Shown here: one piece after another, positions 1 to 64,000 of the stretch
Numbering within the stretch: position 1 is the first letter of the stretch
Layout: the number at the start of each line of letters is the position of its first letter
Assembly: GCA_963545265.1 (NCBI GenBank)
Contig: CAUUHY010000003.1
Span: 25,918-89,917 of the forward strand
Direction of reading: 5' to 3'
DNA from: an uncultured Eubacteriales bacterium
GTDB taxonomy: Bacteria > Bacillota_I > Bacilli_A > RF39 > UBA660
Length of the DNA: 64,000 bases
The notes under the pieces: generated by a model
Database searches by the model: none
What the model was told of the DNA's origin: nothing
The model's input: only the letters and a program-made list of their open reading frames with translations
Made by a program: the position numbers and the translations under genes

Positions 1-139
1 AAATTTATATGTATATAACGACCAATATATTGAATATACTGATAGTAACTTCAATAGTTTTGATACATATAAAGCATTAGAAAAAATAACTAAAGAAGAA
101 ACTACAAACATTTCAGAAGGTAGTAATTTTATTATAAAT

Positions 140-436
140 TTGGGGCTAAAAAATAATTTGGATCCACAAAAGACAAGAATTGTAATGAATTCTAATTTTG
201 CTATTCTTTATGAAAAGGATGAAGATAAAATTAAGATAGCAGATTTATTATTTAACACAAAAATAGAAAATCATGAGCAAGTTATAGATATAGAAGATGA
301 AGTTGCATTACAAATTAATCTTGCTTTAAAACAGATTTCAGAAGATAAAAGAGTAGAATTATTAAATTTAGATGAAAATCAAAAAGATATGTATGAAAAA
401 GCATTAAAAGCAGAAATTAATATAAGAAAAAAATAA
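140..436 (+). CDS. hypothetical protein (98 aa), acidic/coiled-coil-like
   Basis: ORF track; no recognisable motif; upstream AT-rich promoter-like region. Confidence 0.35.
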   Translation: MGLKNNLDPQKTRIVMNSNFAILYEKDEDKIKIADLLFNTKIENHEQVIDIEDEVALQINLALKQISEDKRVELLNLDENQKDMYEKALKAEINIRKK

Positions 437-489
437 CTATTGTTTACTAAGTTATAATTTTGTATACTTAAAATAAGGAGGAAAAAACA

Positions 490-912
490 ATGTCAGATTA
501 TTATACAAATAGTGCAGATATATCTCCAGAAGCATTAGGAATATTTGCAGGAATATTTATGTTCGTTATGTTTATTGTATTAATTTTTTACTTAATTAAC
601 ATAATATTTCAATGGAAGGTATTTGTAAAAGCTGGAAAACCAGGATGGGCTGCATTAATTCCAATTTATAATATTATTGTTATGTTTGAAATATCAGGAC
701 TTCCAGCTTGGAATGTAGTATTATTATTTGTACCATTATTAAATGTGTATATATTAGTAAAATCATATATTAATCTTTCTAAGAACTTTGGAAAACCTGG
801 TGTGTTTGCTTTAGGTTTAATATTTGTACCAATTGTTTTCTGGGGAATATTAGCATTTGATAGTTCCGTTTACGTTCCAATTATGACACCAGAAAACAGT
901 GATTTTGCTTAA
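490..912 (+). CDS. small polytopic membrane protein (140 aa), function unknown
   Basis: Strong RBS aaggagg at 475-481 with 8-nt spacer; 3-4 hydrophobic helices; followed by terminator. Confidence 0.5.
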   Translation: MSDYYTNSADISPEALGIFAGIFMFVMFIVLIFYLINIIFQWKVFVKAGKPGWAALIPIYNIIVMFEISGLPAWNVVLLFVPLLNVYILVKSYINLSKNFGKPGVFALGLIFVPIVFWGILAFDSSVYVPIMTPENSDFA

Positions 913-917
913 TAAAA

Positions 918-949
918 AAAGATAGAATTTTCTATCTTTTTATTTTTTT
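918..949 (+). terminator. rho-independent terminator
   Basis: aaagatagaa-ttt-tctatcttt stem-loop followed by T-run. Confidence 0.6.
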
Positions 950-967
950 ATGTTATACTTTTAGTAT

Positions 968-1462
968 ATGAAGAAAAGAATAATAAATTTATTTTTAGTT
1001 TTGGGAATCATGCTAATAACAGCTTCTTTTTTATTCAGTAAAACTAATCAAATTAAGTTAAAAAAAGTTAAAACTAGTAATAATTATCAGTTTTCTATAA
1101 ATGAAAAATACGAAAAAAATGATAAAACTAAAGTTAATGATTTATCTGATATGGTTTATTTTGATAAAGAAAATTTTAAAATAATTACAGTTTTTGTAGA
1201 TAGTAAAAGCACTTATAAAAATGATTTTAATTTTTATAAAAAATATAAATTGGAAGACAATTCAAAAGATAAAGAGAATTTAGTAGTAAAAGAAGGTAAA
1301 AATTCTTACACTTTTACATTTACAAAAAATAATAAAACCTATTATATGAAGTGTTATTTGTTTGATGATAATGATACTTTTATGGAAGTTTTGATGTGGT
1401 CTTATAATGAAGAAGACTTGCAAGAATTTGATAAAATTATAGAAAGTAGGAAAAAACTATGA
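968..1462 (+). CDS. secreted/membrane-anchored hypothetical protein (164 aa)
   Basis: N-terminal hydrophobic signal/anchor (LFLVLGIMLITASFLF); ORF track. Confidence 0.4.
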   Translation: MKKRIINLFLVLGIMLITASFLFSKTNQIKLKKVKTSNNYQFSINEKYEKNDKTKVNDLSDMVYFDKENFKIITVFVDSKSTYKNDFNFYKKYKLEDNSKDKENLVVKEGKNSYTFTFTKNNKTYYMKCYLFDDNDTFMEVLMWSYNEEDLQEFDKIIESRKKL

Positions 1463-2355
1463 AAATCTTAAATAAAATAGTAATGTTTATATTTATTGTT
1501 GTGTTTGTTTTATTAAGTAATTTATATATTTTTAAATTAGTGAACAATAACGAAAACATAAGAAAAAATGTAGAAAAAATAGAATATGCTAAAAATAATA
1601 AAAATTTTGTTTATGAATTTTTTAAAGAACTTGGTGAATATGAAGTAGTAAATATTGATAAAAAAATAGATGAATTTTTAATTGATGCTATCAATAATAA
1701 AGATGCTATTATAGATAGAGAATATTTAAAAGATAAATTAAAATTAGAAAAAGTTGATAAATATTTTTATGAACAAACCGAAGTAGAAAAAAAGATATTA
1801 AAACAAATAAAAAGATATAAAGTTGGTTTGTTTAAAGAAATATATAAGATAGATTTAAAAGAAATATTTATTGTAATAGTAGTAATGCTTATATTTATGT
1901 TTATTATGTTTATGTTAATGAATAGATCAGTATCTAAAACTTTTTCTAATATTGCAATTGTATTTTTTGTTATTTTTCTTTTAAATTTAATAGTTACATT
2001 TGTTCCAAAATATATAGCGTTTGTTGGTAATATATGGGCAAGTTATTTAAATAATTTACTTTTTATGTATTCAGAATATATGAAAGAATTAACTTTATAT
2101 ATATTAATATCTTTAATTTTTATAATGCTTTTATTAGTAGTTTTATACTTTATAAATTTATATAGAATTAAGAAAAAAGGAATAGTAACAGAAGATAATT
2201 TTTTAGATAAGTATGAAGAAAAACTTCCTGTAAATATAGATGAAAATCTAGAAGAGCCAAAAGAGGAAATTAAAGAAGAAAAAGAAATAAAAAAAGTAGT
2301 TAAAAAGACAAATAAGAAAAATAAAAATACTAAAAAGAATAAGGAGAAAGAATGA
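1459..2355 (+). CDS. membrane protein with Lys-rich C-terminal tail (298 aa)
   Basis: ATGA overlap with upstream gene; N-terminal TM plus central TM cluster; KKNKNTKKNKEKE tail. Confidence 0.4.
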   Translation: MKILNKIVMFIFIVVFVLLSNLYIFKLVNNNENIRKNVEKIEYAKNNKNFVYEFFKELGEYEVVNIDKKIDEFLIDAINNKDAIIDREYLKDKLKLEKVDKYFYEQTEVEKKILKQIKRYKVGLFKEIYKIDLKEIFIVIVVMLIFMFIMFMLMNRSVSKTFSNIAIVFFVIFLLNLIVTFVPKYIAFVGNIWASYLNNLLFMYSEYMKELTLYILISLIFIMLLLVVLYFINLYRIKKKGIVTEDNFLDKYEEKLPVNIDENLEEPKEEIKEEKEIKKVVKKTNKKNKNTKKNKEKE

Positions 2356-2663
2356 AAGCAGAATATTATGTGGTTTTATTAATACTTATAATTATATTAT
2401 TTACAGTATTAAAAATTAATAAATCAGATTTTAGTTTAAATATGAATAAACTATTAGAATATCTTGGTGGTAAAGACAATATAATAGATACGAGTTACAA
2501 TATGTCTAGATTTATAGTTACTTTAAAAGATATATCTATAGTAAATAAAGAAGGAATACAAAAGTTAGGTGCTAAAGGGATAGTAGAAATAGATAATAAA
2601 TTGAAAATTGTTTTAGGTAGAGATTCAAAAGAATTAAAAAAATTCATAGATGATATTAAATGA
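2352..2663 (+). CDS. membrane-anchored PTS EIIB(Glc)-like domain protein, active-site Cys not conserved
   Basis: LGGKDNI...SRFIVTLKD...KLGAKGIVEI matches the EIIB(Glc) fold signature (LGGKENI...CITRLR), but the CITRLR position reads YNMSRF; N-terminal TM; ATGA overlaps both neighbours. Confidence 0.45.
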   Translation: MKAEYYVVLLILIIILFTVLKINKSDFSLNMNKLLEYLGGKDNIIDTSYNMSRFIVTLKDISIVNKEGIQKLGAKGIVEIDNKLKIVLGRDSKELKKFIDDIK

Positions 2664-3346
2664 AAATAGTTATTAGTTTATTGCCAGTACTTTTACTTAC
2701 TTATTATATTTATAAAAAAGATAAACATAAAGAATCTTTATATATGATAATATTCTTAATTTTGGGTGGAATATTTAGTGCAATATTTTCATATGCATTA
2801 AGTGAATTTACCAAAAATATAGTAGTAGATAATTTAGTTTTTAAGAATATAGTTTTTATTGGATTTAAAGAAGAATTTATTAAATTTATAGTATTATTTT
2901 TAATATGTTTTAATGCATTAGAGTTTGATGAAATATATGATTCTATAGTTTATTCTACGTTTTTATCTTTAGGTTTTATTTTTATAGAAAACATAATATA
3001 TATAAATACTTTAAATATTAATTTTATAGATATTGTTTTAAGATCTATTATGTCTTGTGGAGTTCATTTTGCTTTAGGAGTTACAATGGGATACTTTATA
3101 GGATACGCTAAAGATAATCAAATAAATTATAAATATTTTAGTTCTGTTACTAATATCTTTTTAGCTTTTTTAATACCTAGTATTTTACATGGAATATATG
3201 ATTTACTTATTTCTTTAAGTATAAAATATAATAATATAAGTTATTTTGTTCCTTGTTATGTTATGATTGTGTTTATTGTTTCTTATTTTATGTTTAATAA
3301 ATATTTAAGTCTTAGAAACAATAATTTTGTATCATTTACTAACTAG
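2660..3346 (+). CDS. PrsW-like intramembrane protease family protein
   Basis: Polytopic; motifs GFKEEFIKF (EExxK), GVHFALG (FxxxH-like), LHGIYD (HxxxD), characteristic of the PrsW/CPBP-like family. Confidence 0.45.
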   Translation: MKIVISLLPVLLLTYYIYKKDKHKESLYMIIFLILGGIFSAIFSYALSEFTKNIVVDNLVFKNIVFIGFKEEFIKFIVLFLICFNALEFDEIYDSIVYSTFLSLGFIFIENIIYINTLNINFIDIVLRSIMSCGVHFALGVTMGYFIGYAKDNQINYKYFSSVTNIFLAFLIPSILHGIYDLLISLSIKYNNISYFVPCYVMIVFIVSYFMFNKYLSLRNNNFVSFTN

Positions 3347-3372
3347 GAGTATAATTTTGAATAGGTGATTTG

Positions 3373-4068
3373 ATGAAAAAGAAAATATTAATTATAAGTT
3401 TCATAATCGTTTTTGTTATAACAATATTTAGTGTTTTTTATTTCCTTTTTTTTAGAAGAAAAAATGCTTTTGAAAAACTTGATTTAACTAAAGTAGACAA
3501 TTTGATGTTTGTAGCTCATCCAGATGATGAAATGCTGTGGGGTGGAAGAGAACTTATTAAAAACAAATATCTTGTAGTATGTATTACTTGTGGAACAAAC
3601 AAAAGAAGAGTAAAAGAATTTAAAAAAGTAATGAAACAAGTAGATGATCAATATTTAATGTTAGGTTATCCAGATAAGATTATGAATATGAGAAGTAATT
3701 GGAAAAACGAATATGCTTCTATAAAACAAGATGTAGAAAGAATCTATAATCTAAAAAATTGGAAAAAGGTAGTAGTGCATAATCCGATGGGAGAATATGG
3801 ACATATGCATCATAAAATGACTAGTAAAATTGTTACAGAAGTAGTTGATCATAAAAAACTTTATTATTTTAATATGTATAAAAGAAAATCTATTATAGAT
3901 TATAACGATCCTATGCCAAAAGAAGACTTGGAAGAGAAGAAAAAAATATTATCGATTTATAAATCACAAGGATTTATAAAGAAAATGTTTTATCATATGA
4001 TAGCTTTTGAAAAGCTAATAACTTATGAAGATTGGATAAAAAATGAGCAATTTAAACAAAAAAGATAA
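3373..4068 (+). CDS. PIG-L/LmbE-family N-acetylglucosaminyl deacetylase
   Basis: FVAHPDDEMLWGG motif (the HPDDE zinc-binding signature of PIG-L/LmbE); N-terminal TM anchor; ATG at 3373 preferred over TTG at 3370. Confidence 0.7.
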   Translation: MKKKILIISFIIVFVITIFSVFYFLFFRRKNAFEKLDLTKVDNLMFVAHPDDEMLWGGRELIKNKYLVVCITCGTNKRRVKEFKKVMKQVDDQYLMLGYPDKIMNMRSNWKNEYASIKQDVERIYNLKNWKKVVVHNPMGEYGHMHHKMTSKIVTEVVDHKKLYYFNMYKRKSIIDYNDPMPKEDLEEKKKILSIYKSQGFIKKMFYHMIAFEKLITYEDWIKNEQFKQKR

Positions 4069-6517
4069 GTTTAATATAGCTATAATTATTATAGCTTTTT
4101 TAATTTTTACAATAATAATAACTAGATTTACTAACTATTATGGATCTTTACTTGATTGGGAAGCTCAACATATAGCTATACCAAATACTTTTAGAACATT
4201 ATTTTATCAAAATTTAGAATTTTTACCTGATTTTGTTTTAAATATAGGAGCAGGTCAAAATATTTATTATTTATCATATTATGGGCTTTTAAATCCATAT
4301 ATTTTAATTTCTTATCTTTTTCCATTTATAAAAATGGTGGATTTTATATCTCTAATTGGAATATTAATACCCATATCTTCAACTATTTTGATATATATAT
4401 GGTTAAGAAAAAGATATGATGAAAAGATAAGTTTTATGTCTAGTATTTTGTTTATGTTTTCAATGTCTTTATCTTTTCATTCACATAGACATATTATGTT
4501 TATTAATTATATGCCTTTTTTGTTAATGGGTCTTTTTGCTATAGATGAAAAGTATGATAAGAAAAAAAGTTCTTTATTAGTATTATCAATATTTTTAATA
4601 GCGATAACTAGTTTTTATTATTCTATATCAGCATATATAGTTTTAATATTTTATTATATTTTCAAATATATAGAAGATAATAAAAAAATAGTTATAAAAG
4701 ATTTATTTATAAGACTTATAAAATTATCTTTAAATTTTATACATGGAATTCTTTTTAGTGCAATTGTATTACTTCCAACTGCAGCTGTAATAATAAACGG
4801 AAGAGAAAAAACTACTTTAGCAATAAAATTTTTAGATACTTTAATTCCTAAATTTAATGCCTTATATTTTTTATATTCTCCTTATGGAATAGGTTTAACT
4901 GTAATTGCGATAGTAGCTATACTTTATGCTTTAATATCAAAAGATTTAAAATACAAGTTTTTATCAATAATATTATTTTTAATATTACTTTTCCCGGTAT
5001 TTAATTATATATTAAATGCTACTATGTATATTGATGCTAAAATTTTAATACCATTTTTACCACTTGTTATAGTTTTAATAGCTAATTTTATAAAAAACGT
5101 AACTGATAATTTAATAACTAACAATGAATTTATTTTTATAATAGCAATTACTAATTTATGTATAATGAGTTCTATTATATATATATATATTGATTTAATG
5201 ATTTTAATTATAATTTTATTTTTATATAAGAAATTTAATAAGAAATTTATATTATATTTTATAATGTTATTTGCAATAATTATATCGATAATATTTTCTT
5301 TAAATGATCCGTTGTTAAACAAAAAAGAATATGATAGAGATTATAAAACTTTAAAAAATATAGTTAATTATATAAGAAAAAAAGATAGCGATTTATATAG
5401 AATTGCAATAGATTATAAAAATGAAGGATTTATAAATCAAATATTTGATAATTCGTCTGTTTATACATCTACAATATATTCTTCATTAAATAATAAAAAT
5501 TATAGTAATTTTTATTATGAAGAGTTATTAAATAATATAAAACATAGAAATAGAGTAATCACTACAACTACAACTTCCGATTATTATTTAAATAGTTTAT
5601 CTAATAAATATGTAGTTAGTAAAAAAAATTTAATTAATAAAAAGTTAATAAAAAAAATAGATTCATATAATATTTATTTAAATGAAGATAGTAAATATAT
5701 GTTTTATCTTAGTGATAAGTTAATAAGTGAAGAAAATTATGATAAATTAAAATATTATGAAAAGCCATTAGCATTAATGAATTATGATGTAGTAAATAAA
5801 TCAAATGATAATGTTAATTTTAATATAGAAAAAATAGAAAATATTAATTTAATAAAAATTGGTGAATATCAAATAGACAAAATTTTAAAATATAGTATAG
5901 ATTTAAAAGAAGTTAAAAATTTATTTATTAGGATAAATATGTATGATTCCCCTTCGTGTAAAATTGGAGATAATTATATAGATATTAATAATATTAGAAA
6001 TAAATTAACTTGTAAAACTTGGAAATATCATAATAAAAATTATAGTTTTGATTATTTTGTCACTTCAGATAAATTAAATTTAAAACTTAAAAATAGTAAA
6101 TATTATATAAAAGATTTTGAAATTTATGAAATTAAAAATTTTTCAATCGATAAAAAAGAAAAAGTAAATATAGCATATAAAAATTCTATATTTTATGGAG
6201 AAGTTAATTCTGATAAAGAAAAATACTTTATAACTACTATTCCTTATGATAAAGGTTTTAAAGTATTAATAGATGGTAAAGAAGTAAAAATAGAAAAGGT
6301 AAATAAGGGATTTGTTGGATTTAAAGTTTTAAAAGGAAAACACAAAGTTATAATTAAATTTAATGCTCCTTTAAAAAAAGAAGCGTTAATAATAACTTTA
6401 GTATCTTTATTTGTATATATATTTTTAATATGGAAGGATCAAAATAATGAGAAGTTACTTGGAAGTGAACTTAAACAATATAAGAAAAAATTTACAAGAA
6501 ATAAGAAGAATAACTAA
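4043..6517 (+). CDS. yfhO: YfhO-family polytopic membrane protein (putative glycosyltransferase/flippase-coupled glycosylation of teichoic acids)
   Basis: 824 aa; more than 10 N-terminal TM helices followed by a large C-terminal soluble domain; size and topology typical of YfhO; located in a cluster with GT2 and GtrA genes. Confidence 0.55.
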   Translation: MSNLNKKDKFNIAIIIIAFLIFTIIITRFTNYYGSLLDWEAQHIAIPNTFRTLFYQNLEFLPDFVLNIGAGQNIYYLSYYGLLNPYILISYLFPFIKMVDFISLIGILIPISSTILIYIWLRKRYDEKISFMSSILFMFSMSLSFHSHRHIMFINYMPFLLMGLFAIDEKYDKKKSSLLVLSIFLIAITSFYYSISAYIVLIFYYIFKYIEDNKKIVIKDLFIRLIKLSLNFIHGILFSAIVLLPTAAVIINGREKTTLAIKFLDTLIPKFNALYFLYSPYGIGLTVIAIVAILYALISKDLKYKFLSIILFLILLFPVFNYILNATMYIDAKILIPFLPLVIVLIANFIKNVTDNLITNNEFIFIIAITNLCIMSSIIYIYIDLMILIIILFLYKKFNKKFILYFIMLFAIIISIIFSLNDPLLNKKEYDRDYKTLKNIVNYIRKKDSDLYRIAIDYKNEGFINQIFDNSSVYTSTIYSSLNNKNYSNFYYEELLNNIKHRNRVITTTTTSDYYLNSLSNKYVVSKKNLINKKLIKKIDSYNIYLNEDSKYMFYLSDKLISEENYDKLKYYEKPLALMNYDVVNKSNDNVNFNIEKIENINLIKIGEYQIDKILKYSIDLKEVKNLFIRINMYDSPSCKIGDNYIDINNIRNKLTCKTWKYHNKNYSFDYFVTSDKLNLKLKNSKYYIKDFEIYEIKNFSIDKKEKVNIAYKNSIFYGEVNSDKEKYFITTIPYDKGFKVLIDGKEVKIEKVNKGFVGFKVLKGKHKVIIKFNAPLKKEALIITLVSLFVYIFLIWKDQNNEKLLGSELKQYKKKFTRNKKNN

Positions 6518-7550
6518 GTCCAAAATTATGCCAGTTATAAAAAATGATGCATATAGTTTAGGATCAGTTAAAATAGCTCAAACTTTAGAAAAAGAAGGGA
6601 TAGATTTTTTTGCTGTTTGTACTATAAAAGAAGCATTGTTACTTAGAGAAAATAATATTAAGTCTAATATATTGCTTTTTTCTAAAGTATTTGATGATGA
6701 ATATTATTTGTTAAAAAATAACAATATCACATTAACTGCATATTCATTAGAAGAATTAGAAGAACTTAATAATTATTTAATTAAAGAAAATTTTTCTATA
6801 AATGCTCATTTAAAAATAGATACAGGTATGACTAGACTTGGATTTCTTTATTCTGAAAATGAAAAAGAAATTGATGATATATTAAGAGCATTTAAGTTTT
6901 CTAATATAAAGATAACAGGAATATATTCACATTTATCTTCAGCTGAAGAAGAAGATAGTAAATATAGTAATATGCAAATAAAACTTTTTAATGAAGTATT
7001 ATCTTTATTAAAACAAAAAAATATAAATTATGGTTTTACACATTTGTTTGCAAGTCATGCCGCACTAAATTATCCTGGTGAATATGATTATATTAGACCT
7101 GGTATGATTTTATATGGAATAACAGTAAGAGAAGATCTTAAAAATTTAAGTGATATAAAATTATATCCAGCAGTTAAGTTTTTTAGTAGAGTAATTTCTG
7201 TGAAAACTGTAAAAGAAAATACGCCTGTTTCATATTCTAGACTTTATATTACCGATAAAAAAACAGAAGTAGCAGTTGTTTCAGTAGGTTTTGCTGATGG
7301 ATATCAAAGAAACTTATCAAATGATTTTTATGTATATATTAATAATCAAAAATGCAATATTTTAGGTAGAATATGTATGGATCATATGATGGTTGATGTA
7401 ACGAATAAAAATGTTAAAGTAGGTGACATTGTAGAACTATTTGGAGACAATATAAAAATAGATGAAATATCTAAAAAACTTAATACTATTAATGGCGATA
7501 TATTGTGTGGTATTAAAAAAAGAGTGGAAATTAAATATGTAGAAAATTAA
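6447..7550 (+). CDS. alr: alanine racemase
   Basis: N-terminal PVIKNDAYSLG (PLP-lysine motif VVKANAYGHG); 367 aa; C-terminal beta-domain motifs (RICMDHMMVDVT); start overlaps yfhO by 71 nt. Confidence 0.8.
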   Translation: MRSYLEVNLNNIRKNLQEIRRITKSKIMPVIKNDAYSLGSVKIAQTLEKEGIDFFAVCTIKEALLLRENNIKSNILLFSKVFDDEYYLLKNNNITLTAYSLEELEELNNYLIKENFSINAHLKIDTGMTRLGFLYSENEKEIDDILRAFKFSNIKITGIYSHLSSAEEEDSKYSNMQIKLFNEVLSLLKQKNINYGFTHLFASHAALNYPGEYDYIRPGMILYGITVREDLKNLSDIKLYPAVKFFSRVISVKTVKENTPVSYSRLYITDKKTEVAVVSVGFADGYQRNLSNDFYVYINNQKCNILGRICMDHMMVDVTNKNVKVGDIVELFGDNIKIDEISKKLNTINGDILCGIKKRVEIKYVEN

Positions 7551-7584
7551 TAAAAATAATGATATATTTTTATTAGGAGTTATT

Positions 7585-8502
7585 ATGAAACGAAAATTAT
7601 CTGTAATTGTTCCTTGTTATAATGAAGAGAAAAATATAGTTAAATTTTATAACAAGATTTTAGAAGATTTAAAAGATATAGACTTAGAATTAATCTTTAT
7701 AAATGATGGATCAAAAGATAAAACACAAGTAGAAGTAGATAAACTATTAAAAAATAAAGATTTTAAAATTAAATGTATTAATTTTTCGAGAAATTTTGGT
7801 AAAGAAAGTGCTATGTTAGCAGGGTTAGAAAACGTTAGAAAAGATGCTGATTACATATCTATAATTGATGCTGATTTACAACAAAATCCTAAATATTTAT
7901 TAAAAATGTATAAATATTTAAATGAAAATCCAGAAATTGATGAAGTAGCATGTTATCAAAAGAAAAGAAAAGAAGGTATTTTATCTATATTTAAAAAGAC
8001 TTTTTATAAGATTATTAACAGTTTTAGTGAAGTTGAATTTAAAAATGGCGTAAGTGATTTTAGAATGTTTAGGAGACCTGTACTAGAAGCTATTATTTCT
8101 ATTAAAGAACATAATAGGTTTTCTAAGGGAATATTTTCTTATGTAGGATTTAATATCTATTACATGCCTTATGAAGTAGAAAAAAGAGAAGAAGGAAAAA
8201 CATCATGGAATTTCTTTAGTTTATTTTCTTATGCTTTATTAGGATTTAAAAACTTTACTAATATATTTTTAAATATTATAAAAATTATATCATTATTCTT
8301 ATTTTTATCATCTATTATATTTTTAGTAGTTAGGATAAAGTTAGGAATAGATAAAATAGATATTTTAATATTTTTAATATTAAGTATGACTTCTATTAAT
8401 ATATTTGTATTATCATTAATTATGAGTTATATAAAATTGATCGATACAGACACTAAAAATAGACCACAATATATAATTAGGAGAATTAATACTAATGATT
8501 AA
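7585..8502 (+). CDS. family-2 glycosyltransferase, CsbB/GtrB/DPM1-like (polyprenyl-phosphate sugar transferase)
   Basis: VIVPCYNEEKNI, FINDGSKDKT, DADLQQNP (DxD) motifs; two C-terminal TM helices as in GtrB/CsbB. Confidence 0.8.
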   Translation: MKRKLSVIVPCYNEEKNIVKFYNKILEDLKDIDLELIFINDGSKDKTQVEVDKLLKNKDFKIKCINFSRNFGKESAMLAGLENVRKDADYISIIDADLQQNPKYLLKMYKYLNENPEIDEVACYQKKRKEGILSIFKKTFYKIINSFSEVEFKNGVSDFRMFRRPVLEAIISIKEHNRFSKGIFSYVGFNIYYMPYEVEKREEGKTSWNFFSLFSYALLGFKNFTNIFLNIIKIISLFLFLSSIIFLVVRIKLGIDKIDILIFLILSMTSINIFVLSLIMSYIKLIDTDTKNRPQYIIRRINTND

Positions 8503-8908
8503 AAATTGTTTAAATTTATATAAAAAATATGAAGAAATAATAAATTATATAGTAGTAGGGGGAGTGACTACTATTATATCTATATTATCTTATTATTTAT
8601 TTAGGATTATATTAAGTTCTAATACAAATTTAAACGTGCAAATATCTACTGTTTTTTCATGGATAGTAGCAGTAACATTTGCATATTTTGCTAATAGAAT
8701 ATTTGTTTTTAAATCTAATAATTCTAGAAAAACTGAAGCAGTAAAATTTGTAACTTCAAGAATTATGTCATTATTAATTGAAATGTTAGTAATGTTTATA
8801 TTGACAAGTGTTGTAAAAATAAATGATAAAGTTGCTAAAGTATTAGTACAATTTATAATTGTAATTTTAAATTATTTATTTTCAAAAATATTTGTTTTTA
8901 AAAAATAA
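8495..8908 (+). CDS. GtrA-family small membrane protein (sugar-lipid flippase)
   Basis: 137 aa, 4 TM; YxxVGGxxT...F..NRxFVF pattern typical of GtrA; overlaps the GT2 gene by 8 nt. Confidence 0.7.
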   Translation: MIKNCLNLYKKYEEIINYIVVGGVTTIISILSYYLFRIILSSNTNLNVQISTVFSWIVAVTFAYFANRIFVFKSNNSRKTEAVKFVTSRIMSLLIEMLVMFILTSVVKINDKVAKVLVQFIIVILNYLFSKIFVFKK

Positions 8909-8917
8909 GAGGATAAA

Positions 8918-9691
8918 ATGGAAAATAACTTTGATGATATAAAAAATTTAGAAAAAAAAGTTTTAACAAAGGAAGAAAAAGAAGAAGCATTAAATAAAGT
9001 TAGATTTTTAATACTTTTCGTGAGTTTTTTTATCTTTCTTTTTGTTTTAACTTTTTTATATATTAACGGTTTTATATTCAAAAAGAAGAGTCTTAATAAA
9101 AATGTAGAAACAATTGAAAAAATAGAAAAAAATACTCTTTATTCGTTAAATGAAACTAATTTAACGAACAATAAAGAAGCATTATCTTTAGTTAATGATT
9201 ATCATTTTGATTTTTTGTATGAAGAAGAATATAAAAATTCAAGAATTTTTGAAGCAAAAGAATTGTATCTTAAAAATATGAGTGAGTCTGATAAGATGGT
9301 TATATTAAATGTAAGTAATTTTTTTAAGACTTATTTAAAAAATAATTTTTTATATGACTGTAATAAAAAAATAGTAGATAAAGAAAATTTAGAAAAACAA
9401 TTTGAAGAAGAGTATAAAACGAAAATAAAAGTAACTGCTTTTGTTACAAAAATATCTTTTGATAATAATAGAGTTTTAGAATATAAAAATAATATTTTAT
9501 CTTGTGTTGAGTTAAAAAATCCAAAGGTACTTAGTAATAAACTTTATCATATAGAAAAAAATAAAAATATAATTAAATATTATTATAAAAAATATATAAA
9601 TGGTAAAGATATAAATAGTAATTTTGTCTTAGTATTTAAATATAATGAAAAAGAAAACAAATATTTTTTAGAAAAAATTGAAAATTCATGA
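8918..9691 (+). CDS. membrane-anchored hypothetical protein (257 aa)
   Basis: ORF track; single TM after an acidic N-terminus; RBS gaggataaaatg. Confidence 0.4.
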   Translation: MENNFDDIKNLEKKVLTKEEKEEALNKVRFLILFVSFFIFLFVLTFLYINGFIFKKKSLNKNVETIEKIEKNTLYSLNETNLTNNKEALSLVNDYHFDFLYEEEYKNSRIFEAKELYLKNMSESDKMVILNVSNFFKTYLKNNFLYDCNKKIVDKENLEKQFEEEYKTKIKVTAFVTKISFDNNRVLEYKNNILSCVELKNPKVLSNKLYHIEKNKNIIKYYYKKYINGKDINSNFVLVFKYNEKENKYFLEKIENS

Positions 9692-9749
9692 AATATTTGC
9701 TTTTTTTTAAAAAATAAGTATAATAATATAACAAGTTTGGGGGTTTAAT

Positions 9750-10442
9750 ATGATATTTTATATATGTTTTATAATTTCTATATTTATATTAGATTTAATT
9801 TTAGGTAATTATATAAGAGAAGAAGAAACTGATAATTCTGCTTTACTTCAATTAGTAAAATCTTTATTTGTATTTACATTAATAACAGTTTTAGCTTATT
9901 TCTTTATTAAGAGTGATTTTTTATATTCTATATTACAAGAAAAATATCCTTTACAAAAAGCAAATAATATAAGACTTATGTTTTATGTATTATATTTAAT
10001 ACTTTATACTCTTAATTTATATTCTTTATTTGAAGTTAGTATAGATAGTTATACAACTTATCTAGTTAAAAATAATAGTCCTAAGAAATATTTAGTAATA
10101 ATATCTACTTTTATAGCTGTAGTATTAGCACAAGTTTTTTTACTTTCAGATACAACTAGATACTCTAATGTTTTAGGTACTAATAATTGGTTCTTTTTTA
10201 TAATTATGTTTATTATAACTATAATTTATCCAGTTTTAGTTGGTATTAAAATTTATAGATATGTAACACATCATGATTATATAGTTAAAGAAACTAACAG
10301 AAAAAGCAATAACGATGATGAAGATGAAGTAATAGCTAGAAAAGTTGAAATTATAGAAACACCAGTTAAAAAAGAAAAAGAACATGAAAAAGATTATTAT
10401 GAAGATGAGTTTTTAAACGATTTTGATGACGATAATTTTTAA
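9750..10442 (+). CDS. polytopic membrane hypothetical protein with acidic C-terminal tail
   Basis: RBS gggggtttaatatg; about 5 TM helices; DDEDE-rich tail. Confidence 0.4.
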   Translation: MIFYICFIISIFILDLILGNYIREEETDNSALLQLVKSLFVFTLITVLAYFFIKSDFLYSILQEKYPLQKANNIRLMFYVLYLILYTLNLYSLFEVSIDSYTTYLVKNNSPKKYLVIISTFIAVVLAQVFLLSDTTRYSNVLGTNNWFFFIIMFIITIIYPVLVGIKIYRYVTHHDYIVKETNRKSNNDDEDEVIARKVEIIETPVKKEKEHEKDYYEDEFLNDFDDDNF

Positions 10443-10444
10443 TA

Positions 10445-10699
10445 TTGAAAGAATTAGATAGATTATTCAAAATAAGATATGATTTGATATCAAACATAAA
10501 TAGTAAAGAAATAAATAACTTAAGGTATTTTGCTGTTATGGAACAAGATTATAAAAAAATATTGTTTTATAATAGAAAAATTGATAGATTAACAGAAAAC
10601 ATTTTATTATTAAATGAAATAAATCAGAAAATAAAAGAAGCAAGAATAGAATATAACAATTATTTAATAAAAAACAATAAAAAAGATTTTTATAGATAA
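10445..10699 (+). CDS. hypothetical small protein (TTG start; uncertain)
   Basis: ORF only; no RBS evident; coiled-coil-like. Confidence 0.2.
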   Translation: MKELDRLFKIRYDLISNINSKEINNLRYFAVMEQDYKKILFYNRKIDRLTENILLLNEINQKIKEARIEYNNYLIKNNKKDFYR

Positions 10700-10738
10700 A
10701 GTCTTTTTTTTGTATTATAATCCTAATAGGAGAATAAG

Positions 10739-11500
10739 ATGAATAAGATCTTTTTTTGTGATATCGACGATACATTAATAGGACAAAAGAAAATAATTTC
10801 AAAAAAGAATCTTTTAAGTATTAATAAATGGATAGAAGATAATAATATTTTTGTTTTAGCAACAGGAAGAGGTATAGTTGCAATAGAAAATTTTATTAAA
10901 AACTATGATTTTGCAAAGTATTATATAGCTTGTAATGGTGCTATTATTTTAGATAAAATAAATAATAAATTGTTACATAATGATTATATTTCAAAAGATA
11001 TAGTTAAATTGTTATATGATTATGGAGTAAAAAATAATATTTTAGTTTATATTCATTCAATGAAAACTACAAAAACGCATATAATAGATGAAGATATTTA
11101 TGAAGTTACTTATGTAGTTAATGAACCTTTTGAAAAAATAAAGTTGGATAAAATAAGAGAATTTGTATCTTTACATAAAGAAGTACAAATTACACATGAT
11201 TATTATAATCAATATAAAAAATATCATTTGTTCGATATTAATTTAAAAGGTAATTCTAAAGGTTTAGCTATTAAAAGATTATTAGAATATTTAGAAATTA
11301 ATAAATTAGATAGCTTTGCAGTAGGTAATGGAAATAACGATATATCTATGAATAATTATGTTAATAAGATGTTTGCAGTAGAAAATGCATGTGAAGAATT
11401 AAAAGAGATTGTTTTTAAAACAGTAGCTTCTAGTAATGAAGATGGAGTAAGCGAAGCAATAAATGATATAATGGGAGAAGAAAATGAAAGAAATAGATAA
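10739..11500 (+). CDS. Cof-type HAD-IIB family phosphatase
   Basis: FFCDIDDTLI (DxDxT motif I), GNGNNDISM (motif IV); -10 tataat at about 10716 and RBS aggaga upstream. Confidence 0.75.
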   Translation: MNKIFFCDIDDTLIGQKKIISKKNLLSINKWIEDNNIFVLATGRGIVAIENFIKNYDFAKYYIACNGAIILDKINNKLLHNDYISKDIVKLLYDYGVKNNILVYIHSMKTTKTHIIDEDIYEVTYVVNEPFEKIKLDKIREFVSLHKEVQITHDYYNQYKKYHLFDINLKGNSKGLAIKRLLEYLEINKLDSFAVGNGNNDISMNNYVNKMFAVENACEELKEIVFKTVASSNEDGVSEAINDIMGEENERNR

Positions 11501-13412
11501 AAAGATAATTAATAATATTAGAGGTCTTTCTATAGATATGATAAACAAAGCTAGTAGTGGACACCCTGGTATAGCACTTGGTGCAGCACCAATACTTTAT
11601 ACTTTGTTTTCTAAATTTTTAAAAATAAATAGAGAAAATCCAAATTGGATTTCAAGAGATAGATTTATATTATCTGCAGGACATGGATCAAGTTTATTAT
11701 ATTCATTACTTTTTTATTTAGGTTATTTGAACTTAGAAGATTTGAAAAACTTTCGTAATTTGAATTCGAAAACTCCAGGACACCCTGAAATAGAAACATT
11801 GGGAGTAGAGATGTCTACTGGTCCTCTTGGCCAAGGAATTGCTTCTTCTGTAGGTTTTGCTATAGCTGAAAAATATCTTAGCAATTATTTCAATGATGAT
11901 GTAATTAATTATAAAACATATTGTTTAGTTGGAGATGGTGATTTAGAAGAAGGTGTAGCACAAGAGGCTATGAGTATAGCTGGAAATTTATCTCTTAATA
12001 ATTTGATAGTATTATATGATTCTAATGAAATTACACTTGATGGAAGTTTATATAATTCATGTATTGATAATATAGAATTAAAAGTAAAATCTATGAATTG
12101 GAATTATATTTTTGTAAAAGACGGCGAAAATATTTTGGAAATAGAAAATGCTATTAAAGAAGCTAAAAGAAGCGATAAGCCAGTACTTATAGAAATAAGA
12201 ACAGTGATAGGAAAATATTCTTTATTACAAGGAACTCATAAAGTGCATGGAGCTCCTCTTTCTATAGAAGATATAGAGCAATTAAAAGAAAAACTAGAAT
12301 TAAGAAATCAGGAATTTTCTGTTTCTCAAGAAACAATTGATGAATTTCAAAAAATGGTAGATGAGAAAAATCAATATCTTTATGATAATTGGTTAAAAAA
12401 AGTTGATATATTAGATGATAAATTGAAAATTGACTTAGATAATTACATAAATAAAAATTATGATTTGAATTTTGAAGGTCTTAATGGAGAAGATGAAGCT
12501 GTAAGAGTAGCTAATAATAAAGTTCTTAATTTAATTGCTAAAGAAAATCCTTTTATAATTGGTGGAAGTGCAGATTTAAGAGAATCTACAAAAGCTTCTA
12601 TTACTGATAGTGGATATTTTAACAAAGATAATTATAAAAATAGAAATATTGCCTATGGAATAAGAGAACATGCGATGGGAGCAATAAGTAATGGTTTAGC
12701 ACTATCTGGATTAGTTCCTTTTGCTTCGACTTTCTTATCATTTTCTGATTATTTAAAACCAAGTATTAGATTATCTGCTCTTATGAATCAGTTTGTTATA
12801 TATATATTTACTCATGATTCAATAACAGTAGGAGAAGATGGACCAACTCATCAACCGGTTGAACAATTAGTAGCTTTAAGAAGTATACCTAACTTAGATG
12901 TATATAGACCTAGTGATATGAATGAATTAATTGGTTGTTATAAATCTATGTTTAAAAGAAGAAAAGCTAGTTGTTTAATAGCGAGTAGAAATAAAACTAA
13001 ATTAAAAAACGAAACTCAAATAAAATTAGTAGAAAAAGGTGGGTATATATTAAAAGAAACCAAAGAAGTTGATTTTGTAATTATATCTTCTGGAGAAGAG
13101 TTAGATTTAGCTAGCGATATTTTTGATGATTTAAGTTCTAAAGGATATAACTTAAGGTTAGTATCTATGCCATCTTTAAATATTTTTAAAGAGCAAAGTG
13201 AAGAATATCAAAAAGAAATACTAACAGATAAAGAAAAATTTGTTATTGAATTTTCTTCATCTATGTCTTGGACATCACTTACTGAAGAAAAACATATTTT
13301 TTCTGTCAATTCTTTTGGAAAAAGTGGAAAAGTTAAAGATATATTAGAGTATTTTAATTTAACTCATGATACAATAGAAAAAGAAATATTGAAAATGTTA
13401 AATGAGAGGTAG
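11484..13412 (+). CDS. tkt: transketolase
   Basis: SGHPG, GDGDLEEG (TPP-binding GDG), PTHQPVEQL motifs; 642 aa. Confidence 0.9.
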   Translation: MKEIDKKIINNIRGLSIDMINKASSGHPGIALGAAPILYTLFSKFLKINRENPNWISRDRFILSAGHGSSLLYSLLFYLGYLNLEDLKNFRNLNSKTPGHPEIETLGVEMSTGPLGQGIASSVGFAIAEKYLSNYFNDDVINYKTYCLVGDGDLEEGVAQEAMSIAGNLSLNNLIVLYDSNEITLDGSLYNSCIDNIELKVKSMNWNYIFVKDGENILEIENAIKEAKRSDKPVLIEIRTVIGKYSLLQGTHKVHGAPLSIEDIEQLKEKLELRNQEFSVSQETIDEFQKMVDEKNQYLYDNWLKKVDILDDKLKIDLDNYINKNYDLNFEGLNGEDEAVRVANNKVLNLIAKENPFIIGGSADLRESTKASITDSGYFNKDNYKNRNIAYGIREHAMGAISNGLALSGLVPFASTFLSFSDYLKPSIRLSALMNQFVIYIFTHDSITVGEDGPTHQPVEQLVALRSIPNLDVYRPSDMNELIGCYKSMFKRRKASCLIASRNKTKLKNETQIKLVEKGGYILKETKEVDFVIISSGEELDLASDIFDDLSSKGYNLRLVSMPSLNIFKEQSEEYQKEILTDKEKFVIEFSSSMSWTSLTEEKHIFSVNSFGKSGKVKDILEYFNLTHDTIEKEILKMLNER

Positions 13413-13415
13413 TAT

Positions 13416-14603
13416 ATGAAAACATTAAAAAAAATAATTGTTTTAACAATTTTATTAATTGGATTTACAGCTAAAGCTCTTACTGTAACTGATGGGGCTA
13501 TAGTTGGAAAAATGATTGTTAATAAAAGACCTACAGTAGTAAATGAACTTATTACAGTAAATTATGTATTTTTATATAAATCTAATAAAAATACAAATAT
13601 TCAAATAAAACTTGAATATCCAACTGAATATTTATCAGCAAAATATGTTGTATCTCTTCCTGGTAAACCAAATCCAGCTTGTCAATTTACAACATCAGAT
13701 GTTATAACATGTTATAATGTTGAACATTCAAAAGAACAATTAATAACTGTTATGTATAAAGTTGTTAAGACATTTGATACAGATAAGAAAATTTCAGCAT
13801 CTATAAAAAGTGATTATGAAAAAGTAAAATTTTCAACATCTAAAACAGATATTATAATTCCAAAAATTAAAGCAAAAGATGGAAGTTTTATTAAAGTATC
13901 AGAAAAATATGAAGTAGCAGTAGAAGACAATCAATCTTTAAATTATGAACTAATAAAAGAATATAAAGATAAGAAGTTAACTTTTACATCAAGCGATCCA
14001 ACTATAGTTACAGTTGATAAAGATGGTATTTTAACTGGGGTAAAAGAAGGGACTGCAAAAGTTACTATTGCTGCAGAAGATGACCAAAAAACTGTTGAAG
14101 TAAAAGTAACACCAAAAGAAAAAGAAGAATGTACAGTAAATAAAGTTACAATCACAAAACCAAGTAAATTTATTAGGGTAGGAGAAGTATTTTCTTTAGA
14201 TGTAAAACCAGATAATACATGTTTTGATAAGAGAAATTTTAAATATGAAAACAGTGATAGCAGTGTAGTATGGGTTGATACTAATGGATATTTAGTAGGT
14301 TTAAAATCTGGTAAATCTCATGTTAAAGTCATGTACAATGGAAAAGAACTTGCTAGTTTAGATGTTCAAGTAGGTTTAGAAAAGAAAAAGTCAAACAACT
14401 CTGTTTTAATAATATTAGTGTTAATTGTAATAGTTATTGTAATAGTATTATATTTCTTCTTAGGAAAGAAAAAAACAAAATATACAACTTATGAATCAAG
14501 CGATGATAAAGACGATTACAGTAGCAATGCTAATACTAGTTCTAAATCAAAAGATGTAGATAATGAAGAAGAATATTTTGATGGAATAGATTTAGACGTA
14601 TAG
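13416..14603 (+). CDS. surface protein with bacterial Ig-like (Big_2) domains and C-terminal TM anchor
   Basis: Signal peptide; LTFTSSDPTIVTVDKDGILTGVKEGTAKVTI Big_2-type repeats; C-terminal hydrophobic helix plus acidic tail. Confidence 0.55.
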   Translation: MKTLKKIIVLTILLIGFTAKALTVTDGAIVGKMIVNKRPTVVNELITVNYVFLYKSNKNTNIQIKLEYPTEYLSAKYVVSLPGKPNPACQFTTSDVITCYNVEHSKEQLITVMYKVVKTFDTDKKISASIKSDYEKVKFSTSKTDIIIPKIKAKDGSFIKVSEKYEVAVEDNQSLNYELIKEYKDKKLTFTSSDPTIVTVDKDGILTGVKEGTAKVTIAAEDDQKTVEVKVTPKEKEECTVNKVTITKPSKFIRVGEVFSLDVKPDNTCFDKRNFKYENSDSSVVWVDTNGYLVGLKSGKSHVKVMYNGKELASLDVQVGLEKKKSNNSVLIILVLIVIVIVIVLYFFLGKKKTKYTTYESSDDKDDYSSNANTSSKSKDVDNEEEYFDGIDLDV

Positions 14604-14612
14604 GGAGGTTAA

Positions 14613-14834
14613 ATGTTAAAAGATATATTATTAATTCTTTTAGGAATTGGTGTAGGAGCATTAGTTGGTTTCTTGATATCTAAGAAATATATGGAAAAGT
14701 ATTTGGAAAAAAATCCACCGATTAATGAAGATATGATTAAAATGTTAATGGCTCAAATGGGAAGACCAGTTAATCAAAAGCAAATTAATCAAATGATGAA
14801 ACAAATGAAAAACAAAAACAAACTAAGTAATTAG
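14613..14834 (+). CDS. yneF: UPF0154/YneF-family small membrane protein
   Basis: Near-colinear match to B. subtilis YneF (ARKYM..YLKKNPPINEQML.MM.QMG...KKINQMMK). Confidence 0.8.
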
Positions 14835-14849
14835 TTTGTTTTTGTTTGA
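14808..14849 (+). terminator. stem-loop terminator overlapping yneF stop
   Basis: aaacaaaaacaaactaa / ttagtttgtttttgttt inverted repeat; T-rich 3' arm. Confidence 0.45.
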
Positions 14850-14925
14850 CATAAAAAACAATATAACTATAAAATTTAAAAACATATAGTTTTAATATTA
14901 TATAATCATAATATAAGAGGTTATT

Positions 14926-17796
14926 ATGAAAAATAAGCAGTATTTAGTTTTATTAATTGGATTTTTAATGTTAGTGATGTCTTTTTTCCTTTTTAAAAAA
15001 AATGATAGTATAACAACTAAAAAATTAAAAGAGTTAAATTATGATGTAACTTATCGGGAAGCTTTTCCAGATAAAAATTTAAGAAGAGGTATAATACTTT
15101 GTATTATGCGTAATAAGTGTGGAGAAGATGATTATAATTCTGGAGCATATGAATATGAAAAATATAATGATTCTATCCAAAAATGGCCTTCAACTAGTGA
15201 ATATTTTAATAAGTATTATCAAACTATAATTTTTAATTCTAATTATGGTCCAACTATATACGATCATCAATTAAATCTAAAAGAAAGAGAAAAAATAAAA
15301 AAAGAAGATTTAGAAAAAATAAAGGTTTTGTTGTCTAATGAATTTACTAAAAATGTTAATAGTTTACAAGGAATAGAATATTTAACTAATTTAAAAGCAG
15401 TTGTCTTGCATAAAGTTATGCAAGAAGATATAGATTTTTCATATAATAAAAAATTAGAAAAATTATATATAAATGTTGTAACTGATGATGCATATCCTAG
15501 ACCTATAAAAAATATAAATCTTAATCAAAATATTAAACTAAAAGAATTAGCTATAAAATTAGATAAAAATGATAGCATTTTAGACTATTCAAATTTAATA
15601 AACTTAGAAACAATAATATTACAAGAAAGTAAAATTAAAACTATTCTTTTACCAAGTAGTGCTAAAATAGTAGATTTAAGTAATAATAATATAAAAGAGA
15701 TAAATTTAAAAAATAATTCAAATAATATCGAAAAACTTAATATGCAATCAAATCCAATAACTAATATAAATATAGATAATTTAGTTAAATTAAAATATAT
15801 TAACCTTAATAATACAAAATTAAAAAATAATATAAATTTTAGTAAAAATATTGATATAGAAGAAGTATATATTGGATCTCAAAGTACAATCAAAATAGAA
15901 AGCTTAGATTTTAGCCATAATTTAAAATTAAAAAAATTGACATTAAGTGCAGAATTAAAAAATTTAAATCTAGATAATGTAACAAAATTAGATTTTTTAT
16001 ATTTAATAAATAATTCTATAAATGAACTTGATTTAACAAAAAATCCAAAACTTGGTGAAGCTGGAGGAAGCATAAGTTTAGGTGATAATCATATATCTAA
16101 TTTAAAAGTGAATTCTAATTTAAGTGGTGGAACATATCAAACTTTAAAATTTAAAATAAAGAAAAATGCTTATCAAAATATACCAATTTATTATAATAAT
16201 CAAAAAGTAGAGTTAAATAATAATACTAGTTTTATAAAAAAAGATGGTAAGTATTTATTTACAACTTTAGGAACATTTAATGAAAGAGCAGAAAAAACAC
16301 TAAATAATTTTACATATTCAGCTGGTGTTGTTGTTGAAGTAGAAGCAGGTGAAGAAGCAAGTTTTAATCCTGAAATAGATCAAAAAGATTATATGCCACT
16401 TTTAAATGAAGAAATAACAAAAGAAGCGATAAAGAAGATGATTACTAATTTACCAGACAATATAAAAGAATTTGAAATTGTTGATCCAAAACCAACTATA
16501 TTTAATAGTAATGCTAAACAAAAAATTAGAGTAAGAGTAACATTTAGTGATGATACATTTAAAGAATTTGATGTACCGGTAAATATTTATAAAGTAAATT
16601 ATATTCCACCAACTGGAAGAATTATTCCAAATCCAGTAGAAGTTATAGAAGAAAAAGCAGTAAATATTTCAATTACTAGAACGTATGAAAAAGAAAATTA
16701 TATAGATGAAGTTAATTTAATAAAATATGTACAAGATGAGATAATTAATTATCATCATGATAATGTACCTAGTGGAGTAGTATTTAATGGAAATGGATAT
16801 AATGGAGTAATAAATTATATTTTTACTGGAACAGAAGAAGAACATACATTTGTTATTTCTCATTCGGAAGATACAAAAAGTGGAGGACCTGGTTGGAGTG
16901 ATAGAATTCAAATAAAATTGTTAAGGGATACAGATGGTGATGGAATACCTGATATTAAAGATGATGATAAGGATGGAGATGGATATTCCAATGCATTAGA
17001 AATAGCTAAGGGAAGTGATCCGTATAATAAAAATTCAACACCAGATATGACAAAGAAAAAGCAATTAGATGAACTTGTAAAAGATCTTGAAAAACTAATT
17101 AATAATACTAAAGATAATCCATTTAATAATAAAAATAAACTAGATGTAGATAATCTGAAAAATAATATTTTACCTGATAAAGAAAATAAAAAGAATGATA
17201 TGAAAAATTCATATAATGATAGTACTTCTGATACAGATTTAGAAAATTTAAAACAAAAAGTAGAAAAAGAAATAGATGATTTAAAAAAAGAAATAAATAA
17301 ATTAAGAGATAAAGCTAATTTTAATGAGTTAGATAAAGAAATATCAAAAGATATAGAAGAAGATATTTATACACCTGAATCAGTTAAGCCATTAAAAGAT
17401 AAGATAGAAGAAGCAAAAAATATTTCTAGAGATACAGCAACACAAGAAGATGTTGATAATATGACTAAGATTATTAAAAATTTAAAAGATAAATTAGTTA
17501 TAGATAGAACAAAACTTAAAAATAAGATAGATGAGTTAGAAAAAGCGATAGAAGAAAATAAATGTATAACAGAAGAATGTAAAAAAACATTAGAAGCAGC
17601 AAAAGAATTATATACTAAAACAAATATAACTAAAGAAGAAATGTTAGATATGATAAAAAGAATAGATTTATTATTAAATAAAAAAATTATATTTGAAAAT
17701 CCTAAGACAGGTATTTTATCATATACTTTAGTAATAATATTTATAATTTTAATTAGTGTATTTTTAATAAAACAAAAGAAAAATTATATAAGATAA
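14926..17796 (+). CDS. large surface protein with leucine-rich repeats, Ig-like region, TSP3-like Asp-rich calcium-binding motifs, coiled coil and C-terminal TM anchor
   Basis: Signal/TM; LRR consensus (L..L.L..N.I..I) from about aa 200 to 400; DTDGDGIPDIKDDDKDGDGYSNALE; K/E-rich coiled coil; terminal hydrophobic helix; N-terminal LNYxxTYxEAFPDK motif shared with 24830 and 26808. Confidence 0.6.
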   Translation: MKNKQYLVLLIGFLMLVMSFFLFKKNDSITTKKLKELNYDVTYREAFPDKNLRRGIILCIMRNKCGEDDYNSGAYEYEKYNDSIQKWPSTSEYFNKYYQTIIFNSNYGPTIYDHQLNLKEREKIKKEDLEKIKVLLSNEFTKNVNSLQGIEYLTNLKAVVLHKVMQEDIDFSYNKKLEKLYINVVTDDAYPRPIKNINLNQNIKLKELAIKLDKNDSILDYSNLINLETIILQESKIKTILLPSSAKIVDLSNNNIKEINLKNNSNNIEKLNMQSNPITNINIDNLVKLKYINLNNTKLKNNINFSKNIDIEEVYIGSQSTIKIESLDFSHNLKLKKLTLSAELKNLNLDNVTKLDFLYLINNSINELDLTKNPKLGEAGGSISLGDNHISNLKVNSNLSGGTYQTLKFKIKKNAYQNIPIYYNNQKVELNNNTSFIKKDGKYLFTTLGTFNERAEKTLNNFTYSAGVVVEVEAGEEASFNPEIDQKDYMPLLNEEITKEAIKKMITNLPDNIKEFEIVDPKPTIFNSNAKQKIRVRVTFSDDTFKEFDVPVNIYKVNYIPPTGRIIPNPVEVIEEKAVNISITRTYEKENYIDEVNLIKYVQDEIINYHHDNVPSGVVFNGNGYNGVINYIFTGTEEEHTFVISHSEDTKSGGPGWSDRIQIKLLRDTDGDGIPDIKDDDKDGDGYSNALEIAKGSDPYNKNSTPDMTKKKQLDELVKDLEKLINNTKDNPFNNKNKLDVDNLKNNILPDKENKKNDMKNSYNDSTSDTDLENLKQKVEKEIDDLKKEINKLRDKANFNELDKEISKDIEEDIYTPESVKPLKDKIEEAKNISRDTATQEDVDNMTKIIKNLKDKLVIDRTKLKNKIDELEKAIEENKCITEECKKTLEAAKELYTKTNITKEEMLDMIKRIDLLLNKKIIFENPKTGILSYTLVIIFIILISVFLIKQKKNYIR

Positions 17797-17822
17797 AGTT
17801 TTTGCTTTATCTTTTTTATTTT
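17791..17822 (+). terminator. rho-independent terminator
   Basis: agataaag-ttttt-gctttatct followed by a T-run. Confidence 0.6.
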
Positions 17823-17863
17823 TAAATTTTATAATATATAGTATAATTACTATAGGAGAGAGT

Positions 17864-19036
17864 ATGAGAAGACTATTTACTTCAATAGAATTGAGTTCTA
17901 AATATATAAAATTAATTATATTAGAAAAAATTCAAAATAAATTTTATTGTTTGTATTCTGATATTACTGATTGTAATGGAATATCTAAAGGATTAATTAT
18001 TGATAGTAATGAAGTTATTACTTCGTTAAAAAAATCATTAAAAAAAGCTCGTGATAAAATAAATTTAAAAATAGATAAAGTAATATTAACTATAAATCCA
18101 ATAGATGCTAATTTTATGGTAGTTTCATCTACAAATTATATTGAAAATATAGATGGTGTAGTTACTCAGAGCTTTATAGATAAAAGTTTAAATTCTGCAG
18201 TAGATAGTAAAAAAGATTTAAAAGATGAACTTGTTATGACTAGTCCTGTTAGTTTTAGTTTAGATGAAAAAACAGTTTTAGATCCAGTAGGAATGACTGG
18301 AAATAAACTTTATTCTAAAGCAGTAGCTTCTACTATGGCAAAGAAAAATCTTTATCCATACTTTAATGTTTTTAATACTTTAAATATAGATGTTTTAGAT
18401 ATTTGTTATTCATTAGTAGGAGATTTTGAAGCAAATCAAGCTAAAAATAATAAATTAGAACATGGAGTGGTTATTAATATAGAAGAAGATATAGTAAATA
18501 TTGGTATTTTTAATAAAGGTATATTAATAAAAACAGATTATTTAAAGATTGGAAGTAATGCAATAGATAAAGATATTAAGTATATTTATAATTTGAAAGA
18601 AGAAGATATTAAATATTTAAAAGAGAATTTTGCATCATTATCTAGTATAGCTAATTATAAATATGATACAATTGAACTTAATACTAGTAATGGTAATTTG
18701 ATAAAAATAAACGAAAGTGATGTTGTTAAACTTATTACTAGTAGAGTTATTAATATTTTAGATTTAGCAAAAAATAAATTTAAAACCTTAACAAATAAAG
18801 AAATTAATTATATAATTGTAACAGGAGAATTGACAGAATTAAGTGGATGTTCTCAAGTTGTAGAAAAAGTTTTAGGACCTAAAAGTAAAATTGGTAATAT
18901 AAAACTTATAGGAGCTAGAAATAATATATATTCAAGTGTAATTGGTTCTATATATTGTTTGGAAAATAAATATAAAAATATTGGAATGTTAAATTCTTTA
19001 GAAATAGAAAAGATAAATTCTAAAGAGTATGAGTGA
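17864..19036 (+). CDS. ftsA: cell division protein FtsA
   Basis: Actin-like ATPase fold signatures; immediately upstream of ftsZ; 390 aa. Confidence 0.8.
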   Translation: MRRLFTSIELSSKYIKLIILEKIQNKFYCLYSDITDCNGISKGLIIDSNEVITSLKKSLKKARDKINLKIDKVILTINPIDANFMVVSSTNYIENIDGVVTQSFIDKSLNSAVDSKKDLKDELVMTSPVSFSLDEKTVLDPVGMTGNKLYSKAVASTMAKKNLYPYFNVFNTLNIDVLDICYSLVGDFEANQAKNNKLEHGVVINIEEDIVNIGIFNKGILIKTDYLKIGSNAIDKDIKYIYNLKEEDIKYLKENFASLSSIANYKYDTIELNTSNGNLIKINESDVVKLITSRVINILDLAKNKFKTLTNKEINYIIVTGELTELSGCSQVVEKVLGPKSKIGNIKLIGARNNIYSSVIGSIYCLENKYKNIGMLNSLEIEKINSKEYE

Positions 19037-19050
19037 TCTAGGAGGAAAAA

Positions 19051-20160
19051 ATGTTTGATGAATTAACTAATATAAGAGCTGCTAATATTAAGGTAATAGG
19101 TGTTGGTGGTGGAGGTTGTAAAGCCGTTAATAGAATGAAGGAAACAGTTGAAGGTGTAACTTTTATTATTGCTAATACTGATTTACAAGATTTAACTACA
19201 GCTAATGCTGATGTTAAAATTCAATTAGGACAAGAATTAACTGGTGGAAGAGGAAGTGGAGCTAAACCAGAAGTAGGTAAAAAAGCAGCACAAGAATCTA
19301 AAAAAGAAATAGAAGATGCATTACAAGGTGCACATATGGTATTTATTACTTGTGGAGAAGGTGGAGGAACTGGAACAGGAGCTGCTCCAGTAATTGCTGA
19401 AATTGCACAAAACTTAGGAGCACTAACTATTGCTGTAGTTACTAAACCATTTTCTTTTGAAGGTAAATCTAGAATGAAAAATGCTCAATTAGGTATAGAA
19501 GAATTAAGAAAACATGTTGATTCTTTAATAGTAGTACCTAATGATAATCTAGAAACTTTAATTGATAAAAATACACCAGTATTACAAGCTTTTGGAGAAG
19601 TTGATAATGTTTTAAGACAAAGTGTTCAATCAATATCAGATTTAATTAATTTCCCTGGAGATATTAACTTAGACTTCTCTGATATTACAACTACTATGAA
19701 AGATAGTGGAACTGCAGTAATTGGTATTGGAGTAGGTACTGGAGAAGATAGAGCTATTCAAGCAGCTAAACAAGCTGTTCAATCTCCTCTTTTAGAAAAA
19801 TCTATAGTTGGAGCTACTAAAGCAATTATTAATATAACTGGTGGAAGTAACTTAACATTATATGAAACAAAACAAGCAGTTAAGATTATTGAAAGTTATG
19901 CTCAAACAGATTTAAACGTATTCTATGGAACTATAATTAATAAAAATATTAGTGATGATCAAATTATTGTTACAGTAATAGCAACAGGATTTGAAGATTA
20001 TGAAAAAATACCAACTGAAGAAGTGACAGAAGTAATAGATATACAAAAACCAAAAGAAATAGAACCTGTTAAAGAAGTATCACATTCATACGATGATATA
20101 GATACTGATACAGATGGGGATTATGTATTACCAAATTTTTTAAGAAATAGAAATTATTAG
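19051..20160 (+). CDS. ftsZ: cell division GTPase FtsZ
   Basis: GGGTGTGAAPVIA tubulin signature; NTDLQDL; 369 aa. Confidence 0.97.
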   Translation: MFDELTNIRAANIKVIGVGGGGCKAVNRMKETVEGVTFIIANTDLQDLTTANADVKIQLGQELTGGRGSGAKPEVGKKAAQESKKEIEDALQGAHMVFITCGEGGGTGTGAAPVIAEIAQNLGALTIAVVTKPFSFEGKSRMKNAQLGIEELRKHVDSLIVVPNDNLETLIDKNTPVLQAFGEVDNVLRQSVQSISDLINFPGDINLDFSDITTTMKDSGTAVIGIGVGTGEDRAIQAAKQAVQSPLLEKSIVGATKAIINITGGSNLTLYETKQAVKIIESYAQTDLNVFYGTIINKNISDDQIIVTVIATGFEDYEKIPTEEVTEVIDIQKPKEIEPVKEVSHSYDDIDTDTDGDYVLPNFLRNRNY

Positions 20161-20189
20161 AAGTTATAAATATAACTTCTTTTTATTTT
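20159..20189 (+). terminator. rho-independent terminator
   Basis: agaagttata-aa-tataacttct followed by ttttatttt. Confidence 0.65.
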
Positions 20190-20218
20190 AATCTGTTTAG
20201 TTTATAATATAGTTTGTT

Positions 20219-22732
20219 ATGAAAAGAAACGAAGTAGATAGAACAAAAATTAGCCCTATGATGAGACAATATCTTGAAGTAAAAGATGAATATCTAGATG
20301 CTATAGTATTTTATAGATTAGGTGACTTTTACGAGATGTTTTTTGAAGATGCAGTAATTGGATCTAAAGAATTAGAACTAGCACTTACTGGAAGAGATGC
20401 ATCACTTGATGAAAGAGTGCCAATGTGTGGTGTTCCTGCTAAAGCATATAGTGTATATGTAGAAAAACTAGTAGAAAAAGGTTATAAAGTAGCAATATGT
20501 GAACAATTAGAAGATCCTAAAACTACTAAAGGTATGGTAAAAAGAGGAGTTATACAAGTTGTTACTAAAGGAACTATACTCGATAACTTTATAGATTCTA
20601 AAACATCTAATTATATTGCTAATATATATGCTTTTTCATATTGTTATGGTATATCTTATACAGATATTACAACAGGATATTTTTATGCGTTTATAATAGA
20701 TAAAGATGTAGAAAAAACTATCTTAAAAGAAAATATTAAAGAAGTAATAGTAACTAGTAATACAAGTAAAGAAATAGTTAATAATTTAAGAAATAACAAT
20801 GTTTTAGTTACGATAAGTGATGATATTAATACTAATCAAGAATATAGTTATTTATATAAAGATTTAGAAGATGAAAGATTAAAAATAACAGCAAGTCATT
20901 TATTATCATATTTAGAATATGTTAAAAAAGGTGACTTAAAACATTTACAGAAAATAGTAAGTTTAAAAGCTAATAACTTCTTAGAATTTGATGATAATAC
21001 TGTAAGAAATTTAGAATTAGTTAAGACATTAAGAACTAAAGAAAGAAAAAATTCACTTTTAGGTTTTATAGATAAAACTGAAACTGCTATGGGATCTAGA
21101 ACTTTAGAATATAATTTACTTCATCCCCTAAGAGATAGAAAAGAAATAGAAAAAAGATATGATCAAGTAGAAAAACTTTTAACAGAGTTTATTATATCTA
21201 GTGAATTAAAAGAAGTATTAAATAATATCTATGACTTAGAAAGAATAGTATCTAGAATATCTTATGGTAATTTAAGTGGTAAAGATTTATTACAATTAAA
21301 AAATAGTATCTACTATTTAAAAGATTTAAAAAAAATAATTAAAGAGCTAAATTTTGATTATGAAATAGATACACTAGATGATTTATATAACTTATTAGAA
21401 AGTTCAATTAACGAAGATATACCTATAGTATTAAATGAAGGTAATTTAATAAAGAGTGGTTATTCTAAAGAATTAGATGACTTAAGAGAAATTAAAAATA
21501 ATTCTAAAAAATATATACTTGAACTAGAAAGAGCTGAAAGAGAAAAAACAGGTATAAAAACTTTAAAAATATCTTATAACAAAGTATTTGGTTATTATAT
21601 AGAGATAACTAAAGCAAGTTTAAAAGATATTAAATTAGAAGGCTATATTAGAAAACAAACATTATTTAATTCAGAAAGATTTATTACAGCGGAACTTAAA
21701 GAAAAAGAAGATATTATATTTAATGCTTCTTTAAAGATAAATGCTTTAGAATATGATTTATTTACTGAAGTTAAAGAAAAAGTTAAGACTTATTTAGAAC
21801 TTATTCAAAAAAATGCTAAAAATATAGCACAGATTGATATGCTATTATCTTTTTCGATAATAAGTAGTAATCATTCTTTAGTAAGACCTAAGTTAAATGA
21901 AGAAAATATCGTCGATATAGAAAATGGTCGTCATTTAATAGTTGAAAGTGTTACTAATAACTATGTAGATAATTCTATAAAGATGAAAGAAGATACATCT
22001 ATACTTTTAATAACAGGACCTAATATGGCTGGTAAAAGTACGTATATGAGAGAACTTGCTTTAATAGTTATAATGGCTCAAATGGGATGTTTTGTACCTG
22101 CTAAAAGTGCAAATATTATGATTTTTGATAAAATATTTACAAGAATTGGAGCAAGTGATGATTTAATATCTGGAGATTCTACATTTATGATAGAGATGAA
22201 AGAAGCTAGTTTTGCGTTATCATCTGCTACTAAAAACTCTTTAATCCTATTTGATGAACTTGGAAGAGGAACTGCAACATATGATGGAATGTCTCTTGCA
22301 CAAGCAATGCTTGAATATATTCATAATGAAATAGGAGCTAAGACACTTTTTTCAACTCATTATCATGAACTTACTAATCTTACAAAAGACTTAAAACGCT
22401 TGAAAAATGTTCATGTAAAAGCTATAGTAGAAGATAAGAATATAATATTTTTACATAAGATAGAAAATGGAAGTGTAGATAAGAGTTATGGAGTTAATGT
22501 AGCTCATTTAGCAGGAGTTAATAAAGAAATAGTAGATAGAGCAAGTGAAATTTTAAACACTTACGAAAAGAAGAAAAAAACAAAAGAAATAATACAAGAT
22601 TCATTTGTTTTTGAAGAAGAAAAAGAATCTTGTATAAAATTAGATGTTTTAAAAGATATAGATTTAAATACTATGACACCACTTGAAGCACTTAATTTTT
22701 TATATGAGTTAAAAAAAGATATGGAAGGTTAG
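20219..22732 (+). CDS. mutS: DNA mismatch repair protein MutS
   Basis: N-terminal mismatch-binding motif (TPMMRQYLE.K....D...F.R.GDFYE.F), Walker A GPNMAGKST, 837 aa. Confidence 0.95.
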   Translation: MKRNEVDRTKISPMMRQYLEVKDEYLDAIVFYRLGDFYEMFFEDAVIGSKELELALTGRDASLDERVPMCGVPAKAYSVYVEKLVEKGYKVAICEQLEDPKTTKGMVKRGVIQVVTKGTILDNFIDSKTSNYIANIYAFSYCYGISYTDITTGYFYAFIIDKDVEKTILKENIKEVIVTSNTSKEIVNNLRNNNVLVTISDDINTNQEYSYLYKDLEDERLKITASHLLSYLEYVKKGDLKHLQKIVSLKANNFLEFDDNTVRNLELVKTLRTKERKNSLLGFIDKTETAMGSRTLEYNLLHPLRDRKEIEKRYDQVEKLLTEFIISSELKEVLNNIYDLERIVSRISYGNLSGKDLLQLKNSIYYLKDLKKIIKELNFDYEIDTLDDLYNLLESSINEDIPIVLNEGNLIKSGYSKELDDLREIKNNSKKYILELERAEREKTGIKTLKISYNKVFGYYIEITKASLKDIKLEGYIRKQTLFNSERFITAELKEKEDIIFNASLKINALEYDLFTEVKEKVKTYLELIQKNAKNIAQIDMLLSFSIISSNHSLVRPKLNEENIVDIENGRHLIVESVTNNYVDNSIKMKEDTSILLITGPNMAGKSTYMRELALIVIMAQMGCFVPAKSANIMIFDKIFTRIGASDDLISGDSTFMIEMKEASFALSSATKNSLILFDELGRGTATYDGMSLAQAMLEYIHNEIGAKTLFSTHYHELTNLTKDLKRLKNVHVKAIVEDKNIIFLHKIENGSVDKSYGVNVAHLAGVNKEIVDRASEILNTYEKKKKTKEIIQDSFVFEEEKESCIKLDVLKDIDLNTMTPLEALNFLYELKKDMEG

Positions 22733-22733
22733 A

Positions 22734-24116
22734 ATGGAATTAAAATATATTTATGATAATATTCAAAATCCTTTGGATAATAATACTATAAGATACATAT
22801 ATGATAATTATGGATTTGTTCCTACTTATAATATAGTTGTAGGATTAGGTACTAAACCTAATACGAGGTTTGATATTCCTCAAAGAGATAAATATAATAA
22901 AATGTTATTTGATATATGGAAAAATAGTATTTTAAATTTATCTATGGAAAGAATAGAGGAATTAGAAAAAAGATTTCTTTACAAAGATATTAGAAGAATC
23001 AGACATAGATTATCTATGCCATTAGATGAAAAATATAATTTAAATACTACTTTGGGTATATATGATTTTTTAACTGAAGAAAAAATGGATAAAGCTTATT
23101 TTTGTATGCCTGAAAATTTACTTAATCATAGGTTTGTTCATACTATAAGTGAAAAAGTAGATTTATCAGAAGACACTTATTTTGATGTGGAACATAGACT
23201 TTATGTAAATATAGCTAATGAAAACGTTTATAAGTTAGCTCATAAATTAGTAGAGAAGTTTGGTGAAAAAAATCTACCATTTTATTTTAAATTTGAAGAT
23301 TTAAATAATAGAAAAGATGGATTTGTAATATATTCTGATACTAAAAATTTAGCTAAATATTCAGAATGTTTAGATGAAGTATATAGTGAAAATAAAGAAC
23401 TTAGAATGAGTACTTATTCACCATTAATGTTTGGTGGAAGAATAAGTGATTATTATTGTATAGGAGACGAACCAAACATTGAAGATAAAAGTTATTCTTT
23501 TAATACTTTAAGAGCAGAATGTATAGATAATGCGATGACAAGAAGTATTAGAAGATGGATGTATGAAAATCAAGATGTAGATTTAAAAAGAAATGGTAAA
23601 ATAGTTAAATTTAAAGATTATATGACTGATAAAATTGTGGATTTATTAATTAATGATATATATTCAGGAGAAAATAAATATAAAAATTATCATAATTTAC
23701 ATGAAAATGTATTTTCAGCTAGAAATATTGGAGAATTAAAAAAATCTTTAAAAGTTGGAGTAGATGGATATATTAACGGTAAAAAGTTAGAGCCTATGAA
23801 AGTATATGAAAATCCATGGTTAGATGAAGCAAGAGATAAGCCATCTAAATTACAAGGTATATTTAGTATGGGAATAGATCCTACTAAAAATACAAGGCCT
23901 AATTTTTTAGGGTCTGTATCACCTAGTATTATTGATGAACTTATAAAAGTAGAGCTTGGTAGTAAAATCATTCATAGATTTGCAGATTATAGTGGTTATT
24001 TTAAACACTATTTAATAGAAGAATTAAGAAAAAATAATATAGATGTAAATAAGCCATGCTTTAATATTGGGACAGAAGAAAAATTTAATAATCCTGATTA
24101 TTGGCATCAAATATAA
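22734..24116 (+). CDS. hypothetical protein (460 aa) occupying the usual mutL position; not MutL
   Basis: No GHKL ATPase motifs; no signal peptide; start 1 nt after mutS stop. Confidence 0.4.
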   Translation: MELKYIYDNIQNPLDNNTIRYIYDNYGFVPTYNIVVGLGTKPNTRFDIPQRDKYNKMLFDIWKNSILNLSMERIEELEKRFLYKDIRRIRHRLSMPLDEKYNLNTTLGIYDFLTEEKMDKAYFCMPENLLNHRFVHTISEKVDLSEDTYFDVEHRLYVNIANENVYKLAHKLVEKFGEKNLPFYFKFEDLNNRKDGFVIYSDTKNLAKYSECLDEVYSENKELRMSTYSPLMFGGRISDYYCIGDEPNIEDKSYSFNTLRAECIDNAMTRSIRRWMYENQDVDLKRNGKIVKFKDYMTDKIVDLLINDIYSGENKYKNYHNLHENVFSARNIGELKKSLKVGVDGYINGKKLEPMKVYENPWLDEARDKPSKLQGIFSMGIDPTKNTRPNFLGSVSPSIIDELIKVELGSKIIHRFADYSGYFKHYLIEELRKNNIDVNKPCFNIGTEEKFNNPDYWHQI

Positions 24117-24140
24117 ATTGGTTTAAGGAAGGAAAATTAA

Positions 24141-24755
24141 ATGAGAGCATTTGATGATATAAAAAAAGAAATTGAAACAAGTAGAATTAAAGAATTAAAA
24201 AAATTTTATAAACAAAAAGAAGATTTAAATAAAAGAGAAATTGATAGAGATACAGCAACAAGATATATAGAATATATAGAAAATGAACTAGAACGTTTAA
24301 ATTTAATAACTCATATGAAAATAGCACATGATGTTAACAAATTAATTAATGCTATAAAAAATGACATGTTAAAAGACAAAAAAATTAGTTTAAAAACTTT
24401 AGAAGAAGCTAGAGAATCTTTAGATATACCAATAGAAGAAATAGAAAAATTAACAAAAGAAAATCCTTATAATAAAAATTTTGGAGATAAATTACGTCAA
24501 AGAGTAAACTCTTTTTATAGTACTTCTATGCCAATGGCAGAAGATCTTGAACAAATAGAAAGAAATTTTTATGAAATGGGTTTAAAAGACAATTATGAAA
24601 GAGATATAGCTTATATAAATTTTGTAGAAGCAAGAATGGCATCAGGAGATTTATATTCTGCAGTATTTATAGATGAATTTTTACCTCATTCTCTTTATAT
24701 GCAAACTAAACAACGTGTTCTTTCTCAAACTAAACAATTAAAAAAGAAACAATAA
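24141..24755 (+). CDS. hypothetical coiled-coil protein (204 aa)
   Basis: RBS aaggaagg; charged helical sequence; no recognised domain. Confidence 0.4.
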   Translation: MRAFDDIKKEIETSRIKELKKFYKQKEDLNKREIDRDTATRYIEYIENELERLNLITHMKIAHDVNKLINAIKNDMLKDKKISLKTLEEARESLDIPIEEIEKLTKENPYNKNFGDKLRQRVNSFYSTSMPMAEDLEQIERNFYEMGLKDNYERDIAYINFVEARMASGDLYSAVFIDEFLPHSLYMQTKQRVLSQTKQLKKKQ

Positions 24756-24765
24756 ATATATATTT

Positions 24766-24795
24766 ACATCAAAGATGATTCTTTGATGTTTTTTA
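24766..24795 (+). terminator. rho-independent terminator
   Basis: acatcaaag-atgattc-tttgatgt followed by tttttt. Confidence 0.65.
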
Positions 24796-24829
24796 TTATA
24801 AATATGTTATTATATAGATAATATAGGAG

Positions 24830-26746
24830 ATGATAATGAATAAAAAAATTTCAAAGATATTTTTACTTCTTTTAATAACTTTTGTACTAATTTCTAGTTT
24901 AGCAATGTTACTTAAAGAAAAAAATACTAAAATTAATAATAAGCATCTTAAATTAAATTATGAACTTAGTTATGAAGAAGCTTTTCCAGATAAAGAATTT
25001 AGAAGATTAATTTTATCTATGTTATATAAACATTCTGAAGAGAAATGGGGAGAAAGAGAAGATAGAGAAATATATGGGGATCTTTATAGTGCTCTTAAAA
25101 TCACTGGTGATGCAGCAAATTCTGGAATTACAAGTGCTATTACAGATGAGGAATTAGAAAGATATAGTAAACAAAAAATAGATAAAAATTTTTTAGATAA
25201 AGTTCTTGTTTTGCACCCTAATTCAGAAGTTAAAAATTATCAAAATATTATTAATTTAACTGGAATTGAATATTTGAAAAATGTAAAAAGAATAGTAATA
25301 GCTAATTCTAAAATAAAAGAAGCAGATTTTAGTCAAAACCAAAAATTAGAAACTTTATTTTTAACTGAAAAATTTCATTCTACATATCAAATTCTGGACA
25401 TAGAGGGAACTTCAATACTTGAAAGAGTTAATATAAAAAGTAATGAAAATTTGAAACATTTAATTTTAAATTTTAATCCTAATAAAGAAAATACAGTTGA
25501 TTTAAGTGGTAATCCTAATTTAGAAGCTTTATATATAATAAAAAGTAACCTAAAAGAAATAGATTTAACTCATAATCCTAATTTAAATAGTTCTGATATA
25601 AATCTTCAAGGTAATAAACTTCAAAGTATTAAAGCTAACAGTCCTAGTGAAAATTTTAGATATGGAGCGAGTGAACAAAAAATAACTATTGAAGTTGATC
25701 AAGGAGTTCCTATAAAAATACCTTTAAAATTTAATGATACAGAATCTTATTTAGAAGGGACTGGATTTACTAGAGAAAATGACGTATATACTTTTAATCA
25801 AGTAGGAACACATACATATAATTTTTATAATAGACAAAGAGATTATAGTGGTACGGTAGAAGTTACTGTAACTGGAGGGGAAGCAAAAAACTTTACTCCT
25901 TTAATAACTAATGATAGTAGATGTTATGTAAATGAAAGGTGTAGTTTAGCTGATAATATTTATAATATACCAAGAGATGCTAATATAGTATCAGTAACAT
26001 CTTGTGATCATGGAAATGCAACAGGAATAATTTTAGTTCCTAATCAAAAAGGACTAGGAACTTGTGATGTTAAAATTACTTTTGGTGATGGTTCAACGAA
26101 AACATATAAAGTTAAAATACCAGTATTTGAAAAAAATATAAAAGAAATAGAACCATTTAAACCAATTTATCCAAAAAGTAAGTATATAGAAGGAGAATTT
26201 GCAAAAAATTTATTGCTTAGTTATTCTGAAGTACAAAATGAAAGAGATGATTATTTAAATATATTAAATAAAAAATCAAAATGTAATTATGAAACATTTA
26301 TTTGCGATAATATAAGGTATAAAACAGAAGCTTTTTATCGATCTATAGGAGATAAAGCAATTTCTGATAATCCAATACCAGGAAAAGCTTATGATTATTT
26401 TTCAGTAAATAATACAGCTATATTAGATAGTAAAGTTAAAGTATATAATAGTAAACAGATGGAACAAGTTGTTAGAAATTATCCTAATGGATCAAGTCTT
26501 ATAGATTGGCAAGGGGATGAAAATCAAAAAATATTTTATATTTATAATCAGTGGTTAAATGGAGTTCCTAATATATTAGAAACCACAATTCTAAGAGATA
26601 CAGATCATGATGGAATTCCTGATATAGATGATGAAGATGATGATAATGACGGAGTAAGTGATGCACAAGAAGTACTTGATAAAACTGATCCAAAAGATGC
26701 TAGTAGTTTTAAAGTAACAAAAATATGTTACAAAGTTAAAGGATAG
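24830..26746 (+). CDS. LRR/TSP3-motif surface protein, paralog A
   Basis: Signal/TM; LNYELSYEEAFPDKEFRRL motif; LRR block; DTDHDGIPDIDDEDDDNDGVSD; C-terminal about 185 aa identical to paralog B. Confidence 0.55.
   Translation: MIMNKKISKIFLLLLITFVLISSLAMLLKEKNTKINNKHLKLNYELSYEEAFPDKEFRRLILSMLYKHSEEKWGEREDREIYGDLYSALKITGDAANSGITSAITDEELERYSKQKIDKNFLDKVLVLHPNSEVKNYQNIINLTGIEYLKNVKRIVIANSKIKEADFSQNQKLETLFLTEKFHSTYQILDIEGTSILERVNIKSNENLKHLILNFNPNKENTVDLSGNPNLEALYIIKSNLKEIDLTHNPNLNSSDINLQGNKLQSIKANSPSENFRYGASEQKITIEVDQGVPIKIPLKFNDTESYLEGTGFTRENDVYTFNQVGTHTYNFYNRQRDYSGTVEVTVTGGEAKNFTPLITNDSRCYVNERCSLADNIYNIPRDANIVSVTSCDHGNATGIILVPNQKGLGTCDVKITFGDGSTKTYKVKIPVFEKNIKEIEPFKPIYPKSKYIEGEFAKNLLLSYSEVQNERDDYLNILNKKSKCNYETFICDNIRYKTEAFYRSIGDKAISDNPIPGKAYDYFSVNNTAILDSKVKVYNSKQMEQVVRNYPNGSSLIDWQGDENQKIFYIYNQWLNGVPNILETTILRDTDHDGIPDIDDEDDDNDGVSDAQEVLDKTDPKDASSFKVTKICYKVKG
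25958..26479 (+). repeat. 522-bp exact direct repeat, copy 1 (inside paralog A)
   Basis: Identical to 27933..28454 by direct comparison (offset 1975 bp). Confidence 0.8.
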
Positions 26747-26807
26747 TATAAACTATTCTTTTTTTCTTTTTCTAATAGTGTTATTATATAAAAAATAGGA
26801 GACTTTT

Positions 26808-28736
26808 ATGAAAAGTTCTAAAAAATTGCTAAATTTTATAATAATTTTATTGTTATTTCTAAGTTTTTTAAGTATATTTTTTATAAGTAAAAATAATAAA
26901 ATATTAAAAAAACAAGTTAAACTAAATTATGACAAAACTTACGAACAAGCTTTTCCAGATAAAGAGTTTAGAAGATTAATACTTACAATGCTTTATAAAT
27001 ATAATGAACGTGATTATGGTTTAGAGAGGAAGAGAGAGCATTTTGATACTTTTTATCATGCAATTAAACTTACAGGAGATTTATGGGATGCAGGTATAGA
27101 TAAAGCATTAACTGATGAAGAATTAAATAGATATAGTAAAGATAAGTTAGATAAGAATTTTCTTGAAAAAATAGTGGTAATACATACTAATCCAGATACT
27201 GAAACATATAAAAAAATTGCTGATTTAGCTGGTGTAGAGTATTTGCCAAATTTAGCAGTAGTTGCTATATCTGGTTCTAATATAAAATTAGCGCATTTTA
27301 ATTATAATCCTAAGTTAGAAACTTTATTTTTACCGGAGAGATTTTACCAAAGTCATTTCAAACATTATGTTCAAGGAACTTCTAAATTAGATAATGTAGA
27401 TCTTAGAAACAATAGGAATTTAAGACATCTTATATTAAATTTTGAACCGCATAAAGAAAATACTATAGATTTAAGTGGTAATCCTGATTTAGAAGCTATA
27501 TATATAGAAAGTAGTTCTTTAAAAGAAATAGATCTAACTAATAAAGGAAGATTAATGGATGATAAAAATATAAATTTAGAAAATAATAATCTTCAATTAA
27601 TTAAAGCTGATAAAGCTAATCCAGGATATAAATTTGGTGCAAGTAATCAAAAAATAAAAGTAAATGCTGAAAAAGGAGTTCCTATAAGGATACCATTAAA
27701 AGTAAATAATTATGATGCTTATTTAGAAGGTAGTGGATTTACTAGAGAAAATGACGTATATACATTTAATCAAGTAGGAACACATTATTATAATTTTAAT
27801 GATGATGACAGAGACTATAGTGGTACAGTAGAAGTTAATATAATTGGAGGGGATTCCAAAAATTTTACTCCTTTAATAACTACTAATGATAGTAGATGTT
27901 ATATAAATCAAAGCTGTAGTTTAGCTGATAAAATTTATAATATACCAAGAGATGCTAATATAGTATCAGTAACATCTTGTGATCATGGAAATGCAACAGG
28001 AATAATTTTAGTTCCTAATCAAAAAGGACTAGGAACTTGTGATGTTAAAATTACTTTTGGTGATGGTTCAACGAAAACATATAAAGTTAAAATACCAGTA
28101 TTTGAAAAAAATATAAAAGAAATAGAACCATTTAAACCAATTTATCCAAAAAGTAAGTATATAGAAGGAGAATTTGCAAAAAATTTATTGCTTAGTTATT
28201 CTGAAGTACAAAATGAAAGAGATGATTATTTAAATATATTAAATAAAAAATCAAAATGTAATTATGAAACATTTATTTGCGATAATATAAGGTATAAAAC
28301 AGAAGCTTTTTATCGATCTATAGGAGATAAAGCAATTTCTGATAATCCAATACCAGGAAAAGCTTATGATTATTTTTCAGTAAATAATACAGCTATATTA
28401 GATAGTAAAGTTAAAGTATATAATAGTAAACAGATGGAACAAGTTGTTAGAAATCATGGCAATGGAACTGGTGGAAAATTTATAAATTGGCAAGGTGATG
28501 AAGAAGAAAAAATTTATTATATTTTTCCTATTCAAAGTAATGTAGAAACGCTAGAAAACCCAAAATTTGAAACCACAATTCTAAGAGATACAGATCATGA
28601 TGGAATTCCTGATAAAGATGATGAAGATGATGATAATGATGGAATAAGTGATGCTCAAGAAGTACTTGATCAAACTGATCCAAAAGATGCTAGCAGTTTT
28701 AAAGTAACAAAAATATGTTATAAAGTTAAAGGATAG
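26808..28736 (+). CDS. LRR/TSP3-motif surface protein, paralog B (tandem duplicate)
   Basis: Same architecture as 24830..26746; 522-bp block 100% identical; nearly identical 3' UTR. Confidence 0.55.
   Translation: MKSSKKLLNFIIILLLFLSFLSIFFISKNNKILKKQVKLNYDKTYEQAFPDKEFRRLILTMLYKYNERDYGLERKREHFDTFYHAIKLTGDLWDAGIDKALTDEELNRYSKDKLDKNFLEKIVVIHTNPDTETYKKIADLAGVEYLPNLAVVAISGSNIKLAHFNYNPKLETLFLPERFYQSHFKHYVQGTSKLDNVDLRNNRNLRHLILNFEPHKENTIDLSGNPDLEAIYIESSSLKEIDLTNKGRLMDDKNINLENNNLQLIKADKANPGYKFGASNQKIKVNAEKGVPIRIPLKVNNYDAYLEGSGFTRENDVYTFNQVGTHYYNFNDDDRDYSGTVEVNIIGGDSKNFTPLITTNDSRCYINQSCSLADKIYNIPRDANIVSVTSCDHGNATGIILVPNQKGLGTCDVKITFGDGSTKTYKVKIPVFEKNIKEIEPFKPIYPKSKYIEGEFAKNLLLSYSEVQNERDDYLNILNKKSKCNYETFICDNIRYKTEAFYRSIGDKAISDNPIPGKAYDYFSVNNTAILDSKVKVYNSKQMEQVVRNHGNGTGGKFINWQGDEEEKIYYIFPIQSNVETLENPKFETTILRDTDHDGIPDKDDEDDDNDGISDAQEVLDQTDPKDASSFKVTKICYKVKG
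27933..28454 (+). repeat. 522-bp exact direct repeat, copy 2 (inside paralog B)
   Basis: Identical to 25958..26479. Confidence 0.8.
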
Positions 28737-28799
28737 TATAAACTATTCTTTTTTTCTTTTTATAATAGTGTTATTATATAAATAAGGAGAAATAAATTT

Positions 28800-30311
28800 A
28801 TGGAAAAGAAAAATAATATAGTTAAAATACTTATATTTGTAGGTATTGGTTTATTAGCATTATTAGGAATTATCTTTTTTATGACTAAGATAGTATTTAA
28901 AAATAATTCTGTTAAAACAAGTACTTCTAAAGCATTTTTTATAAGAAGTTCTAAAGAAAATAAATTTGCTATATACGGAAGAGATGGAACTAAGAAGACT
29001 GATTTTATTTACAAAGAAAAAGGTGAATTCATTAATGGTTATGCAGTTGTTACATATTCTGATAACACAAAAGCTATAGTTAATGAAAATGGTAAAGATG
29101 TAATTAAAAAGGGTGAATACAAGTACATATTTTATAGTGGAGGACATTTTTTACTTCTAACACAAGAAAAAAACAAACTTTTGGATCGTAATTTAAAAGT
29201 TGTTAAAGAAGGAAAAAACTTAACAATGCTTTCTACATATTTAAAAGAAATGTCTATAGTAGCAGATGAGGCTAAAATATATTTTTATTCATCAAATGGA
29301 AAATTAATGTATGAAATAGAAGGTGAAAAATACATATCATCTTTTGATATTGTTGCAAGGGAAAACACTGTAGATAAAATAGCATCAGTTAACTATAAGA
29401 AGAAGAACTATGTATTTGATTTAAAAAATGAAAAATTTGTTGTTTCAGTAGATGCTGGATTAACAATAGGTGCTGTACTTACTGATAAAGTTAATCGTAA
29501 CTCTTATGTTGTTTTTGGAGATAAAGATTATATAGTTTCAAATAATAAAGTAGTAGCAGAAAAGGAAAAATCTTCTATTAGAGTAGAAAACTATAATATT
29601 ATTTATAAGAGTCAAGTTATATTAAATAATAATGGCGAAGTTGGAATAGAATTTGATAAAGAATCTAAAATATCATTTAATAGTCCAAATAGCTATTTAA
29701 GAGAGTTGAAAGATTCTAAAAAGATAGAAGTTTATTCAGATGGTAAGTTAAAAACTACAATAGATGGAATTTTAACTAGATCAGGTATTGCTAGTGGATA
29801 CGTTAAAGATCCATATTATGTAATAAGAAATAAAGATAAATATTTGCTTATTGATAAAGAAGGTAAAACACTTATGTCTTATGACTTTATATTGGATGTA
29901 AATATTAGTGCAAATATGGTTAAAGTTAAAGATGCAGGTAAATACTATTACGTAGATCTTAACAATAAAGAACTTACACCTAAGTCAGATTCTGAAAGTT
30001 TTGTTAAGTTAGGAAATAGATTTTATTTTTCTAAAAAAGATAAGTTAATAGATTGTAAAACAAACGAAGAATTAAATTATACTTTATATAGAATTAGTAG
30101 AACTGGAAGATATGAGCACAATGATGATGATAAATATGCTATATTAAGAAATAATAAAACTTCTAAATATGCTTTATTTAATACGAAAGAAAATAAAGTA
30201 GTAGGAGAATATGATAAACCAATTAATTTACAAGAAAATTATTATGAAGTTGATCACGAATATTATTCTTATGTAAACTACAAAGCATTTTATAATAATA
30301 AAACTAAATAA
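28800..30311 (+). CDS. membrane-anchored hypothetical protein (503 aa), beta-rich repeats
   Basis: RBS aaggagaaataaatttatg; N-terminal TM; repeated K/G/Y-rich segments. Confidence 0.4.
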   Translation: MEKKNNIVKILIFVGIGLLALLGIIFFMTKIVFKNNSVKTSTSKAFFIRSSKENKFAIYGRDGTKKTDFIYKEKGEFINGYAVVTYSDNTKAIVNENGKDVIKKGEYKYIFYSGGHFLLLTQEKNKLLDRNLKVVKEGKNLTMLSTYLKEMSIVADEAKIYFYSSNGKLMYEIEGEKYISSFDIVARENTVDKIASVNYKKKNYVFDLKNEKFVVSVDAGLTIGAVLTDKVNRNSYVVFGDKDYIVSNNKVVAEKEKSSIRVENYNIIYKSQVILNNNGEVGIEFDKESKISFNSPNSYLRELKDSKKIEVYSDGKLKTTIDGILTRSGIASGYVKDPYYVIRNKDKYLLIDKEGKTLMSYDFILDVNISANMVKVKDAGKYYYVDLNNKELTPKSDSESFVKLGNRFYFSKKDKLIDCKTNEELNYTLYRISRTGRYEHNDDDKYAILRNNKTSKYALFNTKENKVVGEYDKPINLQENYYEVDHEYYSYVNYKAFYNNKTK

Positions 30312-30318
30312 ATAACTT

Positions 30319-30350
30319 AAAATTACTATGATTTTCATAGTAATTTTTTT
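30319..30350 (+). terminator. rho-independent terminator
   Basis: aaaattactatg-atttt-catagtaatttt followed by tttttt. Confidence 0.65.
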
Positions 30351-30412
30351 CTCTAATTTGACAAAATAAAATATTCTATATACAATATATATCACTTGAG
30401 AAAGAGGTAACA

Positions 30413-31105
30413 ATGACAAATATATTTACGAGTGATCAAGCAATAAAAGCAGCTGAAGGTGATCCCTCCATTATTTTTGAATTAATTAGAGCTGACAATG
30501 ACGAATTATTAAATCATATGTTAGATGAAGAATTAATCGATATTAATCTGATATCAACTAATAGTGATAGCTTAGCTATAAAACTATTAAAATCAGCAAA
30601 ATATGATTTGGTTATAAAAGTAATAAAAAATAAAAATTGGGATGTTAATTATCAAAATGATGATAAAGAAAGTTTTGGACATATACTTGCTAAATTTAAT
30701 AATGTAGCAGTGGTACCGATATTTAAAGAGTTGAAGAAAAATAAAACTTTTGATATTAACTTACGTAATAAAGATAATAAGACGATTTTTGATATTAGCG
30801 TTGAAAATCATAATTCTTATATATCTACTAAAATAATAGAAGATGAAAGATTTAATAATATAGATATATTTGAATTTTTAAAATTTTATGAAACTTATAT
30901 GAATACTAATGAATATGGTAAATATTCTAAAATTAACATGATAGATAGTATTTTAACTATGGATGGAAGATATGTTAGCACAAGAATGCAAGAATTATTA
31001 AACCATCTTAAAGATAATGTTAAAAACATTAAAAAAGATATAGAAAGAGATGACTATAATTTATTAAGATCAATTATTAAAGAATGTATATATCAATATA
31101 TATAA
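30413..31105 (+). CDS. hypothetical protein, possibly ankyrin-repeat-like
   Basis: RBS gagaaagaggtaacaatg; loosely ANK-like repeats (SFGHILAKFNNVAVVPIFKELKKN). Confidence 0.3.
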   Translation: MTNIFTSDQAIKAAEGDPSIIFELIRADNDELLNHMLDEELIDINLISTNSDSLAIKLLKSAKYDLVIKVIKNKNWDVNYQNDDKESFGHILAKFNNVAVVPIFKELKKNKTFDINLRNKDNKTIFDISVENHNSYISTKIIEDERFNNIDIFEFLKFYETYMNTNEYGKYSKINMIDSILTMDGRYVSTRMQELLNHLKDNVKNIKKDIERDDYNLLRSIIKECIYQYI

Positions 31106-31150
31106 AAAATATAGTCATTATATATAAAATATGATAGAATATTAAAAGAA

Positions 31151-31183
31151 CAAGTGGGAATTAAAAATCCCACTTGCTTTATT
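31151..31183 (+). terminator. stem-loop with T-tract (terminator of 30413 gene, or attenuator ahead of the nusA operon)
   Basis: caagtggga-attaaaaa-tcccacttg followed by ctttattt, immediately before RBS ggagga of the rimP-like gene. Confidence 0.5.
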
Positions 31184-31193
31184 TGGAGGAGAA

Positions 31194-31448
31194 ATGAAGG
31201 AAAAACTTGTACATGCATTAGGTGATAAGCTAGATAGCTACAAAGTGTTCATTGATGATGTTTTTGAAGAAGATGAAGGAAACAATCATTATTTAAGAGT
31301 CGTAGTAGATGCAGATTTTATTATAGATTCTAATTTAATATATGAAGTTAGTTCAGTTATTGATAAAACATTAGATGAATTAGATTTAATTGAAGATTCA
31401 TATATATTAGATATATATTCAAAAGAAAAAGGTGAAATAAATGAATAA
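31194..31448 (+). CDS. rimP: ribosome maturation factor RimP, N-terminal domain only (84 aa)
   Basis: HYLRVVVDAD / DLIEDSYILDIYS align with the B. subtilis RimP N-domain (WFLRVFIDSD / DPISQNYFLEVSSPG); lacks the C-terminal domain; overlaps nusA by 8 nt. Confidence 0.5.
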   Translation: MKEKLVHALGDKLDSYKVFIDDVFEEDEGNNHYLRVVVDADFIIDSNLIYEVSSVIDKTLDELDLIEDSYILDIYSKEKGEINE

Positions 31449-32526
31449 CAAAGAATTTTTAAAAGCAGTTGAAATATTAACTAAAGAAAAAGGTTTAGAT
31501 AAAGACGTAATATTTGATGCTATGGAATTAGCTCTTACTAGTGCATATAAAAAGAATTTTCATTCTTTAAGTAATGTTAAAGTATTTATAGATAAAGAAA
31601 AAGGTGATATTAAAATCTATTCTTTTATAACAGTAGTAGAAGATGAAAAAATAAATGATGAAGAATTTAATCCAGAAACTGAAATTACTTTAACAGAAGC
31701 AAGAAAAATAGATAAATTAAAAGAAGTAGGAGATACTTTCGATACTGAAATAACACCAAAAGATTTTGGAAGAATTGCAACTGCAACAGCAAAACAAGTA
31801 GTGTTACAAAAAATAAAAGAAGCAGAAAGAAGTTCTATATTAAAAGATTTTGAAGATAAAGAAGGAGAAATGCTTTTAGGAACAGTAGAACTTGAAGATA
31901 GTGATAACTATTATATAGACTTTGGTAGAATTAAAGGATTGCTTCCAAAAAACGAATGTATTCCAAAAGAAGTTATTAAAATAGGTCAAAAATTAAAAGT
32001 ATATGTTACTAAAATAATAAGTGATAAATCATTAACTATTTTACTTTCTAGAAGACATTATAACTTTGTCAAAAGACTTTTTGAAATGGAAATACCAGAA
32101 ATAATGGATGGAACAGTTTTAATTCATGCAGTAGCAAGAGAAGCTGGTGTTAGAAGTAAAGTATCAGTTGAATCTACAAAAGCTAATATAGATCCAATTG
32201 GAGCTTGTGTAGGAGAAAAAGGAATTAGAATTTCTAATATTATAAAAGAACTACATGGAGAAAAAATAGATATAATTCCATATGATAAAAATATTGAAAG
32301 ATATATAGCAAATGCTTTATTACCAGCAGAAAATTTATCAGTAATCGTAGAAGATGATAATAAAAACGAAGCACTTATTTTTGCAAATGATGATAACTAT
32401 TCTTTAGCAATAGGTAAAAAAGGTATCAATATAAAACTTGCTGCAAGACTTACTAGATTTAGACTTGATATTAAAACTCAAAAAGAAGCAAGTAAAATGG
32501 GAATAAATTTCAAAAATGAAAACTAA
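31441..32526 (+). CDS. nusA: transcription termination/antitermination factor NusA
   Basis: N-terminal domain, S1 and KH1/KH2 motifs (GxxG IGKKGINIKLA); 361 aa. Confidence 0.9.
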   Translation: MNNKEFLKAVEILTKEKGLDKDVIFDAMELALTSAYKKNFHSLSNVKVFIDKEKGDIKIYSFITVVEDEKINDEEFNPETEITLTEARKIDKLKEVGDTFDTEITPKDFGRIATATAKQVVLQKIKEAERSSILKDFEDKEGEMLLGTVELEDSDNYYIDFGRIKGLLPKNECIPKEVIKIGQKLKVYVTKIISDKSLTILLSRRHYNFVKRLFEMEIPEIMDGTVLIHAVAREAGVRSKVSVESTKANIDPIGACVGEKGIRISNIIKELHGEKIDIIPYDKNIERYIANALLPAENLSVIVEDDNKNEALIFANDDNYSLAIGKKGINIKLAARLTRFRLDIKTQKEASKMGINFKNEN

Positions 32527-32776
32527 GAAAATACCACTTAGAACTTGTATAGTTACAAAAGAAGTTTTACCTAAACAAGAATTACTTAGAGTAGTTATAA
32601 ATAAAGATAAAGAAGTAAGTATAGATTTAACTGGTAAACAAAATGGTAGAGGAGTATATCTTAAAAAAGATATAGAAGTTATAAATAAAGCAAAAAATTT
32701 AAAAATACTAGATAAGAAACTAGAAGTAGAAATAGATGAAAAATTATATGAAGATTTAATTAACCTAATAAAATAA
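32516..32776 (+). CDS. ylxR: YlxR/RnpM (DUF448) RNA-binding protein
   Basis: KKIPLRTCIVTKE...LLRVV...GRGVYL matches YlxR throughout. Confidence 0.85.
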   Translation: MKTKKIPLRTCIVTKEVLPKQELLRVVINKDKEVSIDLTGKQNGRGVYLKKDIEVINKAKNLKILDKKLEVEIDEKLYEDLINLIK

Positions 32777-32785
32777 GAAAGGTAG

Positions 32786-34924
32786 GTGATTAGCATGATG
32801 AGTATTTTAGAATATTCAGTAGATGTAAATTTAGATGTAGAAAAGATATTGGCTTTGTGTGATAGTTTAGGAATAGATTATATAGATGAAAATTCTACAT
32901 TGTCTGATGAAGATATAATATTATTAGATAATAATTTGTCTGAACTAGAAAATATGGACGATGAAGAAGAAAACGAAGATGAAGAAGAAATTTTGGAAAA
33001 TGAAGATGAAGATGAAGAAGAACAATTAGTTGAAAAATTTGGTTCTAGAAAGAAAATAGAAAAGATTAAGACTAAGACTTCAACTAGAGATGATAATAAA
33101 GCTATTTTTCAATCAGAAAAGAAAAACTTATATAAACATAAGAAAAAATTAAAATCTAATGTTATAGGAGAAGATGATAACTTCGTTGTATATAAAGAAG
33201 GTATGACAGTAATGGATATTGCTACAATTATGAAAGTAAATCCAGCTGAACTTATCAAAAAACTTATCTCTCTTGGAGTAATGGCTAATATGAATGCATC
33301 TTTAAGTTATGAAGTAGCTGAAATATTAGTAGCAGATTACAATAAGACTTTAAAGAAAATAGAAGATACTGATATATCTAAATTTGATGAAGATTTTGAA
33401 ATAGCAGATAAAGAAGAAGATTTAGTTGAAAGAGCACCTGTTATAACAATAATGGGACATGTTGATCATGGTAAAACTTCTTTACTTGATGCTATTAGAG
33501 AAAGTAATGTTGTAAGTGGTGAAGCTGGAGGTATAACACAAGCAATATCTTCTTATCAAATAAACTATAAAGGAAAACCAATTACTTTTATAGATACACC
33601 TGGACATGCTGCATTTACTGAAATGAGAGCAAGAGGTGCTAAAGTTACTGATATTATTATCGTTATAGTAGCAGCAGATGATGGAGTTAAACCACAAACA
33701 GAAGAAGCAATAGATCATGCTAAAGCAGCTGGAGTACCAATAATTGTTGCAATTAATAAAATTGATAAACCAGATGCTAATAAAGAAAAAACACTTGAAG
33801 AAGTAGCAAGAGCTGGTCTTCAACCAGAAGTTTGGGGAGGAGATGTAATAGTTAATTACATTTCTGCTAAGACTAAAGAAGGAATTAACGATTTACTTGA
33901 TAATATTTTACTTGTTAGTGAAATGCAAGGATATAAAGCTAATCCTAATAGATATGCTATAGGAACAGTTATCGAAGCATATAAAGATGTTAAGACGGGA
34001 GTAGTAGCAAGTGTCTTAGTACAAAATGGAACACTTAGAATTGGAGATCCTATTTGTTGTGGAACTATTTTCGGAAAAATAAGAAATATGAAAAACGATC
34101 TTGGAGAATCAATAACTGAGGCACTACCTTCAACTCCAGTTGAAATAATAGGTTTATCTGAAGTACCAGATGCTGGAGATAAATTTATGGCATTTGAAAC
34201 AGAAAAACAAGCTAAAGAAGTATCGGATAAGAGAATAGCAAGATTAAAATCAGATGATTTAGGTAAGACTAATATGAGTTTAGATGAATTATTCTCTGCT
34301 ATTAAAAAAGGTGAAAAGAGTCTAAACGTTATCTTAAAAACTGATACTAAAGGATCTTTAGAAGCAATTAAACAAAGTTTAGCTAAGATAAATATCGAAG
34401 GTGTAGAAATCAAGATAGTAAGAGGAAGTGTTGGGGCAATATCTGAAAGTGATATAGTACTTGCAAAAGCTAGTGAAGCTATAGTTATAGGATTTAATGT
34501 AAGACCAAGTAGTAATGTAGTAGAAATAGCTAAGACTAAAGAAGTACAAATTAAACTATATGATATTATCTATAAACTTATAGAAGACTTAGAAAAATCT
34601 ATTTTAGGAAGTCTAGATCCTGAATATGAAGAAGTAGTTATTGGATCAGCTGAAATTTTAGCAGTATTTAAATTCTCTAAAGTTGGTAATATAGCTGGAT
34701 GTAGAGTGTTAGATGGAATTATTAAAAACACATCTAACTGTAGAGTTATAAGAGATGGTGTAGTTATTTATACTGGAAAGATTAAGACTTTACAAAAAGA
34801 AAAAGATCAAATAAAAGAAGTAGCAAAAGGATTCGAATGTGGAATTACTTTAGAAAATTATCAAGATATTAAAGAAAAAGATATTATAGAAGCATACGAA
34901 TTAAAGGAAATTAAAAAGATATGA
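32786..34924 (+). CDS. infB: translation initiation factor IF-2
   Basis: [25 protein letters not shown]-domain motifs; 712 aa. Confidence 0.95.
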
Positions 34925-35241
34925 GTATAGGTTTAAATAGAATTGAAAGTACATTTAAAAAAGAATTATCTTATATACTTGAAAGTGCTAAAAATGATTA
35001 TTTAAGAGCTATGACAATAACTGATATAGATTTAACTAGTCAAAAAGAATATGCTAGAGTTTATTTTATGACTCATAGAAATGTAGAAAAAACTACTAAA
35101 GAAGTAAAGAGATCTATGCCTTATATAAATAAAGTTCTAAGTTCAAAATTAAGTTTAAAAAAATTGCCAAAAATCGTATTTATAGAAGATAATTCTTATG
35201 AATATGGTAAGGAAATAGAAGAGAAACTAAAAAATATTTAG
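34921..35241 (+). CDS. rbfA: ribosome-binding factor A
   Basis: RIESTFKKELSYIL...YARVYF; KH-like RbfA fold; ATGA overlap with infB. Confidence 0.8.
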   Translation: MSIGLNRIESTFKKELSYILESAKNDYLRAMTITDIDLTSQKEYARVYFMTHRNVEKTTKEVKRSMPYINKVLSSKLSLKKLPKIVFIEDNSYEYGKEIEEKLKNI

Positions 35242-35295
35242 TTTCTTTTTTTTTTAATAAATGATATTATGTTATATAGAATAGGGAGAGTAATA

Positions 35296-36549
35296 ATGAA
35301 GAAAAAAGTGTTAGTATTATTTGTATTACTATTATTACCTTTTATTACTTTAGCAGAAGAAGAAAAAAAAGATACGACTTTATCAAATAAAAATTTAATA
35401 GTCGAATGTATATATAGTGATGGTGGATTATATTCTTATGAATATAATGAAGCAGAAGATAAATTTGTAACTAATAGACAAGAATTTTTAGGAGTTGGTA
35501 AGAAAGTTGTTCCTTCTAATATTGTATTTTTATCAGAACTTACATCAAATAATGAATCTCTTACAGTTGTAGATAAAGACTTAACTTGTAAAAGATATAT
35601 TTATAGTGGAGTATCCAGAAGAGAAGATGAAGAAGTAAAGAAAGATAATATTAAAAACATTTATATGTTTGTTAAAGGAAGTAATTCATCAGAAGACTTT
35701 ATGAAAGTGTATGAAGCTAACATAGATAGTTATACAGGAAAATGGTATACAATTGGAATTCCCGTATTTAAAACAGAAATTAGAAAAGCTTTAGAAACTG
35801 CAGTTGTAGAACAAAAAAGATATGAATTAGTAAATCAAAGATATCGTATATTAGATTCTAGTAATATTCAGCCAAAGAAGGTTTGTCACTTTGAATCTAG
35901 CAGTAAAAAAGATACAGTTTCTACTAGAAAAGATATAATAACTGCTAATATATATTCTAATCATACATTTATTAAGACAAGTGATGATTACTATAATTTA
36001 CTTGGAAAAGAAGAAAGTAAAGTTATAAATGATATTTGCAATAATAGAGAAGATGATAGTAAGGTATATCTTAATGATTCTGTTGTATCTGCAACTGGTG
36101 ATTCTAGTGGAGGAGTTAAAATAGCTCCTAAAACATACGATAATAAGAAACAAACATATTTAACTGTTGCACAAAAAGAAAGTAAAGTTAATTTTTTAGA
36201 GTATAAAAAAATCTCTGAAAATAATATGTTAGGAAAAGAAACAGATGATAAACTTTGTGAAACGATTCCAAATGTTGCAAAAATATTAAGAGAAGTTATT
36301 AAGTTTGGAAGATTAGGTATAGGAGCTATAGTAATTATACTTATAGCGATTGATATACTTCACTTTGTATCTAGTTTATCACCTGCAGAACAACTACCTA
36401 TAACAATTAAAAAAATTAGGAATAGAATTATATTATTGGTAGTTATTTTATTGTTACCAATACTTACTAGTGTTCTTGTTACTTTATTAAAAAGTGCAAA
36501 TACTATAGAAACATCAACTATACAAGTTATAGATTGTTTATTTAAATAG
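35296..36549 (+). CDS. secreted protein with two C-terminal TM helices (417 aa), function unknown
   Basis: RBS gggagag; signal peptide KKVLVLFVLLLLPFITLA; several Cys; two terminal hydrophobic helices. Confidence 0.45.
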   Translation: MKKKVLVLFVLLLLPFITLAEEEKKDTTLSNKNLIVECIYSDGGLYSYEYNEAEDKFVTNRQEFLGVGKKVVPSNIVFLSELTSNNESLTVVDKDLTCKRYIYSGVSRREDEEVKKDNIKNIYMFVKGSNSSEDFMKVYEANIDSYTGKWYTIGIPVFKTEIRKALETAVVEQKRYELVNQRYRILDSSNIQPKKVCHFESSSKKDTVSTRKDIITANIYSNHTFIKTSDDYYNLLGKEESKVINDICNNREDDSKVYLNDSVVSATGDSSGGVKIAPKTYDNKKQTYLTVAQKESKVNFLEYKKISENNMLGKETDDKLCETIPNVAKILREVIKFGRLGIGAIVIILIAIDILHFVSSLSPAEQLPITIKKIRNRIILLVVILLLPILTSVLVTLLKSANTIETSTIQVIDCLFK

Positions 36550-36557
36550 GAGAGAAA

Positions 36558-38786
36558 ATGCCAATATTAGATATTTTAAAAACAGTTGATTTTGCACAAC
36601 TTGGTATAGATATAGTTGGACTATTACTTAGTAGATGGTTTATGCTAAATGGTATTATTTATATACTAAGATCTATCAGTTATTTTGTTGATTCTCAATT
36701 TGTAAATTTAATTGGTATGGTATATAAGTACTTTAATTTACTTTTGAAAGGTGAGATGTTTAATGAACAAATAATATCGCAATTATTATCGAGTATATAC
36801 GTATTTATTGGACTTATTATATTCTTTAGATTAGCAACTGTGTTAATTAAATACTTAGTTAATCCAGAAACTATTGAAAGTTCTGTTGATAAAACTGGAT
36901 TATTTTCGGGCCTTGTTAAAAGAATAGTAATAGGTAGTATTATGATAGCTTTAGTACCATTTTTATTTAGTACTTTAAATAAGCTTCAAATAGCTATAGT
37001 AGAAGATAATGTTGTACAAAATATATTTATACAAAATGAAGCTTTTAAACAATTTAATAAACGTCATGCTCAAAATGGAGGACAATATTTAGCTAATTAT
37101 GTTTTAGCTGGTTTTATAAGACCAACAACTAATAGTTCTTCCTCAGTAAAAACGAATTATGAATCTATGAAAAAATCAGCAAATCCAGATTTAATCAACA
37201 TAAATGAAGGAGTAGTACCGGGGATAATTGTTAACTATAGTTATACATATTATTTTATAGTTTCTACATATGTTCTTTTTATGGTATTTAAAATAATGAT
37301 TGGATATGCACTAGATGTTATTACTAGGTTTTTTAAAACTCTTTTATATCAATTAATGGCACCTATTGCTATAGTAGAATATATGGTAAGTGGAGATGGT
37401 GGAATATTTGAAAAGTGGAAAACTAGTGTAATAGCTAATTATTTAGCATTATTTGTTAGAATGTTATCTATTTGGTTTACAATATTTGTACTTTCTTTGA
37501 TGACTGCAGATGGATTACCAAATGGTAACTTATTAAAAACAGATGATGATTTATTAAGAGCAATAATAGTTTTAGCGTTAATAGCGTTTATGAAAGATTT
37601 ACCAAGATATGTTGGAAGCATACTTGGATTTGATTTAGTACAAGAAAGTTCTGCTATGAGTATGGTAAGCGGTGCAGCAACTGCAGTTCTTGGAGCAGCA
37701 GGAGCTGGACTTATGGCTGGAAGTGGAATAATTGGAGGTACTTTAAATAGATTAGGGGGTACTTTAAATAGAAATATTGGAAGTAAAATAGCTGGAGCTA
37801 GAGAAGCTAGTAGAAATGCCATTAATAGAGGAAGAGAGATGGGTCTTACTGGTGACCAATTAAGGCAAGCAAGTAGAAATGCTTTAAGAGATTATGGAAA
37901 TCAACAAGTTGCTGAAAGAAGAAGTAGAGGTAATGCTCTACAAAGAATGAGAACTGCAGCAGCAGAAGGTATAAGAAATAATGCCATTGGAGACTTAAGA
38001 GAGACTGTTGGTGGAATTACAAGTATTGCAGATCAAATAACAGGTCTTCATCAAACAGGAGCTCCAGCTGCAGCACAAAATTTATTTAATAAAATGTTTC
38101 CAGAAGCAAGAAATCAAGGTGGAGGCCAAAATCAAAATCAAGAGCAAAATCCAACTCCAACTCCACCAATTATACCAAGACCTAATAGAGGTAGACATTT
38201 TGATTTACTTAATGAAAGTAATTTAGATAATATACGTGCAACAGGAAATGGTGTTAATAGAGATGAATCTATAGAAAATATGACTGATTTCTTGTTTAGA
38301 GCAGATAATAATCAAGACTATAGTGAATATTTAAGAAATGTACAAAATGATAATAACAATACATCTGATGTTCCAGCTCAAGATAGAAATGTTATTTTAA
38401 CAAGAGCAGGAATTACTGACAATAACGCAACAGTTGTTAGAAATTCTCATACATTAGAAGAAATAGCTAGAAATATATCAAGTAACTCTAATAATACTAT
38501 AAGTTACGAACAAGCTTATGAAACAGCTAGAACATATATTGAAGGAGCAGGTATTCAGGCCCAAAGCAGATATACTGTAACTGATTCTAATGGAGCAGTT
38601 AATACTGTTGATATACCATGTACTGATCAAAATGGAAATTTCTTAAGAACAGGAGAATATACTTTATCAGATACTAATATTGCAGATATTACTAATGATA
38701 TTAGAAATAGATATTGGGGAGAAACAGCTAGAGATTATTTTGATACTAATTTAGAAGAAAATAATGGTGGCGTAAATAGAAAGTAA
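36558..38786 (+). CDS. polytopic membrane protein (742 aa) with G/A/R/Q/N-rich C-terminal region; VirB6/TrbL-like topology, function unknown
   Basis: About 8 TM helices in the first ~370 aa; then a low-complexity segment (GAATAVLGAAGAGLMAGSGIIGGTLNRLGGTLNRN...QGGGQNQNQEQNPTPTPP); locally elevated GC. Confidence 0.5.
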   Translation: MPILDILKTVDFAQLGIDIVGLLLSRWFMLNGIIYILRSISYFVDSQFVNLIGMVYKYFNLLLKGEMFNEQIISQLLSSIYVFIGLIIFFRLATVLIKYLVNPETIESSVDKTGLFSGLVKRIVIGSIMIALVPFLFSTLNKLQIAIVEDNVVQNIFIQNEAFKQFNKRHAQNGGQYLANYVLAGFIRPTTNSSSSVKTNYESMKKSANPDLININEGVVPGIIVNYSYTYYFIVSTYVLFMVFKIMIGYALDVITRFFKTLLYQLMAPIAIVEYMVSGDGGIFEKWKTSVIANYLALFVRMLSIWFTIFVLSLMTADGLPNGNLLKTDDDLLRAIIVLALIAFMKDLPRYVGSILGFDLVQESSAMSMVSGAATAVLGAAGAGLMAGSGIIGGTLNRLGGTLNRNIGSKIAGAREASRNAINRGREMGLTGDQLRQASRNALRDYGNQQVAERRSRGNALQRMRTAAAEGIRNNAIGDLRETVGGITSIADQITGLHQTGAPAAAQNLFNKMFPEARNQGGGQNQNQEQNPTPTPPIIPRPNRGRHFDLLNESNLDNIRATGNGVNRDESIENMTDFLFRADNNQDYSEYLRNVQNDNNNTSDVPAQDRNVILTRAGITDNNATVVRNSHTLEEIARNISSNSNNTISYEQAYETARTYIEGAGIQAQSRYTVTDSNGAVNTVDIPCTDQNGNFLRTGEYTLSDTNIADITNDIRNRYWGETARDYFDTNLEENNGGVNRK

Positions 38787-38800
38787 TTATTTTAATAATA

Positions 38801-38835
38801 AAAAACTATGTAAAGAATTACATAGTTTTTATTTC
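38801..38835 (+). terminator. rho-independent terminator
   Basis: aaaaactatgtaa-agaat-tacatagttttt followed by atttctttg. Confidence 0.65.
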
Positions 38836-38838
38836 TTT

Positions 38839-38866
38839 GTAAAAAAAATATCTCTTTTGAGATATT
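38839..38866 (-). terminator. rho-independent terminator for rpmB (minus strand)
   Basis: aatatctc-tttt-gagatatt stem with an A-run on + (a T-run on -). Confidence 0.55.
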
Positions 38867-39038
38867 AAATTAATCCTAACTTTCTGAATGTTCTTAATTC
38901 TTTTGCACTAATTCTTATTTTAGTTCTATTAATTTTTACAACTTGAAGGTTTAATCCTTGTTTTTTTCTAGTTGCATTTAAAGCATGAGATCTTAAATTT
39001 TTAAAGTTAGGTTTTCTGCTTGTTACATTAATTGCCAT
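38865..39038 (-). CDS. rpmB: 50S ribosomal protein L28 (not in supplied ORF track)
   Basis: Minus-strand translation MAINVTSRKPNFKNLRSHALNATRKKQGLNLQVVKINRTKIRISAKELRTFRKLGLI aligns with B. subtilis L28 ([23 protein letters not shown]...); RBS ggaggca 3-9 nt upstream. Confidence 0.75.
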   Translation of the reverse strand: MAINVTSRKPNFKNLRSHALNATRKKQGLNLQVVKINRTKIRISAKELRTFRKLGLI

Positions 39039-39268
39039 GATGCCTCCTTGTTTAATTAATTACTTTAAGATTTTAACATATAATATACTTAATAGTCAAT
39101 AACTATATATTCTATGCTTTTTACTTTTGTATATTTTTAAATGATATAAAACAAAAAATATAAAATGATTTAATGAAAAATTAATTTTTTTTAAATAAAA
39201 AATGTTACAATTATATAAAATAAAACAAGTAATATATTATAAAACTAATTTATGGGAGTATTTTTAAT

Positions 39269-48582: not shown

Positions 48583-51500
48583 ATGTTAGATAATAAAAAA
48601 ATATTTGAAGTTTTAAATATAGATAATGATAAATATATGGATGCTATAAAATTTACAAAAATTAAGCATAAAACTAAAGATAAAATTTTATTAGTTTATA
48701 TAACATCAAAGATAAGATTAGAAATAGATTTTTATCATAAATTAAAAGAAGGATTTAAATCTCTTTTTTTAGTTAATGAAGTAGAAATATTTTTAGAAGT
48801 AGATGATTATAAAGATGATTACTTTAAAGATTATTATGAAGAGTTAATAGAAGATTATAAAGATTTATCTATTTATAGATATTTAAGTAGTATTTATAAA
48901 AAAGATGGAGTTTATAAAATAGATGTAATTAATGAAGTTGAAAAAGAAAAAATAAAAGAAGTAGCAGAGCATTTAAGTGAAGAATTAAAAAAACTTGGTT
49001 ATTTATATGATATAGATGTTTATATTAATGAAGAGAAAAATAAACTTTTAGATAAAGAATTAGAAAAAGAAAGAGAAACTAGTTTAAATAGTGTTAGTTT
49101 TAGTGATAATAAACCTAGTTTTACACCATCTTCTCCTATAATGAGAACTAATTTAAGAGAGATGAAAAACGATTATGAAATAACACCTTTAAATAATTTA
49201 AGAGTAGATCCAAATGCTGACAATATATACTGTGTTAGAGGTATTGTTTTTGAAGTTGAATTTCGTGAAACTAAAAAAGAAAATGATATATATATATCTA
49301 AGATAAACGATGATACAAACTCTTTAGTAATTAAAACATTTGTTAAGAAGTCTGATAAAGAAATGCAAAGTTTTTTAGGAAAATTATTAAAAGTTGGGAA
49401 TAATATATGTGTGAGGGGAGTACTTTCACATGATCCATTTGATAACGGTGAACTTAGCTTAATGTTTAGAGAAATAAAACAAATTGAAATAGTAAAAGAA
49501 GATATAAAAGAAAAAAGAAAATCTAGAGTAGAACTACATGCTCACTCTAAACTTTCTGTTTTAGATTCTTCGATTGATCCTAAAGATTTAGTTAAAAAGG
49601 CATATAAACTTGGACATAGAGGAGTTGCTATAACAGATCACGATGGAGTTTTAGCTTTTCCGGAAGTTTTTAAAGAAGTAAAAGCAATAAATAAGACTTT
49701 AAGTGAAGATGAAAAATTTAAAGGATTATATGGGACAGAATTAGTACTTGTAGATGATTTTGTAGAAATAGTAATAAATCCTAAAAGATATATTAAAAAT
49801 CAAGAATATGTAGTGTTTGATGTTGAAACAACAGGACTTGATGCTAAAGATAAAAATCAAATGATCGAAATAGGTGCTGTTAAGATAAAAGATGGAAAAA
49901 TTATAGATAGATTTGATGAACTTATTTCTTGTTCTTATCCACTTGATGAAAAAATTGTTTCTTTAACTAATATAACTGATGAGATGTTAAAGGGTAAAAG
50001 AAGTGAAGAAGAAGTTGTTAAATCTTTCTTAGAATTTGTCTCTAGTAGTATCTTAGTTGCGCATAATGCTAGATTTGATATGTCGTTTTTAAATTATGCT
50101 ATTGAAAAATATAATTTAAATCCAGTTAAAAATGATATTTTAGATACACTTATCTTATCTAGATATTTAACACCTAATGAAAGATATCATAATTTATCTA
50201 CTGTAACTAAAAGATATGAAGTAAACTTTAGTGAAGATAATCATCATAGAGCAGATTACGATGCAGAAGCTACTGCTTTAGTACTTTTAAAAATGTTTGA
50301 TAAATTAGATGTTGAAACTATAGAAGAGTTAAAGAAGATAAAAGTTCAAGATAAAACTATTATTTTTAAAAATAAAATAGAGATGTTAAATGATACTTTT
50401 GTTGTATTTGATACCGAAACAACAGGTCTTAATGCAGTAAACGATAAACTTATTGAAATAGGTGCAGTTAAGATAAAAAACGGAGTTATTATAGATAGGT
50501 TTGATGAACTTATTGATCCAGGTATTCCAATACCACAAAAGATTACAGAAATTACTACTATTACTGATGAAATGGTAAAGGGAAAAAGAAAAGAAAAAGA
50601 AGTAATTAAAGACTTTATGGACTGGGTTAAAGATTATCCGATGGTTGCTCATAATGCTCATTTTGATGTTTCTTTTATTAAAAATAGTTTAGCTAATAAC
50701 AATTATAAAACAATAGAAAATCCAGTAATTGATACTTTGGTTTTATCAAGATTTTTGGATAATGAAGAAAAAAGACACTCATTATCTGCAATTACAAAAA
50801 GATATGAAATAGAATTTGATGAAGATAATCACCATAGAGCAGATTATGATGCAGAAGGTACAGCTTTAGTGTTTCATAAGATGTTACAAAAAATTGCCCC
50901 AAGAGATATTTTATATTTAGAAGATTTACCAAATATCGTATCAAAAGATGATATACATAAATTTGGTAGAACTTATCATATTAATTTATTAGCTCAAAAT
51001 AGAGAAGGTTTGAAGAACTTATTTAAGATAGTGTCTTTTGCTAATACAAAATACTTTTATAAAGGTGAAGCTAGAATACTTAGAAGTGTTTTAGAATCTT
51101 TAAGAGAAAATATTTTAGTATCTTCTGGATGTTATCAATCTGAAATATTTGTTGAATCTAGATATGTATCAGAAAACGAACTTGATACAATGATTGATTT
51201 TTATGATTATGTCGAGGTTCAACCTCCAGTTTGTTATTCACAGTTAATTGATTCTGGAGATTTTAACTCTATAGAAGAAATAGAAGAAAAAATTAAATAT
51301 ATTATCGAAAGAGTTAAAGCAAGAGGAAAAATAATCGTTGCAACTGGAGATGTACATACTTTAAATAAAGATGATGAAATATATAGAAAAATCTTAATTA
51401 ATCAAAAAGTACCAGGTGGTGGACGACATCCATTAAATAGAAATAATATTAAAAATATACCTAATACTTACTTTAGAACTACTGAAGAGATGTTAGAAGA

Positions 51501-53514
51501 CTTTAGCTTTTTAGATGAGAAATTAAGAGAAGAAATAGTAGTAGATAATAGTTTGAAAATATTAGATTTATGTGAAAACATCGAAGTAATTATCGATACT
51601 AAAGGAATACCTTTTTCTCCTAAGATAAAAGATAGTGATAAAGAAACTAAGAGAATAGTTTATGAAAAAGCTCATGAACTTTATGGAGAAAATTTACCAG
51701 GGTATGTAGAAAATAGAATAGAAGAAGAACTAAAAGGTATAATAGGTGGAGGATTTGATGTTATTTATTTAATAGCACAAAAACTCGTTAAGAAAAGTAA
51801 TGATGATGGTTATGTAGTTGGATCTAGAGGTAGTGTTGGATCTAGTTTTGTTGCAACTATGATGGGTATTACAGAAGTTAATCCTTTAAAAGCACATTAT
51901 CTATGTCCAAATTGTAAACATTCAATATTTGAAATAGATGGAAAAAGTATATCGGAAGATTATTCTTCAGGTTATGATTTACCAGAGAAAAAATGTCCTA
52001 AATGTGATACTTTAATGAAAGGTGAAGGTCAAGATATGCCTTTTGCTACATTCTTAGGATTTAATGCCGATAAAGTACCAGATATAGATTTAAACTTTTC
52101 AGGAGATTATCAATCTCATGCTCATGACTATACAAAAGTACTTTTTGGTGAAGATAAAGTATTTAGAGCAGGAACTGTTGGAACAGCTGCAGAAAAAACA
52201 GCATTTGGTTATGTAAAAGCATATCTTGAAGAAAAAGGTATAAGTAACTTTAGAAAAGCTGAAATAGAAAGAATCGCTAAGAAGTTAGTAGGTGTTAAAA
52301 GAACAACAGGTCAACACCCTGGAGGAATAGTCGTAGTACCTGATTATATGGATATCTTTGATTTTACTCCATATCAGTATCCAGCTAACGAAAAAGGTGA
52401 ATGGTTTACAACTCACTTTGATTATCATGCAATTGATGAATGTCTATTAAAACTAGATATACTTGGACACGATGATCCTACGATGATAAAAATGTTAGAA
52501 GACTTATCTGGTCTTGATATAAAAAAGATTAATGTAGGAGATGAAAAAATACTATCTTTATTTTCATCTACTGAAGTAATGGGTGTAACTCCAGAACAAA
52601 TCGGTTGTAAAATAGGAACGCTAGGTCTTCCAGAACTTGGAACTGACTTTGTAATAAATATGTTACTTGAAACTAAACCAAAAACATTTTCAGAACTTGT
52701 TAAAATATCAGGTTTATCTCATGGAACTGATGTATGGAATAACAATGCTCAAGATTTAGTTAAAGCTGGTATTGAATTTAAAAACATTATTGGATGTAGG
52801 GATGACATAATGGTTAATCTTATAAGTTATGGAGTAGAACCTTTAAAAGCATTTAAGATAATGGAGTTTGTTAGAAAAGGTAAACCAAGTAAAGAAAAAG
52901 AACAGTGGTTAGAATATGCAGAAGTTATGAAAGCACATAACGTACCAGAATGGTATATAGAATCTTGTCATAAAATTAAGTATATGTTTCCTAAAGCTCA
53001 TGCTTGTGCTTATGTATTAAGTGCACTTAGAATTGCGTATTTTAAAGTTTATTATCCAATATATTACTATGCAGCATACTTTTCTATTAGAGAACATGAC
53101 TTTGATGTTTATGCTATGGTAAACGGATATGATAAGATAAACGAAACTATTTCTTTATTAGAAGAAAAAGGATATTCTAGATCAAATAAAGAAGATAGTG
53201 TATTAGGTTGCTTAAAAGTAGTAAGAGAAGCAAGTAGTAGAGGTATAAAATTCTTAGTACCAAGAGTTAACGAAAGTTATGCTAAGAAGTTTAAAGTAAT
53301 AGATGATAAAACTTTATTACTTCCATTTATTGCAATGGATGGTCTAGGAGAAGTAGTAGCGGAAAATATCGTTAAAGAAAGAAATGTAAAAGAATATAGT
53401 AATATTGAAGAATTTGAAAAAAGAGGTAAAATATCAAATACTCTTATTAAAGAAATGAGACTTTTAAATATGTTTGATGGAATGGATGAGTCTAGTCAAC
53501 TTAGTTTATTTTAG
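48583..53514 (+). CDS. polC: DNA polymerase III PolC-type, with tandemly duplicated 3'-5' exonuclease domain
   Basis: PHP (HAHSKLSVLDS..ITDHDGV), two DEDDh exo modules (FDVETTGL...HNARFD...HHRADYDA and FDTETTGL...HNAHFD...HHRADYDA), zinc module CPNC...CPKC, polymerase core; 1643 aa versus about 1440 typical. Confidence 0.95.
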   Translation: MLDNKKIFEVLNIDNDKYMDAIKFTKIKHKTKDKILLVYITSKIRLEIDFYHKLKEGFKSLFLVNEVEIFLEVDDYKDDYFKDYYEELIEDYKDLSIYRYLSSIYKKDGVYKIDVINEVEKEKIKEVAEHLSEELKKLGYLYDIDVYINEEKNKLLDKELEKERETSLNSVSFSDNKPSFTPSSPIMRTNLREMKNDYEITPLNNLRVDPNADNIYCVRGIVFEVEFRETKKENDIYISKINDDTNSLVIKTFVKKSDKEMQSFLGKLLKVGNNICVRGVLSHDPFDNGELSLMFREIKQIEIVKEDIKEKRKSRVELHAHSKLSVLDSSIDPKDLVKKAYKLGHRGVAITDHDGVLAFPEVFKEVKAINKTLSEDEKFKGLYGTELVLVDDFVEIVINPKRYIKNQEYVVFDVETTGLDAKDKNQMIEIGAVKIKDGKIIDRFDELISCSYPLDEKIVSLTNITDEMLKGKRSEEEVVKSFLEFVSSSILVAHNARFDMSFLNYAIEKYNLNPVKNDILDTLILSRYLTPNERYHNLSTVTKRYEVNFSEDNHHRADYDAEATALVLLKMFDKLDVETIEELKKIKVQDKTIIFKNKIEMLNDTFVVFDTETTGLNAVNDKLIEIGAVKIKNGVIIDRFDELIDPGIPIPQKITEITTITDEMVKGKRKEKEVIKDFMDWVKDYPMVAHNAHFDVSFIKNSLANNNYKTIENPVIDTLVLSRFLDNEEKRHSLSAITKRYEIEFDEDNHHRADYDAEGTALVFHKMLQKIAPRDILYLEDLPNIVSKDDIHKFGRTYHINLLAQNREGLKNLFKIVSFANTKYFYKGEARILRSVLESLRENILVSSGCYQSEIFVESRYVSENELDTMIDFYDYVEVQPPVCYSQLIDSGDFNSIEEIEEKIKYIIERVKARGKIIVATGDVHTLNKDDEIYRKILINQKVPGGGRHPLNRNNIKNIPNTYFRTTEEMLEDFSFLDEKLREEIVVDNSLKILDLCENIEVIIDTKGIPFSPKIKDSDKETKRIVYEKAHELYGENLPGYVENRIEEELKGIIGGGFDVIYLIAQKLVKKSNDDGYVVGSRGSVGSSFVATMMGITEVNPLKAHYLCPNCKHSIFEIDGKSISEDYSSGYDLPEKKCPKCDTLMKGEGQDMPFATFLGFNADKVPDIDLNFSGDYQSHAHDYTKVLFGEDKVFRAGTVGTAAEKTAFGYVKAYLEEKGISNFRKAEIERIAKKLVGVKRTTGQHPGGIVVVPDYMDIFDFTPYQYPANEKGEWFTTHFDYHAIDECLLKLDILGHDDPTMIKMLEDLSGLDIKKINVGDEKILSLFSSTEVMGVTPEQIGCKIGTLGLPELGTDFVINMLLETKPKTFSELVKISGLSHGTDVWNNNAQDLVKAGIEFKNIIGCRDDIMVNLISYGVEPLKAFKIMEFVRKGKPSKEKEQWLEYAEVMKAHNVPEWYIESCHKIKYMFPKAHACAYVLSALRIAYFKVYYPIYYYAAYFSIREHDFDVYAMVNGYDKINETISLLEEKGYSRSNKEDSVLGCLKVVREASSRGIKFLVPRVNESYAKKFKVIDDKTLLLPFIAMDGLGEVVAENIVKERNVKEYSNIEEFEKRGKISNTLIKEMRLLNMFDGMDESSQLSLF

Positions 53515-53522
53515 GGTGAGGC

Positions 53523-55247
53523 ATGGATAATATAATAGAAGAAGTAAGAAAGAAAACAGATATAGTAGATTTAATATCAGAATATATACCACTAATAAAA
53601 AAAGGTAAGAATTATTTTGGTGTTTGTCCTTTTCATGATGACTCTAATCCATCTATGTCAGTATCTAGAGAAAAACAAATATATAAATGTTTCTCTTGTG
53701 GAGCAAGTGGTAATATTTATAACTTTTTAATGGATTATGAACATATTGATTTTAAAGATGCTTTATCTAAATTATCTTCTAAACTTGGAATAAATGTAGA
53801 AACTACTAGTATTAAAGTAAATGATAAGTTTGATAAATTTTATGAAATATATGATTTAACTAGTAAAGTTTATCAAAATAACTTATTATCTGAAAAAGGT
53901 AGTAGTGCAAGAAACTATTTGAAATCTAGAAATATAGGTATAGAAGAGATAAAAAAATTTAATATAGGTTTATCTTTTTCTAATAATCAAATAGTTAAAC
54001 AATTAGAAAAAAAATATAATTTAATAGATTTAGAAGATATTGGACTTATATCAGGAAATCATGATATATTTCAAAATCGTATTATGTTTCCTTTAATGAA
54101 TTTAGAAAATAATACAGTGGCGTTTTCTGGAAGAATTTATGATAGTCTTAGTAAAGATTCTAAATATATAAATACTAAAGAGACGAATATCTTTAAAAAA
54201 GGTGAAATATTATATAACTATTATAAATCTAAAGAAGAAGTAAGAGTTAAGAAGTATCTAATCTTAGTTGAAGGTTTTATGGATGTTATAAGACTTGCTA
54301 CAGTAGGTATTAATAACGTAGTAGCAACTATGGGTACTTCTCTTACGATAAATCAAATAAAATTATTAAAGAGATTATCAAATAATATATATTTATGTTT
54401 TGATGGAGATAATCCTGGTAAACTTGCAAATATTAATAATGGTGAAGAATTAATTAAAGCAGGTGTTGATATAAAAGTAATATCTTTAGATAATAATGAA
54501 GATCCTGATTCTTTTGTTTTAAAAAATGGTAAAGAAGAGTTTGAAAAATTAATTTTAGAAGCTAAAAGTTATCAAGAATATTACATGGATTATCAAAAAA
54601 ATACTATTTCAACTACAGATATTAAAGAAGTAACAGAATATATTAATAAAGTATTAGAAAAACTTAAATATAATAATAACGAAATAGAAAAAGAGTTAGT
54701 TTTAAAAAAACTTGCAAAAGACTTTGATATATCGTATAATACCCTAGAAAATCGCTTAAAAGATTATAGTTTAGAAAAAAGTACTAACTTGGAGATTAAA
54801 GTAGAGAAAAAAGAAGAAACTAAAGCGGTAGTTAATAAATATTATGTTGCTAGTAGAGACTTAATAATGGGTATGTTATACGATAATAAAGTAATAGATA
54901 TTTATAAAAACTATAATATACAGATGATAAACGATAAGTTTGATGCGGTTTTAAATGAAATATTATATAGATATGATGTTTATGGAAGTGTAGAAGTTGC
55001 TGAAATATTTGATGAACTTATATCAAATGATGAATTAAGAGAGTTTTTTAAAACATTAATTACTAATGAAGAAGTATATAGTTATGATTACTATAAAGAT
55101 TGTATTAAGAGTATTAATGAATGTGTAACTATTCAAAAAATCAAATATTTGCAAAAGATGATTGAAGAAGAAAAAGATGTTAATAAGCAAATAGAATATC
55201 TAAATACTATGGGGATACTAAAAAATAATTTAGAGAAGGGGATTTAA
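53523..55247 (+). CDS. dnaG: DNA primase
   Basis: CHC2 zinc finger [13 protein letters not shown]...CFSCG; Toprim EGFMDV...DGDNPG. Confidence 0.9.
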
Positions 55248-55248
55248 C

Positions 55249-56328
55249 ATGTCTAAAGAATTAAAAACTTTTAAAGATAAAGAAGAATATTTAATAAAAA
55301 AAGGAAAAGAAGAGGGATTTATTACATATGAAGAAATAGCTAAGACTTTAAAAGGTTTAGATGTAGATTCTGATAATTTAGATGAACTATACAATAAATT
55401 AATTGCTAATAATATAGAAGTAATTTCTGAAGAAGAAAATAATGATGATACAGAAACAGAACTATTTACTGAAGATTTAGAAAGTACTAAAGATGTAAAA
55501 ATAAATGATTCAGTAAAAATGTATTTAAAAGAAATTGGTAAGATAAAACTTTTATCTGCTGATGAAGAATTTGAATATGCTAAAAGAGCAGTAGAAGGGG
55601 ATGAAGAAGCTAAGAAAAAACTTAGTGAATCTAACTTAAGATTAGTTGTATCTATTGCAAAAAGATACTTAGGAAGAGGTTTAAGATTCTTAGATCTTAT
55701 TCAAGAAGGAAATATTGGTTTAATGAAAGCAGTAGATAAGTTTGATCCAGATAAAGGGTTTAAATTTTCTACATATGCTACATGGTGGATTAGACAAGCT
55801 ATTACAAGAGCTATAGCTGATCAAGCAAGAACTATAAGAATACCAGTTCATATGGTTGAAACTATGAATAAGTTAAAAAGAGAAGAAAGACAACTACAAC
55901 AAGAATTAAATAGAGAACCAACTGATGAAGAACTTGCTGAAAGAATGGGAATGCCAGTAGATAAAATAAGAGAAGTACATAAGATAGGACAAGATCCAGT
56001 ATCTCTTGAAACACCAATTGGTGAAGAAAATGATTCTCATTTAGGAGACTTTATTAAAGATGAAAGTTCTATGTCTCCAGAAAAATATGCTATTAGTGAA
56101 ATGTTAAAAAGTGAATTAAATGATGTTTTAAAAACACTTACTGAAAGAGAAGAAAAAGTATTAAGACTTAGATTTGGAATAGATGATGGACAAAGTTTAA
56201 CTTTAGAAGAAGTAGGTAAGATATTTGGAGTTACTAGAGAAAGAATTAGACAAATAGAATCTAAAGCTTTAAGAAAATTAAAACATCCATCTCGTAGTAA
56301 AAAATTAAAAGATTTTTTAATAAATTAA
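55249..56328 (+). CDS. sigA: RNA polymerase primary sigma factor
   Basis: Regions 1.2-4.2: [70 protein letters not shown]. Confidence 0.95.
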
Positions 56329-56355
56329 TAACAAGTATAAACTTGTTATTTTTTA
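56328..56355 (+). terminator. rho-independent terminator
   Basis: ataacaagt-ataa-acttgttat followed by tttttt. Confidence 0.7.
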
Positions 56356-56434
56356 GTTTAAGGTGTATATCACAAAAACAAATGACTTTATATTTTAAAT
56401 AGCTAAATTTGTTATTTGTATTTTAGGGGAAAAT

Positions 56435-56785
56435 ATGAGAAATTTAATAAAAATATTTTTAAGTGTTACTGTAATTATAATTTTAATTATATTTAGTGAT
56501 AAAGTAAATGCTTTAGAAGTTATATCAAAAGAAATCTTTGAATATACTATAGAACAAACTGCTCCAGAAGATTTAGATTTATCTTTTAAAAATGGAACAA
56601 TTTATAGTGATAAATATTTAAAAGAAATTGAAGAATTTAATGAAAGACATAAAAAATCAAATGATGAAAATAATAATAATTATCAAATTAATAAAAAAGA
56701 AATTTATTATGGTATTACTGATATAAATCAGATATACTACACAGTAGCAATGATTTTTTATTTAAGTACAATAACAAGAAAATAA
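56435..56785 (+). CDS. secreted hypothetical protein (116 aa)
   Basis: RBS taggggaaaatatg; signal-like N-terminus. Confidence 0.35.
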   Translation: MRNLIKIFLSVTVIIILIIFSDKVNALEVISKEIFEYTIEQTAPEDLDLSFKNGTIYSDKYLKEIEEFNERHKKSNDENNNNYQINKKEIYYGITDINQIYYTVAMIFYLSTITRK

Positions 56786-56805
56786 ATATTATTATTTATT
56801 TTCTT
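56775..56805 (+). other. inverted repeat / weak terminator
   Basis: acaagaaaataaat-att-atttattttcttgt; no clean T-run. Confidence 0.3.
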
Positions 56806-56837
56806 GTAAAAAATTAATTTAATTATATAATAAACTT

Positions 56838-57446
56838 ATGTTATCAAAAAGATTAAAATTTATTGCTGATAAAGTAAAAGCAAAAGAAAATGTAATGGAT
56901 GTAGCATGTGATCATGGATTACTTGCAATTTATTTAGAAAAAGAAAAAAATTGTAGAGTAATAGCTAGTGATATAAAGAAAACTGCAATAGAAGGAGCTT
57001 TAGAAAATAAGAAAAGGTATAATTCTAATGTAGAATTTCTTGTTTCTGATGGACTTAGTAAGTTAAATGAAGATATAACTACAGTTATAATAGCAGGACT
57101 TGGAAGTCAAACAGCAATAGAAATATTAGATACTGATTTAAAAAATGTTAATACATTAATTGTTTCCGTCCAAAAAGATTTAGAAGACTTTAGAAGATTT
57201 ATTCATACTAAAGGATTTATTATAGAAGAATCTTTAGTATTTGATAAGAAATATTACAATGTGTTTTATTTAACTAAAGGAATAGAAAGATATTCTGATA
57301 TAGAATATAAGTATGGAAAAGATTTAATTGATAATAAAGATAATCTTGAATATTTTCAAGATTTAAAAACAAGATACGAAAATAAAGATGATAAAGACTT
57401 AGATTATATAATAGCTAGATTAAAGGGGTTAAGTAAAAATACTTGA
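56838..57446 (+). CDS. trmK: tRNA (adenine22-N1)-methyltransferase TrmK (YqfN family)
   Basis: LSKRL...MDVACDHGLLAIYL...VIIAGLGS colinear with B. subtilis TrmK; position downstream of sigA as in Bacillus. Confidence 0.7.
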   Translation: MLSKRLKFIADKVKAKENVMDVACDHGLLAIYLEKEKNCRVIASDIKKTAIEGALENKKRYNSNVEFLVSDGLSKLNEDITTVIIAGLGSQTAIEILDTDLKNVNTLIVSVQKDLEDFRRFIHTKGFIIEESLVFDKKYYNVFYLTKGIERYSDIEYKYGKDLIDNKDNLEYFQDLKTRYENKDDKDLDYIIARLKGLSKNT

Positions 57447-57471
57447 CTATAAAAAAATAAAATTATATAAT
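57443..57471 (+). promoter_or_regulatory. consensus sigma-A promoter for rpsP
   Basis: TTGACT (57443-57448), 17-nt spacer, TATAAT (57466-57471); RBS aaggagg follows. Confidence 0.6.
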
Positions 57472-57493
57472 TTATGTATCTAAGGAGGAGAAA

Positions 57494-57778
57494 ATGGCAG
57501 TTAAAATTAGATTAACTAGAATGGGTGCTAAAAAAAGACCTATATATAGAATAGTAGCTAGTGATTCTAGAAGACCAAGAGATGGTCAATACCTAGAATT
57601 AATTGGAACATATAATCCTGGATTTGATAATAAAGAAAAAGAATTATCAGTAAATAAAGAAGTAGCATTAAAATGGTTAAATAGAGGTGCTATACCAACT
57701 GATACAGCTAGAAATTTATTATCAGAAACTGGAGTTATGAAAGAATTTGCTGAATCAAAACAAAAAGGAAACAAGTAA
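57494..57778 (+). CDS. rpsP: 30S ribosomal protein S16
   Basis: [31 protein letters not shown]. Confidence 0.95.
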
Positions 57779-57779
57779 T

Positions 57780-58013
57780 ATGTTAGTAAAAATAACTGAA
57801 GATTTAGTTAAATTAGTTATAAAAAAGATAGATGAATTAGAAGTTAAAGAATTAAATTCCAATGATGAAAATGAAGTTTTTATTAAAGTTATGGTAAATA
57901 GTGAAGATTATGATAATGTAATAAGTGTTATATCTTCAATTAAAACTTTAGTACAAGCTGCAAGTCATATAGAAAACAATAAGAAGATAAAGATTGAAGT
58001 AGATAAATTCTAG
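57780..58013 (+). CDS. YlqC-position small protein, KH-like but lacking the GxxG loop
   Basis: Position downstream of rpsP; ATG at 57780 preferred over the in-frame upstream start; no GRVIGKxGR motif. Confidence 0.4.
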   Translation: MLVKITEDLVKLVIKKIDELEVKELNSNDENEVFIKVMVNSEDYDNVISVISSIKTLVQAASHIENNKKIKIEVDKF

Positions 58014-58069
58014 TTTAATCTTTTTTTCTTTATTTCTTTAAGGTATAATTTTAAATAGGAGATAGTAAT

Positions 58070-58849
58070 ATGAAAACAAGAATAATAAGTGCTTTAGTAA
58101 TGACACTCTTATTTGTGCCACTACTTTTTATAGGAGGAGAATATTTTAAAATAGTAGTTAGTTTGCTTGGAATATTTGCAACAAGAGAACTTCTTAATTC
58201 TAAAGGAAAAAATATGTTAAACATATTTAAAGTAATAGCATATATTTTTACGTTTATAATTATATATTTTACAAACGGTTTATTAGATTATAGATTTATA
58301 ATGTTATTTTTATTAATTATGTTAGTAATTCCTTTATTTAGTAAAGAAAAAGAGTTTAATGTAGAAGATGCATTTTTTTTAATATCTGCAGTTCTTTTAA
58401 CATCGCTACCTTTGAGATATTTCTTAAATATAAGATCTGAAAGACTTGGACTTGCAATCTATCTTGTACTTATTCCTATAATTACAGATTCTTTTGCATA
58501 TATAACAGGAAGTTTAGTTGGAAAACATAAGTTAATTGAAAGAATATCACCTAAGAAAACAGTAGAAGGTGCAATAGGTGGTTTTGTAGCTGCTAGTATA
58601 TTTTGTACTATGTTTTATGTGGTAGTTATTAATACTCGTGCAAATATGGTTGTTATTTTGTTAGCAACAATGTTTTTATCAATTGTTTCTCAACTTGGGG
58701 ATTTAGTGTTCTCATCTATTAAAAGATATTTTAATATTAAAGATTTTTCTAAATTAATACCAGGGCATGGAGGAATATTAGATAGAATAGATTCATTAAT
58801 ATTTGTAATTATTGGATATAGTATACTTATATTTGGAGGACTTATATGA
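58070..58849 (+). CDS. cdsA: phosphatidate cytidylyltransferase
   Basis: [25 protein letters not shown] motifs; polytopic. Confidence 0.85.
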
Positions 58850-59901
58850 ATTTAATATATTTTCTACTTATTTTAGGAGTTATTGTACTAGTTCATGAAT
58901 TTGGTCATTTTATAATGGCTAAGATTTTTAAAGTATATGTATTTGAATTTGCGATAGGTATGGGACCTAAAATATTTGAAATAAAAGGTAAAGAAACAGT
59001 TTATAGTATTAGACTTTTACCACTTGGAGGATTTGTTTCTTTAGCGGGAGAAGAAGATCAATTAGAAAAATCTAAAGATATACCAGAAGATAGACTTTTA
59101 AATAACAAAAAAATATATCAAAGATTCTTAATAATGGTATTTGGAGTAGTAAATAACTTCATCTTAGCATTTTTAATATTCTTTATGATATTTTTATTTA
59201 ATGGAAGTCCTAGTCAAAGTACTAAAATAGTAGATGTAGAAAAAGATACACCAGCATACTATTCTGGACTTATGAAAAATGATACTATTGTTGGAATAAA
59301 CTATGATAAAGTAACTACTCAAGACGATATAAATCTAATTATGTTTTTAAATCCAAATGAAAAATTAACTTTTGTAGTTAGAAGAAATGAAAAGATAGAG
59401 TTTATTACTGTTACACCAGAGAAAATAAAAGAAAAAATAGATGGTAAAGAAATAGAAAGATATAGATATGGTATATCTTTAAATACAAAAAAAGAAACAG
59501 GATTTGTTAATGCTATTAAAAATTCATATTTGAAAATTAAATCTAATGTAAAAAGTATAATAAAGGTTTTTCAAATGTTATTTAAAGGTAAACTTGGAAT
59601 AAATGCATTTTCTGGTCCGGTTGGAATATATAATGTAGTAAAAGATCAAAATAAAACAAATGGATTAATTGGTCTTGTATTCTTAACTGCAGTACTAAGT
59701 ATTAATGTAGGATTTTTAAATTTACTACCATTTCCAATATTTGATGGTGGTAAAATATTTTTCTTAATTATAGAAAAATTATTTAATAAGAAAGTTAATC
59801 CTAAAATTGAATTAACTTTAAGTTTAATATTTGCAGTAATTCTTATAATATTTACTATTTATATAACGGGAATAGATATATGGAAAATGATAAAAAAATA
59901 G
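58846..59901 (+). CDS. rseP: RIP site-2 metalloprotease RseP/RasP
   Basis: HEFGHFIMA (HExxH), PDZ segment, [11 protein letters not shown] (LDG motif); ATGA overlap with cdsA. Confidence 0.85.
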
Positions 59902-60025
59902 AAAAATTTGTAAACTATAATGAGTATTGTGAAGAAAATGAAGAAAAAATTAGCAAATTAGATATAAATAATATTATTTTTTTGATTATTATGTTAATAT
60001 TTTTATTGTTAATTTATTTAAATGT

Positions 60026-64000: not shown

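Follow-up and report, generated by a model that had tools for sequence, protein, structure and literature searches.

Exchange of C-terminal modules among tandem internalin-like genes of an uncultured gut bacterium, with a probable recent gene conversion from gene A to gene B

The reshuffling of surface proteins by recombination between paralogues is well known in bacteria, and the locus described here adds an example of it, not a new mechanism. In Listeria, tandem internalin genes recombine; inlH, for example, is the 5' part of inlC2 fused to the 3' part of inlD. In Helicobacter pylori, intragenomic conversion between the adhesin paralogues babA, babB and babC yields chimeras and genotypes that vary among isolates, and this recombination has been read as adapting adherence to the host (PMC4552749). 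The lpl cluster on nuSa-alpha of S. aureus consists of tandem paralogues for surface proteins of the host-interaction type. In that cluster, a conserved sequence within every ORF is the site of homologous recombination, the 5' and 3' variable regions are shuffled, copy number and chimeras differ among strains of one species, and the intergenic region moves together with the 3' region, the unit being a 3' variable region, the spacer and the 5' part of the next ORF (Tsuru & Kobayashi 2008, PMC2568036).

We analysed a window, that is, the whole stretch of 64 kb, in which an array of two genes for internalin-like proteins, A and B, sits between mutS and nusA. Both genes are on the same strand and are separated by 61 nt. 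The array and its neighbours are laid out as follows:

14926 to 17796, forward strand: a distant fourth member of the family (956 aa, with a TSP3 repeat), 8 kb upstream
24766 to 24799, forward strand: terminator-like hairpin (10-bp stem and T-run), 3' of the upstream 204-aa gene; 5' edge of the array
24789 to 24829, forward strand: spacer 5' of A, with the motif TGTTATTATATAG and the RBS AGGAG; one of a family of repeated spacers
24830 to 26746, forward strand: gene A (ORF call, 638 aa), the probable donor of the converted tract
26575 to 26795, forward strand: conserved 3' end of A (TSP3 repeat, tail, stop) and spacer, 95% identical to 28565-28785
26808 to 28736, forward strand: gene B (ORF call, 642 aa), with the architecture of A; the probable recipient
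28565 to 28785, forward strand: conserved 3' end of B and spacer before the 503-aa gene
28800 to 30311, forward strand: 503-aa membrane-anchored protein with no family assigned, with the repeated spacer before it; conserved downstream edge of the array

The repeated spacer is present in three copies (24789-24823, 26763-26797 and 28753-28787). We take TGTTATTATATAG to represent a probable extended -10 box, and the spacer after A holds a promoter-like TGTTATTATATAA motif and the RBS of the next gene. The host genome is very AT-rich (24% GC). Promoter and terminator scans are uninformative in such AT-rich DNA; the promoter scan gave 50 promoter-like matches compared with 52 expected. The 956-aa member is about 30% identical to A and B over its N-terminal 270 aa, and it is too divergent to take part in conversion.

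Proteins A and B are built in the same order: an N-terminal membrane helix, an internalin-like cap and LRR, a conserved beta-rich module, a variable core, a variable loop, a TSP3 repeat and a tail. In A, the hydrophobic helix spans aa 9-36, the cap carries the motif YEEAFPDKEFRRLIL, and the LRR domain covers about aa 45-260 with an AlphaFold2 pLDDT of 70-93 (15-sequence alignment; the model is confident for the LRR only). The LRR matches InlJ (3bz5) in sequence with an E of 4.5e-9, and the best fold matches are InlB, InlA, InlC and InlC2, with TM-scores that are low as the rest of the model is poor. Internalins have an Ig-like inter-repeat domain immediately behind the LRR; in A, residues 283-430 are rich in beta strands in the model, at a pLDDT below 50, and the C-terminal half modelled alone (7 sequences) has a mean pLDDT of 32. 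Near the C-terminus there is a TSP3 calcium-binding repeat, and the tail ICYKVKG is invariant. Thus the export signal, helical cap and LRR by which internalins are recognised are all found, and A and B share the cap and LRR with the Listeria internalin clusters (inlGHE versus inlC2DE). On the other hand, a search for an LPXTG, GW or WxL wall anchor found none (the C-terminus reads ...TDPKDASSFKVTKICYKVKG); A and B are apparently anchored by the N-terminal membrane helix. Pfam and NCBIfam gave nothing beyond TSP3 (TSP3_bac) over the exchanged region. Because there is no LPXTG and the only Pfam match at the C-terminus is TSP3_bac, A and B are internalin-like and not canonical internalins. Their C-terminal half (cysteine-containing beta module, variable core, TSP3 repeat and ICYKVKG tail) has no internalin counterpart, and their host is an uncultured gut commensal whereas Listeria is a pathogen. 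The membrane helix, the internalin-like LRR and the TSP3 repeat make it plausible that A and B are surface proteins, which would be surface-exposed.

The two genes share a block in which 522 of 522 bases are identical (25958-26479 and 27933-28454, offset 1975 nt), exactly as the initial annotation had it. The block is maximal, with mismatches at 25957 and 26480, and it is in frame in both genes, starting at codon 377 of A and codon 376 of B. In its flanks the identity between A and B is 52-92%. The near-identical 3' ends and downstream spacers noted earlier were found as well: identity is 95% across 221 nt between 26575-26795 and 28565-28785, and the spacers that follow A and B are near-identical. 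The parts of the block are:

25958 to 26479, forward strand: copy of the block in A, the probable donor (nt 1129-1650 of the gene, aa 377-550)
25958 to 25984, forward strand: left junction interval in A (nt 1129-1155), 27 nt that are identical in this A allele and in typical B alleles
26099 to 26419, forward strand: variable core module in A, a-type allele (nt 1270-1590), about 68% identical to the b-type core of unconverted strains
26420 to 26479, forward strand: right anchor in A (nt 1591-1650), encoding ...DSKVKVYNSKQMEQVV..., the right end of the tract
27933 to 28454, forward strand: copy of the block in B, the probable recipient; the converted tract is 27960-28394 at minimum and 27933-28454 at maximum

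Gene B is a mosaic of 1125 nt of B-type 5' sequence, the A-type block, and a B-type variable loop and 3' end. Sites change from B-like to A-like within the left interval (last B-like site at nt 1128, first A-like site at nt 1156), and the right anchor holds 56-60 nt that are identical between A and B in every strain. Just upstream of the tract there are two changes private to the window's B, a 3-nt insertion (an extra Thr) and a Val-to-Ile change. Since A and B of unconverted strains agree at only about 68% of the central 321 nt of the block, the probability of 522 straight matches is far below 1e-40, which excludes chance.

What was in B before? In most strains B has a different, b-type core that is about 68% identical to A (for example, L002 7270-7590), and it recurs at 100% identity in 8 other strains. 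The core of the window's B is 100% identical to its own A, 95.3-96.6% identical to A of other strains and 68.5% identical to the orthologous B core. The window's B is A-like at each of the 104 informative sites between nt 1156 and nt 1590, with B-like sites on either side. We searched for a b-type core across the 64-kb window and found none, and the window's A keeps the a-type core usual for A. Because B equals its own A allele exactly and no b-type core is present in the 64 kb, the transfer would have been non-reciprocal, from A to B. We therefore consider it probable that the identity of the 522 nt reflects a recent, non-reciprocal, intragenomic gene conversion in which the core allele of A was copied over the b-type core of B. 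The tract has sharp edges and an identity far above that of its flanks; in the recipient it groups with the donor of the same genome and not with the recipient's orthologues; and, within the 64-kb window, the donor is unaltered and the former core of the recipient is gone. The view of A and B as mosaic paralogues under gene conversion or recombination is thus supported, now with population evidence. As for bab, this would be intragenomic homologous recombination between paralogues. The bab loci, however, are dispersed and encode outer-membrane proteins of a Gram-negative, whereas A and B are in tandem, and bab conversion is coupled to CT-repeat phase variation, a kind of repeat not present at A and B.

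The event in the window would be one case of a recurrent process at the locus. An A-type core in B was found in seven other assemblies, and in 5/5 of those with a co-assembled A core the core of B equals that of its own A. A cores vary by up to about 5% between strains. Counting the window, there are six genomes with both genes on one contig and B core equal to own A core (window, L001, L009, L035, L036 and L037). There are four tract types in all, the window's included, with junctions at 1186-1269 and 1591-1646 (L001, L035, L038), at 1111/1123-1155 and 1903-1942 (L009, L036) and at 1209-1269 and 1903-1942 (L037). In L034 only the variable loop is exchanged, and L003 has a short B-to-A tract (1109-1233). 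Core events run from A to B in 8/8 cases (two-sided p about 0.008 against random path errors).

The core and the loop are flanked by three anchors (nt 1063-1269, 1591-1650 and 1903-1942) at which A and B have the same or almost the same sequence in every strain. The 5' part of A occurs with a, b or c cores, as does that of B, and the variable loop comes in at least four types, a to d. For the first 800 nt of A and B, and for nusA, nucleotide diversity (pi) is 0.006, compared with 0.02-0.05 for the 3' segments of A and 0.18 for the B core; that is, diversity is concentrated in the exchanged region. Note that one class with a b core and an a loop (P0299-P0305), considered as a conversion, proved to be the fourth loop type instead, and that the c-type 3' region is nearer to Z, a third paralogue (90-93%), than to A or B only in its last ~118 nt, as a comparison for Z origin has shown.

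The array thus has what is described for lpl: conserved stretches within the ORFs that lie between variable regions and could act as anchors, shuffled combinations, copy-number differences, and the same spacer after A and after B. The differences from lpl are that A and B are of an unrelated family (LRR/TSP3) with a membrane helix and no lipobox, in only 2-3 copies; that there are three anchors rather than one central region; that the mosaicism lies in the 3' half, the 5' halves being almost invariant; and that the array shows a perfectly identical tract of what is probably a very recent conversion.

A comparison among strains for copy number and mosaics, which had been proposed as a check, gave 0 to 3 gene copies at the locus, chimeras and several tract types. 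The arrays that we see are A+B, Z+A+B, Z+A and Z+chimera. In L027 there are Z and A only, and L031 has Z and one chimera with the 5' part of A and the 3' part of B, present in two assemblies, which parallels the inlH fusion of Listeria. The window and L001 are without Z and have a hybrid spacer: compared with the spacers of three-gene strains, the one 5' of A resembles a p204-Z/Z-A hybrid, and it looks like the junction that remained after Z was lost. In sister species there are 0 copies (L010) or 1 copy (L011) between the same flanking genes. A NusA query of the genome collection returned sister species only, one without the array and one with a single Z-like gene; a scan of that collection with A peptides returned no relative, and a metagenome query with the upstream 204-aa protein gave 4 loci only.

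As to the mechanism, we propose that the left crossover took place in the 27-nt run identical between A and B and the right one in the 56-60-nt DSKVKVYNSKQMEQVV anchor. More generally, homologous recombination, presumably of the RecA type, at about nt 1063-1269, 1591-1650 and 1903-1942 could shift the core and the variable loop between paralogues, and unequal crossing-over at the same anchors could remove genes or make chimeras. The outcome would be strains of one species with 2-3 copies and differing sets of C-terminal modules, and sister species with 0 and 1. At this single hotspot, an AT-rich human gut bacterium would then use gene conversion, unequal crossing-over and the loss of genes to diversify a lineage-specific internalin-like family, and the diversifying pressure would act on the C-terminal modules rather than on the LRR domain. 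The shuffling may be kept up by selection on exposed modules (host immunity, phage, ligand specificity). We put forward only tentatively, and with considerable doubt, the full picture in which the array serves, in an abundant gut bacterium, population-level shuffling of the membrane-distal C-terminal half of an uncharacterised family, with the anchors as joints, directional A-to-B conversion of the core, and selection by IgA, phage or ligand. If it is true, core conversion is frequent enough to be seen in about 8% of assemblies, always in a state of having just happened; host IgA, phage or ligand specificity keeps purging and renewing the converted alleles; and the locus is a commensal analogue of pathogen adhesin switching that is directly visible in metagenome time series. 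The locus offers a concrete instance in which within-genome recombination can be tested in a commensal, and its defined junctions are fit for PCR or long-read assays.

The locus can serve as a strain marker, yet it is a trap for short-read assembly and for strain tracking based on orthology or SNPs. All loci come from short-read metagenome or MAG assemblies, and the window probably does too. The real B could have a b-type core, and a short-read assembler could have collapsed the paralogous paths and threaded the A core through both genes, which we regard as unlikely. The array does trouble assemblers: contigs of other samples break at A aa 388 (L028), A aa 218 (L029), A aa 500 (L008), about A aa 531 (L038) and 111 nt before B (L034), so the warning of an assembly hazard was justified. 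Each converted B allele is a singleton, on one contig, and equals the co-assembled A exactly wherever the two are comparable; among the assemblies we sought a converted B allele showing divergence from the A of its own genome, and found none. This is what paralogue collapse predicts, and very recent or self-reinforcing conversion predicts it too. Similarly, the tracts end in sequence shared by A and B, which they necessarily do under both conversion and collapse. The 'METAG-scaffold' naming style is common to all seven of the other assemblies in which B has an A-type core, but the unconverted or chimeric loci L003, L005, L006, L031 and L032 have it too.

Several observations speak indirectly against collapse. 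The usual metagenome assemblers work with a final k of 55 or more. The anchors are shorter than this k: A and B are identical over just 27 nt at the window's left junction, and the anchors at which three other tracts end measure 34-45 nt. As a rule, assemblers do not merge paths of at least 321 nt as bubbles when these have equal coverage and are 68% identical. The uniform A-to-B direction of the core events is not expected of random path errors, and the private changes of the window's B lie immediately beside the tract. Finally, there are independent products of recombination at the same anchors, namely the deletion chimera in two assemblies and the loss of B or Z with clean hybrid spacers. 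A different artefact, a single gene duplicated by the assembler, had been named as what would overturn the initial annotation; it is excluded, since many independent assemblies contain both A and B, which are unlike over most of their length.

The genes had also been called phase-variable. That the locus is a programmed system of phase or antigenic variation, a contingency locus with high-frequency switching of expression or cassettes within a clone, is very unlikely. It would fit the tandem array of surface-protein-like genes, the mosaicism and the recurrent pseudogenes of other strains (A in L007 and L036, B in L037, Z in L006). These pseudogenes, however, are due to unrelated nonsense and indel mutations, and the frameshifts lie away from long repeats. 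We found no length-variable homopolymers in or before the genes (across 30 alleles, neither the A7 tract at codon 5 nor the other runs change in length), no tandem repeat arrays at A and B with TRF, and no inverted repeats around promoters or spacers. Nor are there silent donor cassettes, since A and B are both full-length, each with its own RBS and promoter-like motif.

It is still less probable that B took its a-type core from another strain or species by homologous recombination, and not from the resident A. Alleles are indeed exchanged between strains at this locus (c- and d-type modules, and Z alleles of 75-100% identity), and the 3' segments of A reach a pS of 0.3. However, no A allele sampled is more divergent than the A core of the window (95-97% to others), and B nevertheless matches the window's A at 522/522; the five other genomes in which one contig carries both genes also show B identical to the own A.

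A recent tandem duplication of a gene of ~2 kb, as first suggested, with very fast divergence outside the block, is hardly credible and is already refuted by the dS between the 5' halves and the comparison of core alleles: it would suit the tandem layout, the near-constant spacing (1969-1990 nt) and the almost identical 3' ends and spacers, but the 5' halves are close to saturated at synonymous sites (dS 0.8-1.0), the b-type is the ancestral state of the B core, and A and B both have orthologues in about 100 conspecific metagenome assemblies, with 5' halves that hardly vary across the conspecific loci compared (pi 0.006-0.007). By this 5' dS and these conserved orthologues, A and B are ancient tandem paralogues. 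Their N-terminal halves are diverged, as had been noted, although the identity is 50-62% in amino acids and not the single value of about 60% given before, and 52-77% in nucleotides. Across the 5' 355 codons the comparison of A with B gives dS values of 1.0, 0.79 and 0.53; in the 3' half it is 0.29-0.36 in unconverted strains, and in the window's block it is 0.

The two tandem surface-protein-like paralogues, A and B, are the following open reading frames:

24830-26746, + strand: gene A, ORF of 638 aa
26808-28736, + strand (same strand as A): gene B, ORF of 642 aa, beginning 61 nt after A

The initial annotation described A and B as mosaic genes with a base-identical 522-bp block and near-identical 3' ends and spacers, and this description is accurate. 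By direct comparison within the window, 522 of 522 positions match between 25958-26479 and 27933-28454. The block is maximal (the next base mismatches at both ends) and lies in frame within both genes. The last 150 nt of A and of B, together with the spacer of about 50 nt that follows each, are 95% identical (26575-26795 against 28565-28785), while the 5' 1100 nt have diverged to identities of 52-77% at the DNA level and 50-62% at the protein level. Chance can be discounted for the 522-nt match, since in strains without a homogenised block its central 321 nt are only about 68% identical between the two genes.

Comparison with other strains shows where the block comes from. In nearly all of them A carries one type of the variable core module (a-type), whereas B usually carries another (b-type), which is 100% identical among eight sampled strains and about 68% identical to the a-type. 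L002 7270-7590 is an example of the b-type. The core of the window's B is 100% identical to that of its own A, 95.3-96.6% identical to the A of other strains, and only 68.5% identical to the orthologous B. Site by site (positions within the gene), B follows the B type up to nt 1128, the A type at 104 of 104 informative sites between nt 1156 and 1590 (27960-28394 in the window), and the B type once more from nt 1651. The left junction must thus fall within a 27-nt run identical in A and B (25958-25984 in A), and the right one within a conserved anchor of 56-60 nt (26420-26479). We were not able to find a b-type core anywhere in the 64-kb window; the exchange was therefore non-reciprocal. Taken as sequence patterns, these observations indicate a gene conversion of B by A.

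Tracts of this kind recur. Loci from other metagenome assemblies (numbered with L) were taken as conspecific, with flanking proteins mostly 94-100% identical to those of the window and MutS and NusA at 99% or more. The tracts are, in positions within the gene:

L001, L035 and L038: junctions in nt 1186-1269 and 1591-1646
L009 and L036: from nt 1111/1123-1155, past the stop codon, to nt 1903-1942, with 820-826 identical nt
L037: from nt 1209-1269 to nt 1903-1942
L034: variable loop only
L003: nt 1109-1233, a short tract running from B to A instead

About 8 of 97 B-bearing contigs show a B with an a-type core, every such allele being a singleton; the unconverted allele P0116 is found in 45 contigs. 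Outside the window, seven assemblies carry such a B: L001, L009, L035-L038 and the P0103 contig. Six genomes with a B of this kind have both genes on a single contig, and in each of them the core is that of the strain's own A. Since A cores differ between strains by up to about 5%, the import of a circulating allele is excluded and intragenomic events are indicated. The earlier proposal of gene conversion or recombination between mosaic paralogues is thus upheld, both by the match of the window's B core to its own A rather than to the orthologous B and by the recurrence of tracts in other strains.

Note that all sequences analysed are short-read assemblies. Contigs from other samples terminate inside or beside the array, which confirms the warning that this locus is an assembly hazard. 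Potentially, the assembler could have merged paralogous paths, so that the identity of the block would be an artefact. We consider such a collapse unlikely. It would also produce perfect identity of a converted B to the resident A, singleton converted alleles and tract ends inside sequence shared by A and B, but it would have to merge paths that are 68% identical at equal coverage, and across anchors of down to 27-45 nt, shorter than the final k-mer of usual assemblers. Nor does it fit the direction bias (8 of 8 core events run from A to B), the private changes of the window's B that directly adjoin the tract upstream (a 3-nt insertion and one substitution), or the independent deletion and chimera products at the same anchors. 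Moreover, assemblies with the same naming style also give unconverted loci.

Recombination at the array could proceed as follows. Misaligned or sister copies would recombine homologously at three conserved intragenic anchors (about nt 1063-1269, 1591-1650 and 1903-1942). Resolution without crossover would leave conversion tracts like that of the window, and resolution by unequal crossover would yield deletions and chimeras. A tract identical over about 500 nt would presumably be a far better recombination substrate; this could account for the perfect identity of every converted pair found. On the other hand, converted alleles may be short-lived, since the loss of the b-type module would be disadvantageous.

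The mechanism is known and not new as such; the window provides a clean, well-delimited example of it. What is new is where it occurs: an uncultured gut bacterium and one of its uncharacterised protein families. The closest described pattern is the lpl tandem paralogue cluster of S. aureus, in which variable regions are shuffled, and copy number changes among strains, through a conserved region within the genes (PMC2568036). Conversion between babA and babB of H. pylori is the classic example for adhesins (PMC4552749). In protein type, the Listeria internalin clusters are nearest.

The duplication itself had been considered recent, and this we could not support. Between A and B, dS (Nei-Gojobori) is 1.0 over codons 1-125, 0.79 over codons 126-270 and 0.53 over codons 271-355. 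Orthologues of both genes are present in roughly 100 conspecific metagenome assemblies, and their 5' 800 nt are near-invariant (pi 0.006-0.007, the same as for nusA; 13-15 loci compared). A and B are therefore old paralogues. The fall in dS along the gene points to repeated past homogenisation of the 3' half; there, dS (Nei-Gojobori) is 0.29-0.36 in unconverted strains and 0 in the window's block. The dN/dS ratio is 0.7-1.1 in the exchanged modules and 0.4-0.5 in the leucine-rich-repeat (LRR) half, which fits relaxed or diversifying selection on the predicted exposed part, but does not prove it.

Copy number varies as well. Most strains have Z, A and B, where Z is a larger third paralogue (795-800 aa) located upstream; in the window and L001 the array consists of A and B only. 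In these two, the spacer between A and p204, the upstream 204-aa gene (24756-24829 in the window), resembles a hybrid of the p204-Z and Z-A spacers (L005 1497-1577 and 3966-4028), joined in a shared TATTAT motif, and this suggests a precise deletion of Z in the window strain. L027 has Z and A followed by the spacer normally found after B, and L031 has Z and a single chimera of A 5' and B 3' parts (two assemblies show the chimera). In L032 and L033, Z is accompanied by a single gene whose core and loop are of a third type (c); a fourth loop type (d) also exists. Among sister-species loci with the same neighbour genes, L010 has no array and L011 only a Z-like gene. Several copies are pseudogenes:

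L007, 4023-5939: A, nonsense mutation at codon 195
L006, 1578-3965: Z, nonsense mutation at codon 661
L036, 5024-6939: A, 1-nt deletion
L037, 6633-8545: B, 2-nt insertion

Because several strains have inactivated members by unrelated mutations, the loss of individual copies is apparently tolerated or favoured; the indels, however, could be sequencing errors.

We could not find support for the suggestion that the genes are phase-variable. Homopolymer runs show no length variation among 30 alleles, there are no repeat arrays at A and B and no inverted repeats around the array spacers, and no silent cassettes were found: A and B each have a ribosome-binding site and a repeated upstream motif, TGTTATTATATA(A/G). 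The motif reads like an extended -10 box; a generic promoter scan is uninformative in such AT-rich DNA. Among homopolymers near the array, only one T-run was seen to vary in length. It lies in the A-B spacer (A nt ~1930), upstream of B's promoter-like motif, and has 13 T in L035 and L036 and 7 T elsewhere.

Both proteins begin with a hydrophobic helix (aa 9-36), a cap-like motif (YEEAFPDKEFRRLIL) and an LRR domain, to which confident AlphaFold2 modelling is limited (pLDDT 70-93, about aa 45-260). Then follow a conserved Cys-containing beta-rich module, the variable core, a conserved stretch (DSKVKVYNSKQMEQVV), the variable loop, one TSP3-type calcium-binding repeat (Pfam PF18884, score at or slightly below the cutoff) and the invariant tail ICYKVKG. 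The family profile matches Listeria InlJ (3bz5, E 4.5e-9), and the top fold matches are internalin domains of InlB, InlA, InlC and InlC2, with TM-scores kept low by the poor quality of the model elsewhere. The proteins are thus internalin-like, without being canonical internalins, since they have no LPXTG or other wall anchor. They are probably anchored by the N-terminal helix, in which case the variable C-terminal half would be membrane-distal. Among 1.84 billion representatives of 50%-identity clusters, end-to-end alignments are limited to two other clusters; the remaining matches are generic LRR or TSP3. The window also contains a distant fourth family member, 8 kb upstream of the array (14926-17796, + strand, 956 aa); it is about 30% identical to A and B over the N-terminal 270 aa and has a TSP3 repeat.

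The host is uncultured, human-associated and of 24% GC, deposited for example as 'uncultured Eubacteriales/Clostridiales/Bacilli bacterium'. One strain's prophage encodes a lysin with amidase and cell-wall-binding domains, which implies host peptidoglycan. In L032 (1-4219), prophage genes (tail-fibre Peptidase_S74, Gp10_C, Amidase_2 + CW_7 lysin) lie directly upstream of Z, in place of the usual hopA1 and p204, and suggest that the array edge is a phage integration site or that a replacement took place there.

Directly after mutS, a position often occupied by mutL, the window encodes a 460-aa protein (22734-24116, + strand) with a match to Pfam HopA1 (E 4e-8), a family of type III effectors. 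It evolves fast, being 50-58% identical in sister species where MutS is 93-97% identical. Just upstream of the gene for DnaE-type polymerase III alpha (44849-47710, + strand) is an uncharacterised 1610-aa ORF (39269-44101, + strand), whose sole domain match, to HD, is weak. The DnaE-type gene adjoins PolC-type DNA polymerase III (48583-53514, + strand, 1643 aa), in which the 3'-5' exonuclease domain is apparently duplicated in tandem: Pfam RNase_T matches two stretches, and direct repeats lie 588 nt apart (49856-49926 and 50444-50514, 85%; 50194-50304 and 50782-50892, 79%). Such a duplication is unusual for PolC.

Follow-up and report, generated by a model that had tools for sequence, protein, structure and literature searches.

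To our knowledge, T4SS components have almost always been studied within a complete machine. Gram-positive members of the VirB6/TrbL family include PrgH of pCF10, ConG of ICEBs1 and TcpH of pCW3, and the solved example of the family is TrwI of R388. Docking of VirB2 on VirB6 is established for R388, and cyclisation of VirB2 for the Agrobacterium/RP4 systems. VirB6-like proteins also act as specificity determinants of exclusion, and in the rvh T4SS of Rickettsiales the VirB6 paralogues have proliferated and the loci are scattered. In mycoplasma ICEs, a review assigns CDS16 as the VirB6-like component (PMC12857230). Variable pilin arrays have been described for the T4SS of Patescibacteria, and pilin-like proteins are said to be missing from T4SS of the Gram-positive type (PMC12102498).

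Here we describe a cassette of two intact genes, hereafter gene 1 and gene 2, located 3' of rbfA in a low-GC bacterium of the gut that has not been cultured. The window, i.e. the whole stretch of DNA that was analysed, comprises 64 kb, and its alr, FemAB and YfhO genes indicate a walled host. A first-pass annotation of the same DNA had placed the cassette correctly and had given its anatomy as a secreted Cys-containing protein with two C-terminal TM helices, an 8-nt gap and a polytopic protein with a low-complexity tail, all of which we can confirm (Table 1).

Table 1. Coordinates of the cassette and its immediate surroundings in the window.
Feature	Position	Strand	Remarks
rbfA	34921-35241		Upstream of cassette; TIGR00082 profile, above its cut-off
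Terminator-like hairpin and U-run, over the rbfA stop codon	35212..35256	+	Upstream cassette boundary
Promoter-like site (TTAATA, 17 nt, TAGAAT)	35254..35282	+	In the 54-nt spacer 5' of gene 1
Gene 1	35296..36549	+	417 aa; signal peptide, ectodomain, pilin-like hairpin domain
Gene 2, N-terminal polytopic membrane domain, VirB6/TrbL-like	36558..37652	+	aa 1-365
Gene 2, C-terminal tail and stop codon	37653..38786	+	aa 366-742
Intrinsic terminator of cassette	38801..38836	+	13-bp AT-rich hairpin (38801-38830), then U-run
rpmB	38865-39038	minus	Convergent; 57 aa, L28, E 2e-6

The boundaries of the cassette were supported by RNA folding. The hairpin over the rbfA stop codon, which was also picked up as inverted repeat I12, has a folding energy of -13.9 kcal/mol (z = -4.74), and the one 3' of gene 2 of -12 kcal/mol (z = -4.87), with none of 200 shuffled sequences as stable in either case. 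A consensus terminator scanner missed the latter because its stem is AT-rich. The rbfA operon had been thought to run straight into gene 1, a view that does not hold given the terminator-like hairpin and the promoter-like site that follows it, whereas the proposed terminator 3' of the cassette, with rpmB convergent, is borne out as a hairpin with a U-run. The cassette may thus be served by a promoter of its own, for which the promoter-like site is weak evidence, being a consensus match alone (9 of 12 positions) of a kind that is no commoner here than in shuffled sequence. The two genes are separated by the 8 nt at 36550-36557, and the GC content of the cassette is not anomalous.

The ATG of gene 1 is preceded by a ribosome-binding site (GGGAGAG), and a start at 35269, where a longer ORF begins, is less likely. 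The N-terminus (MKKKVLVLFVLLLLPFITLA followed by EEE) is a Sec-type signal (aa 1-20) without a lipobox, and precedes a beta-rich, Cys-containing ectodomain (aa ~21-316). The product has six Cys (residues 38, 98, 197, 248, 321 and 414). Hydropathy places two hydrophobic helices at ~340-358 and 375-397, inside a C-terminal hairpin domain (aa ~317-417, nt 36244-36546) with the pattern Cys321-TM1-Lys-rich loop-Arg377-TM2-Cys414, in which the Cys and Arg are invariant across the gene 1 family (alignments A3 and A6). The last ~100 residues match small pilin-like proteins from T4SS clusters that also carry relatives of gene 2, with E-values that refer to local HMMs and a small database of TM-rich sequences. 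In those T4SS loci the small stand-alone versions of the domain are 111-137 aa long. Six of 13 gene 1 family members match the Pfam family T4SS_pilin (PF18895), all below its cut-off of 26.6 bits (best E 2.6e-4), and one matches T4SS_CagC (E 0.03); the C-terminus of the window protein gave no match to PF18895. As judged from these matches, the hairpin domain is a homologue of the small pilin-like proteins that T4SS clusters encode. The structure model of gene 1 is poor (pLDDT 56), and the fold search with it gave nothing meaningful. The pilin-like (VirB2-type) nature of the two C-terminal helices had been missed in the earlier annotation.

Compared with VirB2-type pilins (PF18895 T4SS_pilin, PF04956 TrbC/VirB2), gene 1 shares a hairpin of two helices joined by a basic cytoplasmic loop, the position beside a VirB6 gene and the high sequence variability. 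On the other hand, such pilins comprise ~70-130 aa, whereas gene 1 encodes 417 aa, with an ectodomain of ~300 aa between the signal peptide and the hairpin, which serves as its C-terminal anchor. The two invariant Cys flanking the hairpin are a further difference.

The gene 2 product (742 aa) is polytopic, in line with the earlier annotation, but hydropathy gives a count of five to eight N-terminal TM helices in place of a firm eight: five strong segments (19-37, 79-97, 119-137, 234-252 and 296-314) and up to three weaker ones (~262-278, 331-346 and 366-395). The same analysis delimits a large extracytoplasmic loop of 96 aa (residues 138-233). From about residue 370 the protein continues into an N/A/G/R-rich low-complexity tail. 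Within it, a Gly/Ala-rich stretch gives way to an Arg/Asn-rich region of low complexity and then to a C-terminal part that is conserved among close relatives only. The tail is not alignable between clades, and it has no match in Pfam.

The window gene 2 protein had no Pfam hit at E <= 1. Its best direct profile matches were two NCBIfam families of mycoplasma ICE membrane proteins, NF045848 (MMCAP2_0566; E 1.2e-10, 41.2 bits, below the cut-off of 90) and NF045889 (Mbov_0396; 19.8 bits, below the cut-off of 70), covering nearly the full profile (19-318 of 322). Seven to eight of 10 family members match these profiles (best E 6.4e-12 and 1e-9). The mycoplasma proteins likewise come from low-GC hosts of the Bacillota/Mollicutes type; unlike them, the window pair lies outside any ICE, and its host is walled. 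When 1.8 billion proteins were searched exhaustively with a profile of the gene 2 membrane domain, 3,589 cluster representatives were found, 777 of them at E <= 1e-30. Importantly, the same search links the window protein to a relative, P0070 (E 8e-51), that scores 32.4 bits against TrbL_4 (cut-off 27). Among 73 sampled relatives, 18 match TrbL_4 at E <= 1e-3 (best 4.7e-12) and two match TrbL, and no further coherent Pfam family was found in this sample. At the sequence level, VirB6/TrbL membership of window gene 2 is thus transitive only, via its relatives.

The AF2 model of gene 2 is a helical bundle (pLDDT 77). In a comparison with the PDB, TrwI/VirB6 chains took the first three places and made up most of the top 14, with probabilities up to 0.99, although the fold matches are modest (E 0.04-1, TM-score 0.26-0.51). 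The membrane domain of gene 2 is a diverged VirB6/TrbL homologue, and the original guess of a VirB6/TrbL-like protein is upheld by sequence homology through relatives and, more modestly, by fold similarity. Like the members of VirB6/TrbL (PF04610 TrbL, PF19597 TrbL_4), gene 2 has a polytopic N-terminal membrane domain and a large extracytoplasmic loop; its C-terminal extension is variable, a trait shared with PrgH, TcpH and ConG, and, as in its T4SS-linked relatives, a pilin-like partner gene lies directly upstream. It differs from them in its housekeeping neighbourhood without adjacent genes for VirB3, VirB4, VirD4, hydrolase or relaxase, and in scoring below every curated threshold. A further difference is an extra N-terminal segment of ~35 aa, which is distinct to the subfamily of bare pairs described below and suggests a changed role.

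Two kinds of loci were found among the relatives. All four distant relatives examined (P0070, P0075, P0108 and P0161; E ~1e-41 or weaker) are located in T4SS clusters, which are complete, of Gram-positive type and contain split VirB4 genes as well as VirB3-like ones, to which the longer contigs add VirD4 and a cell-wall hydrolase. In such clusters the gene for a protein with an ectodomain and the same hairpin lies directly upstream of the VirB6-like gene, and in all four cases the VirB3-like and VirB4 genes follow the latter immediately. In contrast, all relatives examined at E <= 1e-60 are bare pairs among housekeeping genes. The closest subfamily retains just the first two genes of the cluster, and these are under purifying selection. 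The bare pairs are found in at least four distinct housekeeping settings, namely downstream of rbfA, of hisS-aspS or of whiA, and between topA and polA. No relative examined lacks the pair, its ORFs are always intact, and it is kept as a pair down to ~20-30% identity. In some loci it is duplicated in tandem, and the tandem pairs have diverged to ~20-27% identity with their ORFs still intact. Exact copies of the two cassette proteins are known from 121 and 114 public contigs. The first-pass annotation had set syntenic, lineage-wide homologues with an assigned housekeeping function against its own reading; the homologues do share synteny within the close clade and are found widely across the lineage, but they are annotated as "hypothetical protein" or "membrane protein", with no function assigned. 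The same annotation would have the cassette inserted at the place where truB-ribF-rpsO-pnp normally follow rbfA. In a related genome truB lies behind polA-mutM, and the lineage may therefore simply lack the B. subtilis gene order.

The bare pairs resemble the rvh T4SS of Rickettsiales in being chromosomal and vertically inherited, and in having VirB6-like tandem duplicates with long divergent C-terminal extensions. In rvh, the machine parts are dispersed in the genome, and VirB4, VirB8-11 and VirD4 are retained elsewhere. The rvh system is diderm, whereas the pair belongs to a monoderm, and a partner that fuses pilin and ectodomain is absent in rvh.

The remaining T4SS genes were sought in 64 kb of this genome and, in relatives, in up to 10 kb to either side of the pair. 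A Pfam scan of window ORFs from 100 aa upwards revealed no VirB4, VirD4 or relaxase, and phmmer searches with T4SS proteins gave no match among all window ORFs from 50 aa upwards, in agreement with the earlier statement that no T4SS ATPase or relaxase is nearby. Likewise, no ICE genes (TraE/VirB4, TraG/VirD4, DDE transposase) and no integrase or coupling protein were found in the window. The flanks (up to 10 kb) of the bare-pair loci L001-L009, L011, L012 and L014, and those of L015 and L016, yielded no homologue of the other T4SS-cluster genes. The cassette is not flanked by att-like repeats, merely by imperfect repeats at chance level, and the nearest tRNAs are 23 kb away.

The cassette is under purifying selection, with a dN/dS of 0.13-0.30. 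Gene 1 shows values of 0.22-0.28, and within gene 2 the values are 0.13-0.18 for the membrane domain and 0.26-0.50 for the tail. When the window was compared with the near-identical strain L006, the flanks were 97% identical, but gene 1 only 81.7% and gene 2 only 85.4%. The dS is 0.37-0.53 in the cassette versus 0.08-0.14 in the flanks, and the drop in identity starts where rbfA ends. No other aligned segment of the two strains has diverged as much as the cassette, although some diverge too, such as the mutS-HopA1 region (89% identical). This peak of divergence between near-identical strains had escaped the first-pass annotation.

On balance, we find it somewhat more probable than not that the two genes form a functional unit that stands alone, is inherited vertically and derives from the "pilin plus VirB6" sub-module of a monoderm (Gram-positive-type) T4SS, exapted for variable surface display or contact. 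For docking, disulfide, surface display and tail topology we infer the following. Gene 1 would be exported by Sec and then anchored through its VirB2-like hairpin, which the two invariant extracytoplasmic Cys probably staple by a disulfide, perhaps in analogy to the cyclisation of VirB2. An oligomer of gene 2 would serve as the platform on which the gene 1 hairpin docks, comparable to VirB2 on VirB6 in R388, and the positively charged gene 2 tail would probably be cytoplasmic. The complex would then present the fast-evolving ectodomain on the outside of the cell and serve in adhesion or in recognition between cells, with no neighbouring VirB4 to polymerise a pilus. A more specific version, tentative and somewhat unlikely as it stands, is an ATPase-independent, strain-variable surface organelle of low-GC walled gut Bacilli, built from a pilin-VirB6 "stalk base" in which the VirB6-like oligomer holds pilin-anchored ectodomains. 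Such an organelle would be a minimal structure derived from the T4SS, with a task other than secretion, be it in host or inter-bacterial recognition or as a gate for an incoming T4SS.

The same homologies could also be read as channel and pilin of a working chromosomal T4SS that moves DNA or proteins, a reading we regard as unlikely though worth serious attention. It places VirB4 (perhaps also VirD4/VirB11) and VirB3 elsewhere in the genome, as in the Rickettsiales rvh system, and we doubt this placement to the same degree. Both genes are homologous to T4SS parts, the tandem pairs with their long variable C-terminal tails recall the proliferation of VirB6 in Rickettsiales, and the portion inspected is a small part of each genome; moreover, relaxase-less T4SS have been repurposed in Patescibacteria with reduced genomes (PMC12102498). 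However, the linkage of the VirB6-like gene to VirB3-like and VirB4 genes, intact in all four T4SS-linked relatives, is broken in every bare-pair locus examined, none of these genes turns up in the 64-kb window or in the bare-pair flanks (up to 10 kb), and the N-terminal extension of the bare-pair subfamily points to a changed role. Clearly less probable is a recipient-side role, in which a domesticated pair blocks an incoming related T4SS or acts as its receptor; that its alleles diversified into specificity groups, comparable to ConG/YddJ of ICEBs1 and the TraG/Eex pairs, is equally improbable. The concentration of strain divergence on the cassette would fit, as would the T4SS elements of related type found in organisms of similarly low GC. 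Yet neither a full VirB6-like domain nor a pilin-like partner is necessary for exclusion. The exclusion proteins we know of are small and element-encoded, not chromosomal VirB6 homologues.

We consider it very improbable that the pair is a decaying remnant of an integrated conjugative element, as had been suggested, despite the T4SS ancestry of its genes, the remaining machine missing nearby and a position that varies between clades. Intact ORFs even in tandem paralogues at 20-27% identity, conservation as a pair down to ~20-30% identity and in several housekeeping settings, the low dN/dS, exact proteins on more than 100 contigs and a normal GC content, together with the lack of an integrase, a relaxase, att-like repeats or an adjacent tRNA, argue against decay. 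Hardly credible, and the least probable of all, is an envelope pair unrelated to T4SS whose VirB6 and pilin likeness is an artefact of hydrophobic composition. Neither window protein passes a curated threshold, and TM-rich profiles do yield spurious matches, e.g. to GPCRs. Against this, the window profile leads through P0070 to a match above the TrbL_4 gathering threshold, the relatives sit in unmistakable T4SS clusters with the expected gene order, and the top fold match is specifically VirB6.

A two-gene sub-module that survives alone under purifying selection and is duplicated would tell which components of the machine are of use by themselves, and the pair offers a natural minimal setting in which to study the contact between VirB2 and VirB6 known from the R388 structure. 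The related full clusters would also show VirB2-like pilins in T4SS of the monoderm Bacillota type, against the usual statement, and pilin-like proteins in Gram-positive-type T4SS would bear on the origin of the Patescibacteria pilin arrays. The strain divergence makes the cassette a likely surface determinant of an abundant, uncultured gut organism, and the pair turns up in a wide range of gut bacteria.

The product of gene 2 (742 aa) has five strong and up to three weaker hydrophobic segments in its first 365 to 395 residues, as judged by hydropathy, and a tail rich in N, A, G and R. Searches of Pfam, PHROGs and PDB sequences with this protein gave nothing usable. It matches, near full-length, two families of mycoplasma ICE membrane proteins in NCBIfam, NF045848 (E 1.2e-10, profile positions 19-318 of 322, below the cut-off) and, also sub-threshold, NF045889, and both matches recur in most members of the gene 2 family. 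[quoted passage not shown] The extent of the gene 2 family became visible because an exhaustive profile search was used: word-indexed homologue searches yielded just 8, 8 and 14 proteins, whereas the HMM of the membrane domain (alignment A2) retrieved 3,589 cluster representatives at E <= 1e-3, 777 of them at E <= 1e-30.

Among 73 sampled relatives of gene 2, 18 match Pfam TrbL_4 (best 4.7e-12) and two match TrbL, with no other coherent Pfam family; P0070, a distant relative located in a type IV secretion system (T4SS) cluster, exceeds the TrbL_4 gathering score. When the AF2 model of residues 1-372 (pLDDT 77) was used in a fold search of the PDB, the top three matches and most of the top 14 were TrwI/VirB6 chains of the R388 T4SS, with a probability of 0.99; the E-value (0.04) was modest, and TM-scores ran from 0.35 to 0.51. 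From the NCBIfam, TrbL_4/TrbL and TrwI fold matches we therefore conclude that the membrane domain of gene 2 is homologous to VirB6/TrbL, though diverged, as the first-pass annotation had guessed from topology, with the window protein itself falling below every curated threshold. A T7SS/EsaA identity, which that annotation had put up for checking, received no Pfam or NCBIfam profile support for either protein, and the WXG100-like ORF of the window lies 25 kb off and is unrelated to the pair. A phage origin was likewise rejected, with no relatives in IMG/VR viral contigs (two conserved-peptide patterns) and no PHROG match.

The product of gene 1 (417 aa) exhibits a Sec-type signal peptide, six Cys and two C-terminal hydrophobic helices. 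Searches of Pfam, PHROGs and PDB sequences again gave nothing usable, and full-length alignment (A3) was possible only inside the close subfamily. Common to the homologues are an 'ECxY' motif past the signal peptide and, over roughly the last 100 aa, a conserved domain, which in alignment A6 consists of an invariant Cys, an amphipathic stretch, a transmembrane helix (TM1) ending in Asp, a Lys-rich loop, an invariant Arg, a second helix (TM2) with Phe and Pro, a short tail and a second invariant Cys. The positive-inside rule would place the loop in the cytoplasm and hence both invariant Cys outside, making it plausible that a disulfide between them staples the hairpin.

In T4SS loci the gene 1 profile picks two kinds of protein and nothing else, namely proteins of 111-137 aa corresponding to the C-terminal domain alone, and proteins of 334-772 aa encoded immediately 5' of the VirB6-like gene. 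Pfam T4SS_pilin (PF18895) was matched sub-threshold by 6 of 13 gene 1 family members (best 2.6e-4), and one of the 13 matches CagC, the Helicobacter VirB2 homologue. The 111-137-aa proteins look like VirB2-type pilins in a Gram-positive-type T4SS. The AF2 model of gene 1 (11-sequence alignment) was poor (pLDDT 56), with an ectodomain predicted to be beta-rich, and a Foldseek search of the PDB with it gave only meaningless matches; the pilin-like domain profile gave only spurious GPCR and FliQ transmembrane matches among PDB sequences.

The relatives of gene 2 split into two groups. In the T4SS-linked group (P0070, P0075, P0108 and P0161; profile E about 1e-41 or weaker) the genes encode, in order, a small pilin-like protein, between one and three fusions of ectodomain and pilin, the VirB6-like protein, a VirB3-like protein of about 100 aa (that of L010, the one tested, matches PrgI weakly) and a VirB4 split into TraC-like and P-loop_TraG/DUF87 proteins, with a cell-wall hydrolase (CHAP/NlpC or lysozyme/M23) and VirD4 added on longer contigs. 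The contigs with the full clusters L010, L013 and L019 have a GC content of 27-28%. The L019 cluster, in a genome with the GerQ spore gene, may represent an ICE that integrated close to the tmRNA region.

The closest relatives examined (E <= 1e-60) always form a bare pair, without adjoining VirB3 or VirB4, amid housekeeping genes. The pair follows rbfA in the window and four close genomes (77-97% identity). In at least four lineages further removed it is flanked by topA and polA, and two of these carry it as two tandem pairs. Elsewhere it follows hisS-aspS or ksgA-yabG-veg-whiA. At every bare-pair locus examined the upstream partner contains the pilin-like domain. The early observation that no VirB4/VirD4 ATPase or relaxase is near the pair was borne out in the window, and it extends to the relatives: homologues of the other T4SS-cluster genes were found neither in the window nor in flanks of up to 10 kb around the related bare pairs L001-L009, L011, L012 and L014, nor at the related loci L015 and L016. 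The relatives derive from MAGs of gut samples, goat and rabbit among them, and are labelled only Bacilli, Clostridiales or Eubacteriales. Identical copies of the two window proteins are present on 121 and 114 public contigs under the names 'membrane protein' or 'hypothetical protein'. The single-pass membrane protein of about 310 aa at topA-type loci may be a third component; the L001 and L014 proteins are homologues of each other (E 4e-19), the L015 protein resembles them in architecture and shares a 'YKD' motif, and no homologue was detected in the window.

Positions of the cassette, its surroundings and further features in the window and in related loci (L numbers).
Feature	Sequence	Position	Strand	Remarks
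Secreted-looking proteins (three, large)	window	14926-17796; 24830-26746; 26808-28736	+	
HopA1-type protein, 460 aa	window	22734-24116	+	effector-family match, E 4e-8; directly 3' of mutS
rbfA	window	34921-35241		immediately 5' of gene 1
Hairpin with U-run	window	35212-35256		over rbfA stop codon; z = -4.7 (RNA folding)
Promoter-like site	window	54-nt spacer ahead of gene 1		consensus scan
gene 1	window	35296-36549		ATG behind GGGAGAG ribosome-binding site
gene 2	window	36558-38786		start 8 nt past gene 1
AT-rich hairpin with U-run	window	38801-38836		3' of gene 2; z = -4.9 (RNA folding)
rpmB	window	38865-39038		convergent to gene 2; carries own hairpin
1610-aa protein	window	39269-44101	+	just downstream of rpmB; repetitive helical modules, weak C-terminal HD domain (E 1e-3)
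dnaE	window	44849-47710		
polC	window	48583-53514	+	unusually long, 1643 aa; RNase_T exonuclease domain matched in two stretches
FemAB	window	62267-63565		
WXG100-like ORF, 101 aa	window	63650-63955	+	E 5e-5, just under cut-off; window edge, after FemAB
Glycosyltransferase, family 2, 507 aa	L002-L004	12381-13904		between gene 2 and rpmB; absent from window
Single-pass protein, about 310 aa	L001; L014; L015	4293-5231; 872-1795; 3414-4340		adjoins the pair
ISL3-family transposase, two ORFs	L011	7378-8336		between two tandem pairs of topA-polA locus
Small proteins, 111-137 aa	L010; L013; L019	139-474; 5914-6300; 5611-6024		Cys-TM1-Lys loop-Arg-TM2-Cys domain only
T4SS cluster	L019	1-22268		1020-aa VirB6-like protein; few kb 3' of secG-rnr-smpB

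The window (GC about 24%, standard bacterial code) has the gene content of an ordinary chromosome of a walled Bacillota monoderm, with housekeeping and envelope genes such as alr, YfhO and glycosyltransferases, ftsA-ftsZ, mutS, rimP-nusA-ylxR-infB-rbfA, dnaE, polC, dnaG, sigA and FemAB. The two-gene anatomy first annotated (ORFs, signal peptide, TM helices and tail) and its position were confirmed, as was its end at a terminator with rpmB convergent; this hairpin was overlooked by the consensus terminator scanner and recovered by folding. On the 5' side the rbfA operon had been thought to run straight into gene 1. The hairpin overlapping the rbfA stop and the promoter-like site in the spacer speak against this, and the cassette is probably not simply the 3' end of that operon. 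The missing truB after rbfA is no evidence for an insertion, since truB is located after polA-mutM in one relative.

Against three relatives, dN/dS of gene 1 was 0.22-0.28, that of gene 2 was 0.13-0.18 in the membrane domain and 0.26-0.50 in the tail, and that of infB and nusA was 0.06-0.13. The pair is thus under purifying selection and maintained, albeit less tightly than infB and nusA. It also diverges at strain level. Compared with the near-identical strain L006, nusA-rbfA and dnaE DNA are 97% identical, but gene 1 and gene 2 only 81.7% and 85.4%, comparable to their identity with genomes in which flank identity is itself only about 90%. The fall starts at the end of rbfA, and synonymous divergence is 0.37-0.53 in the cassette versus 0.08-0.14 in the flanks. 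Since synonymous divergence is raised too, with flanks 97% identical, the pattern suggests long-standing allelic lineages, or recombination that replaced alleles, rather than relaxed constraint alone. The mutS-HopA1 segment is 89% identical between the two strains; no aligned segment diverges more than the cassette, which is not, however, a unique island. Gene content between gene 2 and dnaE varies among relatives, as the 1610-aa gene is kept in L002-L004 and missing from this interval in L005 and L006. At the position of the L002-L004 glycosyltransferase, L005 carries a pair of shorter ORFs of 296 and 197 aa that may be pieces of this gene.

On balance, we favour a stand-alone pair in which hairpin-anchored gene 1 is docked on a gene 2 oligomer and displays its ectodomain. 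The gene 1 product would be exported and then held in the membrane by its VirB2-like hairpin, which could dock on the gene 2 oligomer by analogy with VirB2 on VirB6 in R388; the complex would present the variable ectodomain for adhesion or recognition, with the Arg-rich gene 2 tail presumably in the cytoplasm. The main rival, a split T4SS with its ATPases encoded elsewhere in the genome, as in Rickettsiales, appears unlikely, the judgement between the two being drawn from the 64-kb window and, in relatives, from flanks of at most 10 kb to either side. A role on the recipient side or in exclusion is still less probable.

That the cassette is a decaying ICE remnant, as the first-pass annotation had entertained, is very improbable and largely excluded: dN/dS shows maintenance, no integrase or relaxase occurs in the 64-kb window, and the cassette is bordered by no att-like or convincing direct repeats and no adjacent tRNA. 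A search of the window for paralogues of the pair found none. Chance resemblance to T4SS parts is the least credible reading and also largely excluded; both proteins are homologous to T4SS components, and genes of the two types were ancestrally adjacent in T4SS clusters. In the closest subfamily the linkage to VirB3 and VirB4 has been lost.

In descent and in mode of working the pair belongs with VirB6 and VirB2-type components, but is not an ordinary member of either, because it scores below the curated profile cut-offs and lacks the genomic linkage that defines them. To our knowledge, a conserved stand-alone pair of pilin fusion and VirB6-like protein has not been described in Bacillota, and a limited full-text search of the literature found none. 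Gram-positive T4SS are said to be without VirB2 homologues, and the variable pilin arrays of Patescibacteria are of unclear origin (PMC12102498). Both points are touched on by the small pilin-like proteins of the low-GC T4SS clusters.

Elsewhere in the window, a single 270-aa ORF of unknown function separates polC from the nearby dnaE, and the HopA1-type protein is conserved at the same position in L002-L004. Near the C-terminus, each of the three large secreted-looking proteins matches a bacterial thrombospondin type-3 repeat (E between 3e-6 and 9e-5), and together they may form a paralogous surface-protein family. At the far end, a type VII secretion locus may start past the window edge.

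Follow-up and report, generated by a model that had tools for sequence, protein, structure and literature searches.

The PolC-type DNA polymerase III alpha subunit encoded in the window analysed here, by which we mean the whole stretch of 64,000 nucleotides under study, carries two full-length DEDDh exonuclease domains in tandem (exo1 and exo2), and so departs from the canonical PolC architecture, in which there is exactly one. PolC, an antibiotic target, serves Firmicutes as their essential leading replicase, and the insertion of one proofreading domain counts as a hallmark of it. The tandem architecture, its single origin, the conservation of the two copies and the selection acting on them are observed features of these proteins. 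We consider it rather probable that they are jointly explained by an ancient single duplication with both copies likely active, exo2 being the cis proofreader and exo1 a second tethered nuclease.

The host clade is uncultured, very AT-rich (about 23% GC) and cell-walled, and comes mainly from metagenome assemblies; the bacterium of the window is a gut bacterium. The present case shows that surveys confined to complete genomes from cultured species overlook architectural variants of core replication proteins. Two intact proofreaders kept for a long time in one polypeptide raise the question of how the primer end is shared between the polymerase and the editing sites, and a second one, concerning the proofreading capacity needed by the replisome of an extremely AT-rich genome.

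Domain organisation of the window PolC

The polC gene maps to positions 48583..53514 of the forward strand, to which all the coordinates marked + below also refer, and encodes an open reading frame of 1643 aa. Its product scores 1860.9 bits with the NCBIfam PolC equivalog NF001688 (cut-off 873) and 1671 bits with TIGR01405 (cut-off 1043), and phmmer comparisons with the PDB entries 9qpc and 3f2b gave E = 0. The AF2 model of residues 312-1511 superposes on 9qpc with a TM score of 0.68. The Pfam domains detected are PHP, RNase_T (twice), DNA_pol3_alpha, finger and HHH_6.

As the preliminary description states for PolC in general, the insertion lies within the PHP domain: two Pfam PHP stretches flank the RNase_T matches, and the interruption holds both exonuclease domains. 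Specifically, the N-terminal PHP part, upstream of the insertion (49528..49797, +; aa 316-405, Pfam PHP stretch 317-392), shows H319, H321, D328, H353 and E386 at metal-ligand positions, in invariant or nearly invariant columns of alignment A1. The C-terminal part, corresponding to the second Pfam PHP stretch (50899..51582, +; about aa 773-1000), keeps the ligand positions H799, C850, D923 and H925 in the same alignment. All nine metal-ligand positions are kept, so that the window PolC potentially has three editing sites.

Downstream, the polymerase core with palm, thumb and fingers (51649..52938, +; aa 1023-1452; Pfam DNA_pol3_alpha 1023-1295 and finger 1298-1452) includes a CxxC...CxxC zinc module and the PDIDLNF catalytic motif, and C1108, C1111, C1138, C1141, D1167 and D1169 fall in invariant columns of A1. 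A helix-hairpin-helix duplex-binding domain (53242..53490, +; aa 1554-1636; Pfam HHH_6) is found in the C-terminal region. The domain order is the same as in canonical PolC (B. subtilis PolC, G. kaustophilus 3F2B and the full-length 9qpc), that is, an N-terminal region with OB, a PHP domain split by a DnaQ-like exonuclease, the zinc module, palm/thumb/fingers and HhH. The difference lies in the PHP insertion, which contains one exonuclease in the canonical proteins and two in the window PolC, otherwise 56-63% identical to its close relatives. Typical single-exonuclease matches have 1431-1472 aa.

Two complete DEDDh exonuclease domains

A custom domain HMM delimits exo1 (49798..50310, +; aa 406-576) and exo2 (50389..50898, +; aa 603-772), separated by an inter-domain linker (50311..50388, +; aa 577-602). 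RNase_T (PF00929) matches the protein in two separate stretches, with a whole-protein E value of 9.3e-75 and the best stretch at aa 607-764. The preliminary description had reported two consecutive PolC-type exonuclease segments about 50% identical to each other, with complete DEDDh sites, and both statements are borne out: all six quoted motifs lie where they had been reported, BLASTP aligns the two copies with 101 identical residues out of 188 (54%; E = 3e-70, far beyond chance), and the five catalytic residues of each copy were checked codon by codon. These are D413, E415, D499, H555 and D560 in exo1 and D610, E612, D695, H751 and D756 in exo2, the latter at invariant columns of A1. Both copies contain the Exo I DxE, Exo II D and Exo III H-x4-D motifs.

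The two copies are spaced by 197 aa (588-591 nt), an offset that accounts for the excess length of the window PolC over single-exonuclease PolC matches and agrees with the excess of about 200 aa previously attributed to a second domain. Consistently, the single-exonuclease protein P0016 (1440 aa) aligns across both copies, to aa 60-597 of the window PolC and again to aa 601-1643. The alternative that the second segment corresponds to some regular part of PolC did not hold, since exo1 and exo2 align to the same part of 9qpc (residues 446-603 and 446-642, respectively), which has a single exonuclease domain. From exo2 onwards, aa 604-1643 align contiguously to 9qpc residues 447-1471. The linker consists of a duplicated post-exonuclease linker followed by a duplicated pre-exonuclease linker, and the alignment of the paralogs reaches into it.

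Structure prediction, which had been proposed as a check, assigns a DnaQ-like fold to both copies. In the AF2 model of the tandem module (mean pLDDT 90.2) the order of secondary-structure elements is predicted to be identical in the two domains, and the models match epsilon/DnaQ structures with TM scores of 0.85-0.87. In the module model the pLDDT of the domain blocks lies for the most part at about 85-97; exo1 has about 76-93 in the larger model, and the linker shows the lowest values of the module (about 66-79). The pTM of 0.63 gives no confident prediction of how exo1 and exo2 are placed relative to each other. RNase T forms dimers; a pseudo-dimer in which exo1 and exo2 adopt a comparable defined packing is not supported by the predicted module.

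Conservation and divergence of the two copies

All 19 distinct full-length alleles contain the two copies, and their 10 catalytic residues are invariant throughout. The tandem is also present in P0003, a relative 56% identical to the window PolC, and between the two lineages the exo1 orthologs are about 44% diverged and still keep the five catalytic residues. Both copies are under purifying selection, with dN/dS values of 0.18 for exo1 and 0.10 for exo2, compared to 0.07 for aa 773-1643 (C-terminal PHP part and polymerase). Because the five catalytic residues are kept and selection acts on both copies, exo1 and exo2, which have DEDDh exonuclease folds, most likely both work as 3'-5' exonucleases, with the caveat that retained catalytic residues are not in themselves proof of catalysis.

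The two domains do not diverge in exactly the same way. At 51 columns conserved in PolC exonuclease domains, exo1 of the window PolC deviates at 3 and exo2 at none; across the tandem PolCs the corresponding deviations are 3-9 and 0-2. The changes of exo1 at positions conserved in other PolCs are D425N, P450C/I and F568L. Judged from these sequences, exo2 is the more canonical and conservative copy and exo1 is slightly less canonical. For the window lineage, the two copies did not differ significantly in a relative-rate test (22 vs 16 changes, p = 0.33); in the P0003 lineage exo1 evolved significantly faster than exo2 (38 vs 11 changes, p = 1e-4), an acceleration that could reflect relaxed or altered function. 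The most variable segment is the linker, in which 9 of 26 sites vary among the 19 alleles.

Genomic neighbourhood of polC

Upstream of polC lies dnaE (44849..47710, +; 953 aa), assigned through Pfam and NCBIfam. The N-terminus of its product reads MYTPIYLKTNYSFLES; the PHP part is devoid of the HxH metal ligands, and Pfam detected no exonuclease domain in this DnaE. Both PolC and DnaE of the tandem clade are of the Bacilli type. Between the two genes, a conserved open reading frame of 270 aa (47757..48569, +) has no match in Pfam or NCBIfam; a homolog 37% identical occupies the same position in the P0003 locus. On the other side, polC is followed by the primase gene dnaG (53523..55247, +) and then by rpoD (55249-56328), both identified by Pfam.

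The neighbourhood also comprises the core genes nusA, infB, ftsA/Z and mutS. This setting, the PolC equivalog score and the purifying selection fit the role of chromosomal replicase for the window PolC. The gene order, with dnaE and polC as neighbours, is the same in all tandem loci. Neither the 270-aa neighbour nor the adjacency of dnaE and polC serves as a marker of the duplication: homologs of the former also lie upstream of the single-exonuclease PolCs of loci L013 and L015, and the latter also occurs in the single-exonuclease loci L012, L016, L018 and L019, which shows that adjacency is not tied to the duplication.

Comparison with known polymerases

Variation in the accessory domains of PolC has been described by Timinskas et al. 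2014, who report Exo-less PolC in Clostridia/Negativicutes and a tandem duplication of OB in Lactococcus PolC (PMC3919608). These variants indicate that PolC tolerates the loss or the tandem duplication of accessory domains, as in the window PolC, with the difference that Lactococcus duplicates OB and the window PolC duplicates the proofreader. A tandem Exo is absent from the PolC variants listed there, and term searches of the main text of a survey published in 2026, which covers more than 3000 species (PMC12926913), gave no mention of one. In the literature considered, which includes these two published surveys of PolC architecture, the second through its main text, we found no earlier description of a duplicated PolC proofreading domain.

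Having at least two candidate sites for 3'-5' editing is a feature that the window PolC shares with the mycobacterial replisome, through the PHP exonuclease of DnaE1 and a non-canonical DnaQ (PMC11348249), and, according to the main text of the 2026 survey, with clostridial PolC, through an active PHP and a DnaQ domain (PMC12926913). In those replisomes the two sites belong to different folds or to separate polypeptides, whereas the window PolC combines two paralogous DEDDh domains, in tandem, within a single chain. Bacteroidetes DnaE1, with its N-terminally fused DnaQ, and the E. coli alpha-epsilon core likewise join a DEDDh proofreader to a C-family polymerase, by covalent linkage or otherwise; in both cases it is a single proofreader with a different attachment site from that of the window PolC.

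Possible roles of exo1 and exo2

The two candidate roles for the second domain are additional proofreading in cis and proofreading in trans on behalf of DnaE, which has no exonuclease of its own. Our inferences concern the activity of the two copies, the roles given to each and any influence on fidelity. The effect on fidelity or the sub-functionalisation of one copy that the preliminary description suggested would be a conjecture of this kind; the sequences themselves show that selection maintains both copies and that exo1 is the somewhat less canonical of the two. As the more conservative copy, which leads without interruption into the C-terminal half of PHP, exo2 would be the ordinary cis proofreader of PolC. 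Attached at the same insertion point through a variable linker of about 26 residues, exo1 would act as a second tethered nuclease, adding editing capacity to the replisome.

A more specific version of this explanation with two active domains is that exo1 is a dedicated trans proofreader of DnaE 3' ends, or another specialised fork nuclease, and exo2 edits the primer end of PolC; we regard it as possible, though unlikely. The exonuclease of B. subtilis PolC acts in trans on DnaE errors, correcting them in a complex formed by DnaE, PolC and the template (PMC5627055). The window encodes a system of this type, with PolC and a DnaE in which neither the HxH ligands of PHP nor an exonuclease domain were detected, and by analogy it may offer a known task for a second exonuclease domain, both jobs being carried out in B. 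subtilis by one. Dedication of exo1 to DnaE is in line with the proximity of dnaE and polC in all tandem loci, with the lineage-wide substitutions of exo1 at conserved PolC exonuclease positions around an intact active site, and with the variable, low-confidence linker, which fits a mobile domain. This support is, however, purely circumstantial: the same gene adjacency is found with single-exonuclease PolCs, as described above, and, as stated in the main text of the 2026 survey, exonuclease-less DnaE3 is usual in Bacilli, where one PolC exonuclease domain suffices (PMC12926913). A division of labour in which exo2 edits the PolC product and exo1 acts as the dedicated trans editor for DnaE or for a different fork substrate, for instance the RNA-DNA primer end, is likewise a tentative proposal, with the odds against it. 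If true, it would represent a natural separation of the cis and trans proofreading functions that one domain performs in B. subtilis. Since the two sites can be inactivated separately, the tandem PolC provides natural material for separating cis proofreading from the trans correction of DnaE errors that has been proposed for B. subtilis.

It is still less probable that exo1 is a catalytically silent module which retains its motifs and serves as a spacer or as a platform for DNA or a partner. Its less canonical sequence, its acceleration in the P0003 lineage and the slightly higher dN/dS and polymorphism compared to exo2 go in this direction. On the other hand, a structural module is expected to lose some of its catalytic residues over the distance that separates the two lineages, and the five residues are kept in 19/19 alleles and in the 56%-identical lineage despite about 44% divergence of exo1; furthermore, exo1 is not faster than exo2 in the window lineage (p = 0.33).

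Origin of the duplication

In a tree of 819 non-exonuclease columns the tandem PolCs are monophyletic with 100% bootstrap, from which it follows that the duplication arose once and is old. In line with a single origin, the exo1 copies cluster with one another at 63% in the short-domain NJ tree. A DnaQ-like module sits inside the PHP domain in every PolC; in our reading, this whole proofreading module, together with its flanking linkers, was duplicated in tandem and in-frame, once, in the ancestor of the clade, and kept since. Four columns carry, in both paralogs of each of the two lineages, states seldom seen among 144 single-exonuclease PolCs; one example is I/V in place of E at aa 524/720, present in 3% of those proteins. 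The dS between paralogs (0.7-0.9) is similar to that between orthologs of the two tandem lineages, and a recent duplication or gene conversion is not supported. Where DNA blocks of the two copies reach 79-85% identity, the encoded peptides are identical, and the codon bias of this genome is extreme.

An acquisition of exo1 from a foreign source, be it the PolC of another organism or an independent exonuclease of DnaQ or DinG type, appears very improbable. The short-domain NJ tree gives this reading some ground, with the six copies forming one clade in 0/100 bootstraps, and exo1 is about equally similar to other PolC exonuclease domains (median 56%) and to exo2 (56%). Against it, exo1 nests with exo2 among the same Bacilli-type PolC exonuclease domains, the rare derived states described above are common to both paralogs, both PolC-specific linkers were duplicated in register, and DinG, DnaQ and epsilon matches reach 59-76 bits versus 138 for PolC.

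Distribution of the tandem architecture

Tandem repeats are a general known cause of assembly error; an expanded or collapsed repeat, a chimera or a gene-calling fault can nevertheless be practically dismissed here, as we found nothing in support of such an artefact, the copies share 67% DNA identity and no word longer than 15 nt, so that short-read assemblers would not mix them up, the polC reading frame is uninterrupted throughout and under purifying selection, and more than 10 assemblies of independent origin, besides the 56%-identical lineage, show the same architecture. The presence of the duplication in relatives, which the preliminary description had left to be checked, is thereby established. 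The tandem loci are L001-L006 and L008-L011, plus the frameshift-ridden contig L020; carriers of the architecture include two GTDB species representatives and a 469-kb contig that is rich in errors and probably derived from long reads. Cluster P0001 numbers 374 member sequences, on contigs of up to 848 kb.

Among the 120 best homologs, 117 have a single exonuclease domain. A search of 1.84 billion representative proteins gave a single PolC cluster with the tandem, the present one, and the other multi-stretch matches in that search had more than one complete exonuclease domain only in short non-PolC proteins. A word-indexed search for homologs that used just the tandem segment as query gave only fragments and no added tandem protein, and viral contigs gave single-domain matches, with no tandem. 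P0133, considered as a possible third tandem lineage, is a truncated fragment whose tail resembles the normal return to PHP, and it was not counted. P0126, P0030, P0043, P0144 and L012, of 1600-1690 aa, are long through N-terminal expansions and have one exonuclease domain each.

Two exonuclease domains in the window PolC

The polC gene (48583–53514, plus strand) encodes a protein of 1643 aa, which passed the NCBI PolC equivalog model with 1861 bits (cut-off 873) and matched solved PolC structures at E = 0. By every criterion tested the protein belongs to the PolC family, except for the number of exonuclease domains, which is one in the canonical enzyme and two in the window PolC. Specifically, Pfam RNase_T matched two separate stretches, and the domain HMM placed a first DnaQ-like DEDDh domain, exo1, at aa 406–576 (nt 49798–50310) and a second one, exo2, at aa 603–772 (nt 50389–50898). 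Over 188 aligned residues, exo1 and exo2 share 54% identity (E = 3e-70), and their registers lie 197 aa apart (588–591 nt in the DNA). Codon-by-codon reading revealed a complete DEDDh set in both copies, namely D413, E415, D499, H555 and D560 in exo1, and D610, E612, D695, H751 and D756 in exo2.

When each copy was aligned alone to the solved full-length PolC structure 9qpc, both covered the same portion of the structure (residues 446–603 and 446–642). This identifies the second segment as an additional exonuclease domain, and its assignment to some other PolC region is ruled out. Since the similarity between the copies extends into the linkers on either side, the duplicated unit is the whole inserted module, and its 197 aa explain the excess length over PolCs with one such domain (single-exo PolCs), such as the 1440-aa homolog P0016. 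The preliminary description, which had proposed two consecutive exonuclease domains with all catalytic residues kept and an excess of about 200 aa due to the extra domain, is thus correct, and all six motifs quoted in it were found in place.

An AlphaFold2 model of aa 312–1511 (mean pLDDT 86.7, pTM 0.74) matched 9qpc at a TM of 0.68. The tandem module modelled by itself reached a mean pLDDT of 90.2, with the secondary-structure elements in identical order in exo1 and exo2 and lower confidence in the linker; its pTM is only 0.63, so that each domain has a confident fold but the orientation of one relative to the other is not fixed. Single exonuclease domains superposed on epsilon/DnaQ structures with TM values of 0.85–0.87, and the structure comparison returned no solved chain matching both domains at once.

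Recurrence of the tandem in independent assemblies

The possibility that the second copy arose as an assembly artefact, raised in the preliminary description itself, is excluded by the following data. Exo1 and exo2 share 67% identity at the DNA level, with a longest common word of 15 nt; where two DNA blocks reach 79–85% identity, the encoded peptides are identical, and the codon bias of this genome is extreme. The dS between the paralogs (0.7–0.9) is as large as that between orthologs of the two known tandem lineages. In addition, the tandem recurs with the same neighbours (dnaE, an ORF of 266–270 aa, polC and dnaG) in independent assemblies, including the loci L001/L002 (encoding the homolog P0003), L003 and L004, two GTDB species representatives (L005 and L006) and metagenome contigs (L008–L011). 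Both copies are also found in tandem in a 469-kb contig of the same species (L020, BNJS01002252.1), in which the polC region (5900–7300) is full of frameshifts, probably reflecting an uncorrected long-read assembly. Finally, the 90% cluster of the window protein counts 374 member sequences, on contigs of up to 848 kb, and the distinct full-length alleles read all carry both domains (19/19), with no variation at the ten catalytic residues.

Distribution and origin of the duplication

Among the 120 best PolC homologs, 117 carry one exonuclease domain and three carry two: P0001 (99% identical to the window PolC), P0002 (91%) and P0003 (56%, 1631 aa). When the tandem segment was searched without a profile against 1.84 billion representative proteins, the whole query was covered solely by P0003, the representative of its cluster (399 bits vs 228 for the next match), and the other proteins in which two or three DEDDh domains are complete were short non-PolC proteins. 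A single copy was present in 75 of the 80 loci returned by a metagenome scan, and a viral scan for the tandem gave single-domain matches only. As far as these databases show, the tandem is confined to one clade of uncultured bacteria. Long PolCs of 1600–1690 aa (P0126, P0030, P0043, P0144 and that of L012) were rejected as tandems, having an expanded N-terminal region and a single exonuclease domain.

Two side observations were made. The PolCs of loci L013 and L015 have a small insertion within the exonuclease domain, ahead of the HHR motif. Moreover, short non-PolC proteins of 505–1045 aa (P0136, P0139, P0183, P0187 and P0240) contain two complete DEDDh domains, three in the case of P0139, so that DEDDh tandem arrays, apparently uncharacterised, exist outside PolC.

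In a tree from 819 aligned columns taken outside the exonuclease region, the tandem PolCs fall into a single clade (100% bootstrap), within which the distance between the window PolC and P0003 (0.45) is as large as that between the window PolC and other Bacilli-type PolCs. The exo1 copies of both lineages cluster together (63% bootstrap), and exo1 of P0003 is 56% identical to the window exo1, vs 47% at most to any single-exo PolC. Furthermore, at four columns both paralogs in both lineages share residues seldom seen in 144 single-exo PolCs; at aa 524/720, for instance, E is replaced by I/V, as in 3% of these PolCs. All together, these sequence comparisons indicate a single, old internal duplication in the common ancestor, as opposed to repeated events or a foreign acquisition.

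Timinskas et al., surveying about 2000 genomes, reported PolC variants without Exo and, in Lactococcus, two PolCs in which the OB domain is duplicated; a duplicated Exo is absent from the variants listed (PMC3919608). Term searches of the main text of a 2026 survey of more than 3000 species gave no mention of a tandem Exo (PMC12926913), and nothing that bears on PolC came out of a full-text literature search for exonuclease domains described as tandem, duplicated or second. Some replisomes do have two proofreaders, for example the PHP plus DnaQ of mycobacteria, but there the proofreaders have different folds and reside in different proteins (PMC11348249). A very well-known enzyme thus occurs in the window in a new architectural variant, one that would surprise a replication specialist.

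Selection on the two copies and proposed function

Purifying selection acts on both copies: between the window PolC and P0002, dN/dS is 0.18 for exo1 and 0.10 for exo2, compared with 0.07 for the C-terminal part of the PHP domain (PHP-C) plus polymerase region and 0.17 for the N-terminal region. Across 51 columns with a conservation of 90% or more in single-exo PolCs, departures number 0, 1 and 2 for exo2 and 3, 5 and 9 for exo1 in the three lineages examined, the exo1 changes common to the lineages being D425N, P450C/I and F568L. In a relative-rate test, exo1 and exo2 did not differ significantly in the window lineage (22 vs 16 changes, p = 0.33), whereas exo1 was clearly accelerated in the P0003 lineage (38 vs 11 changes, p = 1e-4). 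Both analyses identify exo2 as the conservative copy; exo1 is maintained, yet somewhat freer.

We infer from the sequences that both copies would be active 3'-5' exonucleases attached at one PHP insertion point. Exo2, continuous with PHP-C and nearly canonical, would act as the ordinary cis proofreader, and exo1, tethered by a variable linker roughly 26 residues long, would add editing capacity. The main alternative, that exo1 is a silent structural module, fits poorly with the full retention of its catalytic residues across about 44% divergence of exo1 orthologs.

A specific and attractive version of added editing by exo1 is that this domain may edit the products of DnaE. No exonuclease domain was detected in the neighbouring DnaE, which starts MYTPIYLKTNYSFLES, and hence has a PHP N-terminus without the HxH ligands; in B. 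subtilis, the single PolC exonuclease domain edits DnaE products in trans (PMC5627055). The case for this version is circumstantial, because the dnaE–polC adjacency and the ORF lying between the two genes also flank single-exo PolCs. Indeed, dnaE is directly upstream of polC in the single-exo relatives L012, L016, L018 and L019. The intervening ORF (270 aa, 47757–48569, plus strand) has homologs at L001:9190–9990, L013:2950–3732 and L015:2212–2991; its position is conserved in the 56%-identical lineage, where the ORF itself is 37% identical, and it is also found upstream of some single-exo PolCs. Searches of Pfam and NCBIfam gave no match for it, and it may be an unrecognised replication-associated protein.

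The PHP domain of the window PolC has the expected residues at nine of nine metal-ligand positions (H319, H321, D328, H353, E386, H799, C850, D923 and H925) and, by the motif criterion applied in PMC12926913, is a third candidate nuclease site.

Genomic context

The window has a G+C content of about 23%, and its ORFs are intact under translation table 11. Nearly all genes lie on the plus strand, and the GC skew is positive throughout (+0.13 to +0.40); on the minus strand, clear features are limited to a tRNA-Glu/Asn/Ile cluster and, next to it, an ORF of 194 aa that gave no family match (61243–62160), the remainder of the window being wholly co-oriented. The replication and transcription genes dnaE, polC, dnaG and rpoD, together with the 270-aa ORF, are packed within 44849–56328. 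Other genes encode a YfhO-family membrane protein, alanine racemase, transketolase and a FemAB-family product, along with ftsA, ftsZ, mutS, nusA, infB, trmK, cdsA, rseP, efp and the three tRNAs.

At 20219–24116, the gene that follows mutS is not mutL; it is an ORF of 460 aa, whose only match was a weak one to the HopA1 family, with none in NCBIfam. Three consecutive large ORFs (426, 742 and 1610 aa; 35269–44101) have essentially no family assignment, their only match being a sub-threshold HD-domain near the C-terminus of the 1610-aa protein. Finally, a bacterial TSP3 (thrombospondin type 3-like) repeat lies close to the C-terminus of each of the three large proteins encoded at 14926–17796, 24830–26746 and 26808–28736, which may be paralogous surface proteins.
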